Virus record (IMG/VR): IMGVR_UViG_3300025276_000021
From: a virus
Length of the DNA stretch: 64,000 nt
Reading direction: 5' to 3' (one strand)
Shown: positions 1 to 64,000 of the stretch, one piece after another
Layout of the letters: each line of letters begins with the position of its first letter
Numbering within the stretch: the stretch's first letter is position 1
Program-made: the position numbers and the translations under genes
Notes under the pieces: model-generated
The model's database searches: none
The model's input: only the letters and a program-made list of their open reading frames with translations
Told to the model about the DNA's origin: nothing

Positions 1-547
1 TGTTGGATTGAGTAGCATTTGCTGAATCAATTCCAACACACCAAGACGATGTTTCTGGCTGAGCGTCAAAATTTGCTTTATATGGCCAATTTGCATAATC
101 AGTATCGCCGGCGCCTACGACAGAAATCATCAAAGAATTTCCTAGTTCGCCTGGATATTTTGCGATAAATGTATGAGAATCAGTAGACTCTAAAGTCGAA
201 ACTTGACCGTCAAAATTGTCTGTATTTGTTACTAGTGGTGCGTGATCTGCATCTGAATCACATGCGTTCAATGCAGTACTTGTATACTCCCGAACAATGT
301 AAAGATCGTCGGAATATCTTAGATAATATGCTGCTGAGTGAAAGTCTACTGTATTTATGGTATCTGGTGAGCCAAATACGTTTGCCAGTTTCGCTTCATT
401 ATTTATGAGAGTCGGTTCGTCGCAAGGACCCCAATTAAAGTTGCCAACAAATGCACCTGTAGATGTAGGTACATTGGCAACGCCATTAGTAAGGTCTATT
501 TCTTTTACAACTACAGCAGGAGACTCTGATGGTGAGAATAACGCCAT
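1..547 (-). CDS. gp18: Tail sheath protein (T4 gp18-like), runs off the window edge
   Basis: Not in the ORF track. Hand translation from ATG at 547 gives MALFSPSESPAVVVKEIDLT...GAFVGNFNWGP...AKYPGELGNSL, the typical gp18 N-terminus. AAGGA ribosome-binding site upstream; follows gp17. Confidence 0.95.
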   Translation of the reverse strand, partial: MALFSPSESPAVVVKEIDLTNGVANVPTSTGAFVGNFNWGPCDEPTLINNEAKLANVFGSPDTINTVDFHSAAYYLRYSDDLYIVREYTSTALNACDSDADHAPLVTNTDNFDGQVSTLESTDSHTFIAKYPGELGNSLMISVVGAGDTDYANWPYKANFDAQPETSSWCVGIDSANATQSN

Positions 548-611
548 GTCTATTTCCTTTTCCAAGTATAGAATTATAAGTTTTCATAATACGATTATGT
601 TCAATTACTGT

Positions 612-619
612 TATTTATA
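612..619 (-). promoter_or_regulatory. T4-type late promoter TATAAATA for gp18
   Basis: Exact TATAAATA on the minus strand in the gp17-gp18 gap. Confidence 0.85.
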
Positions 620-630
620 TAATATCTATT

Positions 631-2250
631 TTAGCGATAATCATGCCAAACTTCTGGTTGAATTACTCCCCAAGGATCATCTGGTTGCGCTAGTGGTTCA
701 TCTCTACCATCGTCAATAAATCCGAACGGCAACATGTCGTTTTCAATTTCGTGCATTCTTTGTGAGAACATGAGGTCTTTAACATTTATATCACTCAATT
801 CTTGAAAGTCTGATGTACCTGTATAGTATCCGAAAAGAACAAAATTCATCATTAAATCGTCGTGATTTCCGTTACTAGCCTCGAATGAATTGCCTCTGGC
901 TTCAAATGTTGATATTTCTAAAATAGTTTCCTCATCATGTATTATTAGCTTGCCTGTTTCTAATAAATCTTTTATAGCAGAGCATCCTATACGTTTGACT
1001 TTTTTCGTCATATTGATGCCAATTTTGTCTGCATGTACTACAGACTCAACAAACATATTCTCATACTCTAAATCGTGGTATAGACCGTTACACACTACCT
1101 GACCTGCATCATTAGATTCGACCACGATTGTGGCTTCATTATATGTTGCTGCATATTTTACAATAATATTAGGAAACAATAAAGGAGATATTAAATTATT
1201 TCGATAAACTGCGACTTGCTCAATAGGCTCACCTTCTGTTACATCTATTATATTAAATGTTGAATAATCTTGACCTCTGCCACGAGCAACGTCTACCATA
1301 CAAACATAATTGTGGTTCTTTACAGGTTCTTTATACACTAAAACTGAGTCTCTGTCAATACGTCTTAAAGGTTCTTTTGCTTTTAATGCCAACAGACATT
1401 CAGCAGCTATCAGTGTATTTCCTGTACCCATAAAGGTATTGCCAAATTCTTGATCAAATTGTAGTTGTGAAGTATTAGCGATAGTTGAAGCTTTCCAAGC
1501 CTCATCACGTCCAGGAACATCATACCAATCAACACGAAATGGTTTATACTCGTTAGTGTTCTGCATTGCGCCTTCCCAAATTTTATGAAAGACGTTACCG
1601 ACACCATTAGCTGTTGAAGTAATAATAACCTTTGTAGATTCACCGCTAGACACAACAGGATATGTTGATGTATAGAATGTTGCTGCATTTTCTACAAATG
1701 CAAATTCGTCAAGATATAGTAAGTTTACTGACATACCACGAATAGATGATCCTGAAGTAGCCGCAGCCACAATCTTAGAATTATTGCTAAACTCTATAGA
1801 GCCTTTGTTTAATGCTTTACATCCAGGTTGAAGAAAGAATGGCAAGCCTTCTAACATGAGTGTGACCCTACCGATCATTTCTCTTGCTGTAGCGCCTTTG
1901 TTTGCCATGACTGCAATAGTTTGTTCGGAATGGAATAGAGCATACCAGAGTAAATATGCACATGATGATATAGATTTTCCTGACTGTCTACATGCCAAAA
2001 CGATTGAGAATCTATTCTCATTAAACGATTTAAACATTTCCTCTTGATATGCGTATAATTCAAATGGAACTAGACCGCGATCCAAAGATATAATTTTACA
2101 ATAGGTTTTGGCAAAATATGCAGGGTTGTGCATACATTTTGCGTACTCTTGTACATCAGCGTTTGTCCACTGCTGAATAACGCCATCTTTCTTTACTTGA
2201 GGATTACCAAGATAGCTTTCTTTTTCATTTAGTATCATCTGTAACATCAA
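631..2250 (-). CDS. gp17: Terminase large subunit
   Basis: YLGNP N-terminus, Walker A ACRQSGKS, Walker B LLYLDEFAF, ITSTANG coupling motif, nuclease motifs VDVARGRGQDYS and HDDLMM. Exact start uncertain. Confidence 0.97.
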   Translation of the reverse strand: MMLQMILNEKESYLGNPQVKKDGVIQQWTNADVQEYAKCMHNPAYFAKTYCKIISLDRGLVPFELYAYQEEMFKSFNENRFSIVLACRQSGKSISSCAYLLWYALFHSEQTIAVMANKGATAREMIGRVTLMLEGLPFFLQPGCKALNKGSIEFSNNSKIVAAATSGSSIRGMSVNLLYLDEFAFVENAATFYTSTYPVVSSGESTKVIITSTANGVGNVFHKIWEGAMQNTNEYKPFRVDWYDVPGRDEAWKASTIANTSQLQFDQEFGNTFMGTGNTLIAAECLLALKAKEPLRRIDRDSVLVYKEPVKNHNYVCMVDVARGRGQDYSTFNIIDVTEGEPIEQVAVYRNNLISPLLFPNIIVKYAATYNEATIVVESNDAGQVVCNGLYHDLEYENMFVESVVHADKIGINMTKKVKRIGCSAIKDLLETGKLIIHDEETILEISTFEARGNSFEASNGNHDDLMMNFVLFGYYTGTSDFQELSDINVKDLMFSQRMHEIENDMLPFGFIDDGRDEPLAQPDDPWGVIQPEVWHDYR

Positions 2251-2581
2251 TCATATTATCATTTTTATCTATATCTAAAAGCATCCTTTGTAGTTCAACA
2301 GTAGAGCCTACAAACAAATTATTTGTAGTGCTACCTTCAATTTGTTTATGTTTATTTGCTTGAGAAAGTTCCAACCTTTTTTTGTGAAGATCCAACAATT
2401 TATCGTTAGTATCTGAAACTGTTTTGATGAGACCCGCGACCACCTCAAATGCTCTTGGATGCTCTAAAGCACTAGCAATAGAAGTCATTTCATCTAAAGC
2501 ATTTTGCCCTTTATTAATCAAATCATAATATGTCTGTCGCGTAAACTCTATATCGTTTATTGCATTATCTGAATCGTTCAT
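2225..2581 (-). CDS. gp16: Terminase small subunit
   Basis: EHPRAFEV and TTNNLFVGSTVELQ motifs; directly upstream of gp17. Confidence 0.93.
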   Translation of the reverse strand: MNDSDNAINDIEFTRQTYYDLINKGQNALDEMTSIASALEHPRAFEVVAGLIKTVSDTNDKLLDLHKKRLELSQANKHKQIEGSTTNNLFVGSTVELQRMLLDIDKNDNMIDVTDDTK

Positions 2582-2590
2582 TATATTTCC

Positions 2591-3376
2591 TTATGCGGAA
2601 TCAAAAGTTTCATTAGTAATTATCGAAAATCCGAAATCGCTATCTCCTAGAGGTGGCGTGAGACCTAGTGGATTAGGCTCTATCACATATTGCGCGAACT
2701 GCGGATCACTAGAATCTCCCAAAATTTGACTGTGTACGTCCGTAATTGTTTTTCTTATAACATTTCCAGACGTTATAGGTCCATAGAAGTTTGCTAACAT
2801 CGTAAAGTCTAAAGTATATATTATAGTTCTTCTTTGTTCAAGAGATCCTTCAAAATCATCCGAAAACGTAACGCCGTTTAAAGTGATAGGAATATCTTCC
2901 CTAATATCAGACGCTAGGGTAGCAAAAGGCTTCATAGTAATTGTATAATGCGGATTAAAATAAGGTATTATTTGCTCTACCATTTGTAGAGCATCGTCTT
3001 GTGTTTTAGCGTAAATATTTAATTGAAAGATAATATCGTACGGTGCGGGACTATAGAATTTATTTTTCTGTGTAGTTGAAAGCGTTTTATTAAACGTATT
3101 CATCTTAGGTAGCTTTCGTTCCGAATTATACGTCATGCCAACAATTTCAAACGACATTCTAGGAAGCTTTATTGCAACTTTTGTGTCAGTATCTAAATCT
3201 GGATTTTCTCTAATTCTGTCAAGATATTTAGCCTTAGGTGCATACGACAGAGGAACTTTGACCTGACTTCTTACCCTTCCTGAAGAATCTTTTCTCAAAA
3301 CATAGATGTTATTAAACATTGTTCCAAATATTGCAACAGATTTTCTAATTCTCTCGTGGTAAAAATACGTTAACAT
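2591..3376 (-). CDS. gp15: Tail sheath stabiliser / tail terminator
   Basis: YFYHERIRK..FGTMFNNI, VPLSYAPK, LPRMSFE, QIIPYFNP, RRTIIYTLDF motifs; synteny. Confidence 0.95.
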   Translation of the reverse strand: MLTYFYHERIRKSVAIFGTMFNNIYVLRKDSSGRVRSQVKVPLSYAPKAKYLDRIRENPDLDTDTKVAIKLPRMSFEIVGMTYNSERKLPKMNTFNKTLSTTQKNKFYSPAPYDIIFQLNIYAKTQDDALQMVEQIIPYFNPHYTITMKPFATLASDIREDIPITLNGVTFSDDFEGSLEQRRTIIYTLDFTMLANFYGPITSGNVIRKTITDVHSQILGDSSDPQFAQYVIEPNPLGLTPPLGDSDFGFSIITNETFDSA

Positions 3377-4467
3377 TATGTGTCTCCTGGATCGCCAAAG
3401 GGATTAGTCTCGGAGAAGTCTAGAAAATCAAGCAAAACATTAGAAGCTGTAGCATCGAATATATCATTTTGCGAGTTTATTTGAATTTTATTATTATCCG
3501 TAACTGTTGCTATTCCGACATAAGAACCTTCTGCTCCTATAATATCAGAGTCCCCAGATGCAACGAGAGAATGATATTTACCATCATCCGCACCTACATG
3601 AATTAGCGACATTGTAGCATTCGTCTTACTATATGCGGATACTTCGCCTCTTAGTGTAGTACTGCCAACAGAGTGCCTTATCTTTTCTCCTATATTAAAA
3701 TTTAATTGAGTCAATGCTTTAGGTTCTGCAATAGTCACTAGAGGAGGGTTAATCGAATCGTAATACTTACCTTTATGTATTAACTCTAATCTTAACAATC
3801 TCTTATTATCAAAATCAAATATTGCCTGAGCCCGCGCTCTAAAAAGTTGATTTGTGCCAGTCGCAGAGTCTATTGTTATATTCGGAATACCTGTGTAAAA
3901 ATCACCAGAATCTAAAATACTTACAGAAAATATGCTATTATTGCTATCTTCGCTTTTCATTATAACCGCTGCTTGCGCTCTAAAATCATTAGGAGTTCCG
4001 GTTGGTGAAGCTATAGTTACTGTCGGAGCACTAGTGTAACCCGCACCAGCATCACTCAATGTTAATGTCGAGACTCTATTATTTTCTATAGTTGCTGTTG
4101 CTGTTGCTAAAGTTCCGGGTAAAGAGTCAGGATCGGAAAACGTCACAGTAGGCACACTGTTATAGAATTTTCCGGAATCGTCTATTGCTACCGAATACAC
4201 GTTCTTATTTAAATTATCCCACACCAAAGACGCGATAGCATTTTTGTTGCTAGAATCCGAAGGTATATCTATAGTAACTTGAGGTTGAGTTATATAATAA
4301 CTGCCTGAATTTGTTACTACTGCACCACTAACCTTTCCCAGTCCGTCCACTGCAGCGGTTGCTGTTGCAAGTATTGGAGTGCCTTGTGGTAGAGATATAA
4401 TAACAGAAGGCGCACTATCATATCTACTGCCTGTGTTAGTCAAATTTAATGAAATAATACTACTCAT
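3376..4467 (-). CDS. gp14 C-terminal moiety as a separate ORF (beta-repeat neck protein)
   Basis: Repeats of GxxYxxxPxVTI...ATATA; ends DFLDFSETNPFGDP, the terminus usual for marine T4-like gp14. ATGA overlap with the upstream gp14 ORF. Confidence 0.7.
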   Translation of the reverse strand: MSSIISLNLTNTGSRYDSAPSVIISLPQGTPILATATAAVDGLGKVSGAVVTNSGSYYITQPQVTIDIPSDSSNKNAIASLVWDNLNKNVYSVAIDDSGKFYNSVPTVTFSDPDSLPGTLATATATIENNRVSTLTLSDAGAGYTSAPTVTIASPTGTPNDFRAQAAVIMKSEDSNNSIFSVSILDSGDFYTGIPNITIDSATGTNQLFRARAQAIFDFDNKRLLRLELIHKGKYYDSINPPLVTIAEPKALTQLNFNIGEKIRHSVGSTTLRGEVSAYSKTNATMSLIHVGADDGKYHSLVASGDSDIIGAEGSYVGIATVTDNNKIQINSQNDIFDATASNVLLDFLDFSETNPFGDPGDT

Positions 4468-5066
4468 ACTGAACCTACCACCGCTGTTGCTGTTGCTATT
4501 TCTGGTTGATTCAGAGTCAACTCATAAGTATAAGATCCTTCAGTTTCTATAGAATTTAGAGATTCTAATGAAGTGTTGAAATCTTCTCCGTTGTATTCAA
4601 ACAATTCACATCTCATTTTATATGTTGGTAAATTACTTAACTGATAAAATGGAGATTCGTGTTCAACATGCATAATCTCAAACATAGAATTTGAAAGAGG
4701 TAACCAGATAAGATCACCTTCAACGGGTCTTTCAGTTTCTATATCGTTTGATCCTTGACCAATGATGCCACTCCATCTTCGCCTTGCTACAATAAAAGTT
4801 GCTGCATCACGAATTTCAACTCCAAATTTTGTAAAAAGATCACCATCACCATCAAAACCTTCTGCGTTTTCGATGTACATTTCAATCTTGTAGGATGAAT
4901 TAAATACTGATGGTATATCTTCACCGAAAACTTTATTTTCATTCACTATAGACCTAGGAAGATAATATACATCTTGCCCATACAGCTTTAAGGACTCAAT
5001 AATTATGTCCTCGTGAAGATTTTGTTCATTAGTGTGTTTTTGTGAAAAGTATATATTAGTTGCCAT
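4464..5066 (-). CDS. gp14: Neck protein gp14 (N-terminal core)
   Basis: EQNLHEDIIIESLKLYGQDVYYLPR, TKFGVEIRD, RPVEGDLIWLP, PFYQL motifs; synteny. Confidence 0.93.
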   Translation of the reverse strand: MATNIYFSQKHTNEQNLHEDIIIESLKLYGQDVYYLPRSIVNENKVFGEDIPSVFNSSYKIEMYIENAEGFDGDGDLFTKFGVEIRDAATFIVARRRWSGIIGQGSNDIETERPVEGDLIWLPLSNSMFEIMHVEHESPFYQLSNLPTYKMRCELFEYNGEDFNTSLESLNSIETEGSYTYELTLNQPEIATATAVVGSV

Positions 5067-5070
5067 TTAC

Positions 5071-5829
5071 TTATCCCACAAAAAAATCTACGGGCAATTC
5101 TTGTTCTAATCTAATTCTTTCTTCCAGTTTTTCTATATCTACTGTAGCATCTTCGTATATCTGTCTACCGTTAAGGATAACTCCACCCGGTAGTTGCATG
5201 CCTTCAAACTTAATAAGATTTGCGCCCCATTGCCTTTTAATGAGTGCTGTCGCATATTCTTTTAGCCACATATCATTGTATATGGAAGTATGTGTTTCGG
5301 GATTAATGATTTGAACAACTTGAGCAATTATATAATCACCAGCTTTAATATCGCCTGCTCCAAATTCGCCGTGAATTACTAGACGATTTTGACGCCGAGA
5401 AAACGACACTTGAGGAGTTCCGTTGATTTTCATATCAAGTAAAGACATGTGTTGTTGCATCTGTTCATAGTATACTAATTCACTCATAAAGTTACCTAGA
5501 TTACCAACATCATTTAGCATAATTTGATATTTTATTCCAGACCAATCGTTAACGCCACTTGCGGAATTTACAGGAAATAGTCTCTGCACAAAAATAACGT
5601 CAGATGATATAGGAATATATCCATTCGTTACATCAGATTCAGTTACTAGATGCTTCAGATATGTTCTGATTGTTGCATCTGAATGAAATTCTTGATAATA
5701 CTCTAAGGCATCGTCAATTCTATCTTCGACTTGTTCAAGTGCAACATTTACTTCAAGCACAGGTTCGCCCAGCTTGCGCTTGCAATAGCTTATAAGATCG
5801 TCTCTGGTATCTGGATGATTTGTACTCAT
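5071..5829 (-). CDS. gp13: Neck protein gp13
   Basis: YCKRKLGEPVLEVNV, WLKEYATALIKRQWGANLIKF, LPGGVILNG motifs. Confidence 0.95.
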   Translation of the reverse strand: MSTNHPDTRDDLISYCKRKLGEPVLEVNVALEQVEDRIDDALEYYQEFHSDATIRTYLKHLVTESDVTNGYIPISSDVIFVQRLFPVNSASGVNDWSGIKYQIMLNDVGNLGNFMSELVYYEQMQQHMSLLDMKINGTPQVSFSRRQNRLVIHGEFGAGDIKAGDYIIAQVVQIINPETHTSIYNDMWLKEYATALIKRQWGANLIKFEGMQLPGGVILNGRQIYEDATVDIEKLEERIRLEQELPVDFFVG

Positions 5830-5857
5830 TTTACGTCCCGTTATATATCTTTACTTC

Positions 5858-5865
5858 TATTTATA
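5858..5865 (-). promoter_or_regulatory. T4-type late promoter for gp13
   Basis: TATAAATA about 30 nt upstream of the gp13 start, overlapping the upstream stop codon. Confidence 0.8.
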
Positions 5866-8578
5866 CAGCCCGCACATTGAAGTTTACTTTTGCTGTATAT
5901 GTATCTATTGAAATATTATTATTAGTGTCTTTTTTAGTTAATGTCTGAAATTTACTACCGTCAGAATTGAAGCTAATATCTCTAATATCTCTATTAAAAA
6001 CGCCCGACAATATATACACATCATTATTAAATGAACTATTCTTAAATAATCCAGGCGTCTTATCTAAATCGTATTCTCTAACGCTGGACAAACTTGTGTT
6101 GCCGCCGCCAATAAACATCTTAGTTTCATCTGGATTTAAGTGCATAGAAGAAACATTTGTAAATGATGTAGAAAAAGCTGAATCGAAGGTCGCACTATAT
6201 ATTTCATTTGAATCCGATAAATTATACTTGTAAATTTGATTTGTCGTGTTACTAGAAAGGTACATCTCTGTTCCTTTATTAGCAAGCAAAATATTTGATA
6301 ACCCCGAAACTGTTCCGTTAAGATCAAGAAATTTTTGATTATGCTCTAAAGAAGCTAATCCTATAGGCGCACTATCATTAGTGCTTCCTGTCATTTTGAA
6401 TTGAGTGATACTTTTGTTCGCTGGTGACGCTAAAAATATTTTATTGGTTGTCACTATATCTGTAGAATCGCCTGCAATGTCAAAACCTAAATTTTCGGAA
6501 AGATCAATATTTGTATAAGTATTTTGTTGTGTTGCCGTCGATAACATATAATTTGTGGACATATTATATTCTAGAATTTCCGTGTCATCCGAAATATAAA
6601 GTTTTGCACCACTCGCACTAATTTTCATATGTGTAGGCACAAAACTTGAAAGGTAATAGAGTGATGCAGTCTTGCTAGTATAAGGTGAGACCGCAGCATC
6701 AGGAAATATATTTTCATCAGTTTCTATCGTGGAAAGTGCCCAAGGTACACTCATAGTATATTGATGTACGCCTTCATTATATGTGTCTAAAATATACAGA
6801 TATTGACCATCAGAGCTAATTTGCATAGAAATAGCGCCCAAATCTTTAAACTCCATCATGTTGTCGCTCAAAATTTTACCAATTCGATGTGGTACTTCAG
6901 ATACTTTTGTAGCAGTAGATACGTCAAATTTAACACTCAGGTCATATTGAAGTATTTTACCATTTTGCCTTGCGATACCCCATAATACATAAAGATGATT
7001 TCCATCTGCACTAATCGTAAATGCTTGAGCATATGATGTAAAAACGCTTAAATAGTACCCATAGTAGCTAAGATACCTGTTCAAATAATTATAGTAAAAA
7101 CTATACAAAAATATGTACCGCGACATTTTCCATCTCTCGTTAGTAACGGGTATTGGAGGATTAGCATTGGATGTCGGTCTAGTATAGCGACTAGTTGTCC
7201 AACTGCCGAACTGTGTTTCTGTATGTGCTGGGCCAGTAGTTGTAGTTGTAGATAAATTCTCTAGATAATTCCAAGTTGCTTGGTAATAATGAATAAAATC
7301 ACTTCTATATGGGCTGCCGGATTTGGCAATCGTTGAAGTCACAGAAAACGTGTGTGTTGATACATATTGTGCAGATGATATGTTGTAAGGAATTGTCAAC
7401 TCAAAATATTTTATATGAAGGTGGTCCATGAGGTAATAATGTTTTCCATCAGCAGACATTTGTGTGATGTTGGTTTTAGGATATTGCGATAAGTTTGTGA
7501 GTACATTTCCTGGAACATGCACGCCATTTCTCCATAATCCGTATGAGTTCTGGAAACCATAATAAGTACTAAACCTAACCGTAAAACTTGACGTCCGCGT
7601 ATTTTTCCTTTTATCCGAATTAGATTTTTGACCAATTGCTACTTGGGTATTTTCATAATAATTTGTAAGATATTCTGTTGTTAAAATATCTCCGGGAGAA
7701 GTCAATTCGTATTGATATATTTTATTGTGACCTCTATCCGCAACAAACATCCTATTCTCAGAATCGCTCAACGCGACTCCTTCTAAATAACTAGAATTAT
7801 TGGCCTCACCATTTGATATTCCTAATTGTGTATATGTGTCGAAGGATGCTATGGGTTGCTCATTACCAACAAACGCTCTATAATCATATGGTGCCGGAAC
7901 TTGGTATTGCTGTATAGATTTTGTGCCTGTATTTTGTGCGATATACAACATTGTTCCATCAGAGTTATAATCTAATCCTTCTGCGGTTGTAGATAAAATC
8001 AGAGGAACTCCTTTATTAGCGTCATATAAAACGTCAGGACTTGAAGTCATATTCATAAATTTTAAAGATTCTGCTAAATTAGTTTCGAACAAGTCGAGTC
8101 TATCAACATTATACTTAAACCGAATTATTAAGCCTTGATCGATATGAATATTATTTGAATCGCCAGAAGTTTTAGGTATTTTAGTAGGACTAACAATAGT
8201 TCCTTTAAATTTATAAATGTTATTTTCACTCAAAGATTTTTCTATAGAAGCTGAATCCGTCAAATCTAATGTAGGAGATATCGTATATATGCCGTCTCCA
8301 CCAACAACTTTGGTTATAACTTTACTTGAAACTATATTTTCTAAAACTGGCGTCCATGTTATAGCGTTTCCATCTGAATCTTCTGTGTATAAAGATATGA
8401 TTGGAGTTATAGGTTTATCAGAAAAATCAAAACTAGAATCGAAACTTGACGTCCATACTCCATCTTTAAATGTCACACTATCAACACCATCATTCAGCAC
8501 ACTAATAGGTACTAAAGTGCCGTCATCTAAATATTTGCTAAATTTAAATGAACCCGCATGGTAGTAAATTTCAGACAT
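5861..8578 (-). CDS. Putative virion protein with beta-propeller-type repeats (905 aa)
   Basis: Recurring blade-like units S(A/S)DGxxxY(I/V/L)...I(Y/L)QY(E/D)LSxP(F/W)D(I/V)STA; lies among fibre genes. Confidence 0.65.
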   Translation of the reverse strand: MSEIYYHAGSFKFSKYLDDGTLVPISVLNDGVDSVTFKDGVWTSSFDSSFDFSDKPITPIISLYTEDSDGNAITWTPVLENIVSSKVITKVVGGDGIYTISPTLDLTDSASIEKSLSENNIYKFKGTIVSPTKIPKTSGDSNNIHIDQGLIIRFKYNVDRLDLFETNLAESLKFMNMTSSPDVLYDANKGVPLILSTTAEGLDYNSDGTMLYIAQNTGTKSIQQYQVPAPYDYRAFVGNEQPIASFDTYTQLGISNGEANNSSYLEGVALSDSENRMFVADRGHNKIYQYELTSPGDILTTEYLTNYYENTQVAIGQKSNSDKRKNTRTSSFTVRFSTYYGFQNSYGLWRNGVHVPGNVLTNLSQYPKTNITQMSADGKHYYLMDHLHIKYFELTIPYNISSAQYVSTHTFSVTSTIAKSGSPYRSDFIHYYQATWNYLENLSTTTTTGPAHTETQFGSWTTSRYTRPTSNANPPIPVTNERWKMSRYIFLYSFYYNYLNRYLSYYGYYLSVFTSYAQAFTISADGNHLYVLWGIARQNGKILQYDLSVKFDVSTATKVSEVPHRIGKILSDNMMEFKDLGAISMQISSDGQYLYILDTYNEGVHQYTMSVPWALSTIETDENIFPDAAVSPYTSKTASLYYLSSFVPTHMKISASGAKLYISDDTEILEYNMSTNYMLSTATQQNTYTNIDLSENLGFDIAGDSTDIVTTNKIFLASPANKSITQFKMTGSTNDSAPIGLASLEHNQKFLDLNGTVSGLSNILLANKGTEMYLSSNTTNQIYKYNLSDSNEIYSATFDSAFSTSFTNVSSMHLNPDETKMFIGGGNTSLSSVREYDLDKTPGLFKNSSFNNDVYILSGVFNRDIRDISFNSDGSKFQTLTKKDTNNNISIDTYTAKVNFNVRAV

Positions 8579-11500
8579 TATAGATATCCCTCATAAGATT
8601 GAAATGGATCGAATGTGACTTGAGTTGAGTCAAAGCCTATCGCTTTTGAACTATCTAGATCAAATATACGAATATATTGTATATCAGCTATATATGTAAC
8701 GCCAACTCCCATGTCACCGTTGTATTCGAAAATGACTTCTATATCTCCCGATGTTGAATCGTTTAATCGTGTGCCGCTCTCAATATGAGGAGTTCGAGTT
8801 GCTGAATCTATATGTTTACCGACAAAATTCAAATCTGTATTCCAATGAAGATTCGATTCTGATATATCATACGCTTTGACATAAAATATAGAATTACTAT
8901 CATCGTCATATCTACCTAGTTGAATATTATTTCTAGGTATACTTTTTGTGTATGACCAATTGATACTATCTCCTAAATCGTCAAACCTTTTAAGTTTTAT
9001 AATATGACTTGATCTATCAAAAGCTAAATCAGAATCTGGAGTAACTAAACTATCATGTATAAAACCTGTTAGCTCTCCGATGTAGCTGCCGTCAGATTCT
9101 ACAATAGATGTATATCCTGTAGGATTACTTAGTAGACCGTCTGATTCATACTTAAAAACATAATGAGGTACAGGTCTGTAACCATCTCTGAGAGTAAAAT
9201 TTAACGGTTCTTCATTTTTAGCGGGCGCGTTTGTACCGGAGCCAATAGTTACGAGAGGTTCAAAAGCAGCACTTTCTATTCCAGGATTAAAACTATGCAC
9301 TTTTCTATAAGCTTTTGCGTCTGCTGTGTAAGGACTAACATCTATAGATAATGGATTTCCGGATACTGTTGCATCTAGTATAACTGTATAGCTGTCTGTT
9401 GTTAAATCAGCATCGGGTAATGTAAATACATCGCCACTCTCTCTCATTTTTCTACTAACACGCATTTCTTTAATATACAAATTAGAAAAACTTTTAACTA
9501 TAGAATGAGATGTTATGTCATAATCGTCTGTTGATGCCAATAATAAGTTAGACTTTGACAATTCCTCTATATCAAGTTCTATATTCATAGAATCTATTTT
9601 ATTTCCATCAAAATATGAAAATAGAACATTATCCGATCCTCTATAGTTGAATGAATGGTGATGCCAGTCACCCAGGTCATTTGAAGCATTATTAAGTTTT
9701 ATTGATTTATTATTAATAATTAATGTACCATCTATGTTATATGCTAGTTGTTCGCCACCAGTCATATTTGAAGCAATATGCAATTTTGTATTACTGTCCG
9801 TAAAGGGTTGTCTATTAATAGGAAAGAGACCTGATGCTGGAGTGTTTGCTTTCCATCCCATAGATGAGTGATTTGTGCAGTAATAATAAAGTGTCGGCGC
9901 ACCAGATGCCACAACTATCTGGGTGTAAGCCCCAGCATTTCCCGGTGTTCCAGAAGTTGTCACACCTGTTGTATACTCACTTCCTCCATCATGCGTTCCG
10001 TTTGGCGTACTAGAAAATCTGAGAGGATGCCCAGAATTAGAAGATGCGCTCTGATCGAATCTGTATGTGCTGCCTTCTGTCAGTAGAAGTGTGACATCAG
10101 ATGTCGCAGTAGACCCATCGATAGCATATTTATTAGATGAACCAACATTATGATAAGGATGGTTTGAAGGATTGCCGCCAACGACTGTAGTTATTAAAGT
10201 TGTCGTTACAGATATAGAATCATACTTATCCGTTTTATGGATCATAAAATCTTCGATATATCTTTTCTTATTAACTGGCGTGTTAGGATTTTCAGTATCT
10301 ACTTTAAAATAAGGAATTCCTAACCTAAACTTGCTTTTGCTAGGTTTAATATCATCGCCAACCTGCATGATATTGGTTCCAATAAAAACATTTGCTTGCC
10401 TTGGGTCTGTCTGAAGTGCAGGATCTTGACCTCCTGTTTTTTCGAAGATACAATTTATCCACTTGAAGCATCTAGCATCATACTTGCTCCAGATCGAATT
10501 GCGGGGGGTACTTGTATTTGATATTAAACATTCTTCAAATCTTATATCTGAAGTGCGCCGCGAGGCATACACATGATAACTATTGCTCCTAAATTCGAAA
10601 TTAACTCTGTATGCGCGGCCAGAAACACTGTAAGTTGGTGCATATATAAGCGCCCATGGAGAATGTTTAAATGTTAAGTATGCAAGTTCTTTTAAAGCTC
10701 CTGACGGTGACGCGCCATCAGCCGCATTGCGCCCCGAAAATAACTCACCGAAATACGCTACGTCAAGAATAACATCAGTAGGATCATTTGTTGATCCTGT
10801 AATTAAAATATTTTTTCTTTGGTGAAAACCAAGCACGCCTGACATATTCGCAGTGCCGTGGTCATTAATTACAGTATATGTGCCAGGAGCTATTACAATA
10901 GCATCACCATCGTTTATTTGCGACATTTGTTGTTGTAATGAAAGACCTGATCCGTCTGGATTACTCCAATTATAGATAGTTCCTCCAGTATTTGCCACAT
11001 AATCTATAGCGTGTTGCGTTCCAGTTTCATGAGGCAAACCTTTTACAGATTTTATATTATTACCAACGAATAACTCAGCGTCACTATAATTAACAAAGAG
11101 TTGTTTGTTATACAATAAATTTGAAGATAATGTTCCAGTCCATGTTGATCCGTCTGAATCTATTCCTACTGATCCTATTTTAGATGTTGCAACGCTTCCA
11201 GCGTGCGTCCCATTTGCTGTAGTGCTGAATTTAAGTATATGAGTTGCGTTGCTGGTATCCGATTGGTCAAACGTATAAGTCGCGCCAGGTGCTAGGCTGA
11301 TGAGTGCCTGTTGAACGCCGTTCAAAAAATATTTATTACCATCACTCGTGGATGCCACAGTAACAACATAGGTCGTCGCGGTTGCAGCCGAATGATCAGT
11401 TGCCCCTCCCATACCTGAGTGATTGCCACAATAATAATTCAAAATAGGCTCACCAGCCGCTACCGTTATTTCAGTATAAGCACCCGCACTTCCTGGAGTT

Positions 11501-14133
11501 CCATATGTTGTTACACCTGTTGTGTATTCGGTTGCTGCTGTAACACCTCCTCTATGTGCATCAGGAACATTTTTATATGCAACTTCAGGATCCCAGCGCC
11601 AACTCTTTTGCGAAAACTTTAATACAGCCTGATTGTATGTGTAATCGTGAGAATGACCACCTGCGCCAGTACCAAGGCCTTCATTTTCAAATTCCCTGAT
11701 CCGTTTCATGTTGGCATTATATGTGTTACCCATACTGCCGTGCTCATGGTCAGAGTTCCAAATCGTTCTCATTCGCCACGCTGAGTATTGTCCTGCAGCC
11801 TCTTGAGCGTTGGTGCCTCTACTAGATATTATAAATTTATACGGACCATCGCCACTTGGAAAAGGGTAACTTGCCTTCCAAACACCGTTGGTAAACATAT
11901 GAACATGACTATCTTGTTCCGAAATTATAAATTCTTCATGGTTCTGCGTTTTGCCGTATATTCCGCTAGTATAATATTTAGAAATGTCTATATCATCTAC
12001 AGCTTCACTGTAAATGCCATCGCCATGAGGCTCACTGAAGGGGTAAGTACCATAGTTTCCTCCAGTGGTGCTGGGGTAAACCCAACTGCCACCCGGACGC
12101 GGACCAGAAGGCATTCTATTTTCATAAAATACGCTAGTATCGTCTATTAGACTTTCTTTGACTAGATAATATTTATAATTTCTGGTCTCTGAGAAATAGC
12201 GGTCATACCAATTTCCTGGTTCCCTCTCACCAACTTCAAAATAATAATTATTCTTGCCGCCAGGAGTAATTGTCATACTATTAATTTTTACATAACTTGC
12301 AAGAACGGGTGTAGAAACCTTACTATATTTAGTCCGATACTGCACGCTCCAAGTCTTAAACCAGAAGCTGTTTTCGTTGTTGGTACTACCAGGGGGTACC
12401 AAGCGCCAGCGATAGCCTTGGTGTCCAAAGCCGTGGTGCTCAGTCGCGCCATTTTTAAAGAGACCCATATTAATCCGGTCATTTTCTGTAAAGTTCACGC
12501 CTGTTGCAGGATTTTTCACGAAGTCTGGCCAATATAAATTTTTCCACCAAGAGCCACTGGTACTTCCTTTAAACTTTGTCCCGGTTGGATTTGACCTTTG
12601 AAAAACAGACCCATCGGAGGTCTCTTTGCGAGAGCCATATGCTGAGCCATTGCCTACAACATGCCCAGCCACCCAGGAAGGTTCCTTAAATGCATTTTCT
12701 GTATACCTTGGAAAATATGGAAAGCCATACTTTGAAAAACCCGCGCCGCCGCCAAGATCATCATTAGACCTATGATAACTCATATTTGCTGCAGGATAGT
12801 TACCATAATCAGAGGATGAATAACCACCTGCTAAAATCGTGTTTGCCTGGCCAACGGGCATGGGTCCAACAACAGAAGGATAACAGATAATATACCTGTA
12901 AGAACCATCAGGCAATTTATGAAATGCAGGCTTATCCATAAAAGCTGGACCTTGATTATAAAATTGTGCTCCGTCAGTTCTATCTTTGGTGGCAATTTCT
13001 GTAGATCCAGTAATGCCTCCTGTTATCATAGTCTTAGATTCTGTAAATGAAGTCAAATCTGGCGGCAAAAACGCTGTTCCTGCCCATTCATCATTATCTA
13101 AAGATGTTGTAATGGAAGCTTCTCCTTGATAGTTACTATCAATCCAAAGTCTGATTTTTCCGGGTCTCGGATTTACATCCCAAGATATTACGTGCTGATT
13201 TATATTATCGGGAACATTAGCAGTCAAAGATAATTGTTTGCTTCTTCCTGCTGAAATTTCGATTTGAGTTCCCAAATTTATTGTTCTAACAACTAACCTA
13301 TTTGTTTCCACGCCACAGAAGAACAAAGTTTTATCGCTTTCTGGTATTGTAGTTTTTATAGAAAATGAAGCGGAAACTTTCCTATCAATGTCTTTGCTTG
13401 GGTCTACTACGCCTACAGGAAAATGAGTACTATCTTGCCTAGTTAGAGAAGTTAGAAGATTTCCATCTCTGTATATTCTAGGCTCAAATCCATCATACGA
13501 TAAAACATTATGTGTCCAGCTATCGGATAGTAAATTACTATCTTCATGTAAATTATATTTTGTTCCGTTATAAACAATTCCTGTTTCGTCAAGAGATAAG
13601 AGCGTATCGAATCTTTGATTTATAGAAAATATTCTATTATTTTTAGTATTAAATTTATTATAAAGATATTCTATAGTAAATGGCGAAAATAAATTCAAAC
13701 TATCTAAAGCTGAATCAACTTGCATAATATTCCAATCACTTTCTAAAGTAATTGACGAGTTTCCTGAATCATAAGCAGGAAACAACTTTGCGTCTATTGC
13801 TCCAAAATTAGTAATAGTATGCGAATCCAAAGAAAGATCCATAAAAGAATCTGTCCAAGGCAACACTGCGGCGAACGCCCGACCATCATCGTTCGCACCT
13901 CTATTTGTCCAAAAATCTATTGTAATAGAATCGTTTGTACTATCGAAATTTTCAAAAGGAGTGCCTAAATCTAATTGCTTCGATCCCAAAAAACGATATG
14001 AGAATGATGGGAATGTTGATAAGTCAAAATAACGATATATGCCAGATTTTGCGCCTGAAGCAATTACTACCTCATCGCCTTCTTTCGCAACTTGGTTAAT
14101 CTCGCCAAAACTATCATGTATAAATGTCGCCAC
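8578..14133 (-). CDS. Large virion/fibre-associated protein with LamG-like and cupredoxin-like modules (1851 aa)
   Basis: GTG start with AAGGA site. LamG-like segments (FTIEY...WTHNVLSYDG..RIYRDG; WHHHSF...YFDG), two YYCxNHSxMG modules, and a GDAIVIAPGTY beta-helix-like start. Confidence 0.65.
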   Translation of the reverse strand: MATFIHDSFGEINQVAKEGDEVVIASGAKSGIYRYFDLSTFPSFSYRFLGSKQLDLGTPFENFDSTNDSITIDFWTNRGANDDGRAFAAVLPWTDSFMDLSLDSHTITNFGAIDAKLFPAYDSGNSSITLESDWNIMQVDSALDSLNLFSPFTIEYLYNKFNTKNNRIFSINQRFDTLLSLDETGIVYNGTKYNLHEDSNLLSDSWTHNVLSYDGFEPRIYRDGNLLTSLTRQDSTHFPVGVVDPSKDIDRKVSASFSIKTTIPESDKTLFFCGVETNRLVVRTINLGTQIEISAGRSKQLSLTANVPDNINQHVISWDVNPRPGKIRLWIDSNYQGEASITTSLDNDEWAGTAFLPPDLTSFTESKTMITGGITGSTEIATKDRTDGAQFYNQGPAFMDKPAFHKLPDGSYRYIICYPSVVGPMPVGQANTILAGGYSSSDYGNYPAANMSYHRSNDDLGGGAGFSKYGFPYFPRYTENAFKEPSWVAGHVVGNGSAYGSRKETSDGSVFQRSNPTGTKFKGSTSGSWWKNLYWPDFVKNPATGVNFTENDRINMGLFKNGATEHHGFGHQGYRWRLVPPGSTNNENSFWFKTWSVQYRTKYSKVSTPVLASYVKINSMTITPGGKNNYYFEVGEREPGNWYDRYFSETRNYKYYLVKESLIDDTSVFYENRMPSGPRPGGSWVYPSTTGGNYGTYPFSEPHGDGIYSEAVDDIDISKYYTSGIYGKTQNHEEFIISEQDSHVHMFTNGVWKASYPFPSGDGPYKFIISSRGTNAQEAAGQYSAWRMRTIWNSDHEHGSMGNTYNANMKRIREFENEGLGTGAGGHSHDYTYNQAVLKFSQKSWRWDPEVAYKNVPDAHRGGVTAATEYTTGVTTYGTPGSAGAYTEITVAAGEPILNYYCGNHSGMGGATDHSAATATTYVVTVASTSDGNKYFLNGVQQALISLAPGATYTFDQSDTSNATHILKFSTTANGTHAGSVATSKIGSVGIDSDGSTWTGTLSSNLLYNKQLFVNYSDAELFVGNNIKSVKGLPHETGTQHAIDYVANTGGTIYNWSNPDGSGLSLQQQMSQINDGDAIVIAPGTYTVINDHGTANMSGVLGFHQRKNILITGSTNDPTDVILDVAYFGELFSGRNAADGASPSGALKELAYLTFKHSPWALIYAPTYSVSGRAYRVNFEFRSNSYHVYASRRTSDIRFEECLISNTSTPRNSIWSKYDARCFKWINCIFEKTGGQDPALQTDPRQANVFIGTNIMQVGDDIKPSKSKFRLGIPYFKVDTENPNTPVNKKRYIEDFMIHKTDKYDSISVTTTLITTVVGGNPSNHPYHNVGSSNKYAIDGSTATSDVTLLLTEGSTYRFDQSASSNSGHPLRFSSTPNGTHDGGSEYTTGVTTSGTPGNAGAYTQIVVASGAPTLYYYCTNHSSMGWKANTPASGLFPINRQPFTDSNTKLHIASNMTGGEQLAYNIDGTLIINNKSIKLNNASNDLGDWHHHSFNYRGSDNVLFSYFDGNKIDSMNIELDIEELSKSNLLLASTDDYDITSHSIVKSFSNLYIKEMRVSRKMRESGDVFTLPDADLTTDSYTVILDATVSGNPLSIDVSPYTADAKAYRKVHSFNPGIESAAFEPLVTIGSGTNAPAKNEEPLNFTLRDGYRPVPHYVFKYESDGLLSNPTGYTSIVESDGSYIGELTGFIHDSLVTPDSDLAFDRSSHIIKLKRFDDLGDSINWSYTKSIPRNNIQLGRYDDDSNSIFYVKAYDISESNLHWNTDLNFVGKHIDSATRTPHIESGTRLNDSTSGDIEVIFEYNGDMGVGVTYIADIQYIRIFDLDSSKAIGFDSTQVTFDPFQSYEGYL

Positions 14134-14157
14134 TATATTATCCTTTTTGTGAGCAGA

Positions 14158-17100
14158 TTATTTTTCAGTGAATAACCAGCCGTTCGCAGTATTATAATAA
14201 ACTAAACCAAACGCTGCACGGTCAACATCAATCGTTAAATCTGAATCGCTTGCTTCAATCTTATGTCCATTTCTATTTATAGTGATATTATTAGTCGATG
14301 CATTTCCCGTTCCATCTATAATTCTAATTTCATCTCCCAATGTGGCAGTAACAGGAAGATTTACGACGATTGCTGTTGAAGTGTCAAGGATAAGTCTTTG
14401 TCCAGCTGTTACTGTGACTGTAGATGTTACTTCTGACCAACTATTTGGAGCTGATGTTCTGGCTGAAATATATGCACTATCGACAATTCCTACAACGTCT
14501 GCGCTATCAAATGCTGCTGGAATAACAACTCTTGCGTTGATGTATGCACTATCAATTAAACCTATGACCGAAGCACTATCAGTTCCAGATGATCCAGATG
14601 AAACTCTTGCGTTGATGTATGCACTATCAATTAAACTTACAACACTTGATGCTCCAGATGGATTTGCTTTTACCCACTGCGAAGTTGCATTGTCGTCCGT
14701 ATAGTAAACATATGTTTCTAGAGCTTCTGGATCAAACCACATCTGTCCTTCTTCTGGTGATGCTGGTGCAGTATCGGATACTGTTAATCCACCGCCCGAG
14801 GAGCCGCCTGCGATTTCAATAATGTCAGCACTATCCAGAATACTTGCGTCATATAACTCTGTTCCGTGTACAATAGCGTTAATGATTATTTCATCGCCAG
14901 AGTCTAAACCGTATGTTGTTGTGATAGTGTTCGTAGCTGTTACTGAATAGTCTGCTCCCAATACAAGTCTGATACCATTATTAAATACTTGAATTTTATC
15001 AGCATCGAATGAAGCATTAATCCCATTAACATCTGTACCAGTAAATACTGTTGAACCACTATCAGCTTCAAATTTGTAGTTAACAAATTTAGGTTTCGTA
15101 TATGCGACTTGTGTTGTGGTGTTATAAACAACAGAGCCAGTAGCATTTTTGAAGCCCATAATCGTTATTTCGTCAGTAGAGTCTGCGGCAGTATTCAGTG
15201 TTACCGTATCTGTACCAGTTCTAGTATAATCGTCATTAAATCTAAGCAAAGCACCGTTAAAATAAACTAGTGGAGAATTATTAGTTGCCAGAAATTCTAG
15301 CGCGATTCCATTTTCATCGTTACCTGTAAACACAGTTTGATTTTGTGTTGCAGTATATTTGTAAATATCAAACCCAGTTGTTGTGCCAACACGCGCTTGA
15401 ATGTATGCACTATCTACAGTATTTGCGACAGTTTCTTCCGATACAGTAACTCTTGCGCCTATATAAGCACTATCAATAAGATTGACGATTGCTGCACTGT
15501 CAGTTCCAGCAGATACTCTCGCTTGGATATAAGCACTATCGACAAGATTACCAGCGACAAAGGAAGCATCTGCACTATCAAATGCTGCTGGGATAACAAC
15601 TCTTGCATTGACGTATGCACTATCGACAAGATTACCAGCGACGAAAGAAGCATCTGCACTATCAAATGCGGGTGGGATAACAACTCTTGCGTTGATGTAT
15701 GCACTATCAATATCAGATGCATTAGCTAGTTGAATCCAATTACCAGCATGAGAATAATATGCTTTTTGTGTTCCATGAACATGTGCAAACATACCATGAT
15801 ATGTGCTGGCTGATGGAAGATCGCCTTCAGTAGAATAAACATTTGAATATAGAACTTTATTTGAACCAAGATTAAGGTCTCCAGTCAAAGTTCCGCCGGC
15901 TAATGGTAATTTATCAGCAATACTATTCGTTATTGTAGTCGAGAAATTAGAATCGTTTCCTAATGCAGACGCTAATTCAACTAAAGTGTTTAATGCGTCT
16001 GGTGCAGCGCCAACAAGTCCGTTTACTGCACTATCAGCAATAGTGCGGACAAAATCTTCAGTCGGTAGTACATTCCATGAGCCGCCCTGTGCAACTCTTG
16101 GTTTGCCTGCTTGCATTGCAAACATACCTTCGTAAGTAGAAGGACTAGGCATACTTGCAATTGTAGGATAATTGTTAGAGTATGCAATTTTATTTGCGCC
16201 GAAATCTATATCTGAAGTGCCTATTCCGATTGCAGTATTGATATATGCTGTTGTTACGACATTAGCAATATCCGATGCACTGGCTGCTTCCTGTCTTGAT
16301 TGGACATAAGCACTATCAACAAATATATTAGATATAGATGTAATATAAGCACTATCGATAACAGATTTTAAATCAGCACTTAAAATATAAGCACTATCTG
16401 CCACAGATTTTATCCATGTGATATTTGCTCTTGATTGAACATAAGCACTATCAATCATATTGCTGGCTGCGTTTGAATCTATACCTATTACTTTAGATGC
16501 AATGCCGTTTTCATCTGCAATACTAATTCCTGTGGGACTAGAAGATAGTGATATTCCGCCAAGGTTGATTGTGTTTCCACTAAGATGTAAGTCTCTCCAA
16601 GCGCGAGTTGGCGATCCTAGATCGTATATTTCATGCGCTGCAGGTATTACATTATGTGCAGAATTTAAGACACTTTGAATATATCCTGAGTCAGCAGCAC
16701 TTAAAATGTACGCTGAGTCTGCGGCACTTAAAATATATGCACTATCTGCTACTGTTTTTACATACGCTGAGTCTGCGGCACTTAAAATATATGCACTATC
16801 AATAACAGATTTTAAATCTGTACCCAGAACGTATGCACTATCAGCAGCACTTAAAATATATGCACTATCAATAACAGATTTTAAATCTGTGCCTAGAACG
16901 TATGCTGAGTCTGCGGCACTTAAAATATATGCACTATCAATAACAGATTTTAAATCTGTACCTAGAATGTATGCTGAGTCTGCAATAAATTTGATATGGT
17001 CACTATCAGCCGCAGAATGAATATAAGCACTATCAATTATCTCTTTCAGATAATTTTCGTTTACTATAGTCGAAATATGATCACTATCAGCCGCAGAATG

Positions 17101-20100
17101 AATATAATCACTATCCGCAAGTTCTCTGATCCATTCATAACTTGCTACTGTTTTGACATAATCACTATCCAGAAGATCCACAATATTAACAGAATTTATG
17201 AATACACCATCATCTGCATTTATTTTGCCTGCAACGTCAAGTTCAAACGCGGGCGTAGTTTTGCCAATGCCTAAGAATTTGGTATTGTCATATACTGTAT
17301 ATGTACTTCCTTCTTCAAACACATTTGTAATTTGTAATTTTTCGCCATTGATTTCAATGTGTCCATTCCAAATTTCAAGTGCAGCTTTTTCTACAAACCC
17401 TGCTGGATCTTGAGGACCAGATATTACAACTTTGCCGCCTACACCTAGTCCTGCATTCGAGGCGCCCGGCGTAGTTTTACCGAGGAAATCGATCAGTTCT
17501 GTGCCTTGTACAATAGTATTGCCTGAGATAAGAGTTACATCATAAGGTGATTTGCCGATGCCGACTTTAGTATTATATAAAGCCTCAAATGCGCTTGGAT
17601 TTGTAAACTGAGTCCAACCTGTAGGAGTAATAGGATAATCATTACCAAACTTAGGTGATGGTCCATTAACTCTAAACGCAATCATAGATGGATCAATTGC
17701 AGAATCGAGTCTTTCTTGCAAGTCCTCGAACGATGGCCATGGTGTTGTGTCTACACGATCATTAATATAGTCAGCATCTATCATTTCAAATACTGCAACA
17801 GAATCATTTGCGTGAAGTGGATTTCCACCAAAGCTTGCGCGTTCATTGATGTAAGTACTATCAAACCAAAGAGTTGCAGATTCTTCACTTATGCTTATGG
17901 TATAAGCTTCCGTGACATGATTCAAATATACAGCGTCTTCCTGAACAAGAGGAAGAATAACATCGCCTTGATAAGTTAAGCCGTCGAGGTTTACATTTCC
18001 TTTAACGTCTAATTTATAAGGAATAGCTGGTTTGTAATCAAAGCCGTTTGGAGGATATCTCAGATAATTTGGGTTATTATCAAAGCTAGATTTGTCTAGT
18101 CCTATTCCTACTGCACCTTGACCATTATAAAGTAGATCGCCTGTTGGTCCCGAATTATCGTTTTGGAAGAACATGTCATCAGTTTGAGTTTGTCTTAGAT
18201 ACTCTTTTGTGACTGCTGAATGGATATAATCACTGTCAGCAATAAATTTGATATGATCGCTATCAGAAGCAATTTGTCTAATATAATCATACAAACGCAT
18301 GCCCTGGACAAAGAATTGATTATTTCTTCCTCCTACATCACCACAGACATTAATGTTACCATAGACTTCTAAGCCGATATCTGTATTACTCCAAGCGCCG
18401 TTAGAAGTTGTTACAGATTTTGTGCTACTATTTAATGTAGGACTTGAAGGAACAGTATTTACAACATCCTGACCTATGATAACTGTACCGCCCTGAATAG
18501 ATAGTGTGTCTGGCGTGCTTGAAGTAACTTGAGTACTACCTAGACCAATCGAAACACTATTTGTTGCAGTTGCCGCCGTCGATACATTATGTCCTAGTGA
18601 AATAGTATTAAGTCCGTCAGCAGAAATATTTCTACCAATCGCGATTGCGTTATTTGCTGCAGTAATGTCGCGTCCAAATGCAATTGCGTTATTTGTTACT
18701 GTATTACTTCTACCAAATGCGATACCGTCTGATGCAGCATTATTTAATCTACCAAACGCGGATGAGAAACTATTTGATGTTGATGCAGTGTTGTTATGAC
18801 CGAATGCTATACCACCATCAGTAGTATTAGATTTACCAAATGCTTGACCAGAGTAACTTACTTGGTTGCTAGATCCAAATGCGATACCATTATAACCTGC
18901 TACAGTATTTGCACGCCCGTAAACCATTGACTCAAGATTATTGTTTGTTGAGCTTGTAGATGCAGTATTGCTGTGTCCAAAAATAGTAACTCTATAATTT
19001 CCGGTGTTACTATTTCCGAAAATTTCAGATGAATTATTACCCGTATTAGAACGCCCAACTACATTAGTATCAACATTTCCAGTATTATAAGTGCCAACTG
19101 TGTATTCATAATTACCAGAACTACTTGTCGAGTTTCCATGTCCTATAACTATATAGTTTGTGCCTACAGTATTACTTGATCCAACACCGGTTGAATTTGT
19201 ACCTACTGTGTTGTTTCGTCCAACAGATACAGATAATCTGCCCGATGCTAGTGTTCTATAGCCGATTGCCGTAGATTGAGTTCCAGATGCAACACTTCCG
19301 TGTCCTGAAGCAAAGGCTGTGCCACCTGATGCCAGATTGTTCATGCCAATAGCAACGCCGCTGTTACCAGTTGTCTTATTTGATCTACCAATTGCAACAC
19401 CGTTTGACGAAGCGGCAGAGTTTCCTTTACCTATACTTACAGCATTTGTGCCGTTAATTAATGAACCTTCGCCAATGACAACTCCAGAGTTGCCACTTTT
19501 AACTGATCTACCTAGTGCAAGACCATTTGCGCCATAAGCGTATACGTTTTGTCCAATTGCTAGTCCGCCGGAAGTTGCATAGAGCGAGTTACCTATAGCT
19601 GTACCGCCGCCCGCTGCATAAATTTGTCTACCGATGCCAGTCGCATTAGATGATCCCGTAACTTCAACATCATAGCCTATTGATGATCCATAATGCGAAT
19701 TTACTTTTGAATTTCTACCAATAACAACGCCATGACTACCGCGCGTTTGGACTTCAACGTCTTTACCTACAGCAACAGCTTGTGCAGAGTTTACAACAGC
19801 ATTGTTACCTACAGCAACAGCATCAGACCTTGTACTTTTTGCCCCTGTGCCCACGACAACAGACCTTCTGGCACTAGTGGTAGTAGTTATATTATTTCTA
19901 CCTATAGAGACAACTTCTGATCCTCTTTGTGACGAGAAATTGCTTGCACCTACAAAGACAGAGTTTGCAGCATTATCAATAGAAAAGTTTCTGCCCATAA
20001 CTATAGAGCTTGCTGCATTATTAGTGGTTATCGTATGACCCATAATTGTTGAGTTTAATGCATTAGTAGTGTTTATCGTATATCCGATTGCTAGTGCAGT

Positions 20101-23100
20101 TTTAGAAATACTAACATCTTTACCTATAAGAATACTATTATCTGCATTTGTGGTAAGTGTAGTCAGACCTTTACCAATAGATACAATATTAGCAGCGAGA
20201 TTTGCTGTAGGTGTATTGATAGTAGCACCAATAGATAGATTATTTGCTCCGTAGCTGAATATCGTTTGACCAATTGATACGATATTGTTTGTGGAAAATC
20301 TATGTACTGTGTTTACGTCTGTATTCGTAATTCCTTGACCGAGAGCAACAGAACCAAAATTTTCGTTAATGATCGTTTGACCTATTGAAACTGCGTGTGT
20401 TCTATTTACTGAACCACTTACAGTCTCGTCAAATGTAACGCCTGCTTTCGTATCATTACCAAGAGCAGTAGAGTGATGTCCCGCTCTTGTATTACTACCT
20501 ATTGCGATTGATTTGAAACCTACATTACTATCTTTCCAGAAATCTGCTGAAGTAGCATAATCCAGAGCACCAATTCTTAATGCGCCTCTTGTGCCAAACC
20601 ACATCATACTAGATGCTGAATTATAATTAGGAATTGAGCCTCTAATTGGATTATTTTGGTCAGCTTCTAAAATACTACTTAGGAATACAGCATTTCCAGA
20701 ATCTACAATAAATTTTGTGAAATCGTCTGTTGCCAATAGTGTATTTTTAGGACCAATAATTACGGCGCCTTCTTCATCATAATAAATTTTCTTTTGACTT
20801 CCTGTCTGTTCGATATTCCAGGGAGTTTCAAGTCTAGTACCAATATAATCTGAATCTACAATTCTTGCGATATGATCATCTACATCAACTCTAAGAATTT
20901 TTCTGGTGCCGTCTGCATTTAATACATGATGTAGCTTTCCTGTCGGAGTAGTATACGCTTTACCACCAAAGACTGGAGAACCGTCAGATTCAATTTTATA
21001 CATGACATTCTGAGCATCACCTTCAGTAGTAAAGAAGGTTTGATAATTTACGCTAGTCTCGAAGAATTTTTGGGCACGGACATGCTTCAATGTAGAATGA
21101 TATTGATTATATGTATTAGGTGGGAATACTGTTTTTATGCCGGAGCCTGTTCCGTCAGACTCATGCTTGAAATAGTACATTGGGTTACTAACAAACACTG
21201 AGCCTTGCGAATCAACATCAATATCGTCTTTAAAGAACGACTTACCACCAACGTCTATGTTTCCGCCAGCTTTTATGTTTCCGCCGGCGTCTATAGAATC
21301 TTCTACTGTTAAAGTTCTATTGTAAACGCTATCGTGTATAGTTACTGGTAGACTCAATGTAAGTGTTGGAATGTCGTTAAGTGGTAGACTTTCGAGAACT
21401 CTGACAACATAAGAATCTAGCGTGGCTTGCTTACCTGTTACTGTAGTAACTACTGTTCTTCTAGGATTGCCCGCACTATCAGGATTTCTTGCTGCAATTG
21501 CAGGATCAGCGTTTGTAGGATCGTACCAAGGGCCTAATGTGCCATCGAATGTACCATCAGATTCAATTTTGCCTAATGAGTTGCCGATACCATCACTATC
21601 TTGTTTAAATGCTGAAGAACTAATATTTTGAATAGCGCCATAATACATGACGCCGTTAGGATCCATAGTTAACTGCTTAATTGTAGTATTAGCTGCCGCT
21701 GCCAAATTATCAATGATATGAGAGTCCATACCCTTAGCAAGATTGTATGATGAATCTATAGTACTAGCGGCAATAATATTGCTGTAGTGTCCGTATCCAT
21801 CTTTTTCTGTTCTGAGATGAATGACGCCAGTAGGAGTTCCTTGAACAAAACTATTTGTTAAGTTAGGACCACCGTCTGATTCAACTCTTCCTGATAGAGT
21901 ACCAGAGCCATCAGATTCTTGCTTATCTTCAAGCACTGCGGGAACAATAGTTGAATTAGTAATAGTTTTAGATGGTCCAAAGAACCAAGTACTCTGAGAG
22001 TCAACGTGAACGTCTTGGAAAAACTCTAATGTGCCAGTTGCATTACTTTCAAATCTCATTCCGCCTTTAACAATAAAGCTATCGTGCGTAGTAAATCTAG
22101 AACCTATATGAGGATAGCCTGGTTTCGCAGCGGTTGCCATCGCTGCTGAGCCTAGAACAACTTCTCCGTAAAGATTTGTAGGTCCGAATATATTCGTTTC
22201 ACTTGTTAGTTTAACTGAATAATCTTGAATGATAAATTTATCGCCGAGTTTAATTGTTCCTAGAGAATCACTAACTGCGGCTGAATTGCCTCCCGGAAAA
22301 GGTTCTGAGGATAATCTTAAATCATCATAAATTTCAATATATTGATTATTGATGATTTTAAAATCTCTGTTATTATCATTAGTTAATTGACCTTTAAAAT
22401 TACCTAAAGAATCTAACAACTTGACGATAGGATCATTAACTCCATGGAGAGAAATGCCAGCGTTTATATCTAAAGAATCGCCGTTATCATCAATTAAATT
22501 TGAATCTTTGTCTTGCAAAACACCTGCATCGTCATATTTTTTAGCTGCTAATATGATCGTATTTCGAGTAGATGTTGTATCAGGATACATCCATCTGCTA
22601 TTCGCTGTTGCAGAAATATCATTTGTAGCAAGAGCAGTTTCTAATACATATACTGTTTTTGAATAGTTAATATGCGTTTTTAGTGCATTATAAACTCCAC
22701 CAATGCCATAGATAGCAGAATCAAATAATGCTGTATTTCCTAAAGAGTCGTAGTGAACGCCTTGTACTAATACAGATGAATTGCCATTGCTATCAACTCT
22801 TACAATTCTAGTATAACGATCATCAACGCTATCATTAAACAAAAACGAAACGTGTTGTTCGTCTGCACCAGCATCGGGGTTGCCGATTTGCGTCTGAAGT
22901 TCAACAGTATTTAATGTTTTTGCTTGACGCAGGTTTAAATAACTGCTATCAAATGTAAATGTATATTCAGAATCTAATACGTTATCGTGACCTAATACAA
23001 GCAATCCACCTCTTAGGTGTGTGCTATCACCAACATATAATCCTTTAGTTCCTACTATTTTATTTTCGTTTGCACCTATATTATCTAAGCCAGAATATGA

Positions 23101-26100
23101 TCCAACACTAAGCATATTTTCAAAATATACATCACCCTTTACTTCAAGATCACTGTCAAAATTACCAGAACCAAGAACGTCGAGATTGTGTGTTGCTTCA
23201 CGACCCGTCTTATTGATTGCAATTTTTAGTTTACCATCATATCGGAAACTATTAGCTTCATCATCGCCTGTTACAGGGTGCGGCGCACCGATGTAAACTG
23301 CGTTAAAGCTATCGTGTTTCCAGTAATAATCAGAATCCCAAACACTAATAACAAATGCACTATCAATCTGGGCCTGAATCCAAGACGCTGTGATGCCGCC
23401 ACCACCATCTTGCTTTATCCAATTAGTATCATCGTATGGTGTGTTAGGCACAAGCACATGTTGAATCCAAGCCGAATCTGCAGCACTTAAAATATACGAA
23501 CTATCAATAAAAGACTTATATAATGCACTATCAAACTGCGCTCTAATATGAGTTTGATCAAGATAGTTTTCTTGAATCATCCATGACTTGCTAGGCCAAC
23601 CTTCTCCATTAGCCATGATTGGGGGCGTACCACCGTTATATACGCCATTTTTGTACATAGCTTTATTCATGTTAAAGGGATTAGTTCTTACATTTAGACG
23701 CCCTTGAACATCAAGACCTATAGAATCTCCAGTGCCACCACTCAAATTGCCTTTATTGAAAGATGTACTTTGTTGGTATGCTGTTGTCTGAAAAGTACCT
23801 ACATTAGTAGCGCCGTCTGCCATAGTTTTATATTGACCAGTCCAAGCTTGATCGTTTGATAAGCCTATAGCAACAGCTTTTGGTTCATCGTTTGGATTAT
23901 ATACAAGTGCGTCTGGTAATACACGCCAGTTGTTTTCTGAATCAACTCTTTGTTGAACGTAGTCTGTATCAAACATATCAAAAACAGCATTATAAATCGC
24001 GCTTCCTGGTCTAACAACAAAGCTGTCGAGAGACATAGGATTGCCTAATGCATTATAGCCAATATAAAAACTGTCATTATCTGTATCGTCTAACCAATGT
24101 ACGCTACCCGCAACAGTAAGTTTACCTGTTATATAAACGCTGTCGCCAAATAAGGCTGTAGTTGCACCAGTAAGTGAGCCAGCAATAGTTAGATCGCCTC
24201 CGGCTGTAATACTATCACTAAACTCGCCAAATGTAGCACCAGTTAAAGAACCCCCAATAGTTAGATCGCCTCCGGCTGTAATACTATCACTAAACTCGCC
24301 AAATGTAGCACCAGTAAGTGAGCCAGCAATAGTTAGATCGCCTCCGGCTGTAATACTATCACTAAACTCGCCAAATGTAGCACCAGTAAGTGAGCCAGCA
24401 ATAGTTAGATCGCCTCCGGCTGTAATGCTATCACCGAATTTACCATAAGAAGCTATATCTAGATAGTTACCGCCTTTGATATATCCGCTAGTAACATCTA
24501 AATAATTACCGTTGACTATTACATCTTTAGCTACACTTAAAGAATCGCCTAGTGTTGTAGTTCCCTTAACAATTAAGTCACTATCAATAATTACGCTATT
24601 TTTGAAACGTGAGGGCGCGACAGATATAACAGGCTTCGGTTGAAGTTTAAGATAAGCGCCGAACGGAATGCTAGTGCCAGATACTGCACCCCAAAAAGAT
24701 GGATCATAATTATCTGTTGCGGGATCGCCTGTATTATTAAGAGTTATGACACCCGCACTAAGCTTAGATCGGCTAGTACCCTTGAGAGTACTAACATTAG
24801 TAGTGTCTGTAATGTCTCTGAGACTAAAACTATCTCCTTGAGGACCAATAGCTGAAATTGTGTAAATAGAGTCATTTAAGAATTGCCCTATTGTAGACAC
24901 CGCCGGCAATTCAAATTGAATTGTTTTTCCGATAGTCAATAGACCATTAGTATTTTGAACAACGACAACAGCAGGATTACTTTGTTCAATGTCTATTACA
25001 GTACTCAATGGCAATGCAACAGGCTCAGGAACTATTTCAATATCAACGGGTTCAATGCCAAAGATGTAATCTCTAAGTTCTATATCATTAACATATATTG
25101 TTGCATCATAACTATCACCAGGAACAATGAGTGGTGTTCCGGAGACGCCAGTGCCATCAGTCATCACTCCACTCTTATATCCAAAGTGAATTGTACCACC
25201 AGAAACATCAAGCGCACCTCTAGCATATGATCTACCTATTGCAACTTTCGTATTATTGCTTTCGCCGACGAGATTTGAACTTGTTGGATTACTCAAAACA
25301 ATTTGATTTGCGTGTCCACCGGGAGGATTAGTTAGTGTTGTTTTCTGACCTAAAAGAAATACGGGCTTACTTAATGTTGTTGCAATTCTATTATCTTTAC
25401 CAATCACATATGCATTTTGCAGATTATGAGCAGCGGAATCTACAATATTGTCTCTACCGATAAAGAAATTGCCTGATCTGGTGCCGGTTGTTCCGTTCAA
25501 AGACGATCTATCAGAATCTTTATTACCTTCGCCTATAAAGACTGAATATGATCCTTTAATATGATTCGAACCAGTGCCCATTGCTATCGATACACTGTTG
25601 GCTCCGATTATTTTTGTATTATTACCGCCTATAGATATTGATCTAGAGCCTGATATAGTGTGATTTGTACCACCTATTGCAATTGCACGACTACCTTCAA
25701 TAGTACCACTCGCATTTAATGCAGTTGCGTATGTGCCCGAAATCGTAGTACTGCCTTGTACATTAAATGCTGCGGCGTAGTTAGCTTCTAATGTGACGGC
25801 TCCTGCACCACCGATAATTGTGTTTCTTTGTGATTTTATTCTGGATCCAGAAGCTGCAGATATCATACTGGAATAATCTGAAGTACTGTCTATCTGCGAA
25901 CTAACGCTGTTTAATATCATACTATATGATGGTTGAGAACTCTGACCTACACCACCTATATTAACACTTTGACCGCCAAGGATAATTGATTTTGTGCCAT
26001 ATATATTACCGTCAAACGCGCCTATGACAGTTGAATATGATCCTAGACTATCAACTTTCGATGTACTGAAAGCATTTGCTACCATAGAATAATCACCAGC

Positions 26101-29100
26101 AGCATGACTTGTATTACCGCCTAAGACTGTACTATAGTCTCCGATAACTTTATTTTTATAACCAATACCAATAGAATGTGCGCCCATAGAATCGTTACTG
26201 TGTTGCGAGGCAATTATTTGTCCTGCTCTTAAAATACCACCTTCAGGATAATATGTGAATAAACTTGGAGCGGCATTTACACCACCTGCTGATCTGTATT
26301 GTGCAAAACTACTAGTGCCTGCAGCAGAATCAAAATGATCTACCAAATTTTTATAATTAGAGCTATAGTCACCTCTTACTAAAATATCGCCCGTTATTTC
26401 TAAAATATGATTTGGCGCGGGTGTATATACACCAAGATTTTTATTTGGTTCGCTATATGTAGTTTGAATTCCATCGTCTATCCATGGATTTGTATTTTCT
26501 ACACCATTTGGGCCGCGCTTGAAGAATGAACCTTCATAAATTAAATCGCCTTTAACAAGAAGGTTACCAACACCAACTGAAATACCAGCTTCTACAAGAT
26601 CGGAATCACTACCGATAGTAACACTTCCTTCTTGGATAGACATAAAGTTATCCGCTGTAGTTGGTACCCATGTCTTAGAGCCTGTACCAACACCTAAGTT
26701 AAAGCCCACAGAGTTATCGCCGCGTATATCTAGATTTTTACCGAAAGCGAATGAGTTTGTGTTGCCTGTTGCAATTGTAGAGCCAGAGCCAAAAGCGAAA
26801 CTGAGGTTTGCGCCGACATTATGCCCTTTACCCAGAACATAAGATGCATTTCCAGACACTACATTAGGTGTTCCTGCTTCACCGCCGATTGCGATAGATG
26901 CTGATCCTCCAACAATATTATAATTACCTATACCAATAGACAATTCTGCAACACTGTTATTTGAACCTATTGCTATAGAGTTATTACTATCTGCTAAGTT
27001 TAATTTACCTATTGCGATACCAATGTCTGCATTTACGACATTTAGTTCACCAATCGCAATACCTGTTGTAGGATTTGTTGAATTAAAAGTCGGTTCCCAG
27101 TGATACGCTGCATAATTGCCAGGGCCCTGGAAATCAATTACTTCATTATCTTTACCAATAGCTATAGAATATGCACCAGAGTTTGCTTGGAATGTACCAA
27201 CTCTATTTGTTTTACCTACTGAAAAGCTGTGTGGAGCATATGCGCGTGATGTATCGCCCGCAGCAAAAGAAAATATGCTTGCGCGAGTATTTTTACCAAA
27301 CGCTGCAGAGAAACCACCAAAAGCAGATGGTTCATTGCCCGCGATATCAGTAAAGTCAAAATAACCAGCTCTAAATCTAGCTTGTGTTGTATCAAAAAGA
27401 AGCCTTGACTTATCACTATCGTCAGAAACAGTTGGATATCCAAGGCTAGCTAAAATTTCGTTTTGTGCAGACGGCTGTAGAGGATATACAATTGGACCAG
27501 ATGGAGTGGGGTTGAGTGCTGTTGAAGCAATCTGTGCTGAGAACGAAAATGTTTTGCCTGTAGCATCAATATCGAATTTAGGATTGCTTTTACCAATCGC
27601 AACACGACTTCCAATTCCTGTCGGACCGTGTACCTTTGCCGGATCTGGAACATATTGTACATCTGCAATATCACCAGCAGGACCAAACGGAGTCTTATCG
27701 AAAATGCCACCAGCAGTATACTTTTCTCCATCTTTGAAAAGATCGCCCGTCATATTTAAAGAGCCGTCTTTACGCAGTTCTAAAAGATTACTGTCCGCGT
27801 TACTTTTAATAGTGACTAAACTTATATCTTCGCCTGCAATTCGAGATGCTATTGCAGAATCTTTACTAATGTCAGATTTAAATGTGTTATTTTGTAGAGT
27901 TGATGTAAAACTATCAAGTGTAGTTTCTATTCCATAAAAAGTGTGGGGTGTAATAACACCACGGTCTGTTCCGCTATAATTTCTTCCTAATGAAGAATCG
28001 CCAATTTTTAATGTTTCTGCAAATAAATTATTTGTTGTTAATGTACCGTCATTAGTTATGCGAGTATTATACCATCCTGAATCTGCATCTGCCGCAAAAC
28101 CTTCGCCACCGGCACCTGCATTACCAGCGACAATTTTTTTACCTATCTGAAGTCCAACGTCTGTTCCATGATTAGCAGAAACACTACTACCGTATATTAA
28201 ACCACTATCTTGAACTAATCTATTATTATTATCTGTAAAAATAAGTCGATGTTCATCTGCAAAATTCCAGAACATACTATCAACAAAGGTCTTATCTATG
28301 TAACCAAGATTATAATTTAATACGATGCCTTCATTCTGTGTAATAAATGCGCTGTCTGATGTAAATTGACTTATAGTTCCAGAGTCGTAAATTACATGTG
28401 AGCCGCTTAATTTTGCAATTCTTCCACTATCTGCGTCGATAGTTGGTGTTATTATACCTACAGATGTACGCCATTTATTTTCTGTTGCGTCCCAATAAAT
28501 ACTTGCTCTACCGTAAATACCCGCAGAAGGTTCTCCGTAAACTGTAATGCCAGCGCCGTCTGCGGCAGCATCATTTATTGCACTATCTGCAATGAGAATA
28601 TTTTTGTCATTTGTAGAAACTACAGTTGAATTAACAATAGTTTGATCGCCATCAATTTGCAAATCGCCCTTGATTAAAACTTTGCCTGTGTTGTCGCCAA
28701 TGCCAGAAGGATCGATTGTAATTGTAGAAGGACCCGTGATTAACGGCTGATAAGACGTATGAATTGTAGCGTATGTAATTTCTGCTGAGTCAGATGTAAG
28801 TTGTCCGATGTTAGCACTATCGATATCTGCGCGAGAAATATATGCACTATCAATATCAACTTGACTAATGTCGGCACTGTCAATATTTGCATAATTAATT
28901 GTTGCATGATCAATGTGTGCGCTATCAACATCTAAGTTATCGACATGTGCGCTATCAATATCTGCATATTTAACATAAGCAGAATCAATAGTTACATTAT
29001 CAATATGCCCACTATCAAGATCCATAAATTTGACATAAGCAGAATCGATAGACACGTTATCAATATGGGCACTATCCACATCAGCATATCGAATATAAGC

Positions 29101-29586
29101 AGAGTCAATAGACACGTTATCAATATGGGCACTGTCAATATCGGCATATTGTATATAAGCACTATCAACAGAAATATTATGAATATAGGCACTATCTGCT
29201 CCCAAATAAGTTATATGTGCTGAATCTGACATAAGGTTGTTAATGACTGCGCTATCAGCATCAAGAAATCTAATGTAAGCAGAATCTATGCTTGCATTTG
29301 TAATTTCAGCACTATCTAATTTCAGATAGTCTAAGTTTCTGTCAGGTCCAAGTACAGCAACCATTCCCGCAGAAGCTATTCCTGGAGTAGAATTGAGTAT
29401 TTCTGTAAATCTTTCTCCACCAATCACAGCTATTGCTGAGGCATCACCAGTAGAGTTAATTGCTGGACCTATTCCAATATATAGTTGCTTTGAAGCGTCT
29501 GCATAAGAATATGCTAATTCACCAACTTTTAGTGATGCTGGAGTTAATAGATCGCCGGATCGTTTTATTCGGATAATTGCTGGCAT
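14158..29586 (-). CDS. Giant tail fibre / adhesin-like protein (5142 aa)
   Basis: N-terminal IRIKRS...LKVGELAY (Mtd-N-like anchor). Long YadA-head-like (S/A)xAIG/AFG repeat tracts, fibre motif APDALNTLVELASALGND, many DSA repeats, and a C-terminal LP..ATLGDEIRIID...NNITINRNG...GLVY...GW domain of the T4 gp9/10/34 type. Confidence 0.8.
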   Translation of the reverse strand: MPAIIRIKRSGDLLTPASLKVGELAYSYADASKQLYIGIGPAINSTGDASAIAVIGGERFTEILNSTPGIASAGMVAVLGPDRNLDYLKLDSAEITNASIDSAYIRFLDADSAVINNLMSDSAHITYLGADSAYIHNISVDSAYIQYADIDSAHIDNVSIDSAYIRYADVDSAHIDNVSIDSAYVKFMDLDSGHIDNVTIDSAYVKYADIDSAHVDNLDVDSAHIDHATINYANIDSADISQVDIDSAYISRADIDSANIGQLTSDSAEITYATIHTSYQPLITGPSTITIDPSGIGDNTGKVLIKGDLQIDGDQTIVNSTVVSTNDKNILIADSAINDAAADGAGITVYGEPSAGIYGRASIYWDATENKWRTSVGIITPTIDADSGRIAKLSGSHVIYDSGTISQFTSDSAFITQNEGIVLNYNLGYIDKTFVDSMFWNFADEHRLIFTDNNNRLVQDSGLIYGSSVSANHGTDVGLQIGKKIVAGNAGAGGEGFAADADSGWYNTRITNDGTLTTNNLFAETLKIGDSSLGRNYSGTDRGVITPHTFYGIETTLDSFTSTLQNNTFKSDISKDSAIASRIAGEDISLVTIKSNADSNLLELRKDGSLNMTGDLFKDGEKYTAGGIFDKTPFGPAGDIADVQYVPDPAKVHGPTGIGSRVAIGKSNPKFDIDATGKTFSFSAQIASTALNPTPSGPIVYPLQPSAQNEILASLGYPTVSDDSDKSRLLFDTTQARFRAGYFDFTDIAGNEPSAFGGFSAAFGKNTRASIFSFAAGDTSRAYAPHSFSVGKTNRVGTFQANSGAYSIAIGKDNEVIDFQGPGNYAAYHWEPTFNSTNPTTGIAIGELNVVNADIGIAIGKLNLADSNNSIAIGSNNSVAELSIGIGNYNIVGGSASIAIGGEAGTPNVVSGNASYVLGKGHNVGANLSFAFGSGSTIATGNTNSFAFGKNLDIRGDNSVGFNLGVGTGSKTWVPTTADNFMSIQEGSVTIGSDSDLVEAGISVGVGNLLVKGDLIYEGSFFKRGPNGVENTNPWIDDGIQTTYSEPNKNLGVYTPAPNHILEITGDILVRGDYSSNYKNLVDHFDSAAGTSSFAQYRSAGGVNAAPSLFTYYPEGGILRAGQIIASQHSNDSMGAHSIGIGYKNKVIGDYSTVLGGNTSHAAGDYSMVANAFSTSKVDSLGSYSTVIGAFDGNIYGTKSIILGGQSVNIGGVGQSSQPSYSMILNSVSSQIDSTSDYSSMISAASGSRIKSQRNTIIGGAGAVTLEANYAAAFNVQGSTTISGTYATALNASGTIEGSRAIAIGGTNHTISGSRSISIGGNNTKIIGANSVSIAMGTGSNHIKGSYSVFIGEGNKDSDRSSLNGTTGTRSGNFFIGRDNIVDSAAHNLQNAYVIGKDNRIATTLSKPVFLLGQKTTLTNPPGGHANQIVLSNPTSSNLVGESNNTKVAIGRSYARGALDVSGGTIHFGYKSGVMTDGTGVSGTPLIVPGDSYDATIYVNDIELRDYIFGIEPVDIEIVPEPVALPLSTVIDIEQSNPAVVVVQNTNGLLTIGKTIQFELPAVSTIGQFLNDSIYTISAIGPQGDSFSLRDITDTTNVSTLKGTSRSKLSAGVITLNNTGDPATDNYDPSFWGAVSGTSIPFGAYLKLQPKPVISVAPSRFKNSVIIDSDLIVKGTTTLGDSLSVAKDVIVNGNYLDVTSGYIKGGNYLDIASYGKFGDSITAGGDLTIAGSLTGATFGEFSDSITAGGDLTIAGSLTGATFGEFSDSITAGGDLTIGGSLTGATFGEFSDSITAGGDLTIAGSLTGATTALFGDSVYITGKLTVAGSVHWLDDTDNDSFYIGYNALGNPMSLDSFVVRPGSAIYNAVFDMFDTDYVQQRVDSENNWRVLPDALVYNPNDEPKAVAIGLSNDQAWTGQYKTMADGATNVGTFQTTAYQQSTSFNKGNLSGGTGDSIGLDVQGRLNVRTNPFNMNKAMYKNGVYNGGTPPIMANGEGWPSKSWMIQENYLDQTHIRAQFDSALYKSFIDSSYILSAADSAWIQHVLVPNTPYDDTNWIKQDGGGGITASWIQAQIDSAFVISVWDSDYYWKHDSFNAVYIGAPHPVTGDDEANSFRYDGKLKIAINKTGREATHNLDVLGSGNFDSDLEVKGDVYFENMLSVGSYSGLDNIGANENKIVGTKGLYVGDSTHLRGGLLVLGHDNVLDSEYTFTFDSSYLNLRQAKTLNTVELQTQIGNPDAGADEQHVSFLFNDSVDDRYTRIVRVDSNGNSSVLVQGVHYDSLGNTALFDSAIYGIGGVYNALKTHINYSKTVYVLETALATNDISATANSRWMYPDTTSTRNTIILAAKKYDDAGVLQDKDSNLIDDNGDSLDINAGISLHGVNDPIVKLLDSLGNFKGQLTNDNNRDFKIINNQYIEIYDDLRLSSEPFPGGNSAAVSDSLGTIKLGDKFIIQDYSVKLTSETNIFGPTNLYGEVVLGSAAMATAAKPGYPHIGSRFTTHDSFIVKGGMRFESNATGTLEFFQDVHVDSQSTWFFGPSKTITNSTIVPAVLEDKQESDGSGTLSGRVESDGGPNLTNSFVQGTPTGVIHLRTEKDGYGHYSNIIAASTIDSSYNLAKGMDSHIIDNLAAAANTTIKQLTMDPNGVMYYGAIQNISSSAFKQDSDGIGNSLGKIESDGTFDGTLGPWYDPTNADPAIAARNPDSAGNPRRTVVTTVTGKQATLDSYVVRVLESLPLNDIPTLTLSLPVTIHDSVYNRTLTVEDSIDAGGNIKAGGNIDVGGKSFFKDDIDVDSQGSVFVSNPMYYFKHESDGTGSGIKTVFPPNTYNQYHSTLKHVRAQKFFETSVNYQTFFTTEGDAQNVMYKIESDGSPVFGGKAYTTPTGKLHHVLNADGTRKILRVDVDDHIARIVDSDYIGTRLETPWNIEQTGSQKKIYYDEEGAVIIGPKNTLLATDDFTKFIVDSGNAVFLSSILEADQNNPIRGSIPNYNSASSMMWFGTRGALRIGALDYATSADFWKDSNVGFKSIAIGSNTRAGHHSTALGNDTKAGVTFDETVSGSVNRTHAVSIGQTIINENFGSVALGQGITNTDVNTVHRFSTNNIVSIGQTIFSYGANNLSIGATINTPTANLAANIVSIGKGLTTLTTNADNSILIGKDVSISKTALAIGYTINTTNALNSTIMGHTITTNNAASSIVMGRNFSIDNAANSVFVGASNFSSQRGSEVVSIGRNNITTTTSARRSVVVGTGAKSTRSDAVAVGNNAVVNSAQAVAVGKDVEVQTRGSHGVVIGRNSKVNSHYGSSIGYDVEVTGSSNATGIGRQIYAAGGGTAIGNSLYATSGGLAIGQNVYAYGANGLALGRSVKSGNSGVVIGEGSLINGTNAVSIGKGNSAASSNGVAIGRSNKTTGNSGVAIGMNNLASGGTAFASGHGSVASGTQSTAIGYRTLASGRLSVSVGRNNTVGTNSTGVGSSNTVGTNYIVIGHGNSTSSSGNYEYTVGTYNTGNVDTNVVGRSNTGNNSSEIFGNSNTGNYRVTIFGHSNTASTSSTNNNLESMVYGRANTVAGYNGIAFGSSNQVSYSGQAFGKSNTTDGGIAFGHNNTASTSNSFSSAFGRLNNAASDGIAFGRSNTVTNNAIAFGRDITAANNAIAIGRNISADGLNTISLGHNVSTAATATNSVSIGLGSTQVTSSTPDTLSIQGGTVIIGQDVVNTVPSSPTLNSSTKSVTTSNGAWSNTDIGLEVYGNINVCGDVGGRNNQFFVQGMRLYDYIRQIASDSDHIKFIADSDYIHSAVTKEYLRQTQTDDMFFQNDNSGPTGDLLYNGQGAVGIGLDKSSFDNNPNYLRYPPNGFDYKPAIPYKLDVKGNVNLDGLTYQGDVILPLVQEDAVYLNHVTEAYTISISEESATLWFDSTYINERASFGGNPLHANDSVAVFEMIDADYINDRVDTTPWPSFEDLQERLDSAIDPSMIAFRVNGPSPKFGNDYPITPTGWTQFTNPSAFEALYNTKVGIGKSPYDVTLISGNTIVQGTELIDFLGKTTPGASNAGLGVGGKVVISGPQDPAGFVEKAALEIWNGHIEINGEKLQITNVFEEGSTYTVYDNTKFLGIGKTTPAFELDVAGKINADDGVFINSVNIVDLLDSDYVKTVASYEWIRELADSDYIHSAADSDHISTIVNENYLKEIIDSAYIHSAADSDHIKFIADSAYILGTDLKSVIDSAYILSAADSAYVLGTDLKSVIDSAYILSAADSAYVLGTDLKSVIDSAYILSAADSAYVKTVADSAYILSAADSAYILSAADSGYIQSVLNSAHNVIPAAHEIYDLGSPTRAWRDLHLSGNTINLGGISLSSSPTGISIADENGIASKVIGIDSNAASNMIDSAYVQSRANITWIKSVADSAYILSADLKSVIDSAYITSISNIFVDSAYVQSRQEAASASDIANVVTTAYINTAIGIGTSDIDFGANKIAYSNNYPTIASMPSPSTYEGMFAMQAGKPRVAQGGSWNVLPTEDFVRTIADSAVNGLVGAAPDALNTLVELASALGNDSNFSTTITNSIADKLPLAGGTLTGDLNLGSNKVLYSNVYSTEGDLPSASTYHGMFAHVHGTQKAYYSHAGNWIQLANASDIDSAYINARVVIPPAFDSADASFVAGNLVDSAYVNARVVIPAAFDSADASFVAGNLVDSAYIQARVSAGTDSAAIVNLIDSAYIGARVTVSEETVANTVDSAYIQARVGTTTGFDIYKYTATQNQTVFTGNDENGIALEFLATNNSPLVYFNGALLRFNDDYTRTGTDTVTLNTAADSTDEITIMGFKNATGSVVYNTTTQVAYTKPKFVNYKFEADSGSTVFTGTDVNGINASFDADKIQVFNNGIRLVLGADYSVTATNTITTTYGLDSGDEIIINAIVHGTELYDASILDSADIIEIAGGSSGGGLTVSDTAPASPEEGQMWFDPEALETYVYYTDDNATSQWVKANPSGASSVVSLIDSAYINARVSSGSSGTDSASVIGLIDSAYINARVVIPAAFDSADVVGIVDSAYISARTSAPNSWSEVTSTVTVTAGQRLILDTSTAIVVNLPVTATLGDEIRIIDGTGNASTNNITINRNGHKIEASDSDLTIDVDRAAFGLVYYNTANGWLFTEK
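15470..15710 (-). repeat. Coding repeat DSAY(I/V)NARVVIPxAFDSADASFVAGNLV, shared with the 627-aa fibre
   Basis: Two tandem 28-aa units here; near-identical DNA recurs at about 14460-14630, 35680-35760 and 36130-36620. Confidence 0.85.
16690..16990 (-). repeat. 69-bp coding tandem repeat (DLKSVIDSAYILSAADSAYVLGT)
   Basis: tttaaatctg recurs at 16811, 16880 and 16949, followed by shorter DSAYILSAA units. Confidence 0.9.
24164..24433 (-). repeat. 72-bp coding tandem repeat, about 4 copies (DSITAGGDLTIAGSLTGATFGEFS)
   Basis: caatagttagatcgcctccggctgtaat recurs every 72 nt, nearly identical at DNA level. Confidence 0.92.
28780..29320 (-). repeat. Decapeptide repeat tract (DSAYIxYADI / DSAHIDNVSI), probable trimeric beta-structure shaft
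   Basis: DS recurs every 10 residues over about 180 aa near the N-terminus of the 5142-aa protein. Confidence 0.85.
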
Positions 29587-29617
29587 AAAAACTTTACCTT
29601 AAATTTAGATTCAATTG

Positions 29618-29625
29618 TATTTATA
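29618..29625 (-). promoter_or_regulatory. T4-type late promoter for the giant fibre gene
   Basis: TATAAATA in the intergenic gap about 30 nt upstream of ATG 29586. Confidence 0.85.
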
Positions 29626-29629
29626 CAAA

Positions 29630-29869
29630 CTAGAAGCCTTCTCCCGCATCAATGATCTGTTTATCCAATAAAATACTGGCATCATATTGTCCAGATATTG
29701 GATTGTAAACCAATAGTTGACCATCCGCAGCGACATTGTTCGGTGCATTAACATTTTGCAATTCACCTAGGTCTGATACAACTCTAATTTGCGCGACCTG
29801 AGGAACAGGAGTGCCCACAACAACCCTTTTGATAATTGTGTTGGAACTTACTACTTTTACATTTGACAT
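29630..29869 (-). CDS. Small structural-module protein (79 aa)
   Basis: AGGAG site; LGELQNV...DGQLLVYN fibre-type motif; ends IDAGEGF. Confidence 0.65.
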   Translation of the reverse strand: MSNVKVVSSNTIIKRVVVGTPVPQVAQIRVVSDLGELQNVNAPNNVAADGQLLVYNPISGQYDASILLDKQIIDAGEGF

Positions 29870-29878
29870 TTTTTTCTC

Positions 29879-30265
29879 CTAAGATATGCCCGGCGTGACT
29901 GTGAGGGTGCCCTCTAATATCCTCTCCACTATATTAGAATTTGTCGCAGAATCAATACTTGTTATTTCAACGTCATAGACGTATCTACCGGGTTTCATAG
30001 TTTCTGTCTGAATATTAGTTAGCGATAGTTGTAAAATATTAGGATTATTCAAATCTAAAAATGAAGTATTAAAAGAAACGAAAGTTGCAGAATCCGCTGT
30101 ATAACTTTTCGCTACTTTACCCGAAGCAGTAAATGGAGCAATTGTTGCACCAGTATTAGGATCAAGTTTTTTAAATTTTTTCTCGCTGCCGTCTGTGTTG
30201 AAACACTCTAGGCTTATCATAATATCGCTACCTTGATCAACCATAATATCTTCCGATTGTGCCAT
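29879..30265 (-). CDS. Conserved T4-like virion structural protein (128 aa)
   Basis: VDQGSD...LSLT..QT..MKPGRYVYDVEI...RILEGTLTVTPG pattern common in marine T4-like structural modules. Confidence 0.75.
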   Translation of the reverse strand: MAQSEDIMVDQGSDIMISLECFNTDGSEKKFKKLDPNTGATIAPFTASGKVAKSYTADSATFVSFNTSFLDLNNPNILQLSLTNIQTETMKPGRYVYDVEITSIDSATNSNIVERILEGTLTVTPGIS

Positions 30266-30275
30266 TTATTATCTC

Positions 30276-31553
30276 CTATGTAAATGTTGGTGTGTCTGGA
30301 TCAAGCCCTGATGATGGGGTAATATGAGGACCATAATCACCATCAAAAAACATAATTCTTACAAAAGCGTCACCACCAGACTCTGACGCATATGGACCAT
30401 AATTAGCGTATTGGCCCTCGCCGCCAAAACCATATCCAGTAGCAAAGCCTGCTCTGCCCATAAATGCGTTAACGCCTTGCGACCGCCAATAACCGCCAGA
30501 AGGTTGAGTATTAGACCATAAACGAATTTTATTCACACTGTATATTTCATAACCTCTCCCGCGAAGTTTATTTGAGAGTTGATCACTCGCTAAAAACCCT
30601 GCCGCTGCGCCACCATAACCACCTTTGCTGTTAATTCCATAAGCAGATGTATTGCCTCCGACTACGAGACGTCCCGTCCCGTAGTCCTCACGGTACGCAT
30701 ATGGAACATAACCCATACCGCCTTGTCCACCATTTAGCCATATATCAGAGCCATTAGTTCCATTACTTCCACTATTATTATCAGCAGATGGACTATATAA
30801 AGTTCTTGTGTTCCCTCCGAAATAATCCGCACCAACGTCATAGTCTGCTATTAATTTCGATTTCGATTGTGAAGCCAGTCCTCCAGGAACTCTCAACGCA
30901 TAGGTCGTGTTCACTTTAACATAAGTCTCTGCGCCGTTATTATTATTTCCACCATTGCTGTACTGTGTTCCAAAAGTTCCTCTGGAACCAGCGATGGCGT
31001 TATTATCATAGACGCCGCCGGAGCTGGCACCACCTGCTCCGACTTGGATATTGATTACATCACCGCCCGAAACTTGCTGTTGAAATTTTATTGCATATGC
31101 GCCGCCATTACCACCAGTGGCTGCTGAACCACCAAAAGTGCTCTCTTGTTGACCACTACCCCAACCGCCGGGTGGACTAATTAGCGCCATACCAACTGTA
31201 CCACTGCCACCAGAACCTTGAATGATTATTCTCATATGTTTATAGCCGCTATTTTGGGGTATCTGAAAACTATGTGGCGTGGTGACCCCTACCGAAGAAC
31301 AAAAAAAATGTTCATCCCAAAATGGCCGGACGCTAAAATTGCCTAAAGATATTTTTCCAGATTCTGGAACACCATACTCATTACTTCCCAAAAGATATGC
31401 ACCGTCTGAGTCTGATACAAGTCCACCGCCCTTGTAATAACTAGAAAGGCTTACAGGTGAACTTCCACCAAAATGGGTCTGTAGTTCACTTAATCGTAAA
31501 TCATCTCCAAATAAAGGATACTGATTATTGGGTATAAAACGTCTAGTTGCCAT
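30276..31553 (-). CDS. Glycine-rich tail-fibre adhesin (gp38-like)
   Basis: N-terminal LSELQTHFGGSSPVSLSSYYKGG..VPESGKISLGNF docking-type motif, then Gly-rich loops; directly follows an S74-chaperone fibre. Confidence 0.7.
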   Translation of the reverse strand: MATRRFIPNNQYPLFGDDLRLSELQTHFGGSSPVSLSSYYKGGGLVSDSDGAYLLGSNEYGVPESGKISLGNFSVRPFWDEHFFCSSVGVTTPHSFQIPQNSGYKHMRIIIQGSGGSGTVGMALISPPGGWGSGQQESTFGGSAATGGNGGAYAIKFQQQVSGGDVINIQVGAGGASSGGVYDNNAIAGSRGTFGTQYSNGGNNNNGAETYVKVNTTYALRVPGGLASQSKSKLIADYDVGADYFGGNTRTLYSPSADNNSGSNGTNGSDIWLNGGQGGMGYVPYAYREDYGTGRLVVGGNTSAYGINSKGGYGGAAAGFLASDQLSNKLRGRGYEIYSVNKIRLWSNTQPSGGYWRSQGVNAFMGRAGFATGYGFGGEGQYANYGPYASESGGDAFVRIMFFDGDYGPHITPSSGLDPDTPTFT

Positions 31554-32769
31554 TTACTTTTTCTTTTAATTCATTAATATCAGATTTTAAGTCTTTGATT
31601 GCTTCAATAATTAAACCCATCATGTTACCATAACGAACAGCTTTATATTCACCATCAAATTCATAAACAACTTCTGGTAAAACAGATTCAACTTCATCTG
31701 CCATGACACCTGTCATTTTTTCTTCACGACCAATATAGTTAAATGTGTACCCAGAAAGAGTCATTACTTTGTCAATAGCATTGTCAATGACTTCTATATT
31801 TTCTTTGAGTTTTCTATCAGACGCACTATTGAACGCGGTAATATCACCATTAGATGTAATTGCACTATCAGCATGTAATGTTGATGAGAGGGATAATGAA
31901 ACACCATTATCACCTACGTCTGATCTTAAATATTTTGGATCAGTTAGAGTTGCAATCATTGTTGCAGAATCTATTCCAGGAGGGGATCTTTCTATGATAT
32001 AATCGCTATCAATTATAGCAACAACTCTACCGCCAGTAAAATAAAGATTTGTTCCTTCTGTTATAGCTGTAGTCGTTTGAGCAGGCATTGTAAAAGACAT
32101 AATGCCAGTGCTGTTATCATAAGATAAACTACCAGTTGCGCTAATTGATGCTCTTGCCCTCGCTATAGTATGATAAAGATTAGTTGAACCTTCTGTAATT
32201 GTATCTGTATTGCCTTGTGTAAAAGATATAACACCAGTGCTGTTATTATAAAATAGACTGCCAGTTGCACTAATTGCATTTTTAGCATCACTATCTGCCC
32301 TAGATGTTGTGTAATAGAGATTCGTACCCTCAACTAATTCGCCCGTGGACTCTACCACCGAGGGTGGAACATAAGTGAACACTCCAGTGCCGCTATAACT
32401 TAAAGTGCTAGTAGGACCAGATGGTGCAGATTGAATTACAGAGATATCAGAAAATCTAGGGACATCTAAAATTCCATAACCATCCCTACTAGTCGGGGTA
32501 GTTGTTATAGACGAAAATGCTGGAGCTGTATTTGTTACAGATCCCACAGGCGAGCTATTGATTATATTAAAAATATACGAAGAGTCAACTAAAGCTGTAA
32601 CCCCGGAGTCATTTAAAGCACCCACATTATTATAGAATGAGCTTAGTTCACCTAAGGCAACTCTCGCTGTTCCATGAGTTCCCACACTTACCCCACTCAC
32701 AAGTACAAAATTTGAGTTTGAAGTTAAGTTTCCCGAAACTTCTGTTGGTAAATCGACTACTCTAACCAT
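31543..32769 (-). CDS. Tail fibre with C-terminal intramolecular chaperone (peptidase S74)
   Basis: EGTNLYYT shaft repeats; SDRKLKENI...GVMADEVESVLPEVV...VRYGNMMGLIIEAIKDL S74 signature. Confidence 0.85.
   Translation of the reverse strand: MVRVVDLPTEVSGNLTSNSNFVLVSGVSVGTHGTARVALGELSSFYNNVGALNDSGVTALVDSSYIFNIINSSPVGSVTNTAPAFSSITTTPTSRDGYGILDVPRFSDISVIQSAPSGPTSTLSYSGTGVFTYVPPSVVESTGELVEGTNLYYTTSRADSDAKNAISATGSLFYNNSTGVISFTQGNTDTITEGSTNLYHTIARARASISATGSLSYDNSTGIMSFTMPAQTTTAITEGTNLYFTGGRVVAIIDSDYIIERSPPGIDSATMIATLTDPKYLRSDVGDNGVSLSLSSTLHADSAITSNGDITAFNSASDRKLKENIEVIDNAIDKVMTLSGYTFNYIGREEKMTGVMADEVESVLPEVVYEFDGEYKAVRYGNMMGLIIEAIKDLKSDINELKEKVNGN
32365..32769 (-). repeat. Duplicated fibre N-terminus, copy 1 (copy 2 at 36704-37108)
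   Basis: First 135 aa of the 408-aa and 627-aa fibres differ at 10 positions by my alignment. Confidence 0.95.
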
Positions 32770-32824
32770 CTGTTATCTTTCTTTTTTATCGTCTATATAT
32801 TTTCGTAAGGCCAGTTTGCTTTAA

Positions 32825-35221
32825 TTAATCTCTTTCAATCTCGAAACTACCACTAATAGATACACCACTTCCTAAAGTACAATCTTCTGTAGTTGTTTCT
32901 TTAGTAGCATGACTGTATGTTCCTCCTTGATATATTACTCTTGGAGTTGCACCATGCAGAGCTTCTACATAATAATTTGCTGTTGGGGTAATACTTTCTG
33001 TCATATTGTACATATCAGTTTGATTCTGTAGTGTTCCTAGCCAAGTTTTTACATCTGACCATGTCCAATCTCTGTTTAATTCCAATATTGTAGCAATCAA
33101 TCCTGTCGCTACAGGAGTTGCAGCACTAGTGCCGCTGAATCTTCCATCTCTACTTACCGCAGGCGAACCAGTTTGTCCGTCACTCCAACTTGTACCACCA
33201 CTTTTACTCGCATATGTGTTATCATATCTAGGGATATCAGTACCATAATATCCGGGAATTGCAGCCAAAGTTCCGTCAGCTGGTGCAAACAGGTCTATAT
33301 TATTTCCCATATCGCTGTAATTTACTTTGCGCTCTTTTGTACCAGTAGCATACTGATCATCTAGACCGCCTACAATAATTACTGGACTTGTTCTATTTCC
33401 TGTCTGTACCTTTATAATACCCTGCATTGAGCTATGGGTGCCACAATTATAATAATACTGGTCACCAGTAAGAGTTGATTTCGTTCTCTGATTAGGTGTC
33501 CAACTACATGTACCGTACAGGGAGCCTTGTCCTGTTGCCGTGGGGTGATTTACTTGGTTTTGATGGCCAGTTCCACTATGATACTTGATATAAAAATTAT
33601 TAGGGCTGGGGGCACTTACATTAAAATTTACAGTATCGCCTCGATTAATATAAACAGTAGGATTGGTTCCGCTTACAGATCCGTTTCTGTCTGTGCCATT
33701 TAATTGCCAAGTGTTACTGCTAACTGATACTGAAATATTAAATGTTTGTGGATCTCCCCAAGTTGATCCTGCCTGTTGTGGGAAACCTGGTCTGTTTATA
33801 GTTGGCATTGCAAGTGTGCCATTGGCTGTCACTTGACCGTCTCCAAAATGTCCTGAATTGGTGGAATGCCAATAGTTATCATAGTCTGGATGATCCCATT
33901 TGACTTGTTTTTGATTGCTATTTCCTGCGGCAACAGTTGTAATAACACCAGCATCTATCATTTCCTTTGCGCTAGTGACCATGGCACTATCGAAAAATTC
34001 ACTTTTAATTCTACCTGAATCGCCGTAATTACCTATAAGGTTCATAAACGCTGGTGCGCCTGCTTTTGATGTAAAGTATATTCCTGAAGATATTCTATGA
34101 AATGCGTATGCTGTAGTTGGATGCCACGCTCTATATCCCCAACTATTTGAAGATATTGTTGGATCTTTAGTTCCGTATTTTGGATTTATAGGTTTTGCTA
34201 GATGGAATATTTTTTGAATGTCCCATATTTTATCAATTCCTGCACTCCGAGAACTAAATGCGTCAAGGACCCATTTGTTAGCATTATATGACCAGCCATG
34301 CGTTCTACCAAATAATTGACTTCCACACTGTGTACCATGTGTGGCATCATAGGGTAATGTGTTAAAATCTCCTAGTGTATTCTCTCTTGTACAGAGACTA
34401 GTTATAGATACTGTTCCGTAACTAGCGAAGGCAGAACTTCTACTACCTGTACTACCCCACCAACTTATAGCCGCAGCATTAGTTGGTACTGTAGTTCCGT
34501 CCCATCTGGTTTCTAGTCTAGTTCCTGGTGAAGCATTAAACCAATCTGGATCAATATAGTATGGACCATCATGCACAAGAGATAATAAATCAGAAATGCC
34601 ATCACCAGGCAATAAATTACCACCTACATAGTCTGTAGGCGACTCACCAGCTGGTCTATTATTGATAAATTCTATATGTCCTGCCCATGTACCGTTATCT
34701 GCAACTACTATATCAACATCTTTTCCCGTGCCGTATTTTTCAATATTTGAGTTCGTAGTGGTCGTATCGCTTGTCCATATATCTCTTTTATTCTTAGGTC
34801 CATTTTCTCTTGTAGTTCTTAACAACTGGTATCCACATCTACGCAAATCCGCACTAGTAGGGCTTGAAGGATAGTCAGACGCACTTGAGAACCGATTCCT
34901 GTGTTTAACTGGCTCGTTATATCTCCACGTAGTTTCTATTGAACAATGTAATTCATCAGAAGGTGGCTGAGTAAACTCTTCCCTGTAGTTATCTGGGTTT
35001 TTGTGTATAAACGCAATCTGAGGATTTTGTTCTAACTCTGCAGCTTCTTCCTCACTTAACCAAAATACACCTCTTGTAGGGCTGTGTAGTATATCATCTG
35101 TTTGACTAACTGCTCTTGCTACATAAGTTGGATCATCAGCATCACGCAAACTAACATCTAATGCATCATATTGTTCTTTTGTATGTGTACCTAATTGATA
35201 ATGAAATTCTGACATAATCAA
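32825..35221 (-). CDS. Subtilisin-like (S8) serine protease with inserted cupredoxin-like module
   Basis: Triad motifs VDIVVAD, THGTQC, GTSAATP and oxyanion AAGN; insert ending YYYNCGTHSSMQG. Start may be 35215. Confidence 0.85.
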   Translation of the reverse strand: MIMSEFHYQLGTHTKEQYDALDVSLRDADDPTYVARAVSQTDDILHSPTRGVFWLSEEEAAELEQNPQIAFIHKNPDNYREEFTQPPSDELHCSIETTWRYNEPVKHRNRFSSASDYPSSPTSADLRRCGYQLLRTTRENGPKNKRDIWTSDTTTTNSNIEKYGTGKDVDIVVADNGTWAGHIEFINNRPAGESPTDYVGGNLLPGDGISDLLSLVHDGPYYIDPDWFNASPGTRLETRWDGTTVPTNAAAISWWGSTGSRSSAFASYGTVSITSLCTRENTLGDFNTLPYDATHGTQCGSQLFGRTHGWSYNANKWVLDAFSSRSAGIDKIWDIQKIFHLAKPINPKYGTKDPTISSNSWGYRAWHPTTAYAFHRISSGIYFTSKAGAPAFMNLIGNYGDSGRIKSEFFDSAMVTSAKEMIDAGVITTVAAGNSNQKQVKWDHPDYDNYWHSTNSGHFGDGQVTANGTLAMPTINRPGFPQQAGSTWGDPQTFNISVSVSSNTWQLNGTDRNGSVSGTNPTVYINRGDTVNFNVSAPSPNNFYIKYHSGTGHQNQVNHPTATGQGSLYGTCSWTPNQRTKSTLTGDQYYYNCGTHSSMQGIIKVQTGNRTSPVIIVGGLDDQYATGTKERKVNYSDMGNNIDLFAPADGTLAAIPGYYGTDIPRYDNTYASKSGGTSWSDGQTGSPAVSRDGRFSGTSAATPVATGLIATILELNRDWTWSDVKTWLGTLQNQTDMYNMTESITPTANYYVEALHGATPRVIYQGGTYSHATKETTTEDCTLGSGVSISGSFEIERD

Positions 35222-35224
35222 TCC

Positions 35225-37108
35225 TTAATTCAAATCTACCCAAGAGCCGTTTGCAAAGCCTTGGAATTTATTTGTTGTAGTATTGTATATCATGTCGCCA
35301 GTTGCTGCACTTAATGCATTTCTTTGAGTTGTTGTGAAACTGTGTAATTTTAGAGGAGTATTTGCAATAGATGTTCTTGTCGTTGCTTGCAATGTAAGTG
35401 AAGTGGCACTTGTTAATACCGGAGAACCTGATTGACTACTAGCGAATGAGCCAGTTACTGTAACATTATCATCTAGTGTAATTGTTGTTCCGCTACTTGA
35501 AATTGTACTTGCAGCTATAGTTAAGTCTCCTAAGCTGCCGCCGCCTGACGTAGCATCTGCCGCGGGTGACCAACTACTACCATTATACTTTAATACTTGT
35601 CCGCTTGTTACACCACTTGTACTTACATCTGTTAATCCGTCTAATGATGTAGCCCCGCCGCTAATTCTTGACGAAACATATGCACTATCGACAATTCCTA
35701 CAACGTCTGCGCTATCAAATGCTGCTGGGATAACAACTCTTGCGGCAACATATGCACTGTCTACAGTAGATGAAATATCATCAAAGTTTGCTAACTTTAT
35801 CCAATTAGCAGCATGAGAATAATAAGCTTTTGTTGTACCATGAACGTGAGCAAACATACCATGATATGTTGACGCACTTGGAAGATCGCCTTCTGTTGAA
35901 TATACATTTCCGTAAAGCATTTTTCCAGTAGTAGTAATATTATTACTACCCATCTCAAGCGCGCCTGACATAGTGCCACCAGAAAGAGGTAATTTAGCTG
36001 CAATACTATTTGTTATAGTGGTAGAGAAGTTCGCATCGTCTCCAATAGCCGCCGCCAATTCATTTAAAGTATCTAATGTTGAGGGCGCAACATCAACTAA
36101 TGCGGAAACTGCACTATCTGCAATTGCTCTAGCATCTGCACTATCAAATGCTGCTGGGATAACAACTCTTGCGTTGATGTATGCGCTATCGACAAGATTA
36201 CCTGCGACAAAGGAAGCATCTGCACTATCAAATTCAAACGTGCCCTCGGCCTCGATAATTCCTATAACGTCAGCACTATCAAATGTTGATGAACTAGTAA
36301 CTCTTGCGTTGATGTATGCAGTATCGACAATTCCTACAACGTCTCCACTATCAAATGCTGCTGGAATTACAACTCTTGCATTGACGTATGCAGTATCGAC
36401 AATTCCTACAACGGACGCACTATCAAATGCTGCTGGGCTTCTTGCAGTAACATATGCGCTATCGACAAGATTACCAGCGACAAAAGAAGCATCTGCACTA
36501 TCAAATGTAGATAAGACCTGAATCCTTGCAGCGACATATGCACTATCAACCATTCCTACAACGTCTGCGCTATCAAATGCTACTGGAATATCAAATCTTG
36601 CATCGACATATGCACTATCAACTATTCCTAAAACGAACGCACTATCAAGTCCTGATAGAAGATCAAATTTTGCATTAACGTATGAGCTATCGACAAGATT
36701 ACTTGGAACATATGTAAACGATCCATTGCCGTTATAACTTAACGTGCTAGTAGCGCCGCGTGGTGCAGATTGAGTTACAGAGATATCTGAAAATCTAGGG
36801 ACGTCTAAAATTCCATACCCATCCCTACTAGTTGGAGTACTTGTTATAGATGAAAATGCTGGGGCAATATTTGTTACAGATCCCACAGGAGAACTATTAA
36901 TTATATTAAAGATATATGCAGAGTCAACTAAAGCCGTGACGCCAGAATCATTTAAAGCACCCACATTATTATAGAATGAGCTTAGTTCACCCAACGCCAC
37001 TCTCGCGGTGCCGTGGGTTCCCACACTTACTCCGCTCACAATCACAAAATTTGAGTTTGAAGTTAAGTTTCCTGAAACTTCTGTTGGTAAATCGACTACT
37101 CTAACCAT
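35225..37108 (-). CDS. Tail fibre-like protein rich in DSA repeats (627 aa)
   Basis: APSTLDTLNELAAAIGDDANF fibre motif, YHGMFAHVHG module, LTDV..GQVLKYNGSSW motif, C-terminal TTTQRNAL..GDMIYNTTTNKFQG..W. Confidence 0.8.
   Translation of the reverse strand: MVRVVDLPTEVSGNLTSNSNFVIVSGVSVGTHGTARVALGELSSFYNNVGALNDSGVTALVDSAYIFNIINSSPVGSVTNIAPAFSSITSTPTSRDGYGILDVPRFSDISVTQSAPRGATSTLSYNGNGSFTYVPSNLVDSSYVNAKFDLLSGLDSAFVLGIVDSAYVDARFDIPVAFDSADVVGMVDSAYVAARIQVLSTFDSADASFVAGNLVDSAYVTARSPAAFDSASVVGIVDTAYVNARVVIPAAFDSGDVVGIVDTAYINARVTSSSTFDSADVIGIIEAEGTFEFDSADASFVAGNLVDSAYINARVVIPAAFDSADARAIADSAVSALVDVAPSTLDTLNELAAAIGDDANFSTTITNSIAAKLPLSGGTMSGALEMGSNNITTTGKMLYGNVYSTEGDLPSASTYHGMFAHVHGTTKAYYSHAANWIKLANFDDISSTVDSAYVAARVVIPAAFDSADVVGIVDSAYVSSRISGGATSLDGLTDVSTSGVTSGQVLKYNGSSWSPAADATSGGGSLGDLTIAASTISSSGTTITLDDNVTVTGSFASSQSGSPVLTSATSLTLQATTRTSIANTPLKLHSFTTTQRNALSAATGDMIYNTTTNKFQGFANGSWVDLN
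36704..37108 (-). repeat. Duplicated fibre N-terminus, copy 2
   Basis: Near-identical to 32365-32769. Confidence 0.95.
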
Positions 37109-37127
37109 TTGCTATCTCTGTTATCTT

Positions 37128-38906
37128 TCATTTGCCGTGTACGTGATTTTTTGAACGCGGAAAAACTCCACCCGATACAGGTCTGTTTGCATAAACCCAG
37201 TTTGCTTTTGAGGGAAAGGCAATATCTTCTGTCGGTCTCTGATTGAACCATCGCAATATTAAATTTTTAGCGCCTTGCAAACTGCTCCGGTCATTAGGAT
37301 CATCTGCGCCAGTGTCGTGCATCAAGTCGGATTCACCATATTCATTTAACCAAACTCTTGCTTCTGCACAAGTCATATTTGGCCAGCTTTCAGCAAGACA
37401 TGCCAACACACCGCAAACTTGAGGTGCTGCCATACTGGTACCGTTCATTTTAGTCATAAAATAACTACTATTTCTTGGATCAGCTCCACCGGCTGAGCCA
37501 TAAGTGTTAGAAGTAACTGAACCCTGAATATGCATACCCGCCGCAAATACATCTACTCTGTTGCCGATATTACTAAACCAACTCTGACCTTCATCTGTAT
37601 CTGTTGACATTGCTCCAACTACAATAGGACTGTTGACTCCTTCACTAAACGGTTGACCACCACCTCTATGAGAATGTAGCGCATATGCAGTTCCACTTAT
37701 AGTAAATGTTGCAGTGTTATTATAATCTTGATCTGTAGAATCCACAATTTTCCAGCTTTGATTATCCGAGGAATTTGTCACAACAATACCAGCTTCTATC
37801 GCATCTTCCAGATCTGCAATACTTGCCGCACTCGAATAAGGTATTCTCAAAGCAGGGCTGCCGCCTGTTCGATGAACGCCATCTGGATAATACTGGGTAG
37901 GTACACCACGCTGGGCAAGACCAAGGGCGGTAAAACCTGTGCCAGACGTAACAGTACCTCTATAGTTCATTGAAGTAATTGGTCCGACATTGCCGGAATC
38001 TATAGAAAAAGCGGAATTGAAACTACAATTAATAACTGTAGGATTTTTTCTGCCAGTTGCAGCATTGATAGGCTTTTGAGTATGCCACACCCTTAAGTAG
38101 TCCCACATAAAAGATGAAATTGAACCAGAACCTGTGGTGGGATTTCCTGCAGTGCCGTCATTGGTAGCAATGCTAAATGGAGAGATATTATAGATATTTG
38201 CGTCTCTGGCCCAGCCTTGTGTATTACCAGCGACTGTAGATCCTACATGACAGCCATGATTGTTATTTGATGTATAAGTGGCAGTTACATAAGAACCGTT
38301 ATCAGAATATGGATATGATGTACCAAAAGAGCCACCAGGATGAGTACCATGATTAAACCAATTCTCTTGTATAACACGACTGCCGCCAGTTCCGTCTGCA
38401 TTTACAGCAAATTCGGGGTGTGCAGGATCAATGTGTCCATCTGCGATAACTACATCAACATTCTTGCCTGAGGCAGTTACCGTCAAATCTGCAGTTATCG
38501 ATCTTGTGTCGCTTGGCTCTCCACCCCAAGTATTAATCTGCGCACCAGAAGCATGTCTTAATAATCCCCAATTTCTATGAGTAGATACATGAGTAACAGC
38601 GAAACCGTTTGCTGCGCTCCAACCTGTCTTATGATAGTTTTGGTTAGTCGTAGCCCATCCGCTAGGTTGTATCGACATTTCGTTAAGTTCTCTTAATGTT
38701 ACATCCCAAACTCGTTCATCTTGTTTCAATGAATCTACTTCGGCATCGTCAAGCATGTAATGAGTATTACGACTTATTTCCCGTCGATGTTCGACACCTA
38801 CAGCTCTATCTGGAATATATAAATTTCCACCCGGCGTTTCCATATCTTCATAAAAAGTTTCCAAATCTTCTTTTCTATAAAGAGTAATTACCCATTCCCT
38901 AGTCAT
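37128..38906 (-). CDS. Subtilisin-like (S8) serine protease
   Basis: VDVVIADG, HGCHVGSTVAG, NGTSMAAPQV triad motifs; oxyanion region is SSDN rather than AAGN. Confidence 0.9.
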   Translation of the reverse strand: MTREWVITLYRKEDLETFYEDMETPGGNLYIPDRAVGVEHRREISRNTHYMLDDAEVDSLKQDERVWDVTLRELNEMSIQPSGWATTNQNYHKTGWSAANGFAVTHVSTHRNWGLLRHASGAQINTWGGEPSDTRSITADLTVTASGKNVDVVIADGHIDPAHPEFAVNADGTGGSRVIQENWFNHGTHPGGSFGTSYPYSDNGSYVTATYTSNNNHGCHVGSTVAGNTQGWARDANIYNISPFSIATNDGTAGNPTTGSGSISSFMWDYLRVWHTQKPINAATGRKNPTVINCSFNSAFSIDSGNVGPITSMNYRGTVTSGTGFTALGLAQRGVPTQYYPDGVHRTGGSPALRIPYSSAASIADLEDAIEAGIVVTNSSDNQSWKIVDSTDQDYNNTATFTISGTAYALHSHRGGGQPFSEGVNSPIVVGAMSTDTDEGQSWFSNIGNRVDVFAAGMHIQGSVTSNTYGSAGGADPRNSSYFMTKMNGTSMAAPQVCGVLACLAESWPNMTCAEARVWLNEYGESDLMHDTGADDPNDRSSLQGAKNLILRWFNQRPTEDIAFPSKANWVYANRPVSGGVFPRSKNHVHGK

Positions 38907-38910
38907 ATCT

Positions 38911-40281
38911 CTACACCTCTAGTGGTAGATATTCTAAATCTACCGTAATAGTATTAGAGCCGCTCGTAGGAAGATTTTTGATTGCCATATAAATTGTTGT
39001 CTGAGAACCTTCGTTCCAAGCAGGTACTGCAGGTGCAAAATTAATATAGCCACTTGCTCCACCAGCACTTGTTGGGTGCAAGATTTCTGCAATAACGCCT
39101 GAATTTGGCGCAGGATCAGTCAACTGTCCTCTAGAAGCATCAGCGGTTCTTGCAGCGCTGGATGTATAAATTCTTAGCCATGAAGTTGCAGATACTTGCG
39201 CCCGCAAGAGCATATATGCTTTAGGTGCACTCGTTATTTCAATGTTTAGGTTGGCACCGCTGGCAATTGAACCTGTTGTAATTGATGAAGTTGTTCTAGT
39301 ACCCCCAGCACCACCACCACCGCCGCCGCCTGCTGCAGAAACAAGCTTAGTTACATTATATGGAGAAACTAAAGTTTCTAATGTACTAGTTCCTGTTGCC
39401 CATACAGATGAATCTTGAATTGTTAATCTGCCGATATTAACTGCGCTATCACCAGCTAAGATTTTTGTTACATTAGTACTATCAAGAATATTTAAATTTG
39501 CGCCGCCAGAATCAATATGCCCTATTTTTGCCCATGCGGATCCAGAATCGCCTACATCATTTCGAATTTGTAAAAGATTTTTTGCATCGTCATACCAGAA
39601 AGTTCCGTTACTAAATGCAAGTGGAGCAGTAGAATCGACATAAATTTTGGGCAAGGTTAAACTCAGAAGTCCTTGTTCGTCTTGCAATTGACTTATATCT
39701 GTTGGTATAGGAACGTTGGTCTTGATCACCCCTGTCAGTTGCGAATATGCAATATTTGTACTGCCGCTTAAAGCACTCCTTGCCAATGAGTCTGTATAAT
39801 ATATGTTTGAAGTACCTTCAGGAACATCGTCAGAGACAAATCCTACTTGTGAATCTGCTAGTTGTCCATTTAAATTTTGAATATGTGGAATACGTGCCTT
39901 GTTGAATACGCCACTAGTCGTTTTATTTGCTGAAAGGTTTGGTATTCTAGCCACAGGAAAAACACCGCTCGTAATAGCAGCGGTTGATAGTGGACCTAAA
40001 TCTGATTGAGAAATTGTATTACAATTAAATTGCCAAGCACCGCTGTTAGAATCATATACAAGTGTTGTATGACTTCCTGTGCCACCTGAAGCAAGAGTTT
40101 GTAATGACCTTATTGTAGATGTAGTCACTTGTGGAGCAATTTCATTTATAGCAGAAACGATATCAGATTTGTTTGTAGTAAGCAATTGATCTGGCTCACC
40201 AACGTATGCGGACATAGAGTTGGTAGCTTGGCGCCAAGTTTCAATAGTATCTGTAAGATTAACTGAGATTTTTCTTGTCAT
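38911..40281 (-). CDS. Short fibre-like virion protein (456 aa), paralogue of the 395-aa protein
   Basis: DTIETWRQATN N-terminus, TSGVFxxARIP repeats, C-terminal WLRIYTSSAARTADASR...PAPNSGVIAEI domain. Confidence 0.7.
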   Translation of the reverse strand: MTRKISVNLTDTIETWRQATNSMSAYVGEPDQLLTTNKSDIVSAINEIAPQVTTSTIRSLQTLASGGTGSHTTLVYDSNSGAWQFNCNTISQSDLGPLSTAAITSGVFPVARIPNLSANKTTSGVFNKARIPHIQNLNGQLADSQVGFVSDDVPEGTSNIYYTDSLARSALSGSTNIAYSQLTGVIKTNVPIPTDISQLQDEQGLLSLTLPKIYVDSTAPLAFSNGTFWYDDAKNLLQIRNDVGDSGSAWAKIGHIDSGGANLNILDSTNVTKILAGDSAVNIGRLTIQDSSVWATGTSTLETLVSPYNVTKLVSAAGGGGGGGAGGTRTTSSITTGSIASGANLNIEITSAPKAYMLLRAQVSATSWLRIYTSSAARTADASRGQLTDPAPNSGVIAEILHPTSAGGASGYINFAPAVPAWNEGSQTTIYMAIKNLPTSGSNTITVDLEYLPLEV

Positions 40282-40312
40282 TTTTTCATCTTTGCTATAA
40301 GTTGCTTATGTT

Positions 40313-40320
40313 TATTTATA
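40313..40320 (-). promoter_or_regulatory. T4-type late promoter at the downstream edge of the radical SAM cluster
   Basis: TATAAATA overlapping the stop of the last cluster gene, about 30 nt upstream of ATG 40281. Confidence 0.85.
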
Positions 40321-40723
40321 TCTTTTCTAGTGCCATTTTAAACTCGTCCTCATAATATTTTCTCACATCTGGGACCATTCCAGTCATTTTTAGTGGAAAT
40401 GTTATTTGCTTTATAATATTTTCGTATGTCTTTATGTCTAAACTATACTGTACAAAATGGGGATCATTATCAGCTAATAGGTATTTATCATCTAATAACT
40501 CAAAGAAATTTTCATTAAAATCTTCAGATAGCCAAGACGCATAGCAGATCGCAACAAAATACGATTTTGCTGGATATACCCATTCGTCAATGTGTTCATT
40601 AAAATGCTTGACTGCCCATTTAACTGTATCGTCTGTCCAAGTAATATCTACTCTATTCAAATCATCTGTATGATGCTTATTAAGAAGATGATAAACTTGA
40701 CTCGCTATTTTCCAATCTTCCAT
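40316..40723 (-). CDS. Hypothetical protein, last gene of the radical SAM cluster
   Basis: ORF track starts it at 40777; ATG 40723 (MEDWKIA) minimises overlap. Distinctive EWVYPAKSYFVAICYA and NDPHFVQY motifs; family not recognised. Confidence 0.7.
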   Translation of the reverse strand: MEDWKIASQVYHLLNKHHTDDLNRVDITWTDDTVKWAVKHFNEHIDEWVYPAKSYFVAICYASWLSEDFNENFFELLDDKYLLADNDPHFVQYSLDIKTYENIIKQITFPLKMTGMVPDVRKYYEDEFKMALEKI

Positions 40724-41606
40724 ACCAGTCCAATAATCCTTTATATCCGTTACAGCCATTATCCAAATCCTTAACATATCTGTAATGTTCAGTTAAGCAG
40801 TTTCCAAAATATTCGCACGATGTACAGATTGGACTCATAGTTGCCTTTTCTTTTTTTGTCCAATCAATATAGTCTTCCCAACTATCTAACTCAAGAAAAT
40901 ATTCCCTATCTGCCTCATCAAATTCGAGTACACCAAATTTACCGTTTGGAGTAATGTATATATGATCGTCTGAGAATGCATTATATTTTTTATTATATGA
41001 ATCTTCTATTCTATCCCAATTTATAAATTGAAACTTCATATGTTCTTCTAACTCTAACCATTTTATAACAAAGTTCTCAAAATCTTTATGCGTCACAGTA
41101 TGGGCGTTAGCTTGATTGATTGAATATGGTTTAATTTCAACAGATTTTATAGAAGAACATAGATTCAACATATTGATCATTTCCATAACGTCTTTCTTTA
41201 GCACTTTTTCAGTAGCTAAAATTAGTACAGCTATTGGCCTAGTGCTTAACATCATATTTTGAAAAACTAGATCAGCTTTTTCTCTTGCTTCAAAATCATA
41301 AGATACTGCAAGATAAACGTCACTGTCTAAGAAACCTGGGTGCATCATAGAGTAATTTGTGTTGATATAAATAGTACCAGAATAGTGCTTTTTAATAATT
41401 TCTTTAACTCCATAGAAATAAGATTTTTTCATTGCTCCAATTTCGCCACCATATAAATCAATGTGTTCAATGTTCTGTACTTGAGACAACAATTCGTCTA
41501 GTTTATTCAACGAAATCTGTTTCTGGTTACCTAATTCTTCAGGTGTTAGATAGCAAAAGTCGCATCTAAAGTTGCAGAAGTATGTTGGATTTACTGATAC
41601 AATCAT
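40680..41606 (-). CDS. Radical SAM protein with short Cys-rich (twitch/SPASM-like) C-terminus
   Basis: CNFRCDFC, YGGEI, C-terminal CTSCEYFGNCLTEH...GC. Confidence 0.92.
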   Translation of the reverse strand: MIVSVNPTYFCNFRCDFCYLTPEELGNQKQISLNKLDELLSQVQNIEHIDLYGGEIGAMKKSYFYGVKEIIKKHYSGTIYINTNYSMMHPGFLDSDVYLAVSYDFEAREKADLVFQNMMLSTRPIAVLILATEKVLKKDVMEMINMLNLCSSIKSVEIKPYSINQANAHTVTHKDFENFVIKWLELEEHMKFQFINWDRIEDSYNKKYNAFSDDHIYITPNGKFGVLEFDEADREYFLELDSWEDYIDWTKKEKATMSPICTSCEYFGNCLTEHYRYVKDLDNGCNGYKGLLDWYGRLENSESSLSSS

Positions 41607-42229
41607 CGTATGTTAACAAGTTCTATGTCCATAGTAATTGTAAGTCTTTCATCATTACCGAAGTATGGAGTTACCTCATGCCAAACATGGGCAGGTATAA
41701 TTACTATAGAATTTTTTTCTGTTTGTATTTCGTGTTGCGGATTTGTTCTGGCTCGCACTGTATTATTAAAAGAAGGATCGTGCAAAATTAGCTTGCCTCC
41801 ATGCATATCATTATCTACAGAATCTAAGTAAAATACTGCAACCAATGCGTTACCTCTATGACAATGAATTTGTTTATAGTCGCCCCTTTTCATAAACGGC
41901 ATCTTGCCCATAGTTACTTGCATAGCATCATATACTTCCTCAAGTTCAGCACTCGGCTCATATTCTTGGAGAAGTTCTAAGAAAGAGACTGCAAAAAAAT
42001 TATACAGTCTAGTCATAAAAGGATAAGTTTTTAGATTGAAATCTGAGAACACGGGAACATTCTCTAATTCTCCAGCTTCCCTAAAACTTATTTTATTTTC
42101 AGCCATATATTGCATCATAAGAGCCTGACAAAAGGCTTTCAAAGATTCATTTTCATCATCTGTAAAATCTATCTTCGATCTAAATATTTTTGTTGGAAAT
42201 ATAGTTTCAATCATAATATTCTCTTTCAT
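41603..42229 (-). CDS. 2OG-Fe(II) oxygenase-like protein
   Basis: IFPTKIF start, HCH, AVFYL, GGKLILHDP, WHEVTP, RLTI; double-stranded beta-helix oxygenase pattern common in marine phages. Confidence 0.85.
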   Translation of the reverse strand: MKENIMIETIFPTKIFRSKIDFTDDENESLKAFCQALMMQYMAENKISFREAGELENVPVFSDFNLKTYPFMTRLYNFFAVSFLELLQEYEPSAELEEVYDAMQVTMGKMPFMKRGDYKQIHCHRGNALVAVFYLDSVDNDMHGGKLILHDPSFNNTVRARTNPQHEIQTEKNSIVIIPAHVWHEVTPYFGNDERLTITMDIELVNIR

Positions 42230-43244
42230 ATGGACTCACTTTAGCGTCAAGCCTATTTAGAGCAATAATATCGCTTGCCATTGATTTCATGTGTTGACAA
42301 TGATCTTCAACCATGTTATATTCTTTTAAGTCTTTTATAGTTTTTGAACACCCATTACATATCTCAAACATAGGACAAGAAAAACACGCTTTTTTTAAAC
42401 TCATTAAATTTATATCATTCTTTAATGGAGTTGTAAAGCCACCTTTCATTTCATAATCGAAATCAATAGCTTTGTCTAAATCGTCACCAAAAGCGCCACA
42501 AGAGTAGTAGTCACCTTCCGGCTGTATCGTGCGAATATGACTATCACAATCTCTGGCCTGCGGGCAGATCGTTACGCCGCCGCGTAATCGTTTCAACATC
42601 TGTTGAGTGTTATGTTCCCAGTCAGATAATCCAGCTTTCCAAATTTCGATATATCTTTCATAAATCTTAGATAGTCGATATGGCGCTGATTGTGACCCTG
42701 AAGCCATAGCATAATTCACTTTGCAAACTACGTCCATTTTCTTTGCTAATTCTACGGTCTTGACTGCTGTATGTTCGTTTTCTTCAACAATTACTGCAAT
42801 AAATGACGGTCTATATCCAACATGCTCTAACATTGCATCCGAACATTTCCAGAAATCTTCCTCTGTAAACTCACTATAATCGCCTTTAAGTCTACCGCCG
42901 CCATATTGAAAAGATGTTGAAACACCAACTCTACGATGATTAAATAATTCTTTCCATTTCATCGGTTTCATCAAGAACGGATACAAATTAGATGTAAGTG
43001 ATATCGTTGCCGGCATGTCATACTTATCAAGAAATTCTATGATTTTCCAATAGTAGTTAGGACGCATCATAAGAGGATCGCCGCCATTAACAATGATTGT
43101 TTTTGTATCTGGGAATCTATGCAAAAACTTAAAAATCTTATTCAAATCAAGTATAGCCGTATTATCATCTACGGTAATTTTAGATGAAGAACAAAAAGAA
43201 CATTTAAAATTACAAAGTTCTGTTGGCTTGAGGATTAAGTCCAT
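42207..43244 (-). CDS. Radical SAM/SPASM protein
   Basis: KPTELCNFKCSFC, NGGDP, CPQARDC...YYSC...CFSCPMFEICNGC...HC. Confidence 0.95.
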   Translation of the reverse strand: MDLILKPTELCNFKCSFCSSSKITVDDNTAILDLNKIFKFLHRFPDTKTIIVNGGDPLMMRPNYYWKIIEFLDKYDMPATISLTSNLYPFLMKPMKWKELFNHRRVGVSTSFQYGGGRLKGDYSEFTEEDFWKCSDAMLEHVGYRPSFIAVIVEENEHTAVKTVELAKKMDVVCKVNYAMASGSQSAPYRLSKIYERYIEIWKAGLSDWEHNTQQMLKRLRGGVTICPQARDCDSHIRTIQPEGDYYSCGAFGDDLDKAIDFDYEMKGGFTTPLKNDINLMSLKKACFSCPMFEICNGCSKTIKDLKEYNMVEDHCQHMKSMASDIIALNRLDAKVSPYEREYYD

Positions 43245-43777
43245 GGAGAATTTTTAATGTTAAAGCCAAAATTCATAGTAATTCTTTCCACGCAGGGCGC
43301 TCGAAAATGTTCGACCCTATGTTCAAATTTTAAATCTTGACTTGCTAATATAACATCGTATTTTCTTGGCATGTGAAACGCTGTAATTCTTTTGTTTTCT
43401 TCCATATTTCTAAACATGATTTCTCCACCGTTATTAGGGTCCATGTCTGTAAAGTATAATAGAAAAAATACATTAGCTCCTTCTAGTAGATCGTTATGCC
43501 AGTTACAAGAGGACTGCTCGGTGCCATTCCAAATAGAAGAATAGACTATTTTTCTTGCGTTCTCACTGCTATCATATTCTTGCAAGTATGTGTCGTAAAG
43601 TAGATTTGCAGTTTTAATCATTTTCTGTCGCATGCCTTGTAAGTAATAATTCCATGCGACACTAAAAGTTTTTTTGTCGCCATATCTCATATTAAACCAT
43701 TTGAGTTTCGGAATAGTATCCTCAACATGGACAAACATATCTGATCTATTACTTAAAGTATATCCTTCATCTCTCAT
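43235..43777 (-). CDS. 2OG-Fe(II) oxygenase
   Basis: WHND (HxD), LLYF, GGEIMF, EHRV, ERIT: facial triad plus 2OG-binding Arg. Confidence 0.88.
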   Translation of the reverse strand: MRDEGYTLSNRSDMFVHVEDTIPKLKWFNMRYGDKKTFSVAWNYYLQGMRQKMIKTANLLYDTYLQEYDSSENARKIVYSSIWNGTEQSSCNWHNDLLEGANVFFLLYFTDMDPNNGGEIMFRNMEENKRITAFHMPRKYDVILASQDLKFEHRVEHFRAPCVERITMNFGFNIKNSPWT

Positions 43778-44351
43778 TCGCTTCCCTCACCCAGTAATAT
43801 TCGTTTCTCTCAAAACCCATTCGTTTCATTAGTCTGCAATCATAAGGACTATGTGGTATTCTGTAATAGTTCATAGTTGAGTATATATATTCAAGCATTA
43901 GACCCGAAGGACAAATTATTTTTTTGTTGCCTAACAATTTTATTATATCTTGCCACTGTTGCTTCAAAAATTGTTGAGCTTCACTTTTAGATTTTTTATT
44001 CATATAACCTACATTTCCAATTCTACCTATTATCACTTCATTTTTAAAAATATGTGCCATGCATATTGCCTTTTCGAGTTTTTTATCACTATCGCAATGA
44101 GGCATTGTAGGTTCACTTTTTTTAGAAATCATACAATCTTCGTATATCTCAGGATCACTTTCTTTTGTGCCATACCAAATAAAAAAGTGTGCTTGTCTAG
44201 GAGAAATTCTAACCACAAACGGATGCTGTATGGGTAAAATATCTAATTTAACATCAATGTAATTAGGCAGATCAATATCAAGAGATTGCGCTGGCTCTTT
44301 GTAATCGTACATTGTCGATATATCTGTGCGTAATTTTGTAGACACATTCAT
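43767..44351 (-). CDS. Hypothetical protein in the radical SAM cluster
   Basis: Coupled ORF between enzyme genes; true start may be the later MYDYKEP. Ends MKRMGF, weakly reminiscent of GNAT folds. Confidence 0.65.
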   Translation of the reverse strand: MNVSTKLRTDISTMYDYKEPAQSLDIDLPNYIDVKLDILPIQHPFVVRISPRQAHFFIWYGTKESDPEIYEDCMISKKSEPTMPHCDSDKKLEKAICMAHIFKNEVIIGRIGNVGYMNKKSKSEAQQFLKQQWQDIIKLLGNKKIICPSGLMLEYIYSTMNYYRIPHSPYDCRLMKRMGFERNEYYWVREANER

Positions 44352-45333
44352 CTAAAACTTCCTCTGCGTGTTTATAGTCATGCGACATAAAACAGCCTAG
44401 AGTACATCTTTGAAAATACTCACATGTAGAACAGTTATATTTTTCTACAAATGCCTTTTCTATAGGAGTATTATCCATAGGTTGTATATCTGTTTTATAC
44501 ATTGCTTTATCATCAGGCTCTTGAACTAAGTTTCCACATAGACACATAGTTCCATCTTCCAACACAAGTTTTGATGATCTGCAACTAATGCAGTTTTTTT
44601 CATTTTCAATCCAAGAACGAATAGGATCAATTTTAGGGTAGTTATCTATAAAGTGTTTGAATATATTCAGCATGTCTTGGTCTGATGGTGCGCTTCTTTT
44701 CGCTTGACAATCTGGCATATAATAGTCTGCGTATAGATAAATGCCATCGTCATATAGTTGACGTAAAACTCCCTCTGTCTCTTTTAACCAAAATTTTATA
44801 TTCGGCCTAGTGAGCAAAATACCAATACCATCTAACTCATCTTTAAAGTATTTGATATTTTCTAAGAATATTGCTAAATTCGGTTTATTGAATCTGCCAG
44901 CAGGGTCGTATGAAGTAACAAGTTTACTTTTTATGCCATGAGAACGACAATATGAAAGCAAATCATTAATTTGGTCTCTTTTACTTACCACTAAATTAGT
45001 GACCCAATTAATTCTTGTTTTTTTATTATATTTTTTTCCTAATTCTCCAATACCTTTGGCGAGATCCTTATAATCAGAGAATAGAGATGAATTGAATATC
45101 TCATCTGCAAAAATTTCTCCACCCATGATATTAAATACAACATTGATTCTATTTTCAGTTTTTAGAAAATCTTCTATGGGAACAAGTTTATCTAATACAG
45201 TATCAATTCCTACAATGTTATCGTGATTTTGCCAGCAGAATGGACAAGATAGATTGCAAAATTCGAATAGATGTATAGTGTATTCTTGCTGAGAGTCTCG
45301 CTTATCTCTTAATATAAAGTCACTCAGTTCCAT
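44278..45333 (-). CDS. Radical SAM/SPASM-like protein
   Basis: CNLSCPFC, MGGEI, CISC...CLC...CSTCEYFQRCTLGC...EC. Confidence 0.93.
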   Translation of the reverse strand: MELSDFILRDKRDSQQEYTIHLFEFCNLSCPFCWQNHDNIVGIDTVLDKLVPIEDFLKTENRINVVFNIMGGEIFADEIFNSSLFSDYKDLAKGIGELGKKYNKKTRINWVTNLVVSKRDQINDLLSYCRSHGIKSKLVTSYDPAGRFNKPNLAIFLENIKYFKDELDGIGILLTRPNIKFWLKETEGVLRQLYDDGIYLYADYYMPDCQAKRSAPSDQDMLNIFKHFIDNYPKIDPIRSWIENEKNCISCRSSKLVLEDGTMCLCGNLVQEPDDKAMYKTDIQPMDNTPIEKAFVEKYNCSTCEYFQRCTLGCFMSHDYKHAEEVLDECVYKITHRYIDNVRLQRASAIS

Positions 45334-45994
45334 TTAATGTGTCCGCTGAAATACCCCAAGTTAGTATGAACATGGGATTGTTTTCGTGCGCCCAGAAACT
45401 ATACATGCCTTTTCCTCCAAACATATAGTCGTTAAAGTATTTTGAATAATATTTTAGATTATCAGTTTCTACAGAATTGTAATAGTAAAAAAATCTTTTG
45501 TTTTTGAGGAGACTGACGAAATTTATCCCTTTAATATCATCTGTAGGATCTTCAGGGTGATCAGTAACAAATTTTTTCAAGTCATCGTCCTGTATGATAT
45601 ACATATTATATAAAGTTAGAGAATCTAGTTTAGACGTAAAATTTTTCAATTCTTCCCGATGATCTTCAATAAACTTTGCAATACAAGGATAACATTGATC
45701 GACAATAACTGGAAGCTTTTTGTATATCAATAAAATGTCAATTAATACATTTTCCAAAACATCTATATTTAATATCTGAGTAAATTTCAAATAGTGAGAT
45801 GCCAATTCAAATAAATCGCTTTCTCCTATTTTAATATCGCAAGGTATTTCTAAATTGCTAAGGTATACAAGTAAACTTTCGCCTTGCAATTTTGAATTTT
45901 CGTAGTCAATTAAAAATTTAGTTTCCTTGTCTGTAAAATATTTTTTTAAATCTTCAATACCCAAAGGGGCTGTTACCATAATAATTTCGCTCAT
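45320..45994 (-). CDS. Hypothetical protein in the radical SAM cluster
   Basis: ORF track starts it at 46063; ATG 45994 (MSEIIMVTAP) follows an AGGAG site and avoids overlap. Family not recognised. Confidence 0.75.
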   Translation of the reverse strand: MSEIIMVTAPLGIEDLKKYFTDKETKFLIDYENSKLQGESLLVYLSNLEIPCDIKIGESDLFELASHYLKFTQILNIDVLENVLIDILLIYKKLPVIVDQCYPCIAKFIEDHREELKNFTSKLDSLTLYNMYIIQDDDLKKFVTDHPEDPTDDIKGINFVSLLKNKRFFYYYNSVETDNLKYYSKYFNDYMFGGKGMYSFWAHENNPMFILTWGISADTLNGTE

Positions 45995-46001
45995 AATATA
46001 A

Positions 46002-46829
46002 TTATCTCCTACCTCTTGCCGAGTGACATGACGAGTGGCATGATGAATGACACACACTCTCACTAATGCTTATTCCACTTCCTAAATTAGCTACACTAAA
46101 CCATGCATCATAAAAATTCTGAAAAAGTTCTTCTAATTTTTCGTCTGTCAGTAAATCGTTTTGTGCAATTGGATTTGCAACATCAGAAGAATCGATTTCA
46201 AAACCATATTTATGATGTAAGATTGCAAAACCACTTGCTGTGACTGATGTATTTACACGCGCCGCACGGCGTAATTCTGTACTATATTTAATAGTTGCAA
46301 TAGCGCAGTAATGTTGCAAAAATTCATGTGTTAAAGGAGAACCATCATCATCCACTGTTGGACCATATACGTTATGAGTAACTTTAAATGCTTCCCTAGC
46401 CACATCTGAGATAAAAACAACATCGCCTGTTCTTGCGCTGTTTGCGTCTGTAGTACATGCTATTTGCCAATCGCAAGCAAAATTTCTATTTAATAGTGCG
46501 GCTGCGGTCGCTGCTGGGCTTTTCGCTGGAAGAGAGATATTGCCGCCAGGGCCTTGAACAATTCTTGTAAAATTGATTTTTCTAACCCGTGTATATTGAT
46601 TAACATCTTTCAGTAAAGCATTATAGATATCTTGAGCAGTTATTGGAGAATCTTTCAGATCTGGTATAGATGTTATTCCGGTAGTCGTACTACCATACAA
46701 GGATGGCAATAAGGTAGGTGCAGGTGATGTATTTTCTCCGTAGACGATATGATTATTTATTCTGTCTGTAACAAATTCTTTATATTTTGTTAGTGTCGGA
46801 TTTTCTGTTGCTGGGTTACTGATTGCCAT
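46002..46829 (-). CDS. Putative substrate/precursor protein with C-terminal (CHSS)n-RGRR tail
   Basis: AGGAG site; ends SVCHSSCHSSCHSARGRR; sits among radical SAM genes. The ORF is solid, the role is inferred. Confidence 0.7.
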   Translation of the reverse strand: MAISNPATENPTLTKYKEFVTDRINNHIVYGENTSPAPTLLPSLYGSTTTGITSIPDLKDSPITAQDIYNALLKDVNQYTRVRKINFTRIVQGPGGNISLPAKSPAATAAALLNRNFACDWQIACTTDANSARTGDVVFISDVAREAFKVTHNVYGPTVDDDGSPLTHEFLQHYCAIATIKYSTELRRAARVNTSVTASGFAILHHKYGFEIDSSDVANPIAQNDLLTDEKLEELFQNFYDAWFSVANLGSGISISESVCHSSCHSSCHSARGRR

Positions 46830-46838
46830 TGTTATCTC

Positions 46839-47882
46839 CTAGACATTTTTTGCCAATTCCATCATTAAGCTCTTAGGAGCTCCACAAATATCTTTTTCCC
46901 ATCCTAGCTGATGGCAATCGCCGCCACAAAATTTCGAAACTGGACAGGAATAGCATAATGGATTTCTCATCTTTTCTTCAATAATATTTCGTATTCTCTT
47001 AGGACTATTTATAAGAGTTTGTATGCTATCATCTAAGTTACCGAATTGAAATTCTGGCGCACTGTTCGGACAACCACTAATTGTTCCATCACCATTTATA
47101 GTGAATAATTTTTCTTCACAATCACGACAAAACGTGCCGCATTTTGTCTGAGTCTTTTCAAACTTAGAATACACATTTTCAAGAAAATCGTTGTCAAACC
47201 AATCTCTCGCACCATACTTTTCACTCTGCATATGCATTTTTAAAAAGTAGGCATCAAGTTCTTTGTTAGATGGAAATATCTCTGATGCATTTCTAGCATT
47301 GCCATTATTCGTAAGACGTTCTAAAGATACCTCTTGAACACCTAATCTACGGCACCATCTTAGCAATGTAATGGGATCTTTTTCAAGAGTATCTTTAGTC
47401 AAACTAATAAACAAACGTATAGTAATACCTTGACTTAATAATGTCTTGACATTTTTGTGCCATAAGCTATATTGTTTATTATTATCGAAACGAATTTTAC
47501 GATCCCAAGACGTGCCAAGTCTACTATTCAGAGGACCTTTGATAAAATCAATATGCTGATCTTTTAATTTGAATACTAGATTAGTTGTTGCACCCCAACT
47601 CATACGATCCCAGAGACCATCACATGCATCATACACTTTACGCATTTGACCTACAGGTACAAGAAAAGGTTCACCTCCGTGAAACTCCATGTGTATGCTA
47701 TCGTATGTCGCATCTCTTGGTCTATGAGATGCAAGGTGTGCTTCTTTTCTAAATCTATGAATCCAATCAATTATCTTATTTGGATTCCAATAGATTTTTG
47801 CACCATTACTACCGCTTGTAAAGCAGTGGGCACAATTCAGTTGACAGGTTTCTGTTGTTTTTAGGTACATTAACCAATTCAT
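46839..47882 (-). CDS. Radical SAM/SPASM protein
   Basis: KTTETCQLNCAHC, FHGGEP, CGTFCRDC...GC...CYSCPVSKFCGGDC...C. Confidence 0.95.
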   Translation of the reverse strand: MNWLMYLKTTETCQLNCAHCFTSGSNGAKIYWNPNKIIDWIHRFRKEAHLASHRPRDATYDSIHMEFHGGEPFLVPVGQMRKVYDACDGLWDRMSWGATTNLVFKLKDQHIDFIKGPLNSRLGTSWDRKIRFDNNKQYSLWHKNVKTLLSQGITIRLFISLTKDTLEKDPITLLRWCRRLGVQEVSLERLTNNGNARNASEIFPSNKELDAYFLKMHMQSEKYGARDWFDNDFLENVYSKFEKTQTKCGTFCRDCEEKLFTINGDGTISGCPNSAPEFQFGNLDDSIQTLINSPKRIRNIIEEKMRNPLCYSCPVSKFCGGDCHQLGWEKDICGAPKSLMMELAKNV

Positions 47883-48355
47883 ATTATGTTTTCTATATAA
47901 TCTTCAAGAGAAAAACTGAGAGTCAGGGCTTCACTATTATTAAATGCTTGGTGAAGAGTTCCTGAAGGAATATGAAAATACTCTCCTGAATTTATATCAT
48001 GCATAATACCATTCATTTCAATAGTTTTAGTTCCCTCACAACAGTAAATAATAACATCAAAAGGATCTGTATGAGGCTTAAAAGAAGGAGATCCTTTTTT
48101 GGCGTAAAATAAATGACATGTTACTGGACCTTCTGTATGATTATATTTTTTAGCAAGAGCAAGACATTCCTCATTCATAGTCCGACTGAAATTTTCCATT
48201 CGTTCTATTTTTATAGTATTATTTGAATTTTTTAGAACTTCACTAAAGTTGTGTGCTTTGTGTTCTTTGCCATCAAAATCAACAAAAAATACAGCATTTT
48301 GGTCATATAAAAGTGAATTTTGTAATATAGATAAAACAGTAGTTAAAGTAAACAT
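47879..48355 (-). CDS. JmjC/cupin-type oxygenase (YcfD/ROX-like core)
   Basis: SFKPHTD..DV...EGTKT...GEYFHIPSGTLHQA...LSF matches the HxD...H JmjC pattern. Confidence 0.8.
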   Translation of the reverse strand: MFTLTTVLSILQNSLLYDQNAVFFVDFDGKEHKAHNFSEVLKNSNNTIKIERMENFSRTMNEECLALAKKYNHTEGPVTCHLFYAKKGSPSFKPHTDPFDVIIYCCEGTKTIEMNGIMHDINSGEYFHIPSGTLHQAFNNSEALTLSFSLEDYIENII

Positions 48356-48383
48356 TCACACCCTTTCACATTATGTAAATACT

Positions 48384-48412
48384 ATTATATAGCATAAAAA
48401 TATATTTGTCAA
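48384..48412 (-). promoter_or_regulatory. Consensus sigma70 (early-type) promoter for the radical SAM cluster
   Basis: Minus strand TTGACA (48412-48407), 17 nt, TATAAT (48389-48384), then GAAAGGG and ATG 48355. Confidence 0.9.
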
Positions 48413-48427
48413 CCATTATTTTAGGGG

Positions 48428-48455
48428 TTGACATTTCTGAAAATTCTGTTATAAT
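48428..48455 (+). promoter_or_regulatory. Divergent consensus sigma70 promoter, antisense to structural genes
   Basis: TTGACA (48428-48433), 16 nt, TATAAT (48450-48455) preceded by TGn. Confidence 0.75.
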
Positions 48456-48486
48456 AAGATTCTTCTTAGTGAGAGGGCAGTATGTT

Positions 48487-49674
48487 TTAAAGTTTCAATA
48501 CACATTCTACAAGCTTTTCTTCAATAGAAGTATTTGTTTCTAAAGCAACTCCTACAATAGCAGCGCCATCATACTCTTTAGATGCACAACCATTATTGTG
48601 AGCATACAAAGTTTCACCTTTACTTACAGCACCAACAACTCTTACTGGAACACGACCTTTTAGCGCAAGAGCCTGACCTTCTGTATCTGCATTCATAAGA
48701 AATGCGGGTTTTAATGATATCACTCCTATAGGCAATCCAAATACATTACACTCATCAGTTTCAGCCTCATCAGTCACAGACACTTTCATAACCGTGCCAA
48801 CAGGATATTCTATATCAGTTGTATATTTTTCTGCGAGGTCAGCGAAGTTTGCAGACGTAGCTAAACCGTAAAATGTGTGAGCATATACGCCCTTAAGTTT
48901 AGCACCTGTTGAACCAATATCGTATAGATTATCGTTAGCTGATTGAATAGTCATATCAGCATTTATTTCCATACTATCATTTAAGCTAACAGGTCCGTTG
49001 AAAATAACTGTACCCGTGTTTGTAAAAGTGTTAGTGTTGCTCATTGTTCTAGATGCTGTTACATTAGCGGCTACATTTGACCTTTCAAAAACAGAAGGAA
49101 TAACATCAGCAGGAATGTCTGTACCATCATCTGTTATCATGCTAGAAGGAATATTGGGTATTCTATCGATTAAAAATATTCCTGATGTTATCTTACTAGT
49201 TGCAAGTGATGGTATTCTATCCTCGTGAAATTGTCCCATTGTAGTTTGGTTAGCATTTAAGTATGGTAATCTAGCTATAGCTATAGTTCCTGTAGTAATG
49301 TTAGACGCATCAAAATTAGGAAGTAAAGCAGGATTAAAAGTACCGGTTGTAATTTTACCTGCATCTAATGCAGGAATATCGCCCTGAGTCAGCGCCCTTC
49401 TTACAAAAGTAAAGACGCCTGTTGCTGCAGAATAACTTAGTTCGCAATACGTGCCGCCGCCAGATGTTGTCGCACTTAATTGATTTTTAGCAAGTTGAAG
49501 CGTAGATCCGCCAATATTAGTTTTAGTTTCTATAGAATTTATAGCACTAACTATACTTGAACTATCCGCTGTAGTAAGTGCGTCCAAATCTCCAATATAT
49601 GTTCCTAAAAGATTCGTCTTTTCTCGCCAACCGTTAACTGTGCTTGAGAGGTCTACATTTACAATTCTGGGCAT
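48487..49674 (-). CDS. Fibre-like protein with C-terminal autocleaving-chaperone-like domain (395 aa)
   Basis: STVNGWREKTN N-terminus, five DAxKITxGxFxxxR(I/L)P repeats, ADLAEKY...IGVIS..PAFLMN...LALKGRVPVRV tail resembling peptidase G2-type chaperones. Confidence 0.75.
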   Translation of the reverse strand: MPRIVNVDLSSTVNGWREKTNLLGTYIGDLDALTTADSSSIVSAINSIETKTNIGGSTLQLAKNQLSATTSGGGTYCELSYSAATGVFTFVRRALTQGDIPALDAGKITTGTFNPALLPNFDASNITTGTIAIARLPYLNANQTTMGQFHEDRIPSLATSKITSGIFLIDRIPNIPSSMITDDGTDIPADVIPSVFERSNVAANVTASRTMSNTNTFTNTGTVIFNGPVSLNDSMEINADMTIQSANDNLYDIGSTGAKLKGVYAHTFYGLATSANFADLAEKYTTDIEYPVGTVMKVSVTDEAETDECNVFGLPIGVISLKPAFLMNADTEGQALALKGRVPVRVVGAVSKGETLYAHNNGCASKEYDGAAIVGVALETNTSIEEKLVECVLKL

Positions 49675-49883
49675 TAGTCACCTAACTTTCTGGTTATTTC
49701 AACTAGCAGATTTTTAATATCTGATACTTCTGCCTTGAGTGATTGAAATTCTTGATTTTTAGCTCTTATCATTTTTTTTCGTTCTTTAGATTTTTCAATT
49801 TCAGCAATATTTGTATTTATGATTGCACCAGTTTCCTCATCAACCATAAAATCGTTTTCACCTTGGATTTTAGATAGTTGCAA
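49674..49883 (-). CDS. Small conserved T4-like protein (69 aa)
   Basis: DEETGAIINTN plus coiled-coil tail; coupled to neighbours; TTG start. Confidence 0.7.
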   Translation of the reverse strand: MQLSKIQGENDFMVDEETGAIINTNIAEIEKSKERKKMIRAKNQEFQSLKAEVSDIKNLLVEITRKLGD

Positions 49884-49884
49884 T

Positions 49885-52800
49885 TTAATCTCCCAAACTT
49901 ATTGCTCTAAAGTCTCTTATCATAGGCACTTTAGATGAGTTGGAAGAAGTGAATACAATTTTTACTTTAAATCTATTAAACGTAGGTAATGTTCCCGTAT
50001 CGCCACCTTCTGTGTAAATATACTCCCGGAAAGTTTCTCCATCATCATCCGAAGGCATTGCAATATCTAATGTTGCTTGTACCCAAGGCACAGAGTCAAA
50101 ACTAACGCTATCCATGATTGCTTTATAATAAAGCTCAACATTAGCAGCCGAGGGTTTATTAACTGCCATAAATATTTTTAATCCTGTCGCAGGAGATAGA
50201 AGCGAAATAGATTTTGTTATGTGTTTCGCTAAAGATGATCCTGAAAGGGCATCTGTATCTGCTTTGTATGTAGAATATCCTTCATTACCAGCTACTGTAT
50301 CGTCTACATCAAATACAACATTATTTGTCCCAGATGTAGATGAAGTAACTGGCTCAGGATTATCGATTATATTTTCAAATATCGATACGCAACATCTTTG
50401 AAGATCGATAACAGGAGAAACAAAATTCGAACCCGATACAATATTGCCATGTACTAAAAGAGACGTATCATTAACTAATTGATCTTCCCTAGTCGCATGT
50501 GCTATAATTCTAGGAAATTCAAAGTAATTATTTGCTTTGTTTCTTAATGGCTCTACTGCGTAATGTGCATATGGGCTTTCTGATCCTGCATAAGATTTAC
50601 CGCTAGTTCCTATCTGAGTGAAGTTTATAGAAGTATTTTTAGGACTTATGCTTTCAAGATTTGGGAACATGGAATTATATGCATATTGTTGCGTAATTTG
50701 AATTGCATTGCCGCCAGTTGTCAGCGGAACAGTTACTACTGGCAAACTGGATTGATTAAATGCAAAAGAATGACCATCAACTTCAGTTACGGTGTGTGCT
50801 GTTCCACCGTTGTTCAAGAATGTTGCGTATGTTGCATCTACAACACCTGAAAGAACTACGCTGTCTCCTACTATAAGTCCGTGGTTTTTAGCTTCAACTT
50901 TAACATTTTTTCTAGCAGTTGGTTTGGCAAATAGTGTGATCGCGTTGGGCTTTAAAAGTCTATTAGGAACAGTAGCATTTTTAAACACTGCTTTGCCAGT
51001 CGTGCTTGTAAACGATGCTCTATGCAATTTAAATTTCATATCTTGCCACTGAGATGCTTCCCATGTCTTACTATTTTGAGATTTAAATAGTGATCCTAAG
51101 AATGGCTGTTTGTTGATCTTTTTATTTGTAGTTCCAAGAACAAATTTACCTACACTAGAAACATATAATAAGTAATCTGTATTATCAGTAAGGCAAACTA
51201 CGGCGTAGTCTGTGTAGCCCTTCAAATAAATAGGCTCATCGAATATAAAATCTGTTGCTAATGTAGCGTCAAGGCTTGTAGCGACTTGAGCAGACGTTAA
51301 TAGTTTCTGAGAACCGGGTACAATAATATCTGAAGCAGGATAACCGTTAACCATAGGTCTAATCTGAATCCAAACTGGCATAGTAGTACTTTTCGTTTTA
51401 AAATATAAAGAAACTTTTGTAATAAACGCTCCAGTCGATTCGTGGACAGTAAAGGACTGTGCTAAAGGATCATTGTTTTCATTACGATCTTCATTGCCTT
51501 GATTGTCTTGTCGCTCGAATGTGGTTCTACCAGTTATAACTCTAGATGTATTTGTAGATGTTCTTCCTACTACTTCCAACCAACGAGTTGACAAAATATC
51601 TTCCTGTCTTGTATCAAGAACCCCAGACGCACTATATACCGCGGAGCCGTAAGAAATTGCATTTTCTTCATTATCTGCCGTGATATCTATTAATTTAAAC
51701 TCTGCAGAACCAGTTGGAAATCTTATAGCTGAAGTGCTAGGAACAAAGAAGGATCCTTGAACTATGCCATTGCCGTCAGTGTACAAATCGCTTTTACCAT
51801 TGGGATGACCGTTTGCGTTAAGCTGTGTGTTTCCAAATTCAGTACCCTTATGCGAATTATAAGATACATATGTTTCTCTTTTAACCCAATCTGCAACATC
51901 AACACCATCAAAAAATGCAAACATTTTTGTATTTGGCTGAAAACCTTCTCCCCTAAAATAAACTAATCTAGAACGCATAAACGGAATAAATGCCCATTGA
52001 ACTAACCTATCACCGATAACCTCGCGAATAGTTTCGCTTGATACAACAGTATTTACCGTAGTTTGAGTTGTTCTATTAACACCACTTGTGATTGTCCCAC
52101 CTGTTCTACGGGTACCCGTCGTGTTTGTAAAACCACTCTCACTAAGAACTATAGACCTGCTGTTCGTTGATGATCCTACGTCTAGTCCGTTTAGATCAGA
52201 GCCAGACCAATTCCATTCATTTTCGTTCCACAAATGTGCAGCGTTTGTATTTAACCTTGTGCCACCATCAATAACTTTTTGTCCGAGGTATTCAACTTCT
52301 TTCCAATCATCACTGGAGGGAGAAAGTTTGATATGACCTCGAAAGCCCATAACCATAAAGGGATTAACATTTTCCGTGTCTGAGGCTAAATCTTGACCTA
52401 TGTAATCTGCGTGTGTATATGCAAGATAAACATTATCTCCTACTAAAACAGTATTTGTAGATAGTGCTTGGTCATAAATTAGACCTATATTATTTGATGA
52501 ATATGAAGGACGGGCAAATTTCTCTTTAGGATCTATAGATGCATTATATTCAATATTATTAAAATCTGTATATGATTGGTCTGCAAAATTATCTGCAATA
52601 AAACCTGTCTTTGTTCTAGGCAATCCATTTTCATCAAGAACTTCAATATTTTTTGTGTCCATCTCTAACAAAGATAGTGTTACCATTTCCTCAAAACGCT
52701 CAAGACGATTTTCTATTTTACCGATATCACGCATAGTATATCGTTTGTTTTCTATCATACTAAATGTCAAATCTTTAGAGTTTAAAGTATATGGGTTTAC

Positions 52801-54189
52801 TTTTACTCTATATAATTCCATCGCAGTTTGCGGAATATCAGGAAATACTGGAGAAAATGCTGGGGTGCCTTCAATGTATTTCATTTGACCATCTTGTTCC
52901 AATACTAACTTATCGAATCTAGGCAGATAATATTCAACGTCAAATGTGAGTACTGACGCTTGTTTTGGAATTGGAATTGGAACAGCAGAATTATTAGAAA
53001 AGTTTCCTGTTGTGCCTTTTGACGGTCTTAAATCAATACAATCTTTTAAATCAACAACATCGCCGTTTTCCATAGTATATGTGGGAATATCGCCATAGTC
53101 GTATGTTAATCCTGAGCCTGAAGAATAAGAGTTAGGCGCATAATAATCTCCTTGTCCATGCTCATAATATGTGAAATTTACCCAAATTGTTGTCGTGCTT
53201 AATGCATGATTATTTTTCAATCTAAGTTTAGAAGTTTCATAATATGCATCTTTTGCGCCATTGTCAAGAACAAATTTATCCGTGATGATCTCGCCAGCAG
53301 AGTTATTATATCTTATCTCTGATATATTAACAACATCTAATTCTAACATATCAGTCACAACGTCTTGTTGCCCAGCAGTCCAAGCGACTGTATAACTTCT
53401 ATTTCCTGTTTGCAATGTTTTAGACGCAAGACTTGCGACTGCCTTATATGTGTATGCTATAATAGTTACTTCTTGGTCAAAAGTTTCAGCAGTAAAACCA
53501 GTTACAGTTGCGGAATTAGAGTTTAAACTACCTGAAGTAACAGTTATAGATTGAACTGTACCTGCAGCATTTACAGCTATCCAGTCACTAATATCTACAA
53601 AAACTTCGCCTGTGCCGGCAGCTATCGTTGCTTGCACTGCACCCGCAGTGATTGTTGTTGTATATCTCTTTTGTTGATATAAAGAAAAATTAGATACTGA
53701 TTTAGCTCTAGGTTTGGGTAAAGGAAAAATCAAACTTTTATTATTGGAATTGTGTATTACTGATCTAGCGTTTTCTCTAAAGATGTTTACATATTTGTCC
53801 AGCGCACCAACTGTAGCGCCAATACTAAATGCTGATACATCAAATTTATAACTTCCTGTCATTTCCACATCAAATATATACAATCTGTATGCAACGCCTG
53901 CAATATTATTTTCTTTCTCAATCGCTCTAACTCGGCAAGTTCCCACAGTAGCGCCAGTCCAATTGACGGCGTTTTTAATTGTAAGTGGCGCCATTAAAGA
54001 AATATCAGGAATGCCCAACAAGTCAGAGACTAGAATATAGTTGCCGTATCCTGTACCTACAGTTTCGTTAATAACTGCTTCGGTTGCAGTTGCTTTACTT
54101 ACTGACAAGAATGTTGGTAAATTTTTTGAAATCTTATATCCATTTACATATGCTTTACCGGGGGATACCCTCAGTTTGATATTTGCCAT
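49885..54189 (-). CDS. Large baseplate/virion structural protein, DUF4815-like, C-terminal part
   Basis: PGKAYVNGY, YYLPRFDK, NKRYTMRDIGKIENR, KTGFIADNF, ENVNPF, DPLAQSF, GSLFKSQN..TW..Q..DMKF motifs. Confidence 0.8.
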   Translation of the reverse strand: MANIKLRVSPGKAYVNGYKISKNLPTFLSVSKATATEAVINETVGTGYGNYILVSDLLGIPDISLMAPLTIKNAVNWTGATVGTCRVRAIEKENNIAGVAYRLYIFDVEMTGSYKFDVSAFSIGATVGALDKYVNIFRENARSVIHNSNNKSLIFPLPKPRAKSVSNFSLYQQKRYTTTITAGAVQATIAAGTGEVFVDISDWIAVNAAGTVQSITVTSGSLNSNSATVTGFTAETFDQEVTIIAYTYKAVASLASKTLQTGNRSYTVAWTAGQQDVVTDMLELDVVNISEIRYNNSAGEIITDKFVLDNGAKDAYYETSKLRLKNNHALSTTTIWVNFTYYEHGQGDYYAPNSYSSGSGLTYDYGDIPTYTMENGDVVDLKDCIDLRPSKGTTGNFSNNSAVPIPIPKQASVLTFDVEYYLPRFDKLVLEQDGQMKYIEGTPAFSPVFPDIPQTAMELYRVKVNPYTLNSKDLTFSMIENKRYTMRDIGKIENRLERFEEMVTLSLLEMDTKNIEVLDENGLPRTKTGFIADNFADQSYTDFNNIEYNASIDPKEKFARPSYSSNNIGLIYDQALSTNTVLVGDNVYLAYTHADYIGQDLASDTENVNPFMVMGFRGHIKLSPSSDDWKEVEYLGQKVIDGGTRLNTNAAHLWNENEWNWSGSDLNGLDVGSSTNSRSIVLSESGFTNTTGTRRTGGTITSGVNRTTQTTVNTVVSSETIREVIGDRLVQWAFIPFMRSRLVYFRGEGFQPNTKMFAFFDGVDVADWVKRETYVSYNSHKGTEFGNTQLNANGHPNGKSDLYTDGNGIVQGSFFVPSTSAIRFPTGSAEFKLIDITADNEENAISYGSAVYSASGVLDTRQEDILSTRWLEVVGRTSTNTSRVITGRTTFERQDNQGNEDRNENNDPLAQSFTVHESTGAFITKVSLYFKTKSTTMPVWIQIRPMVNGYPASDIIVPGSQKLLTSAQVATSLDATLATDFIFDEPIYLKGYTDYAVVCLTDNTDYLLYVSSVGKFVLGTTNKKINKQPFLGSLFKSQNSKTWEASQWQDMKFKLHRASFTSTTGKAVFKNATVPNRLLKPNAITLFAKPTARKNVKVEAKNHGLIVGDSVVLSGVVDATYATFLNNGGTAHTVTEVDGHSFAFNQSSLPVVTVPLTTGGNAIQITQQYAYNSMFPNLESISPKNTSINFTQIGTSGKSYAGSESPYAHYAVEPLRNKANNYFEFPRIIAHATREDQLVNDTSLLVHGNIVSGSNFVSPVIDLQRCCVSIFENIIDNPEPVTSSTSGTNNVVFDVDDTVAGNEGYSTYKADTDALSGSSLAKHITKSISLLSPATGLKIFMAVNKPSAANVELYYKAIMDSVSFDSVPWVQATLDIAMPSDDDGETFREYIYTEGGDTGTLPTFNRFKVKIVFTSSNSSKVPMIRDFRAISLGD

Positions 54190-55142
54190 TATGCGCTATC
54201 CTCGAATCTTATGAAAAATGGTGAAACGGTATAATCTCCGGACTCATCGTTTGTTCGTACTGCCATTAAATCGTTTATTTTGTTATATTGATCGTAACCT
54301 GTAACTCTTTCTGAAATAATAGAGTTAGTTACATTTGCAACATAAACAAATGTTCTATTACTTGGCACTAATGCTTCTGTTGTAAGTGTTAGTTTAATTC
54401 TATATCTATCTGCTCCAGGAGCAGTTTGGTTTGGCAAACTTCCTTGATTGTCAAACAATGTCTCATCGTCTTCCGATGTTACAATATCTTGAGTCACTAA
54501 AAATCCTACAACAGCATCTACAGACGATGTATATTTTGAAATTATAAGCTCTTGCTGAGGAGCGTGAACAAAAAATCCTTGAGTAAAAAAGTCAGCTTCG
54601 CCGACAGATATTTTTGTTCCAAAGCCAAACGCAGGATCTAGTTTGGTATTCGTTGTTTGTGTGATTAGTCGAGTACTGCCCTCACTTTGAACCAACTCTT
54701 CGCCAGGAGTAACGCTAATCGTTGATGTTCCTGAAGTCGCATTTAAAGTGCTTGTGTATTGAACATAAAGTGTTGCTGGATCTGAGCCTGCAGCTATGAC
54801 AACCTCTATTACTTTTACAATCACTCCAGAAACTTGACCCACAAATGATGTTCCCACTAGTGAAGTGGGATCCGAAGGTAATGGATTAATTGCTGTGTTT
54901 AATTTAATAAATCTATAACCTCTATTAATTGATAAACCACCTGGCGAAACTGAGGCACCTTCTTTAAATATATTCTTTCCGAATCTTTCGATTCCGGTTT
55001 GAATTATAGTCTGAAGTTGGGTTAATTCCCTAGCTTGCAATGCTCTGTTACTATTAAAGAGAACGCGCTGAAAACTTTTGTCCTCATCGTAATCATCTCT
55101 ATAGACATCCGAGAATGTCGAGGTGGTATATGTCTTGACCAT
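54189..55142 (-). CDS. DUF4815-like structural protein, N-terminal part
   Basis: YRDDYD..K.FQRVLF...LQARELTQLQTI, APGADRYRIKL, RTNDESGDYTVSPF motifs. Confidence 0.8.
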   Translation of the reverse strand: MVKTYTTSTFSDVYRDDYDEDKSFQRVLFNSNRALQARELTQLQTIIQTGIERFGKNIFKEGASVSPGGLSINRGYRFIKLNTAINPLPSDPTSLVGTSFVGQVSGVIVKVIEVVIAAGSDPATLYVQYTSTLNATSGTSTISVTPGEELVQSEGSTRLITQTTNTKLDPAFGFGTKISVGEADFFTQGFFVHAPQQELIISKYTSSVDAVVGFLVTQDIVTSEDDETLFDNQGSLPNQTAPGADRYRIKLTLTTEALVPSNRTFVYVANVTNSIISERVTGYDQYNKINDLMAVRTNDESGDYTVSPFFIRFEDSA

Positions 55143-55153
55143 TAGTATTCTTT

Positions 55154-56521
55154 CTATGAACAGTTGTCAAGTTTTATGACAATTTTTATATCTTCGGTTT
55201 GATTAGGAACACGTTCAACAGCGGCTCTATTATCTATATACAAAATATCTCCAGATCTAGGATTAGCTTCTCCTATTATTTTAGGAAGTAAGATAACGCC
55301 CTCGCCAGCGCCGCCAGTTTCACTTATAGAATCGCCTGCAACAAATGGTACATATCCAGTTGAGTCGAATTGGTGATAAAATATCGTATTCCCGACAACA
55401 TGATCTACCCAAGCTTTTGCTCCACTTGTAGAGCCTACTATATCTCTGTCTGCACTAATTGCCACGGCTTGAGAGGACAATGTCATACTGTTGAGCGTTC
55501 TGCCTGTGTTTTGACTAAAGTTAGTAGAGGACGCAGAATCTTTAATATTTTTTATAATACATATCTGTCTAAAATCTTGTGATGTTATAAAGTCTGGTTC
55601 ACTGCCTGTTATTTTGCTATTAATTAAAATCATCTGAGATTTTAGATCGGTAACTGCATTAGAACCAAAGCCTCTAGATGTTGAAAGTACAGGTCTAACA
55701 ACCGCGCCGGTGCCAGTTGTATCGTCAATAGTTAAAATTGCACCATCTAGATTATGTTGAAAATGGAATGTCGAAGAATCTGCTGCATATGATACTTTTG
55801 ATATTTTACCAGCATTGATCGTTCGAATGATAAACGGATTATAAACTCCGTTAACTCTAAAATCGCAAGAGTCCACGTGATAATTACTACCACTATCTTC
55901 AATTATAAATGATGTAATCTGATCGCCACGTGCTGCATTTTGAACTGCCCATTGCTTATTTTCTGCGCCAGTAGAATTTGAATCTACACTTTCGATATAA
56001 CGCACAGGCATATAGTTTTGTGTCATGTAATAATTAGCTTCTAATGCCGAAACAGTGTATAAAAATTTCCAAATATAACCATCTGAAGTTCCAAATGGAT
56101 GTAGGTTTTCTAAAGCAGGTTTAATAGTGGAAGCTACCTTTGCTCCTGTTGTATCGCGACCTATTTGTAAACATATAAAGACTTGATTATTGTCGTTCAT
56201 AACATAAAATGGCTTTGCTGTAGGATAATCACTTAGTATATTCTTATCATCATACTGCGAATAGAATGTACCGGAAGTCCAATCTTTTCTAGGAACAACA
56301 TAAGACGCGCTATTAACTTTAATAACCGCTTGCAGTCCACGTCTAAAGCGATTTTCTTCGGAAATATCAGCTCTCGGAGCAGGCGCAGAATCATTTCCAC
56401 CAGTCCAAGGATTGCTTCTAGACAAACCTATGTAGAAAGCAGGATCGGTTCCATTTTTAATATTAGTTAAAAGTGGTTTAACTAATTCTTGCTTTAGTGT
56501 TTCTGTTACAATTGATGCCAT
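55154..56521 (-). CDS. gp8: Baseplate wedge protein
   Basis: VVPRKDW, FYVMN...VFICL, DGYIWKFLYT, GDILYIDNR..R...QTEDIKIV motifs. Confidence 0.92.
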   Translation of the reverse strand: MASIVTETLKQELVKPLLTNIKNGTDPAFYIGLSRSNPWTGGNDSAPAPRADISEENRFRRGLQAVIKVNSASYVVPRKDWTSGTFYSQYDDKNILSDYPTAKPFYVMNDNNQVFICLQIGRDTTGAKVASTIKPALENLHPFGTSDGYIWKFLYTVSALEANYYMTQNYMPVRYIESVDSNSTGAENKQWAVQNAARGDQITSFIIEDSGSNYHVDSCDFRVNGVYNPFIIRTINAGKISKVSYAADSSTFHFQHNLDGAILTIDDTTGTGAVVRPVLSTSRGFGSNAVTDLKSQMILINSKITGSEPDFITSQDFRQICIIKNIKDSASSTNFSQNTGRTLNSMTLSSQAVAISADRDIVGSTSGAKAWVDHVVGNTIFYHQFDSTGYVPFVAGDSISETGGAGEGVILLPKIIGEANPRSGDILYIDNRAAVERVPNQTEDIKIVIKLDNCS

Positions 56522-56533
56522 ATCATTTCCTAC

Positions 56534-57742
56534 TTAAATTAAAGCGTCTTTCATTAACAACGCAGTTTTTCCTTTTACATCGTTTAAAATAACGCTTCTA
56601 ATATCGTACTTAGTATTTATATAGTTTGAATCCATTTCTGAAGAATCACAATAAACGAATTCCATTATTATTCTTTGTCTGTCTGCTCCACTAGCAGCTA
56701 CTAACGAATTTCCGAAATAATCAAAAGAGTCTGCACTAGCTAAAGGAGCTTCAGAATGAAAACAAAAATCTTGTGTTGATAGAGTTGACCAAGGGTCGTG
56801 TCTATCTGCAAGCGCATAAAAATACTCGTCTGTAACAGACTTAAGGGCTGTTAGATGCTTACTATTTACTCGGTGTGTTGAGATAAGATTATGTTTTAAC
56901 TCACCAGGAAGTAAACTCAGAGAGCCGTTGTAAGAAACTCCCCATTCTATTACATCGCCACTATCTAATTCTATATTATTGCTTGAATCGTATCCGCTGC
57001 CCGTCAGTGTCGTTTCTAAAGTTGCCATGTTACCAGTATTCGCTAATTGAAAGCACCCCAACATATCTGTTTTTGCAGATAGATGAAATAAAGAACTATC
57101 AATATCTAAATCTGGATCGACATATGCTATAGGTTCAATTGATTGAATCGTTACATCTGCCTGGGTGTCTATCTGCATTTCTGCGGCAAGGTGAAAGCCT
57201 GACGGATGAACAAATTTTCTATAAAAATCTTCATATTTGCCCAAAGAAGTTTTTGACTTAATCAATATCGAAAGAACTTGATACACTCCACCATCTTGCA
57301 AAATCTTAGTAGAATTTGGACCGATTATAGAGTAACTATCTCCAACCATAAATAGTTTACTTTTAGGATACGTTATTTCTGCGGTATCATCACTATAGAA
57401 TGATCTGAAAAATCCTTTCGCCGAATATAGAGAACCTTTAACTCTAAAAAATTTAGCAAAATTTCTAAGAACTTCCCGAGGCTCTGAGAAAAATTCTTGG
57501 CCCATACCTAAAGCAAACTCCTCAAACATGTTGTCAAGGTATGCTAATTTTGTTGTTCCGATATTTCGAATTTCGTATAAGTCATTAAGGTCAGCGCCAA
57601 ACTGTCCATCCGAATCCATAAAATCGTAATATGTTTCTATAAAAGTAATGATATTTGGATAGTCTGTAGACCAAAATTCAGGAAGAACTTGTTTTACCAG
57701 GCTTTCCCTTATTGTTTTCTCTACTACTAGTTCATTTGTCAT
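56534..57742 (-). CDS. Baseplate wedge initiator-like protein (short gp7-like)
   Basis: LPEF...YP..ITFIETYYDFM, FFRVKGS..S..FFRSFY, KILQD..YQ..S, KFVHPSGF; between gp6 and gp8. Confidence 0.75.
   Translation of the reverse strand: MTNELVVEKTIRESLVKQVLPEFWSTDYPNIITFIETYYDFMDSDGQFGADLNDLYEIRNIGTTKLAYLDNMFEEFALGMGQEFFSEPREVLRNFAKFFRVKGSLYSAKGFFRSFYSDDTAEITYPKSKLFMVGDSYSIIGPNSTKILQDGGVYQVLSILIKSKTSLGKYEDFYRKFVHPSGFHLAAEMQIDTQADVTIQSIEPIAYVDPDLDIDSSLFHLSAKTDMLGCFQLANTGNMATLETTLTGSGYDSSNNIELDSGDVIEWGVSYNGSLSLLPGELKHNLISTHRVNSKHLTALKSVTDEYFYALADRHDPWSTLSTQDFCFHSEAPLASADSFDYFGNSLVAASGADRQRIIMEFVYCDSSEMDSNYINTKYDIRSVILNDVKGKTALLMKDALI
56614..56621 (-). promoter_or_regulatory. Possible T4-type late promoter for gp8
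   Basis: TATAAATA inside the 3' end of the gp7-like gene, about 90 nt upstream of gp8. Confidence 0.5.
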
Positions 57743-59588
57743 TTTGCAGTACGATCTTTGTTTCTGTATGTTCTATATTACCAAATGCTTTGTTTTCAGA
57801 TTCATCTAAGACTAGGGTATAATTTCTTAAAGGCGAAATGACTGCTGGATCTAAAGGAACAGCAGATACTTTTATATATGCTGATCCGCCAACTATCGCG
57901 CTAGGTTCAAATCCCACTAATGAAATTGTACCTGTCTTATAGTCGTATGTGCCTATATTTGCAGTCTGTACTTTTCCTGAACTTTCATTATAAATTTCAA
58001 TATCTGCTGTGCCTAAAGTATTTCTGAGTGTGCATGTTGCTCCACCGACAGTGAATCTGGATGAGGTGATAACATAAGTGTTTGTACTTGCTGAAGCTAA
58101 TGCAACAGGAAAATATATGTCATATGCACTTGATATGCCCACACTAGGCAAAAATCTTTGTTGAAGTTTTATAGACATTTTTGAGGCTAAAATAGATTTA
58201 TCAATATTATCAATTCCTGTTAAGATAGGAGACCTTCTAAATTTAGATTCAAATTTGCCTAAATTCTCATTAAAATATGTAGAGATATAATTACGGACAA
58301 GAGTTTCCAAGTAAGAATTTGATTGAGATGTTAGACCATCATTATAATAGAAATTTGTTTGTATTTCCATATGTGTTAAAGATGGTTCAATAAATTTATT
58401 ATCGATAGACATTACAGCTAGATTATCACTGAAAAGATTTTTTATAGAATTTTCTGTCTCGGTCTTTACAAATTGCGTAGTGTTTGTAGGGTATTTAATT
58501 GAAATGTAAACTTTACCATAATCTTTTGGCACGTTTTCTTCACCGCCCCAAACAGTAACATCTTCAACTATTGGAAAATTAGACTGTATCATACCTTTAT
58601 AATCTAGCGAAGTTACAAGTCTTTGTTGTGCTGAAAATTGAATCGGCGCAAGTTTTCTGATAGACTCAATCGTTTCTTTTGGCATACCAGAATGAGATAG
58701 TATCTGAGTATTGACAGATATTGCATATGAGTTTCCATCAACACTTAGTTCATTTACAGCAGAAAAGCCGCTGGAGCTGTTTGCTAAAATAGAGTTGCAA
58801 GAATTATATGACACGACTATTTTATTACCAGGGTCAGGTGATTTACCAAAAGAAATACCGTCTCCAAAATTCAATTCGTAGTAGCCGTTTGGTGCTTCTT
58901 TGATATCAAAATACTGTGTCGCAGCCGTTACAGTTATTGCATTTTCTAGGAATGTGTACGTTTCAAATTTTTCGCTGGATGGACTTGGGTAAACTAAAAC
59001 AGACATATCTTTTGTATCAATTGTTTCATCTGGAATTACATAGACTTGATTTTCTGTAACTGTTCCAGAATAAAAAGTTTTAGTTTTATTTTGACCTTCA
59101 TGTACAACAACATTAGCTTCGCCGTTAGTGTCTAAAAATTCATAAATGCCATTGCCGCTATCTGTAGCAGAATATGAAACTCTTGTTCTAAATTTAAATT
59201 CGCCTTGTTCGTTTGATGCTGTAAATTCTGTACCTATAGGTAAAGTTATATTACTAGGTCTGCTTCCACTACTAACAGCAGAAAGGTCTAAAGTTAGAGA
59301 CAATGTAGATTTAGATGAGGATCGTGATCTTGGTCTATAACCCAAACCTTCTGCATGTGATACTACGGACGATCTTAGTTGGGATGTATTAAGAAAAGAT
59401 TCATTAGTTGCAAAATTTGCAATCAAACCGTTAAAGTGTGTATTATATGCTAACACATCCAAAATATTATTTAATCCAGATGCCTCAAAATCATATCCGT
59501 TAAATTCTGATTTCTGTGCAAAATATGTCTTTAAAGAATTTTTTATATTCTCAAAATCTAATTCTGTTGATGTAATGTTTGTTGCCAT
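57732..59588 (-). CDS. gp6: Baseplate wedge subunit
   Basis: LDFENIKNSLK, YDFEASGL..LDVLAYNTH, NESFL, FGDG..G, QQRLVT..DY, WGGEEN..YGKVYISIK motifs. Confidence 0.95.
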   Translation of the reverse strand: MATNITSTELDFENIKNSLKTYFAQKSEFNGYDFEASGLNNILDVLAYNTHFNGLIANFATNESFLNTSQLRSSVVSHAEGLGYRPRSRSSSKSTLSLTLDLSAVSSGSRPSNITLPIGTEFTASNEQGEFKFRTRVSYSATDSGNGIYEFLDTNGEANVVVHEGQNKTKTFYSGTVTENQVYVIPDETIDTKDMSVLVYPSPSSEKFETYTFLENAITVTAATQYFDIKEAPNGYYELNFGDGISFGKSPDPGNKIVVSYNSCNSILANSSSGFSAVNELSVDGNSYAISVNTQILSHSGMPKETIESIRKLAPIQFSAQQRLVTSLDYKGMIQSNFPIVEDVTVWGGEENVPKDYGKVYISIKYPTNTTQFVKTETENSIKNLFSDNLAVMSIDNKFIEPSLTHMEIQTNFYYNDGLTSQSNSYLETLVRNYISTYFNENLGKFESKFRRSPILTGIDNIDKSILASKMSIKLQQRFLPSVGISSAYDIYFPVALASASTNTYVITSSRFTVGGATCTLRNTLGTADIEIYNESSGKVQTANIGTYDYKTGTISLVGFEPSAIVGGSAYIKVSAVPLDPAVISPLRNYTLVLDESENKAFGNIEHTETKIVLQNDK

Positions 59589-60047
59589 CTATCTTAACCT
59601 TGCTATATCGGTTTCTAATGTTGTAACCGTATTTGTGCTAATAACTTTGAATACAACTCTTGCTGTGCATGAATTTGTATCTGGATCTATTGTTGCAAAT
59701 ATATTTAAAATTTCTACTCTAGGTTCAAATGTTTCAATTGCATATTTTATATCATCTTCGACCTCAGATTCCGTTAGGTCGTCTGCTAATTCAAAAAATA
59801 AACGAGTTATGTTACCACCAAAATATGGATCAAACGGTTTTTCGAAATGGTTAGTAAGTAGCAAATTTTTTACCGATTGTTTTACTGCATCTGCGTCAGA
59901 TTTTTTATAAACGTCTGTGGCTAAGCCAGAGCCGAAATTAGGCTTTGTAGTAAAAGCCAAGTCGAGATCCGTGTAAGAGCTATTCCTCAGCGTAACGCTA
60001 GGAATAGTTCCTAAGTCTTTGTCTTCCATTGATAGTAATTTTGCCAT
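59589..60047 (-). CDS. gp25: Baseplate wedge subunit
   Basis: YTDLDLAF, AVKQSVKNLLLT..EKPFDP.FG, IETFEPRV motifs. Confidence 0.93.
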   Translation of the reverse strand: MAKLLSMEDKDLGTIPSVTLRNSSYTDLDLAFTTKPNFGSGLATDVYKKSDADAVKQSVKNLLLTNHFEKPFDPYFGGNITRLFFELADDLTESEVEDDIKYAIETFEPRVEILNIFATIDPDTNSCTARVVFKVISTNTVTTLETDIARLR

Positions 60048-60072
60048 CGAAATCTCTTTGTTTATTTAACTA

Positions 60073-60080
60073 TATTTATA
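60073..60080 (-). promoter_or_regulatory. T4-type late promoter for gp25
   Basis: TATAAATA in the intergenic gap upstream of gp25. Confidence 0.85.
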
Positions 60081-60090
60081 TAGATTTTCA

Positions 60091-62208
60091 CTATTGCCAG
60101 CCACCATTATATTGATTATCGTCAAGTGTATCGTTAAATTCTTCCTCATTGATAGAAGGAATTTCAACTAAATCTCTGTTACTCAAAAGTTCATTATTCC
60201 AAAATGTATCAATTTTCATTTTGAAAAACGCTTGATAATTTACTGGAATTAAAGGAGTACTTATCACTATTTGCGCGTGATGTTTTTCTTGTTTCGTATC
60301 AAATTTATCATAATAAAGAGATAATTTATCGTAGTGTGCGTTATCTTTTAAATAGACTGCAAGATCAAAAGTTTTATCCAAAGCAAGCTTGCCGGTTTGG
60401 ACATCATACAATTCATAGACAATAGCCCTACCTTGCGTTTTTAAATCTGTAATACTATCTGCAACAAATTCTTCCTTACTTCCGAGTTTATATAAACCTT
60501 CAACAACTTCTAAAGAATATCCGTTGAAATCTTCTAATGTTTTATATAACTCTAATATTTCCACATGAGGTAATAGATTTCTAGCGATAGCTTTTCTTTT
60601 TAAAGGACTATTAACATGATTTAGATTTATGGGATCGCCAAAAGTAGACACGAATTTAGATAAAGACTGATTTTGAGACAGTTTGGTAGACATACTAACA
60701 TCTTCCATTTTACTTATATTATATACAGTTTCTGGCAATAAGGTGACTGTTTTAGATTTGGACGATGCTTGCGAAGGAATAAATCTTTTTGTACGCGAAA
60801 CTCCTTCGCTATTACCTATACTTTTTGATCCTGTTGCTACGGTAAATTTTTCGCCTCTCACTCTTCCTATACTATCTGGTGCTTTTGATTTATATTCTGC
60901 AGATAGAATCCCTTTACTAATTTGATTTAAAGTAAATTTGCCGTTATTAAAATTGTTTGTATTTTTTAATTTTGAACGTACTTCAGATATTGTCAAATCT
61001 CTATCTGATATTCCATCATTATTTTCTGTCTGATCAATAGAATTTTTAATTCCATCGTCCTCGTCTATTTTAACAATTCTATATCCTAAATTAGATTTTC
61101 TAAGATGCTCGTTCATATATTCTGCATCAGGCAATGCAGTTGCGCCACCGTTTTTACTAAAACTAGTTGATATTGCTGCATCTTTAGGATTTAAAGTTAA
61201 TGAAGAAATTTTCGATATAGCTCCTTTTGCTCTTAGCGCATCTTGCGCTTTAGATGCTGTTCCGTCTAAATTGCCGTGGATCACACCCTTTACTTTAATA
61301 TCATCTGAAGCACTAAGAGTTTTGGTATCTACGTTTTCGTTCGCATATATGTTTTTAGTGTAAATAATCATATCTTTACCGCCCATGGTTCCGACTGCGC
61401 CGACGGCTGTCAAATTATCAGCGGCTAAATTCATATTTACAGTTGACATATCAATACCAGTCTCGGATGTGAATTTTGCTACATCACTGTGAAAATAGTT
61501 ACCTTTACCACGTACCATCTGTTTAAATGTTCCTTTGACTAAAGTATTTACCCCATCTAAAAATGTGTTAGTGACTTGCTGCAAAACAGTAGATGATTTT
61601 GATCCAATAATTTTTTCAGTCAAATGCTTAGTTATCGTCTTTCTATATGATCCTAAAACTTTCATAATTTTGTTGCCGCCAACATTTACATTATAATCAC
61701 CTTTTACATTTAAATTGTAATCTCCCGTTACTGTCATACTCAAATTACCATTATAAACAATATGACCGTCACCACCAACAGATAAAGAATAATTGCCCGA
61801 GCTTATTTCAACTCTGTTGCCCGTACTATTGACAAGTATCGTTCCGTCTGGTTGAATATCAACTCCTGCGCCACAGTTATGTTTTATCAATACTCTTTCG
61901 CCGCCTGGTGTATCGTTTATTTCTATGATATGACCTGAAGGAGATTCATCTGTCTGAACATGTGTGTATTCGTAATTATCTACAGTATTGTAATTAACAG
62001 CTTTGCCAGGAATACCACTCTTGACTGCAAGATTATTAGGCTTTTCTCCACGACTTGATTTATTTACTGAGGATTGATTGTTATATTCTTTCGTTGGATA
62101 CTTCAAATTGGGATCACTAAAACCCTTCTGGTTCTTTCCCTCATTTTCTGTATAGCTTTTGCCGAGGGCATCTTGTCTCTGCTGTAGGTCGTCATTTTCA
62201 GAAGTCAT
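60091..62208 (-). CDS. gp5-like baseplate spike (beta-helix part) with extra C-terminal domain
   Basis: ESPSGHIIEINDTPGGERVLIKH..G....I.PDG matches the gp5 post-lysozyme segment; VxGDYNxx octapeptide repeats follow. No OB-fold or lysozyme domain recognised. Confidence 0.8.
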   Translation of the reverse strand: MTSENDDLQQRQDALGKSYTENEGKNQKGFSDPNLKYPTKEYNNQSSVNKSSRGEKPNNLAVKSGIPGKAVNYNTVDNYEYTHVQTDESPSGHIIEINDTPGGERVLIKHNCGAGVDIQPDGTILVNSTGNRVEISSGNYSLSVGGDGHIVYNGNLSMTVTGDYNLNVKGDYNVNVGGNKIMKVLGSYRKTITKHLTEKIIGSKSSTVLQQVTNTFLDGVNTLVKGTFKQMVRGKGNYFHSDVAKFTSETGIDMSTVNMNLAADNLTAVGAVGTMGGKDMIIYTKNIYANENVDTKTLSASDDIKVKGVIHGNLDGTASKAQDALRAKGAISKISSLTLNPKDAAISTSFSKNGGATALPDAEYMNEHLRKSNLGYRIVKIDEDDGIKNSIDQTENNDGISDRDLTISEVRSKLKNTNNFNNGKFTLNQISKGILSAEYKSKAPDSIGRVRGEKFTVATGSKSIGNSEGVSRTKRFIPSQASSKSKTVTLLPETVYNISKMEDVSMSTKLSQNQSLSKFVSTFGDPINLNHVNSPLKRKAIARNLLPHVEILELYKTLEDFNGYSLEVVEGLYKLGSKEEFVADSITDLKTQGRAIVYELYDVQTGKLALDKTFDLAVYLKDNAHYDKLSLYYDKFDTKQEKHHAQIVISTPLIPVNYQAFFKMKIDTFWNNELLSNRDLVEIPSINEEEFNDTLDDNQYNGGWQ

Positions 62209-62224
62209 TTTATATCCTCATTCA

Positions 62225-64000
62225 TCAATATACGGGCTGAGCGCCGGATTTGAAACCGATTTTTGCAAATCTAGCCATAGCAGCTGGATCATCTAATGGT
62301 CCTACCGCAGTCCAAATATTTCGTTTTCCCGACCTTCTGGCTGGTATCACTTGTACTTCATAACGATCTATTTTTTTATACATTTCTGGAACTTCATATC
62401 CCTGATCTGCGTACCACTCTCTCATATCGCGGAAAAAGTCTAATGTTAATATCGTGCCAGCTTTATGTTTTTCTGCATCAACGTCAGATTGCATAATTGT
62501 AGTATCCTCATAATGAGTTGATCCTGATCCACTAGACGATTGCGTTTGTTGTGGCAAAGGATCTTTCCAAACTTCTGCTGGTTCTGGAGAAATTCCCTTT
62601 GTGGTAATATTTGAAGATAGTGGTGGTACAATACCAGACTTACTTATATTTTTTTTGTTGAAATTCTTTTTGACAAAATCTTGCATATCTATACCAGGGT
62701 CAATTTTATTGTTTGGATCAGTATCGCTATGACCCCAGACTTGACCTCCCGGATGTACTGAATAAAATGCCTTTAAAAATTCTTTAAGTGTTGACCATTG
62801 AATAATCTCTATTGATTCCGAACTAACATAATCTTGTGGTCTAGATGTACCACTAGGACAATTATATCCACCAATCATGCAAATTCCTATACTATAGTTA
62901 TTATGTCCGTTTGTTTTTGCGTGAGAACCAACTTTATTTATAGGTCTACCTCTTTGTAAGCTACCATCTCTCTTTATAACATAATGATATCCACAGCCAG
63001 AAAAACCTCTAGCCTGATGCCATTTGTGAATATCTTCTGAACCAATTTTACCCTGATCGATATAATTTGCGCTCCAGTGAACTACGACTTCGGTAATATC
63101 TCGGATAGCCGATCTGATATCGGAAACAATTTCTTCATATGAATTAACAAATGTAAATTTGTAAGCTTGATTTCCTACAACTGGCGTCTTTGAGCCTTGC
63201 CATTTTTCTTGGTTTTTAGAAGTTACTACTATATCTGTAGTGCGGGATCCAAAATTAATATTAGTATTAGGAGGTCTTAGCATATTTGAAATTGAAGGAT
63301 CTAAATCAAATATGTCTGACTGTAAACTCTTTAAATCTACGTTAGGGAAAGCTTTTTCTACTTTGCCGCTTATCAAATCCATGACAGAGTTTTTATCGCC
63401 ATCTAAGATGCCTTGAATTGCTACAACTTGATCTAGAGGTTCTAAGAGACCCCTTGAAAGTGCGGTAACTTCATTCAGAATAACATCATTCGAATTTGCG
63501 ATAAGCCTGTTTAAAATACCACCATTAAATCCACCTAGCGCAGTTTCAGCGCCGTTTGTAAGATTTCCAACAGCATCCGTAAACTTACTTTCTAATTCGC
63601 CGAGCTTAGATGTAATGCCGGTGCCTCCTATGCCACCAGCAACATCTTTGATCAAATCGTCAATGGCAGGTAAAGAAAATGCGCCTGCAATATCGCCTAG
63701 CATATCTGCTGACGGCAATGAACCTGTAGCAATCTCTAATGAACTAGCTATGGATTTGGGATTAGGAGAAGATATTATTTCACTTAAAGAAGCTGCTGCG
63801 GCAGAAGAAATTCCTGTTACATTTGTAAGTTTGTTTGGAACTGCGCTTGTCGTATTCAATAAGCTTTCAAAGCCCGGCACTTCTGACGTAAGTTGAGCGA
63901 CACCCGATGTTAAATTTGTTGCTCCAATGTCAATAGCGTCAAATTCAGATACTAGACATTTTACGCCACCAACAGTCTCTCCTACTTTTCCACCTAACAG
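62225..64000 (-). CDS. Long protein with N-acetylmuramoyl-L-alanine amidase (Amidase_2) domain, 5'-partial
   Basis: VVVHWS, WH..RGF..GYHYVI.RDG...GRP, GSH, SIGIC..GG, GHSD, KIDPG. The frame stays open from 63880 to the window edge. Confidence 0.88.
   Translation of the reverse strand: MLGGKVGETVGGVKCLVSEFDAIDIGATNLTSGVAQLTSEVPGFESLLNTTSAVPNKLTNVTGISSAAAASLSEIISSPNPKSIASSLEIATGSLPSADMLGDIAGAFSLPAIDDLIKDVAGGIGGTGITSKLGELESKFTDAVGNLTNGAETALGGFNGGILNRLIANSNDVILNEVTALSRGLLEPLDQVVAIQGILDGDKNSVMDLISGKVEKAFPNVDLKSLQSDIFDLDPSISNMLRPPNTNINFGSRTTDIVVTSKNQEKWQGSKTPVVGNQAYKFTFVNSYEEIVSDIRSAIRDITEVVVHWSANYIDQGKIGSEDIHKWHQARGFSGCGYHYVIKRDGSLQRGRPINKVGSHAKTNGHNNYSIGICMIGGYNCPSGTSRPQDYVSSESIEIIQWSTLKEFLKAFYSVHPGGQVWGHSDTDPNNKIDPGIDMQDFVKKNFNKKNISKSGIVPPLSSNITTKGISPEPAEVWKDPLPQQTQSSSGSGSTHYEDTTIMQSDVDAEKHKAGTILTLDFFRDMREWYADQGYEVPEMYKKIDRYEVQVIPARRSGKRNIWTAVGPLDDPAAMARFAKIGFKSGAQPVY

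Follow-up and report, generated by a model that had tools for sequence, protein, structure and literature searches.

A conserved gene cassette of large phages as a candidate maturation pathway for a virion-associated protein with a Cys-His-x-Ser tail

Eleven packed genes on the minus strand (40316-48355) of a T4-like phage, located between two tail-fibre genes, encode four radical-SAM enzymes, three iron oxygenases, three orphan proteins and one 275-aa protein with a repetitive C-terminal tail, here called the CHxS-tail protein (Table 1). They were found in a 64,000-nucleotide stretch of viral DNA (IMG/VR record IMGVR_UViG_3300025276_000021), referred to as the window. We propose, with a probability of roughly 60%, that these genes form a conserved cassette of large phages for protein maturation, whose enzymes act on the C-terminal tail of the CHxS-tail protein. 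All eleven open reading frames of the cassette in an initial annotation of this DNA exist as described. As first called, adjacent frames overlapped by at most 98 nt and were separated by at most 9 nt. Family matches make 45994 the probable start of the phrog_20767 gene (224 aa instead of 247) and 40723 that of the last cassette gene (135 aa instead of 153). With these starts, most of the long overlaps vanish.

Table 1. Features of the cassette and its surroundings, in the order of transcription
Feature	Coordinates	Strand	Remarks
Upstream tail-fibre gene, 395 aa	48487..49674	-	C-terminal half matches phrog_19602, tail fibre protein
Consensus sigma-70 promoter, TTGACA-17-TATAAT	48384..48412	-	12/12 matches; just upstream of cupin gene
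Cupin/JmjC-like Fe(II) oxygenase, 158 aa	47879..48355	-	First cassette gene
rSAM_A, radical SAM/SPASM, 347 aa	46839..47882	-	CQLNCAHC at residue 13; always directly upstream of CHxS-tail protein
T4-type late promoter motif, TATAAATA	47006..47013	-	Within 3′ end of rSAM_A; 177 nt upstream of CHxS-tail protein start
CHxS-tail protein, 275 aa	46002..46829	-	Variable alpha/beta carrier domain and 16-residue C-terminal tail; ends VCHSSCHSSCHSARGRR
Tail, CHSS-CHSS-CHSA-RGRR, then stop codon	46005..46052	-	Last 16 residues of the 275-aa protein
P, phrog_20767 protein, 224 aa	45320..45994	-	Always directly downstream of CHxS-tail protein; E 9e-57
rSAM_B, radical SAM/SPASM, 351 aa	44278..45333	-	CNLSCPFC at residue 26; nine further C-terminal Cys
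X194, orphan protein with five Cys	43767..44351	-	Start codon uncertain (74-nt overlap)
2OG-Fe(II) oxygenase-like, 180 aa	43235..43777	-	H94-N-D96 (HxD) motif
rSAM_C, radical SAM/SPASM, 345 aa	42207..43244	-	Radical_SAM 33.3 bits, above cut-off
2OG-Fe(II) oxygenase, 208 aa	41603..42229	-	2OG-FeII_Oxy_5 (PF13759) 37.2, cut-off 27
rSAM_D, radical SAM, 308 aa	40680..41606	-	CNFRCDFC at residue 11; Cys 261, 264, 270, 285
X153, phrog_20737 protein, ~135 aa	40316..40723	-	Conserved last cassette gene; E 3e-36, match from residue 19
Late promoter motif, TATAAATA	40313-40320	-	32 nt before ATG of downstream fibre gene
Downstream tail-fibre gene, 456 aa	38911..40281	-	Paralogue of upstream fibre gene

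The CHxS-tail protein, whose ATG is preceded at 7 nt by an AGGAGA Shine-Dalgarno sequence, ends in the pattern (Cys-His-x-Ser)x3-Arg-Gly-Arg-Arg, which had already been recognized as a (CHSS)x3-like repeat. In an alignment of 29 homologues, the identity of the carrier domain averages 24% and the only invariant columns are C260, H261, C264, H265, C268, H269, R272, R274 and R275. The family comprises 857 clusters at 50% identity, and CHxxCHxxCHxxRxRR is the exact C-terminus of 132 of the 148 top cluster representatives. Among 79 distinct nucleotide versions of the tail, the Cys, the His and the three Arg residues are unchanged while their codons vary (TGT/TGC, CAT/CAC, AGR/CGN). The tail is thus kept at the peptide level, its invariant residues being encoded by synonymous codons. 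The fourth position of each unit, which is the third residue of H-x-S, is Ser and less often Asn or Ala (unit 1, Ser in 77/79; unit 2, Ser or Asn in 79/79; unit 3, Ser, Asn or Ala in 79/79). An AlphaFold model predicts a globular alpha/beta carrier, not a fibrous one, and a disordered tail. No Pfam or NCBIfam domain was found in the protein, Pfam detected no peptidoglycan-binding domain, and by eye the N-terminus (MAISNPATEN...) shows no signal-like hydrophobic stretch. With rSAM_A and P as its immediate neighbours, and with a variable carrier that ends in an invariant core of 16 residues, the gene has a precursor-like layout.

In all four radical-SAM enzymes, CxxxCxxC lies among the first 33 residues (C13 in rSAM_A, C26 in rSAM_B, C11 in rSAM_C and in rSAM_D), and all four match phrog_1802, 'radical SAM domain-containing protein'; the E-values range from 1e-30 (rSAM_D) to 3e-58, with 8e-44 for rSAM_B. 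Cys-rich C-termini had been ascribed to all four; rSAM_A, B and C do have 7-9 further C-terminal Cys that follow the SPASM-like 7-Cys pattern CxxCx5Cx3C, but rSAM_D is reduced to four, which makes it twitch-like. The PF04055 score of rSAM_C (33.3) exceeds the cut-off of 29.5, whereas rSAM_B (26.6) and rSAM_D (26.7) fall just below it. No Pfam match, PF04055 included, was obtained for rSAM_A, and this enzyme passes the SPASM model TIGR04085 (35.5, cut-off 27), for which rSAM_C is below the cut-off (22.4). The best named families for rSAM_A are anSME, DynA, PapB and CbpB, which are peptide or protein maturases; all of these matches are far below the cut-offs, and none of the radical-SAM enzymes reaches a curated named-family cut-off. 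Orthologue profiles of rSAM_A and rSAM_C nevertheless align with anSME (PDB 4k37) over the full length (E 3e-8 and 1e-4, respectively). An N-terminal extension of RRE size is absent from rSAM_A, and an RRE-like substrate-recognition domain was found in none of the enzymes. These comparisons support a resemblance to peptide- and protein-modifying SPASM families and not to nucleotide or cofactor families, a placement that the initial annotation had suggested as a check of its proposal. The most conserved enzyme of the set is rSAM_C, with 338 related stretches in IMG/VR. Among the known defence-system models of PADLOC, the only matches were generic ones of the radical-SAM core to viperin models (18-32 bits) and ones to 2OG models.

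The product of the first gene, initially described as JmjC-like, is above the cut-offs of both Cupin_2 (34.8, cut-off 27.2) and JmjC_2 (31.9, cut-off 22), and its putative iron triad consists of HTD 95-97 (H95-x-D97) and H135. Of the two proteins first described as 2OG-Fe(II) oxygenases, the 208-aa protein passes its Pfam cut-off and also matches phrog_81 (E 1e-19), but the 180-aa protein, which does have the HxD motif, stays just below that of 2OG-FeII_Oxy_3 (24.8 bits, cut-off 27; E 4.5e-5). For P, no fold match was obtained despite a confident model (pLDDT 89, pTM 0.86; best match VIA, Z 4.7 over 54 residues), and none of its 504 unnamed relatives carries a Pfam domain. X194 has no family match in Pfam, PHROGs or NCBIfam, and X153 gave no lead in Pfam, NCBIfam or Atlas. 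In agreement with the initial annotation, neither a transporter nor a peptidase family was found among the cassette proteins.

Starting from the tail, 86 loci were collected, and 68 of them have the order cupin, rSAM_A, CHxS-tail protein, P. This set was ascertained by the tail itself; only the sets based on rSAM_C and on jumbo-phage orthologues avoid this bias. When loci were instead collected independently through rSAM_C, a tail gene lay within 10 kb in 57 of 61, so that the co-occurrence the initial annotation had asked about is observed. The association holds in both directions, and our data support a dedicated, co-inherited unit around the CHxS-tailed protein, as had been suspected. Homologues of the cupin (69/86 loci) always lie directly before rSAM_A, and P is present in 84/86 loci. 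The rSAM_B orthologue keeps the same relative position across loci, X153 (66 loci) always comes right after rSAM_D, and the 180-aa oxygenase family was found in 51 loci. X194 homologues occur in 18/86 loci, always after rSAM_B, and are accessory rather than universal. Linked SPASM radical-SAM enzymes number four to six across cassettes, and some relatives add a B12-type radical-SAM enzyme.

The same core was found in four cultured jumbo-phage lineages (Atu_ph07, RSF1, Phosso and DT01) and, in shuffled order, in the chromosomes of two Bdellovibrio-like genomes of predatory bacteria, where one cassette adjoins type IV pilus genes. In RSF1, DHFR genes interrupt the cassette; no other cassette examined contains DHFR or HNH genes. 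Unrelated lineages place the cassette in baseplate, spike or fibre modules, and spike, PAAR and fibre genes adjoin it. Homologues of the upstream fibre gene of the window are present in 64 loci and in most of them lie directly before the cassette, as a conserved left neighbour. The N-terminal 150 aa of the downstream fibre protein are 34% identical to the upstream one (E 5e-22).

Both promoters reported initially, a perfect sigma-70 promoter upstream and a T4 late promoter downstream, were recovered. Of 69 related loci, 13 have a sigma-70 promoter with at least 11 of 12 matches upstream of the cupin gene, compared with 3 of 345 background windows, and all 13 loci belong to the marine T4-like clade of the window. 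An additional late promoter motif lies before the tail gene. At a distance of up to 300 nt upstream of this gene, TATAAATA was found in 47 of 75 distinct loci (63%) compared with 22 of 750 background windows (3%), and its positions cluster 163-222 nt upstream; over the whole window, the 8-mer is not enriched (11 found, 10.5 expected). Because the motif before the tail gene is conserved, the early anti-host effector that had been offered as one possible product is weakened.

The other suggested product was a modified virion component, and its virion part is independently supported by the published proteome of phage Atu_ph07. The homologue gp170 was detected in virions with 8 unique peptides and 35% coverage, and its computed mass of 31.89 kDa is identical to the published value (31.9 kDa). 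Its abundance was highest in the uppermost gel band (band 1), in which proteins of ~76-139 kDa peak. The upstream-fibre homologue gp176 was also found in Atu_ph07 virions, and none of the enzymes neighbouring gp170 was detected in this proteome. Since the preparation was purified with PEG only and contains a few replication proteins, gp170 could be a contaminant. Its high gel position could reflect ordinary disulfides of the three Cys, since the published recipe of the loading buffer does not mention a reducing agent.

We propose that the unstructured C-terminal tail of the 275-aa virus-particle protein is the site on which the surrounding enzymes act. Hydrogen abstraction from tail residues by the four radical-SAM enzymes would lead to covalent changes, candidates being Cys thioethers, His-to-Ser C-C links of the triceptide/HxsA kind, and an anSME-like oxidation of Cys or Ser. 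Oxygen-dependent tailoring may come from the cupin and the two 2OG oxygenases, and the phrog_20767 and phrog_20737 proteins may serve as accessory factors. The enzymes would be made from the host-type sigma-70 promoter, and the substrate gene would have its own late promoter in addition, so that a large late pulse of substrate could meet enzymes already loaded with clusters. The finished tail protein would then join a fibre or baseplate part of the particle.

Among characterised systems, the bacterial HXS antiphage defence comes closest, with scores below the cut-offs for membership. HXS consists of HxsA/B/C/D (TIGR03976-03979), in which dedicated radical-SAM enzymes mature an effector protein with tandem His-Xaa-Ser units. 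An S-H-R-S-S unit was found to carry a covalent change of +8 Da, and DNA is bound by the basic repeats (Li et al., Nat Commun 2026, PMC13128918). Read from His, the phage tail likewise has three H-x-S/N units, a tandem His-Xaa-Ser repeat, and then a basic RGRR end. Matches to HxsB (TIGR03978; 29.9, cut-off 370) and HxsC (TIGR03977; 29.5, cut-off 267.9) cover only the generic N-terminal core, and no HxsD-like protein was found among the cassette proteins. Unlike HXS, the phage tail has an invariant Cys before each His and carries its motif at the extreme C-terminus, and the cassette encodes four or more enzymes together with oxygenases. HXS is a periplasmic host defence, whereas the present system is phage-encoded and virion-associated.

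The enzymes share with anSME and QhpD an N-terminal radical-SAM core followed by a C-terminal SPASM domain, without an RRE. anSME acts on Cys or Ser and QhpD makes Cys thioethers, both within whole proteins and not short peptides. The scores for anSME itself are far below the cut-off (TIGR03942; rSAM_A 40.1 and rSAM_C 35 bits, cut-off 349), and the sulfatase motif C/S-x-P/A-x-R is not present as such in the tail, whose last unit C-H-S-A-R has Ser at the Pro/Ala position. In contrast to anSME and QhpD, four paralogous enzymes are proposed to act together in the phage cassette.

Radical-SAM RiPP classes are comparable in that Cys-rich or aromatic-x-x repeat cores lie beside SPASM maturases, as in ranthipeptides (SCIFF/CteB), sactipeptides and triceptide cyclophanes; CXXX-repeat and Cys-every-fifth systems also belong here. 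Weak matches, all far below the cut-offs, were obtained to PapB, CteB (5wgg), the CXXX-repeat maturase TIGR04115 and the cyclophane synthases FxsB, XyeB and YhhB. The term 'RiPP-like' of the initial annotation, whose interpretation is overall partly supported, suits the variable carrier and core beside the enzymes. It fits less well with a cassette in which no leader peptidase or exporter was found, a carrier that is a retained, folded domain of 170-260 aa, a core that is invariant instead of hypervariable and a product that appears to be part of the virus particle. It seems unlikely that the ~16-residue core is modified and then cut from the carrier as a true RiPP or peptide-derived cofactor, to serve as a free metallophore, redox cofactor or anti-host compound. 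PQQ and mycofactocin precursors do have an invariant C-terminal core beside SPASM enzymes, the B12-type enzyme of some relatives is reminiscent of proteusin-like pathways, and a peptidase could be hidden among the three cassette proteins without known fold or function. On the other hand, no immunity family was found in the cassette either, the carrier was detected in virions, its folded domain is conserved across all clusters of the family, and a late promoter before the tail gene suits a structural protein.

Alternatively, the three Cys-His pairs of each chain might be an unmodified site that binds Fe or Zn at a fibre or spike tip, possibly in an oligomer, with the enzymes acting on another target. 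Iron coordinated by His is a known feature of the T4 gp37 tip and of the P2 and phi92 spike apex. No side chains other than those of Cys, His and Arg are invariant, the neighbouring genes encode spike, PAAR and fibre proteins, and gp170 ran in SDS-PAGE as a very large species, like stable fibre oligomers. We regard this reading as improbable: it leaves unexplained the four to six SPASM enzymes linked to the tail gene in both directions of ascertainment as well as the conserved Ser/Asn at position four and the terminal RxRR, and it fits poorly with a carrier predicted to be globular and a tail predicted to be disordered. Metal binding and modification can also coexist. Finally, the enzymes might act on phage DNA, nucleotides or a host molecule, and the tail protein might serve them as Fe-S/metal donor or scaffold. 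The DHFR genes in RSF1, weak scores of the N-terminal radical-SAM cores with MoaA, NrdG and viperin models, and the high Fe-S demand of a phage making four to six multi-cluster enzymes point in this direction. However, the MoaA/viperin matches span only the generic first 60-110 residues, full-length alignments were those with anSME, the DHFR insertion is confined to RSF1 among the cassettes examined, and a scaffold would not be expected in virions that lack its enzymes. A non-protein target thus appears very unlikely.

Beyond the initial annotation, the cassette proved to be widespread. It is contained in published jumbo-phage genomes as Atu_ph07 gp165-172, RSF1 ORF069-082, FLC6 gp70-82 and pPa_SNUABM_DT01 gp054-067, sets that share gene order and tail with the window and whose rSAM_C orthologues are 53-61% identical to that of the window. 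Their annotations name only cupin, Fe-S oxidoreductase, radical SAM and 2OG oxygenase and assign no function; one of the papers proposes DNA repair or a metabolic boost for these genes, and none connects the enzymes with the tail protein or with virions. With our proposal, a cassette that is already annotated without function in jumbo phages, and that also occurs in predatory bacteria, would probably serve the chemical modification of a virus-particle protein, of a kind that no paper describes.

The cassette comprises eleven ORFs, all on the minus strand of the window. As first called, neighbouring ORFs overlap by at most 98 nt or are separated by gaps of at most 9 nt, and family matches suggest later starts for two of the genes, at 45994 and 40723. 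Four of the encoded proteins, the radical-SAM enzymes rSAM_A, B, C and D, carry a CxxxCxxC motif inside their first 33 residues, and all four match one phage family, phrog_1802. Each of rSAM_A, B and C has 7-9 extra C-terminal Cys in a SPASM pattern; only four further C-terminal Cys are found in rSAM_D. The first gene encodes a cupin that passes the cut-offs of both Cupin_2 and JmjC_2. One 2OG oxygenase scores above its family cut-off, and the other lies just below it, yet contains the HxD motif. The candidate substrate is a 275-aa protein (the tail protein) with the C-terminus VCHSSCHSSCHSARGRR; its last 16 residues, three Cys-His-x-Ser units and Arg-Gly-Arg-Arg, are called the tail. The initial annotation had described radical-SAM enzymes, oxygenases, a CHSS-type tail and two bounding promoters in these eleven genes, and this description proved correct.

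Relatives of the 275-aa protein were collected in two ways. A word-indexed search returned 35 relatives. When 1.84 billion cluster representatives were searched with a profile, 857 tail-family clusters (defined at 50% identity) scored at E <= 1e-3, of which 597 reached E <= 1e-10. Mean identity over the carrier domain is 24% among 29 aligned sequences, where no column is invariant except those of three Cys, three His and three Arg in the tail. The exact C-terminal pattern CHxxCHxxCHxxRxRR is present in 132 of the 148 top representatives. Residue four of each unit is Ser or, more rarely, Asn or Ala. Read in the His register, the tail consists of three His-x-Ser units with a Cys before each. Among 79 distinct nucleotide versions the Cys, His and Arg residues are unchanged while their codons vary freely, and the Ser codons alternate even between AGY and TCN. 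Fixed residues with varying codons argue for selection on the peptide, not on the DNA.

AlphaFold predicts an alpha/beta carrier with moderate confidence (pLDDT 68) and a disordered tail. With this model, no solved fold was matched in the PDB and only the protein's own family in BFVD; VIA rows are confined to a low-confidence helical insert (residues 97-189). The confident model (pLDDT 89) of P, the phrog_20767 protein encoded directly downstream, gave no fold match above Z 4.7, and the ESM Atlas offered no lead for P or for X153, the phrog_20737 protein encoded by the last gene. Longer, fused forms of the tail protein were not found, which is weak evidence. One cluster representative, P0069 (453 aa), joins a Gly-rich, fibre-like N-terminal stretch of 270 residues to a tail-protein domain and may be a true fibre fusion or a gene-calling artefact.

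Gene order was compared in 86 loci: the window, 78 loci from IMG/VR, four from cultured phages and three on metagenome contigs. In 68 of them, cupin, rSAM_A, the tail gene and P succeed one another, and rSAM_B, C, D and X153 come next in fixed order. P is present in 84 loci and radical-SAM genes in 83, with four per cassette as the mode. An extra B12-type radical-SAM enzyme and further oxygenases are frequent among the relatives, and the cassette measures 8-11 kb across hosts. Because these loci had been ascertained via the tail itself, a reverse test was run starting from rSAM_C. Among 61 loci found in this way with sufficient flanks, 52 have a canonical tail gene upstream and 5 more have a tail gene on the opposite strand within 10 kb. 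Homologous clusters thus do not usually lack the CHSS-tailed gene, an outcome that the initial annotation had named as speaking against its proposal. Both rSAM_C and the phrog_20767 protein were also found in 15 cultured jumbo-phage records. The cassettes of Atu_ph07, RSF1, Phosso and DT01 begin with cupin, rSAM, tail protein, phrog_20767 and rSAM, arranged in this way, and the tails are near-identical. Against phage records, neither megablast with the whole cassette nor tblastn with the 275-aa protein gave a match; the latter result is misleading, since homologues exist in 15 of those records.

Variant cassettes were observed as well. One sub-group (L061, L063, L066, L067, L075-L079, L081, L083 and L084) encodes two tandem short tail proteins (126-140 aa) and no cupin, with rSAM_B, X153 and rSAM_D on the opposite strand. 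Nearby ORFs of 340-420 aa in this variant were missed by the radical-SAM profiles used, although the surroundings of the tail gene in L061 and L075 contain 5 ORFs with an N-terminal CxxxCxxC. In the RSF1 group, an HNH endonuclease and two DHFR-like genes interrupt the cassette and a GIY-YIG nuclease precedes it; these genes look like mobile insertions and not parts of the pathway.

The window is a segment of a T4-like myovirus that encodes terminase, baseplate hub and wedge proteins, a DUF4815 giant protein, fibres and subtilases. Two fibre genes with a common N-terminal 150 residues flank the cassette. A homologue of the upstream fibre occurs in 64 loci and lies directly before the cassette in most of them; central-spike and PAAR-type genes are the neighbours instead in the DT01-like lineage. 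A homologue of the 592-aa S8 subtilase is found in only 1 of the 86 related loci, which argues that it is not a cassette member.

Coordinates of the cassette and of associated features
Feature	Location	Strand	Remarks
Cassette, eleven ORFs	window 40316-48355	-	
Perfect promoter TTGACA-17-TATAAT	window 48412-48384	coding strand	
Second perfect promoter TTGACA-16-TATAAT, extended -10 TG	window 48428-48455	+	back to back with the cassette promoter
Late-promoter motif upstream of tail gene	window 47006-47013		over L-I-N-S codons of rSAM_A
S8 subtilase genes	window 37128-38906 and 32825-35221	-	alternating with fibre genes, close to the cassette on its downstream side
5142-aa ORF, then 1851-aa ORF	window 14158-29586	-	inside the structural region
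HNH endonuclease and two DHFR-like genes (ORF076-078)	L001 10330-11619		RSF1 group
Variant tail protein	L086:7716-8306		ends CHSSCHSNCHHR, without the RGRR end
Pilin-like 348-aa protein	L176:18097-19143 (G138:C4, Bdellovibrio-like genome)		type IV pilin N-methylation motif and Peptidase_S74 phage-fibre chaperone domain; adjoins the chromosomal cassette

Two kinds of promoter motif accompany the cassette. A sigma-70 promoter matching at least 11/12 positions lies upstream of the cupin gene in 13 of 69 loci, compared to 3 of 345 background windows, and all 13 belong to the marine clade of the window. The T4-type late-promoter motif TATAAATA is located 32 nt ahead of the next fibre gene in the window. 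In 47 of 75 distinct loci, the 300 nt before the tail gene also contain it (background windows: 22 of 750), mostly 163-222 nt upstream and within the 3' end of rSAM_A. The L-I-N-S residues encoded under the motif are not conserved among rSAM_A orthologues (alignment A3). Judging from the motifs alone, the enzymes would be transcribed by the host polymerase, and the substrate would receive a late boost. The second perfect promoter faces the upstream fibre gene in antisense orientation and has no plus-strand gene downstream.

Outside phages, only three cassette loci turned up among 185,579 species genomes scanned. The first, on a 208-kb contig binned as Gemella (L086), has a variant tail; its tail-protein gene is surrounded by P, a fibre-like gene and four or five radical-SAM genes, a setting suggestive of a jumbo phage lineage from gut or mouth. 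Another belongs to a Bdellovibrionaceae MAG, and its contig also bears COX1, FtsX, FabH, SecA and a histidine kinase. A mis-binned phage contig is ruled out for this locus by the chromosomal flanks. Searching 201 genomes of the same order revealed a second case, G138, which carries a complete but shuffled cassette on a 299-kb contig, with a GC content of 32% compared to 36-38% in the flanks. It lies among genes for a PilQ-type secretin, the prepilin peptidase PilD, the pilin-like 348-aa protein, CarB and LepA. With the G138 locus, a further type of cell-attack fibre is connected to the cassette.

The closest characterised system is the bacterial antiphage defence HXS, in which the radical-SAM enzymes HxsB and HxsC, together with HxsD, mature HxsA, a protein bearing five His-x-Ser repeats (PMC13128918). 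A change of +8 Da was mapped to S-H-R-S-S of HxsA, and its basic repeats bind DNA and stop phage DNA entry (PMC13128918). The phage tail likewise has His-x-Ser units and a basic end. However, the cassette enzymes reach only about 30 bits where the cut-offs are 370 and 268, the cassette gave no HxsD-like hit, and the effector architecture is not alike. The cassette does not belong to the HXS family, although its mode of action may be similar. PADLOC returned no defence-system match for the cassette. Literature searches on the motif and on phage radical-SAM RiPPs found no functional study; jumbo-phage papers merely list the cassette genes, and the system is still undescribed in the literature searched.

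No cassette enzyme attains a curated NCBIfam family cut-off, and rSAM_A exceeds that of the SPASM domain model. The top-scoring named families for rSAM_A and rSAM_C are the peptide or protein maturases anSME, DynA, PapB and CbpB. Orthologue profiles of both enzymes give full-length alignments to the anSME structure 4k37, with weaker matches to the unnamed radical-SAM protein 8vpo, CteB and ChlB, and match MoaA over the N-terminal core only. Matches of the cassette enzymes to MoaA, NrdG and viperin are restricted to the generic radical-SAM core. Clustering with nucleotide- or cofactor-modifying families, which had been put forward as a counter-indication, was not seen. We consider it very improbable that the enzymes act on a non-protein substrate.

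The Atu_ph07 tail protein is listed in published virion data. Its computed mass exactly equals the 31.89 kDa listed for Gp170 by Attai et al. 2018 (Supplementary Table S5, PMC6102473). Gp170 was detected in virions by 8 unique peptides, at 35% coverage and across gel bands 1-9, with its peak in band 1, where proteins of 76-139 kDa peak, whereas other 30-kDa proteins peak in bands 7-8 (PMC6102473). The loading buffer as published names no reducing agent (PMC6102473), so disulfides could account for this high gel position. The fibre homologue gp176 is also on the virion list and the cassette enzymes are absent from it (PMC6102473). As further caveats, the particles were purified by PEG only, and a few replication proteins were detected too (PMC6102473), so that Gp170 could be a contaminant. 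Other jumbo-phage papers contain no proteomics on the tail protein. The likeliest reading, with a probability of roughly 0.6, is that the cassette serves specifically to mature the tail of a particle protein. It seems unlikely that the product is instead a RiPP or cofactor that is released, and we regard a tail that serves as a metal site without modification as equally unlikely.

For the maturation reading we propose, tentatively, a more specific form. The radical-SAM/oxygenase kit of large phages and of a few predatory bacteria, where it lies beside type IV pilus genes, might convert the Cys/His/Ser tail into a covalently cross-linked knot, possibly metal- or DNA-binding, on a cell-attack fibre. 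This chemistry would be akin to HxsA maturation, and phage and host may use it on opposite sides of DNA entry.

Small peptides and a few cellular enzymes are known to be matured by radical-SAM enzymes, as is, since 2026, one antiphage effector; to our knowledge, such maturation is not known from virus particles. If the proposal is true, a virion structural protein would for the first time be seen to carry a post-translational modification made by radical-SAM enzymes. The 857-cluster family points to a single target of 16 residues and a core of four enzymes, both fixed; it ranges from marine T4-like phages to soil and clinical jumbo phages, with an echo in predatory bacteria. The system is accessible in cultured phages of Agrobacterium, Ralstonia, Burkholderia, Sinorhizobium and Pseudomonas. 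A modified tail would imply new enzyme chemistry on Cys-His-x-Ser units and an additional layer of virion assembly, with a possible connection to the host HXS defence, and it may help to explain how large phages contact or enter cells.

Follow-up and report, generated by a model that had tools for sequence, protein, structure and literature searches.

A phage protein family defined by a C-terminal Cys-His tail and encoded beside radical SAM enzymes: a candidate for enzymatic maturation of a virion protein

Small secreted peptides and a handful of cellular proteins, namely sulfatases and quinohemoprotein amine dehydrogenase, are known to be matured by radical SAM (rSAM) enzymes. anSME modifies the full-length sulfatase, whose motif reads C-x-[P/A]-x-R, and in triceptides a C-C link connects an aromatic or His ring to the C-beta of the residue at position +2. 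To our knowledge, rSAM maturation is not known for building blocks of virus particles. A recent addition to the cellular proteins matured in this way is HxsA of the HXS antiphage system, a protein of 214 aa with five His-x-Ser repeats, which is matured by the rSAM enzymes HxsB and HxsC together with HxsD and for which a +8 Da change was mapped to the SHRSS motif (Li et al. 2026, PMC13128918). On the viral side, "radical SAM cassettes" in the host-recognition cluster of pelagimyophages and RSL2-like cupin/rSAM/2OG genes have been described as accessory genes only (PMC7029224, PMC8066314, PMC11898562).

The stretch of DNA analyzed here, in the following called the window, comprises 64,000 nucleotides with a G+C content of 37%. 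It contains a cassette of eleven tightly packed, mostly overlapping genes on the minus strand, with gaps ranging from -98 to +9 nt. The first cassette gene encodes a cupin or JmjC_2-like putative Fe(II) oxygenase of 158 aa (47879..48355), which scores 34.8 bits against Cupin_2 and, as a whole protein and without a single passing stretch, 31.9 bits against JmjC_2 (PF08007, cut-off 22). It overlaps by 4 nt with the gene of rSAM_A, a predicted rSAM/SPASM enzyme of 347 aa (46839..47882; TIGR04085, Cys motifs and fold), located immediately upstream of the tail gene. The latter (46002..46829 including the stop) encodes the Cys-His-tailed protein of 275 aa, an orthologue of gp170 of phage Atu_ph07 (C-terminal phrog_35144 match, AF2 model). 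The next gene specifies a phrog_20767 protein of 224 aa (45320..45994; phrog match and synteny), for which the ESM Atlas gave weak leads only and a PDB sequence search was empty. The run continues with the rSAM paralogue rSAM_B (351 aa, 44278..45333; domain and phrog searches, synteny), a 194-aa protein that recurs after rSAM_B (43767..44351; synteny) and a 2OG-Fe(II) oxygenase-like protein of 180 aa (43235..43777; PF13640 with E 4.5e-5, below cut-off). The remaining members are the rSAM/SPASM paralogue rSAM_C (345 aa, 42207..43244), a 2OG-Fe(II) oxygenase (2OG-FeII_Oxy_5, 208 aa, 41603..42229) and the rSAM paralogue rSAM_D (308 aa, 40680..41606), all three assigned by domain and phrog searches, and finally a phrog_20737 protein of 153 aa (40316..40777; phrog match).

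Two minus-strand genes flank this cassette, one for a tail-fibre-like protein upstream (48487..49674; phrog_19602, phrog_22593) and one for a fibre-like protein downstream (38911..40281). The cassette as a whole lies downstream of genes for a VrlC/DUF4815-type giant protein, baseplate wedge proteins and a hub/lysozyme protein. The fibre flanks and the baseplate genes thus place it in the baseplate/host-recognition region of a T4-like marine myovirus.

The C-terminus of the tail protein reads VCHSSCHSSCHSARGRR, and the residues SESV precede the tail proper. The 16-residue tail CHSS-CHSS-CHSA-RGRR is encoded on the minus strand at 46005..46052 and is followed by a TAA stop at 46002-46004. From 46052 down to 46005 the codons are TGT CAT TCA TCA / TGC CAC TCG TCA / TGT CAC TCG GCA / AGA GGT AGG AGA, which matches codon for codon what the sequence-only reading had described as three CHSx units plus RGRR. 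In a six-frame scan of the whole window, CH..CH was met at one further place, in a non-coding-looking frame, and R[GS]RR directly before a stop is unique to the tail gene. The tail pattern is far above chance and highly non-random.

A word-indexed search identified 35 homologues of 172-292 aa, and all 35 of them end in [V/I/L/Y]-CH-x-S-CH-x-[S/N]-CH-x-x-R-[G/S]-RR. In the alignment of 36 homologues the only invariant columns are C260, H261, C264, H265, C268, H269, R272, R274 and R275, with R83 and S263 near-invariant, while identity of the body to the window protein drops to 19-35%. At E<=1e-3, a profile search versus 1.84 billion cluster representatives extended the family to 846 clusters (50% identity), of which 579 also pass E<=1e-10 and 135 pass E<=1e-30. 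Conservation of the tail among homologues was the touchstone that the sequence-only reading had set for its own proposal, and a lack of conservation, which would have refuted it, is clearly not what the homologues reveal. The strict end CH..CH..CH..R.RR occurs in 132 of 148 diverse representatives, these 148 being the new ones among the best-scoring 150 of the 846 (clusters at 50% identity). The other 16 reveal one-residue variants, truncations and rare alternatives, e.g., four units followed by a Gly-rich end. The match to phrog_35144 (E 3.9e-7) aligns residues 237-275 with profile positions 147-186 of 186, and a short tandem variant of the family (L064) matches this phrog as well.

Among 75 distinct tail DNAs, Ser is encoded by AGY as well as TCN codons and Arg by AGR as well as CGN codons. 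Because of this variety of synonymous codons, strong selection must act on the tail peptide, as had been proposed from the codon differences between the three units in the window, and the codon evidence rules out replication slippage as the origin of the repeat. A caveat raised earlier concerned the RGRR codons, which also supply the ribosome-binding site of the next gene. For the window this caveat is correct: the next gene starts with an ATG at 45994, 7 nt past the stop of the tail gene, and the last two Arg codons supply an AGGAGA at a distance of 11 nt upstream of this start. It leaves the conservation of RGRR unexplained, however: the orthologues in RSL2, Atu_ph07 and DT01 encode RGRR or RSRR in CGN codons and carry a separate GGAG past the stop. 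The overlap is thus incidental and not the cause of RGRR.

Outside of viral sequences the family is hardly ever found. Among 185,579 prokaryotic species genomes it is present on only three contigs, each of them with the cassette. What defines this large and essentially phage-only family is its Cys-His tail. Neither Pfam nor NCBIfam has an entry that covers the tail protein, and none of the curated precursor families matches it. Megablast with the 10 kb around the tail gene gave no match, nor did tblastn of the 275-aa protein, of P0018 and of the short tandem variant against the INPHARED phages, to which the low-complexity filter may contribute and where the bodies are highly divergent. The orthologues in cultured phages were found via the neighboring rSAM_A instead. 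Full-text literature searches on the tail motif, on CXXX repeats and on phage RiPPs, SPASM proteins and triceptides returned no description of the tail protein.

The linkage between tail gene and enzyme genes recurs widely. Of 80 IMG/VR loci, 48 preserve the succession of cupin, rSAM_A, tail gene and phrog_20767 protein. In 59 loci the gene immediately upstream of the tail gene is that of rSAM_A, in 52 the cupin is syntenic, and in 60 the phrog_20767 protein is found downstream of the tail gene; recognizable homologues of the window rSAMs are present in 64. Metagenome contigs whose tail proteins are 25-35% identical to ours reveal the same succession of a cupin, an rSAM of ~346 aa, the tail gene, a gene for ~215-240 aa, and more rSAM genes. 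The remaining 16 of the 80 loci represent a second architecture. Here, a fibre gene is followed directly by a single gene or, in 15 of the 16 loci, by two genes in tandem, which encode proteins of 126-140 aa with a different body and the same tail. The next gene specifies a protein of ~400 aa with an invariant GCxxxCxxCF and a C-terminal CxxCxxxxxC, and in 14 of the 16 loci there is a further protein of ~320-350 aa with CxxxCxxC near its N-terminus and CxxCxxxxxC near its C-terminus. Since the profile-profile comparison of the ~400-aa protein with rSAM_A aligned the cluster motif alone, we call it an rSAM at the level of motifs only; for the enzymes of this architecture, Pfam and profile-profile comparison add nothing beyond these motifs.

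In cultured jumbo phages, orthologues of rSAM_A with 40-49% identity occur in Atu_ph07 and Phosso, in the group of RSL2, RSF1, FLC and S13, and in pPa_SNUABM_DT01. The gene following the rSAM_A orthologue in RSL2 (ORF068), Atu_ph07 (gp170) and DT01 is annotated as a hypothetical protein, and its product ends in ...CHSSCHTSCHGSRGRR, ...CHSSCHASCHNSRSRR or ...CHTSCHTSCHSARGRR. Thus, the cassette is shared by Ralstonia phage RSL2, Agrobacterium phage Atu_ph07 and Pseudomonas phage DT01, which belong to unrelated lineages. Its recurrence across viral loci and its rarity in prokaryotes indicate that it behaves as a mobile module which is almost entirely viral. It is this genomic context that suggests enzymatic modification of the tail.

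The enzyme next to the tail gene is much better conserved than the body of the tail protein, with a mean column identity of 62%. In 36 sequences of rSAM_A the cluster motif CxxxCxxC (C13/C17/C20) is invariant, and so is a complete set of SPASM cysteines, C255-x10-G266-x4-C271, C310-x2-C313-x5-C319-x3-C323 and C333, which corresponds to the seven-Cys motif CX9-15GX4C...CX2CX5CX3C...C that we tested; an eighth invariant Cys is C252. rSAM_A also passes the SPASM model TIGR04085 (35.5 bits, cut-off 27). On these motifs and scores, its assignment to the radical SAM/SPASM class is clear. The cluster motif begins at residue 13 and there is no N-terminal extension, so that rSAM_A has no RiPP recognition element (RRE). 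In the cupin the iron triad H95-T-D97...H135 is present, and its 158 aa correspond to the beta-helix core only.

No chemistry is transferable to rSAM_A, since its scores with the curated maturase families all fall far short of the respective cut-offs. The XyeB, GrrM, FxsB and YhhB families give at best 17-29 bits versus cut-offs of 310-450, the CXXX-repeat maturase TIGR04115 gives 27.7 versus 350 and covers the N-terminal part only, and the ranthipeptide/SCIFF family PapB (NF047865) gives 37.7 versus 340. HxsB (TIGR03978) reaches 29.9 versus 370, and HxsC (TIGR03977), on a different paralogue, 29.5 versus 267.9. A phmmer search of rSAM_A against PDB sequences was empty. The AF2 model (pLDDT 88) matches best the fold of anSMEcpe (4K37, TM 0.73-0.75, E 5e-12), a protein of equal length, and ChlB, CteB (5WHY), SkfB, SuiB and TigE rank lower.

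This fold match brings up one specific alternative, according to which rSAM_A oxidizes C268 within C-H-x-[S/A]-R to formylglycine and thereby creates a reactive aldehyde for cross-linking or catalysis. The best full-length likeness in NCBIfam, TIGR03942 (E 2e-10), agrees with it, and the invariant Arg at position +4 of the last Cys together with S/A at +3 resembles the sulfatase motif. The resemblance does not extend to C/S-x-P/A-x-R itself, however, since the last unit reads C-H-[G/S/T/N]-[S/A]-R: position +1 is always His, and +2 is G, S, T or N instead of Pro or Ala. The TIGR03942 score of 40.1 bits is to be read against a cut-off of 349.45, ChlB, CteB, SkfB and SuiB score almost as well as anSMEcpe in the fold search, and the two other invariant CH units would find no explanation. 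Formylglycine formation is therefore, in our judgement, quite improbable and a minority option at the last Cys only.

For the tail protein itself, AF2 predicts an alpha/beta body with a mean pLDDT of 77, in line with the earlier suggestion that a folded body takes the place of the usual short leader. The last strand (residues 253-260) runs directly into the tail, where confidence is low (pLDDT <50 at residues 266-275). Roughly 80 residues of the window protein form a lineage-specific insertion, and the common core of the family measures about 190 aa. Comparisons of the model with the PDB remained without convincing match, the best E-value with Foldseek being 0.34 and the best Z with VIA-align being 5.4, the latter for the helical hairpin of the lineage-specific insertion only. 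In a profile search of PDB sequences no match fell below E 0.2, and the ESM Atlas contained no usable match. A fold search of BFVD retrieved family members only, among them gp170 of Atu_ph07.

This orthologue leads from sequence to the phage particle. Proteomics of purified Atu_ph07 particles (Attai et al. 2018, PMC6102473, Supplementary Table S5) lists gp170 among the virion proteins with a mass of 31.89 kDa and a coverage of 35% from 8 unique peptides, and the mass that we computed from the translated orthologue, 31.89 kDa, is identical to the published value. gp170 was recovered from gel fragments 1-9 with its peak abundance in fragment 1 (PMC6102473). Virion proteins of 29-35 kDa mostly peak in fragments 7-8, and the other proteins peaking in fragment 1 either have masses of 75-139 kDa or are represented by 1-2 peptides only (PMC6102473 table). 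In the gel, the particle protein gp170 of Atu_ph07 thus migrates far higher than its mass would predict; presence in the virion is known for gp170 alone. The enzymes and the downstream protein (gp165, gp168, gp169, gp171 and gp172) are absent from the Atu_ph07 virion list (PMC6102473).

The anomalous migration can be read in more than one way. As published, the loading buffer for Atu_ph07 lists no reducing agent (PMC6102473), and hence disulfides via the three Cys of the tail or an SDS-stable oligomer fit migration at the top of the gel as well as an enzyme-made cross-link would. An unmodified tail could act as a metal-binding (Zn, Fe, Cu) or disulfide module that locks an oligomer in the baseplate or fibre, with the enzymes acting elsewhere. 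Alternating Cys and His with small spacers is typical of metal sites, and His-lined metal sites stabilize other phage fibres and spikes; a simple metal site had also been raised in the sequence-only reading. Each chain would contribute three Cys and three His, multiplied in the oligomer, and 20 of 37 family members have no Cys outside the tail. Nevertheless, such a module leaves unexplained why rSAM/SPASM enzymes are linked to the tail in two architectures and in unrelated phage lineages, as well as the near-invariant Ser/Asn at position 4 of the unit and the R-x-R-R end, and the body adopts an alpha/beta fold instead of a trimeric beta-helix. We consider it unlikely that the tail serves as an unmodified metal or disulfide module, which is nonetheless a serious competitor of the reading that we favor.

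The same proteomic data bear on a further alternative, in which the tailed protein is a helper of the enzymes, e.g., a donor of Fe-S or metal, a scaffold, or an adaptor guiding the rSAMs to their true substrates such as the fibres, or in which the tail is cleaved off as a small RiPP and the body represents an outsized leader. It would fit that the C-terminal peptide was never reported in the proteomics, and that the number of rSAM paralogues varies (four in the window, more in DT01), which suggests more than one target. The orthologue is, however, a well-supported particle protein, and the enzymes are absent from particles. Moreover, the poor conservation of the body is unusual for a scaffold handling cofactors, and the cassette contains no recurring protease or exporter. 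We give very little credence to a helper or a released peptide. As the rSAM paralogues differ in number from the three units, some of the enzymes may nevertheless act on other targets, e.g., the flanking fibres.

Taken together, we favor the reading that the protein is a virion component of the baseplate/fibre module and that its tail is modified by the neighboring rSAM and oxygenase enzymes, a reading which we regard as somewhat probable. The earlier idea of a modified full-length protein is independently supported by the virion proteomics of Atu_ph07 and by the RRE-less, anSME-like rSAM_A, and the modification itself is what we propose here. In the favored reading, the tail protein would be a structural component of the virion of this marine T4-like myovirus and would belong to its baseplate/tail-fibre module. 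The body would vary between phages, and the 16-residue tail, (C-H-small-S/N)x3 plus R-x-R-R, would protrude from the last beta-strand and serve as docking and modification site for the co-inherited enzymes. The first candidate for the modifying enzyme is the anSME-like rSAM_A, followed by the JmjC-like cupin, the further rSAMs and the 2OG oxygenases as other candidates. Lacking a peptide-recognition domain, rSAM_A would take the whole protein as substrate and address its tail directly. The enzymes would do so in the infected cell and stay behind, and the modified protein would enter the virion. The most likely product would be at least one covalent link that radical chemistry installs on the His/Ser/Cys units, either a Cys thioether or a cyclophane from His to a C-beta like those of triceptides or HxsA. 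Links of this kind might make the tail stiffer, or they might tie the protein by cross-linking into a very stable assembly of high mass.

A broader reading, possible but in our view rather less than probable, is that a mobile kit of rSAM enzymes and iron oxygenases, common to very different myovirus lineages, rewrites the Cys-His-Ser tail of a particle protein in contact with the host and so introduces an enzyme-made covalent cross-link or a cofactor-like center into the virion. If true, this would be the first case of a viral structural protein matured by rSAM enzymes, and on the phage side it would correspond to the HXS defence effector of bacteria. Modification of the tail would also account for the puzzling presence of radical SAM cassettes where ocean phages encode host recognition, would mean that phage assembly or host contact involves a new chemistry, and would offer a compact tag of 16 residues plus enzyme for protein engineering. 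The family is present in marine T4-like phages, which are abundant, as well as in cultivable jumbo phages of Ralstonia, Burkholderia, Agrobacterium, Sinorhizobium and Pseudomonas, and its members are annotated as hypothetical everywhere. As cultured hosts and phages exist, the question of tail modification is directly testable.

Among the systems described so far, the pelagimyophage and RSL2-like cassettes share with the present one the same genes at the same site, downstream of VrlC/DUF4815 among the fibres. The papers on these cassettes make no mention of a Cys-His-tailed protein and propose no target. Of the characterized systems, bacterial HXS defence comes closest. With HXS the cassette has in common tandem His-x-Ser units on a full-length protein beside rSAM genes, here H261-S-S, H265-S-S and H269-S-A, the third position being S, N or A across the tail family. 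In contrast to HXS, the tail protein is phage-encoded and, judging from the Atu_ph07 orthologue, bound to the virion; its units are four residues long, contain an invariant Cys, number exactly three, and are located at the extreme C-terminus, followed by R-x-R-R. In addition, the cassette comprises a cupin and 2OG oxygenases, and no cassette protein matches the HxsA or HxsD models at E<=0.01.

The likeness to triceptides and other rSAM/SPASM RiPPs, such as ranthipeptides and the CXXX-repeat and Cys-every-fifth families, consists in repeated short units with aromatic/His or Cys residues and small spacers next to an rSAM/SPASM enzyme. What differs is that there is neither a leader-core peptide nor an RRE, and that the product would be kept on a structural protein of 170-290 aa. 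With a folded body of this size, an rSAM_A that carries no N-terminal extension and an orthologue retained in virions, the tail protein departs from a classical RiPP precursor; from the CXXX-repeat system it differs in having only three units, placed on a protein. anSME (PDB 4K36-4K39) provides the parallel of an rSAM with full SPASM domain, without RRE and of about 350-370 aa, and like anSME, rSAM_A would act on a Cys motif of a whole protein. It is set apart from anSME by its TIGR03942 score far below cut-off, by a target with three units and without Pro/Ala at +2, and by a presumed substrate that is a virion protein and not a hydrolase. According to the best-supported reading, the tail system would work like HXS, anSME or QhpD, i.e., by rSAM maturation of a whole protein, and it is a member of none of them.

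The tail of three CH-x-S units followed by RGRR also occurs on a different body, in a second family of proteins of 126-140 aa. Genes for these proteins lie at 3683-4455 of locus L064, and at L072, L084 and 13 more IMG/VR loci. They form tandem pairs in 15 of these 16 loci, and a fibre gene is located immediately ahead of them. The genes that follow are uncharacterised, and their assignment as rSAM-like is based on Cys motifs only.

Variants of the tail exist among the homologues of the 275-aa tail protein of the window. The cluster representatives P0175 and P0186 carry four CH-x-S units and then a Gly/Asp/Pro-rich end in place of R-x-R-R, an arrangement that is rare in the family. The tail of P0090 and P0153 reads CHSNH-x-NTCH, with one Cys fewer. 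These natural variants could help to tell which tail positions are important.

Only three cassette-bearing contigs come from prokaryote genome bins (L090, L091, and L092), with the labels Gemella, Bdellovibrionaceae, and Rhodobacteraceae; they may be prophages or phage contigs that were binned with these genomes. On the Gemella-labelled contig, the C-terminus of the tail protein reads ...CHSSCHSNCHHR.

The structural region of the window, downstream of the fibres, contains a single ORF of 5142 aa and, after it, two shorter ones of 1851 aa and 905 aa (14158-29586, minus strand). The fibre genes are interspersed with two protease-like genes (31543-38906, minus strand), one of which, an ORF of 592 aa (37128-38906, minus strand), matches phrog_9158 and a protease phrog.

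A giant baseplate protein of the VrlC/DUF4815 type is encoded at 49885-55142 (minus strand), apparently by two ORFs that have base 54189 in common. The first, of 317 aa, covers positions 10-318 of phrog_358, and the other, of 1434 aa, covers positions 581-1603. In related contigs, the protein is one chain of approximately 1770 aa; the two-ORF state in the window could be real, or it could stem from a frameshift or from an error in sequencing.

Phages differ widely in how many rSAM paralogues they carry, since in the cassette of Pseudomonas phage pPa_SNUABM_DT01, near its central spike gene, seven or more consecutive genes behind the tail gene are annotated as rSAM.
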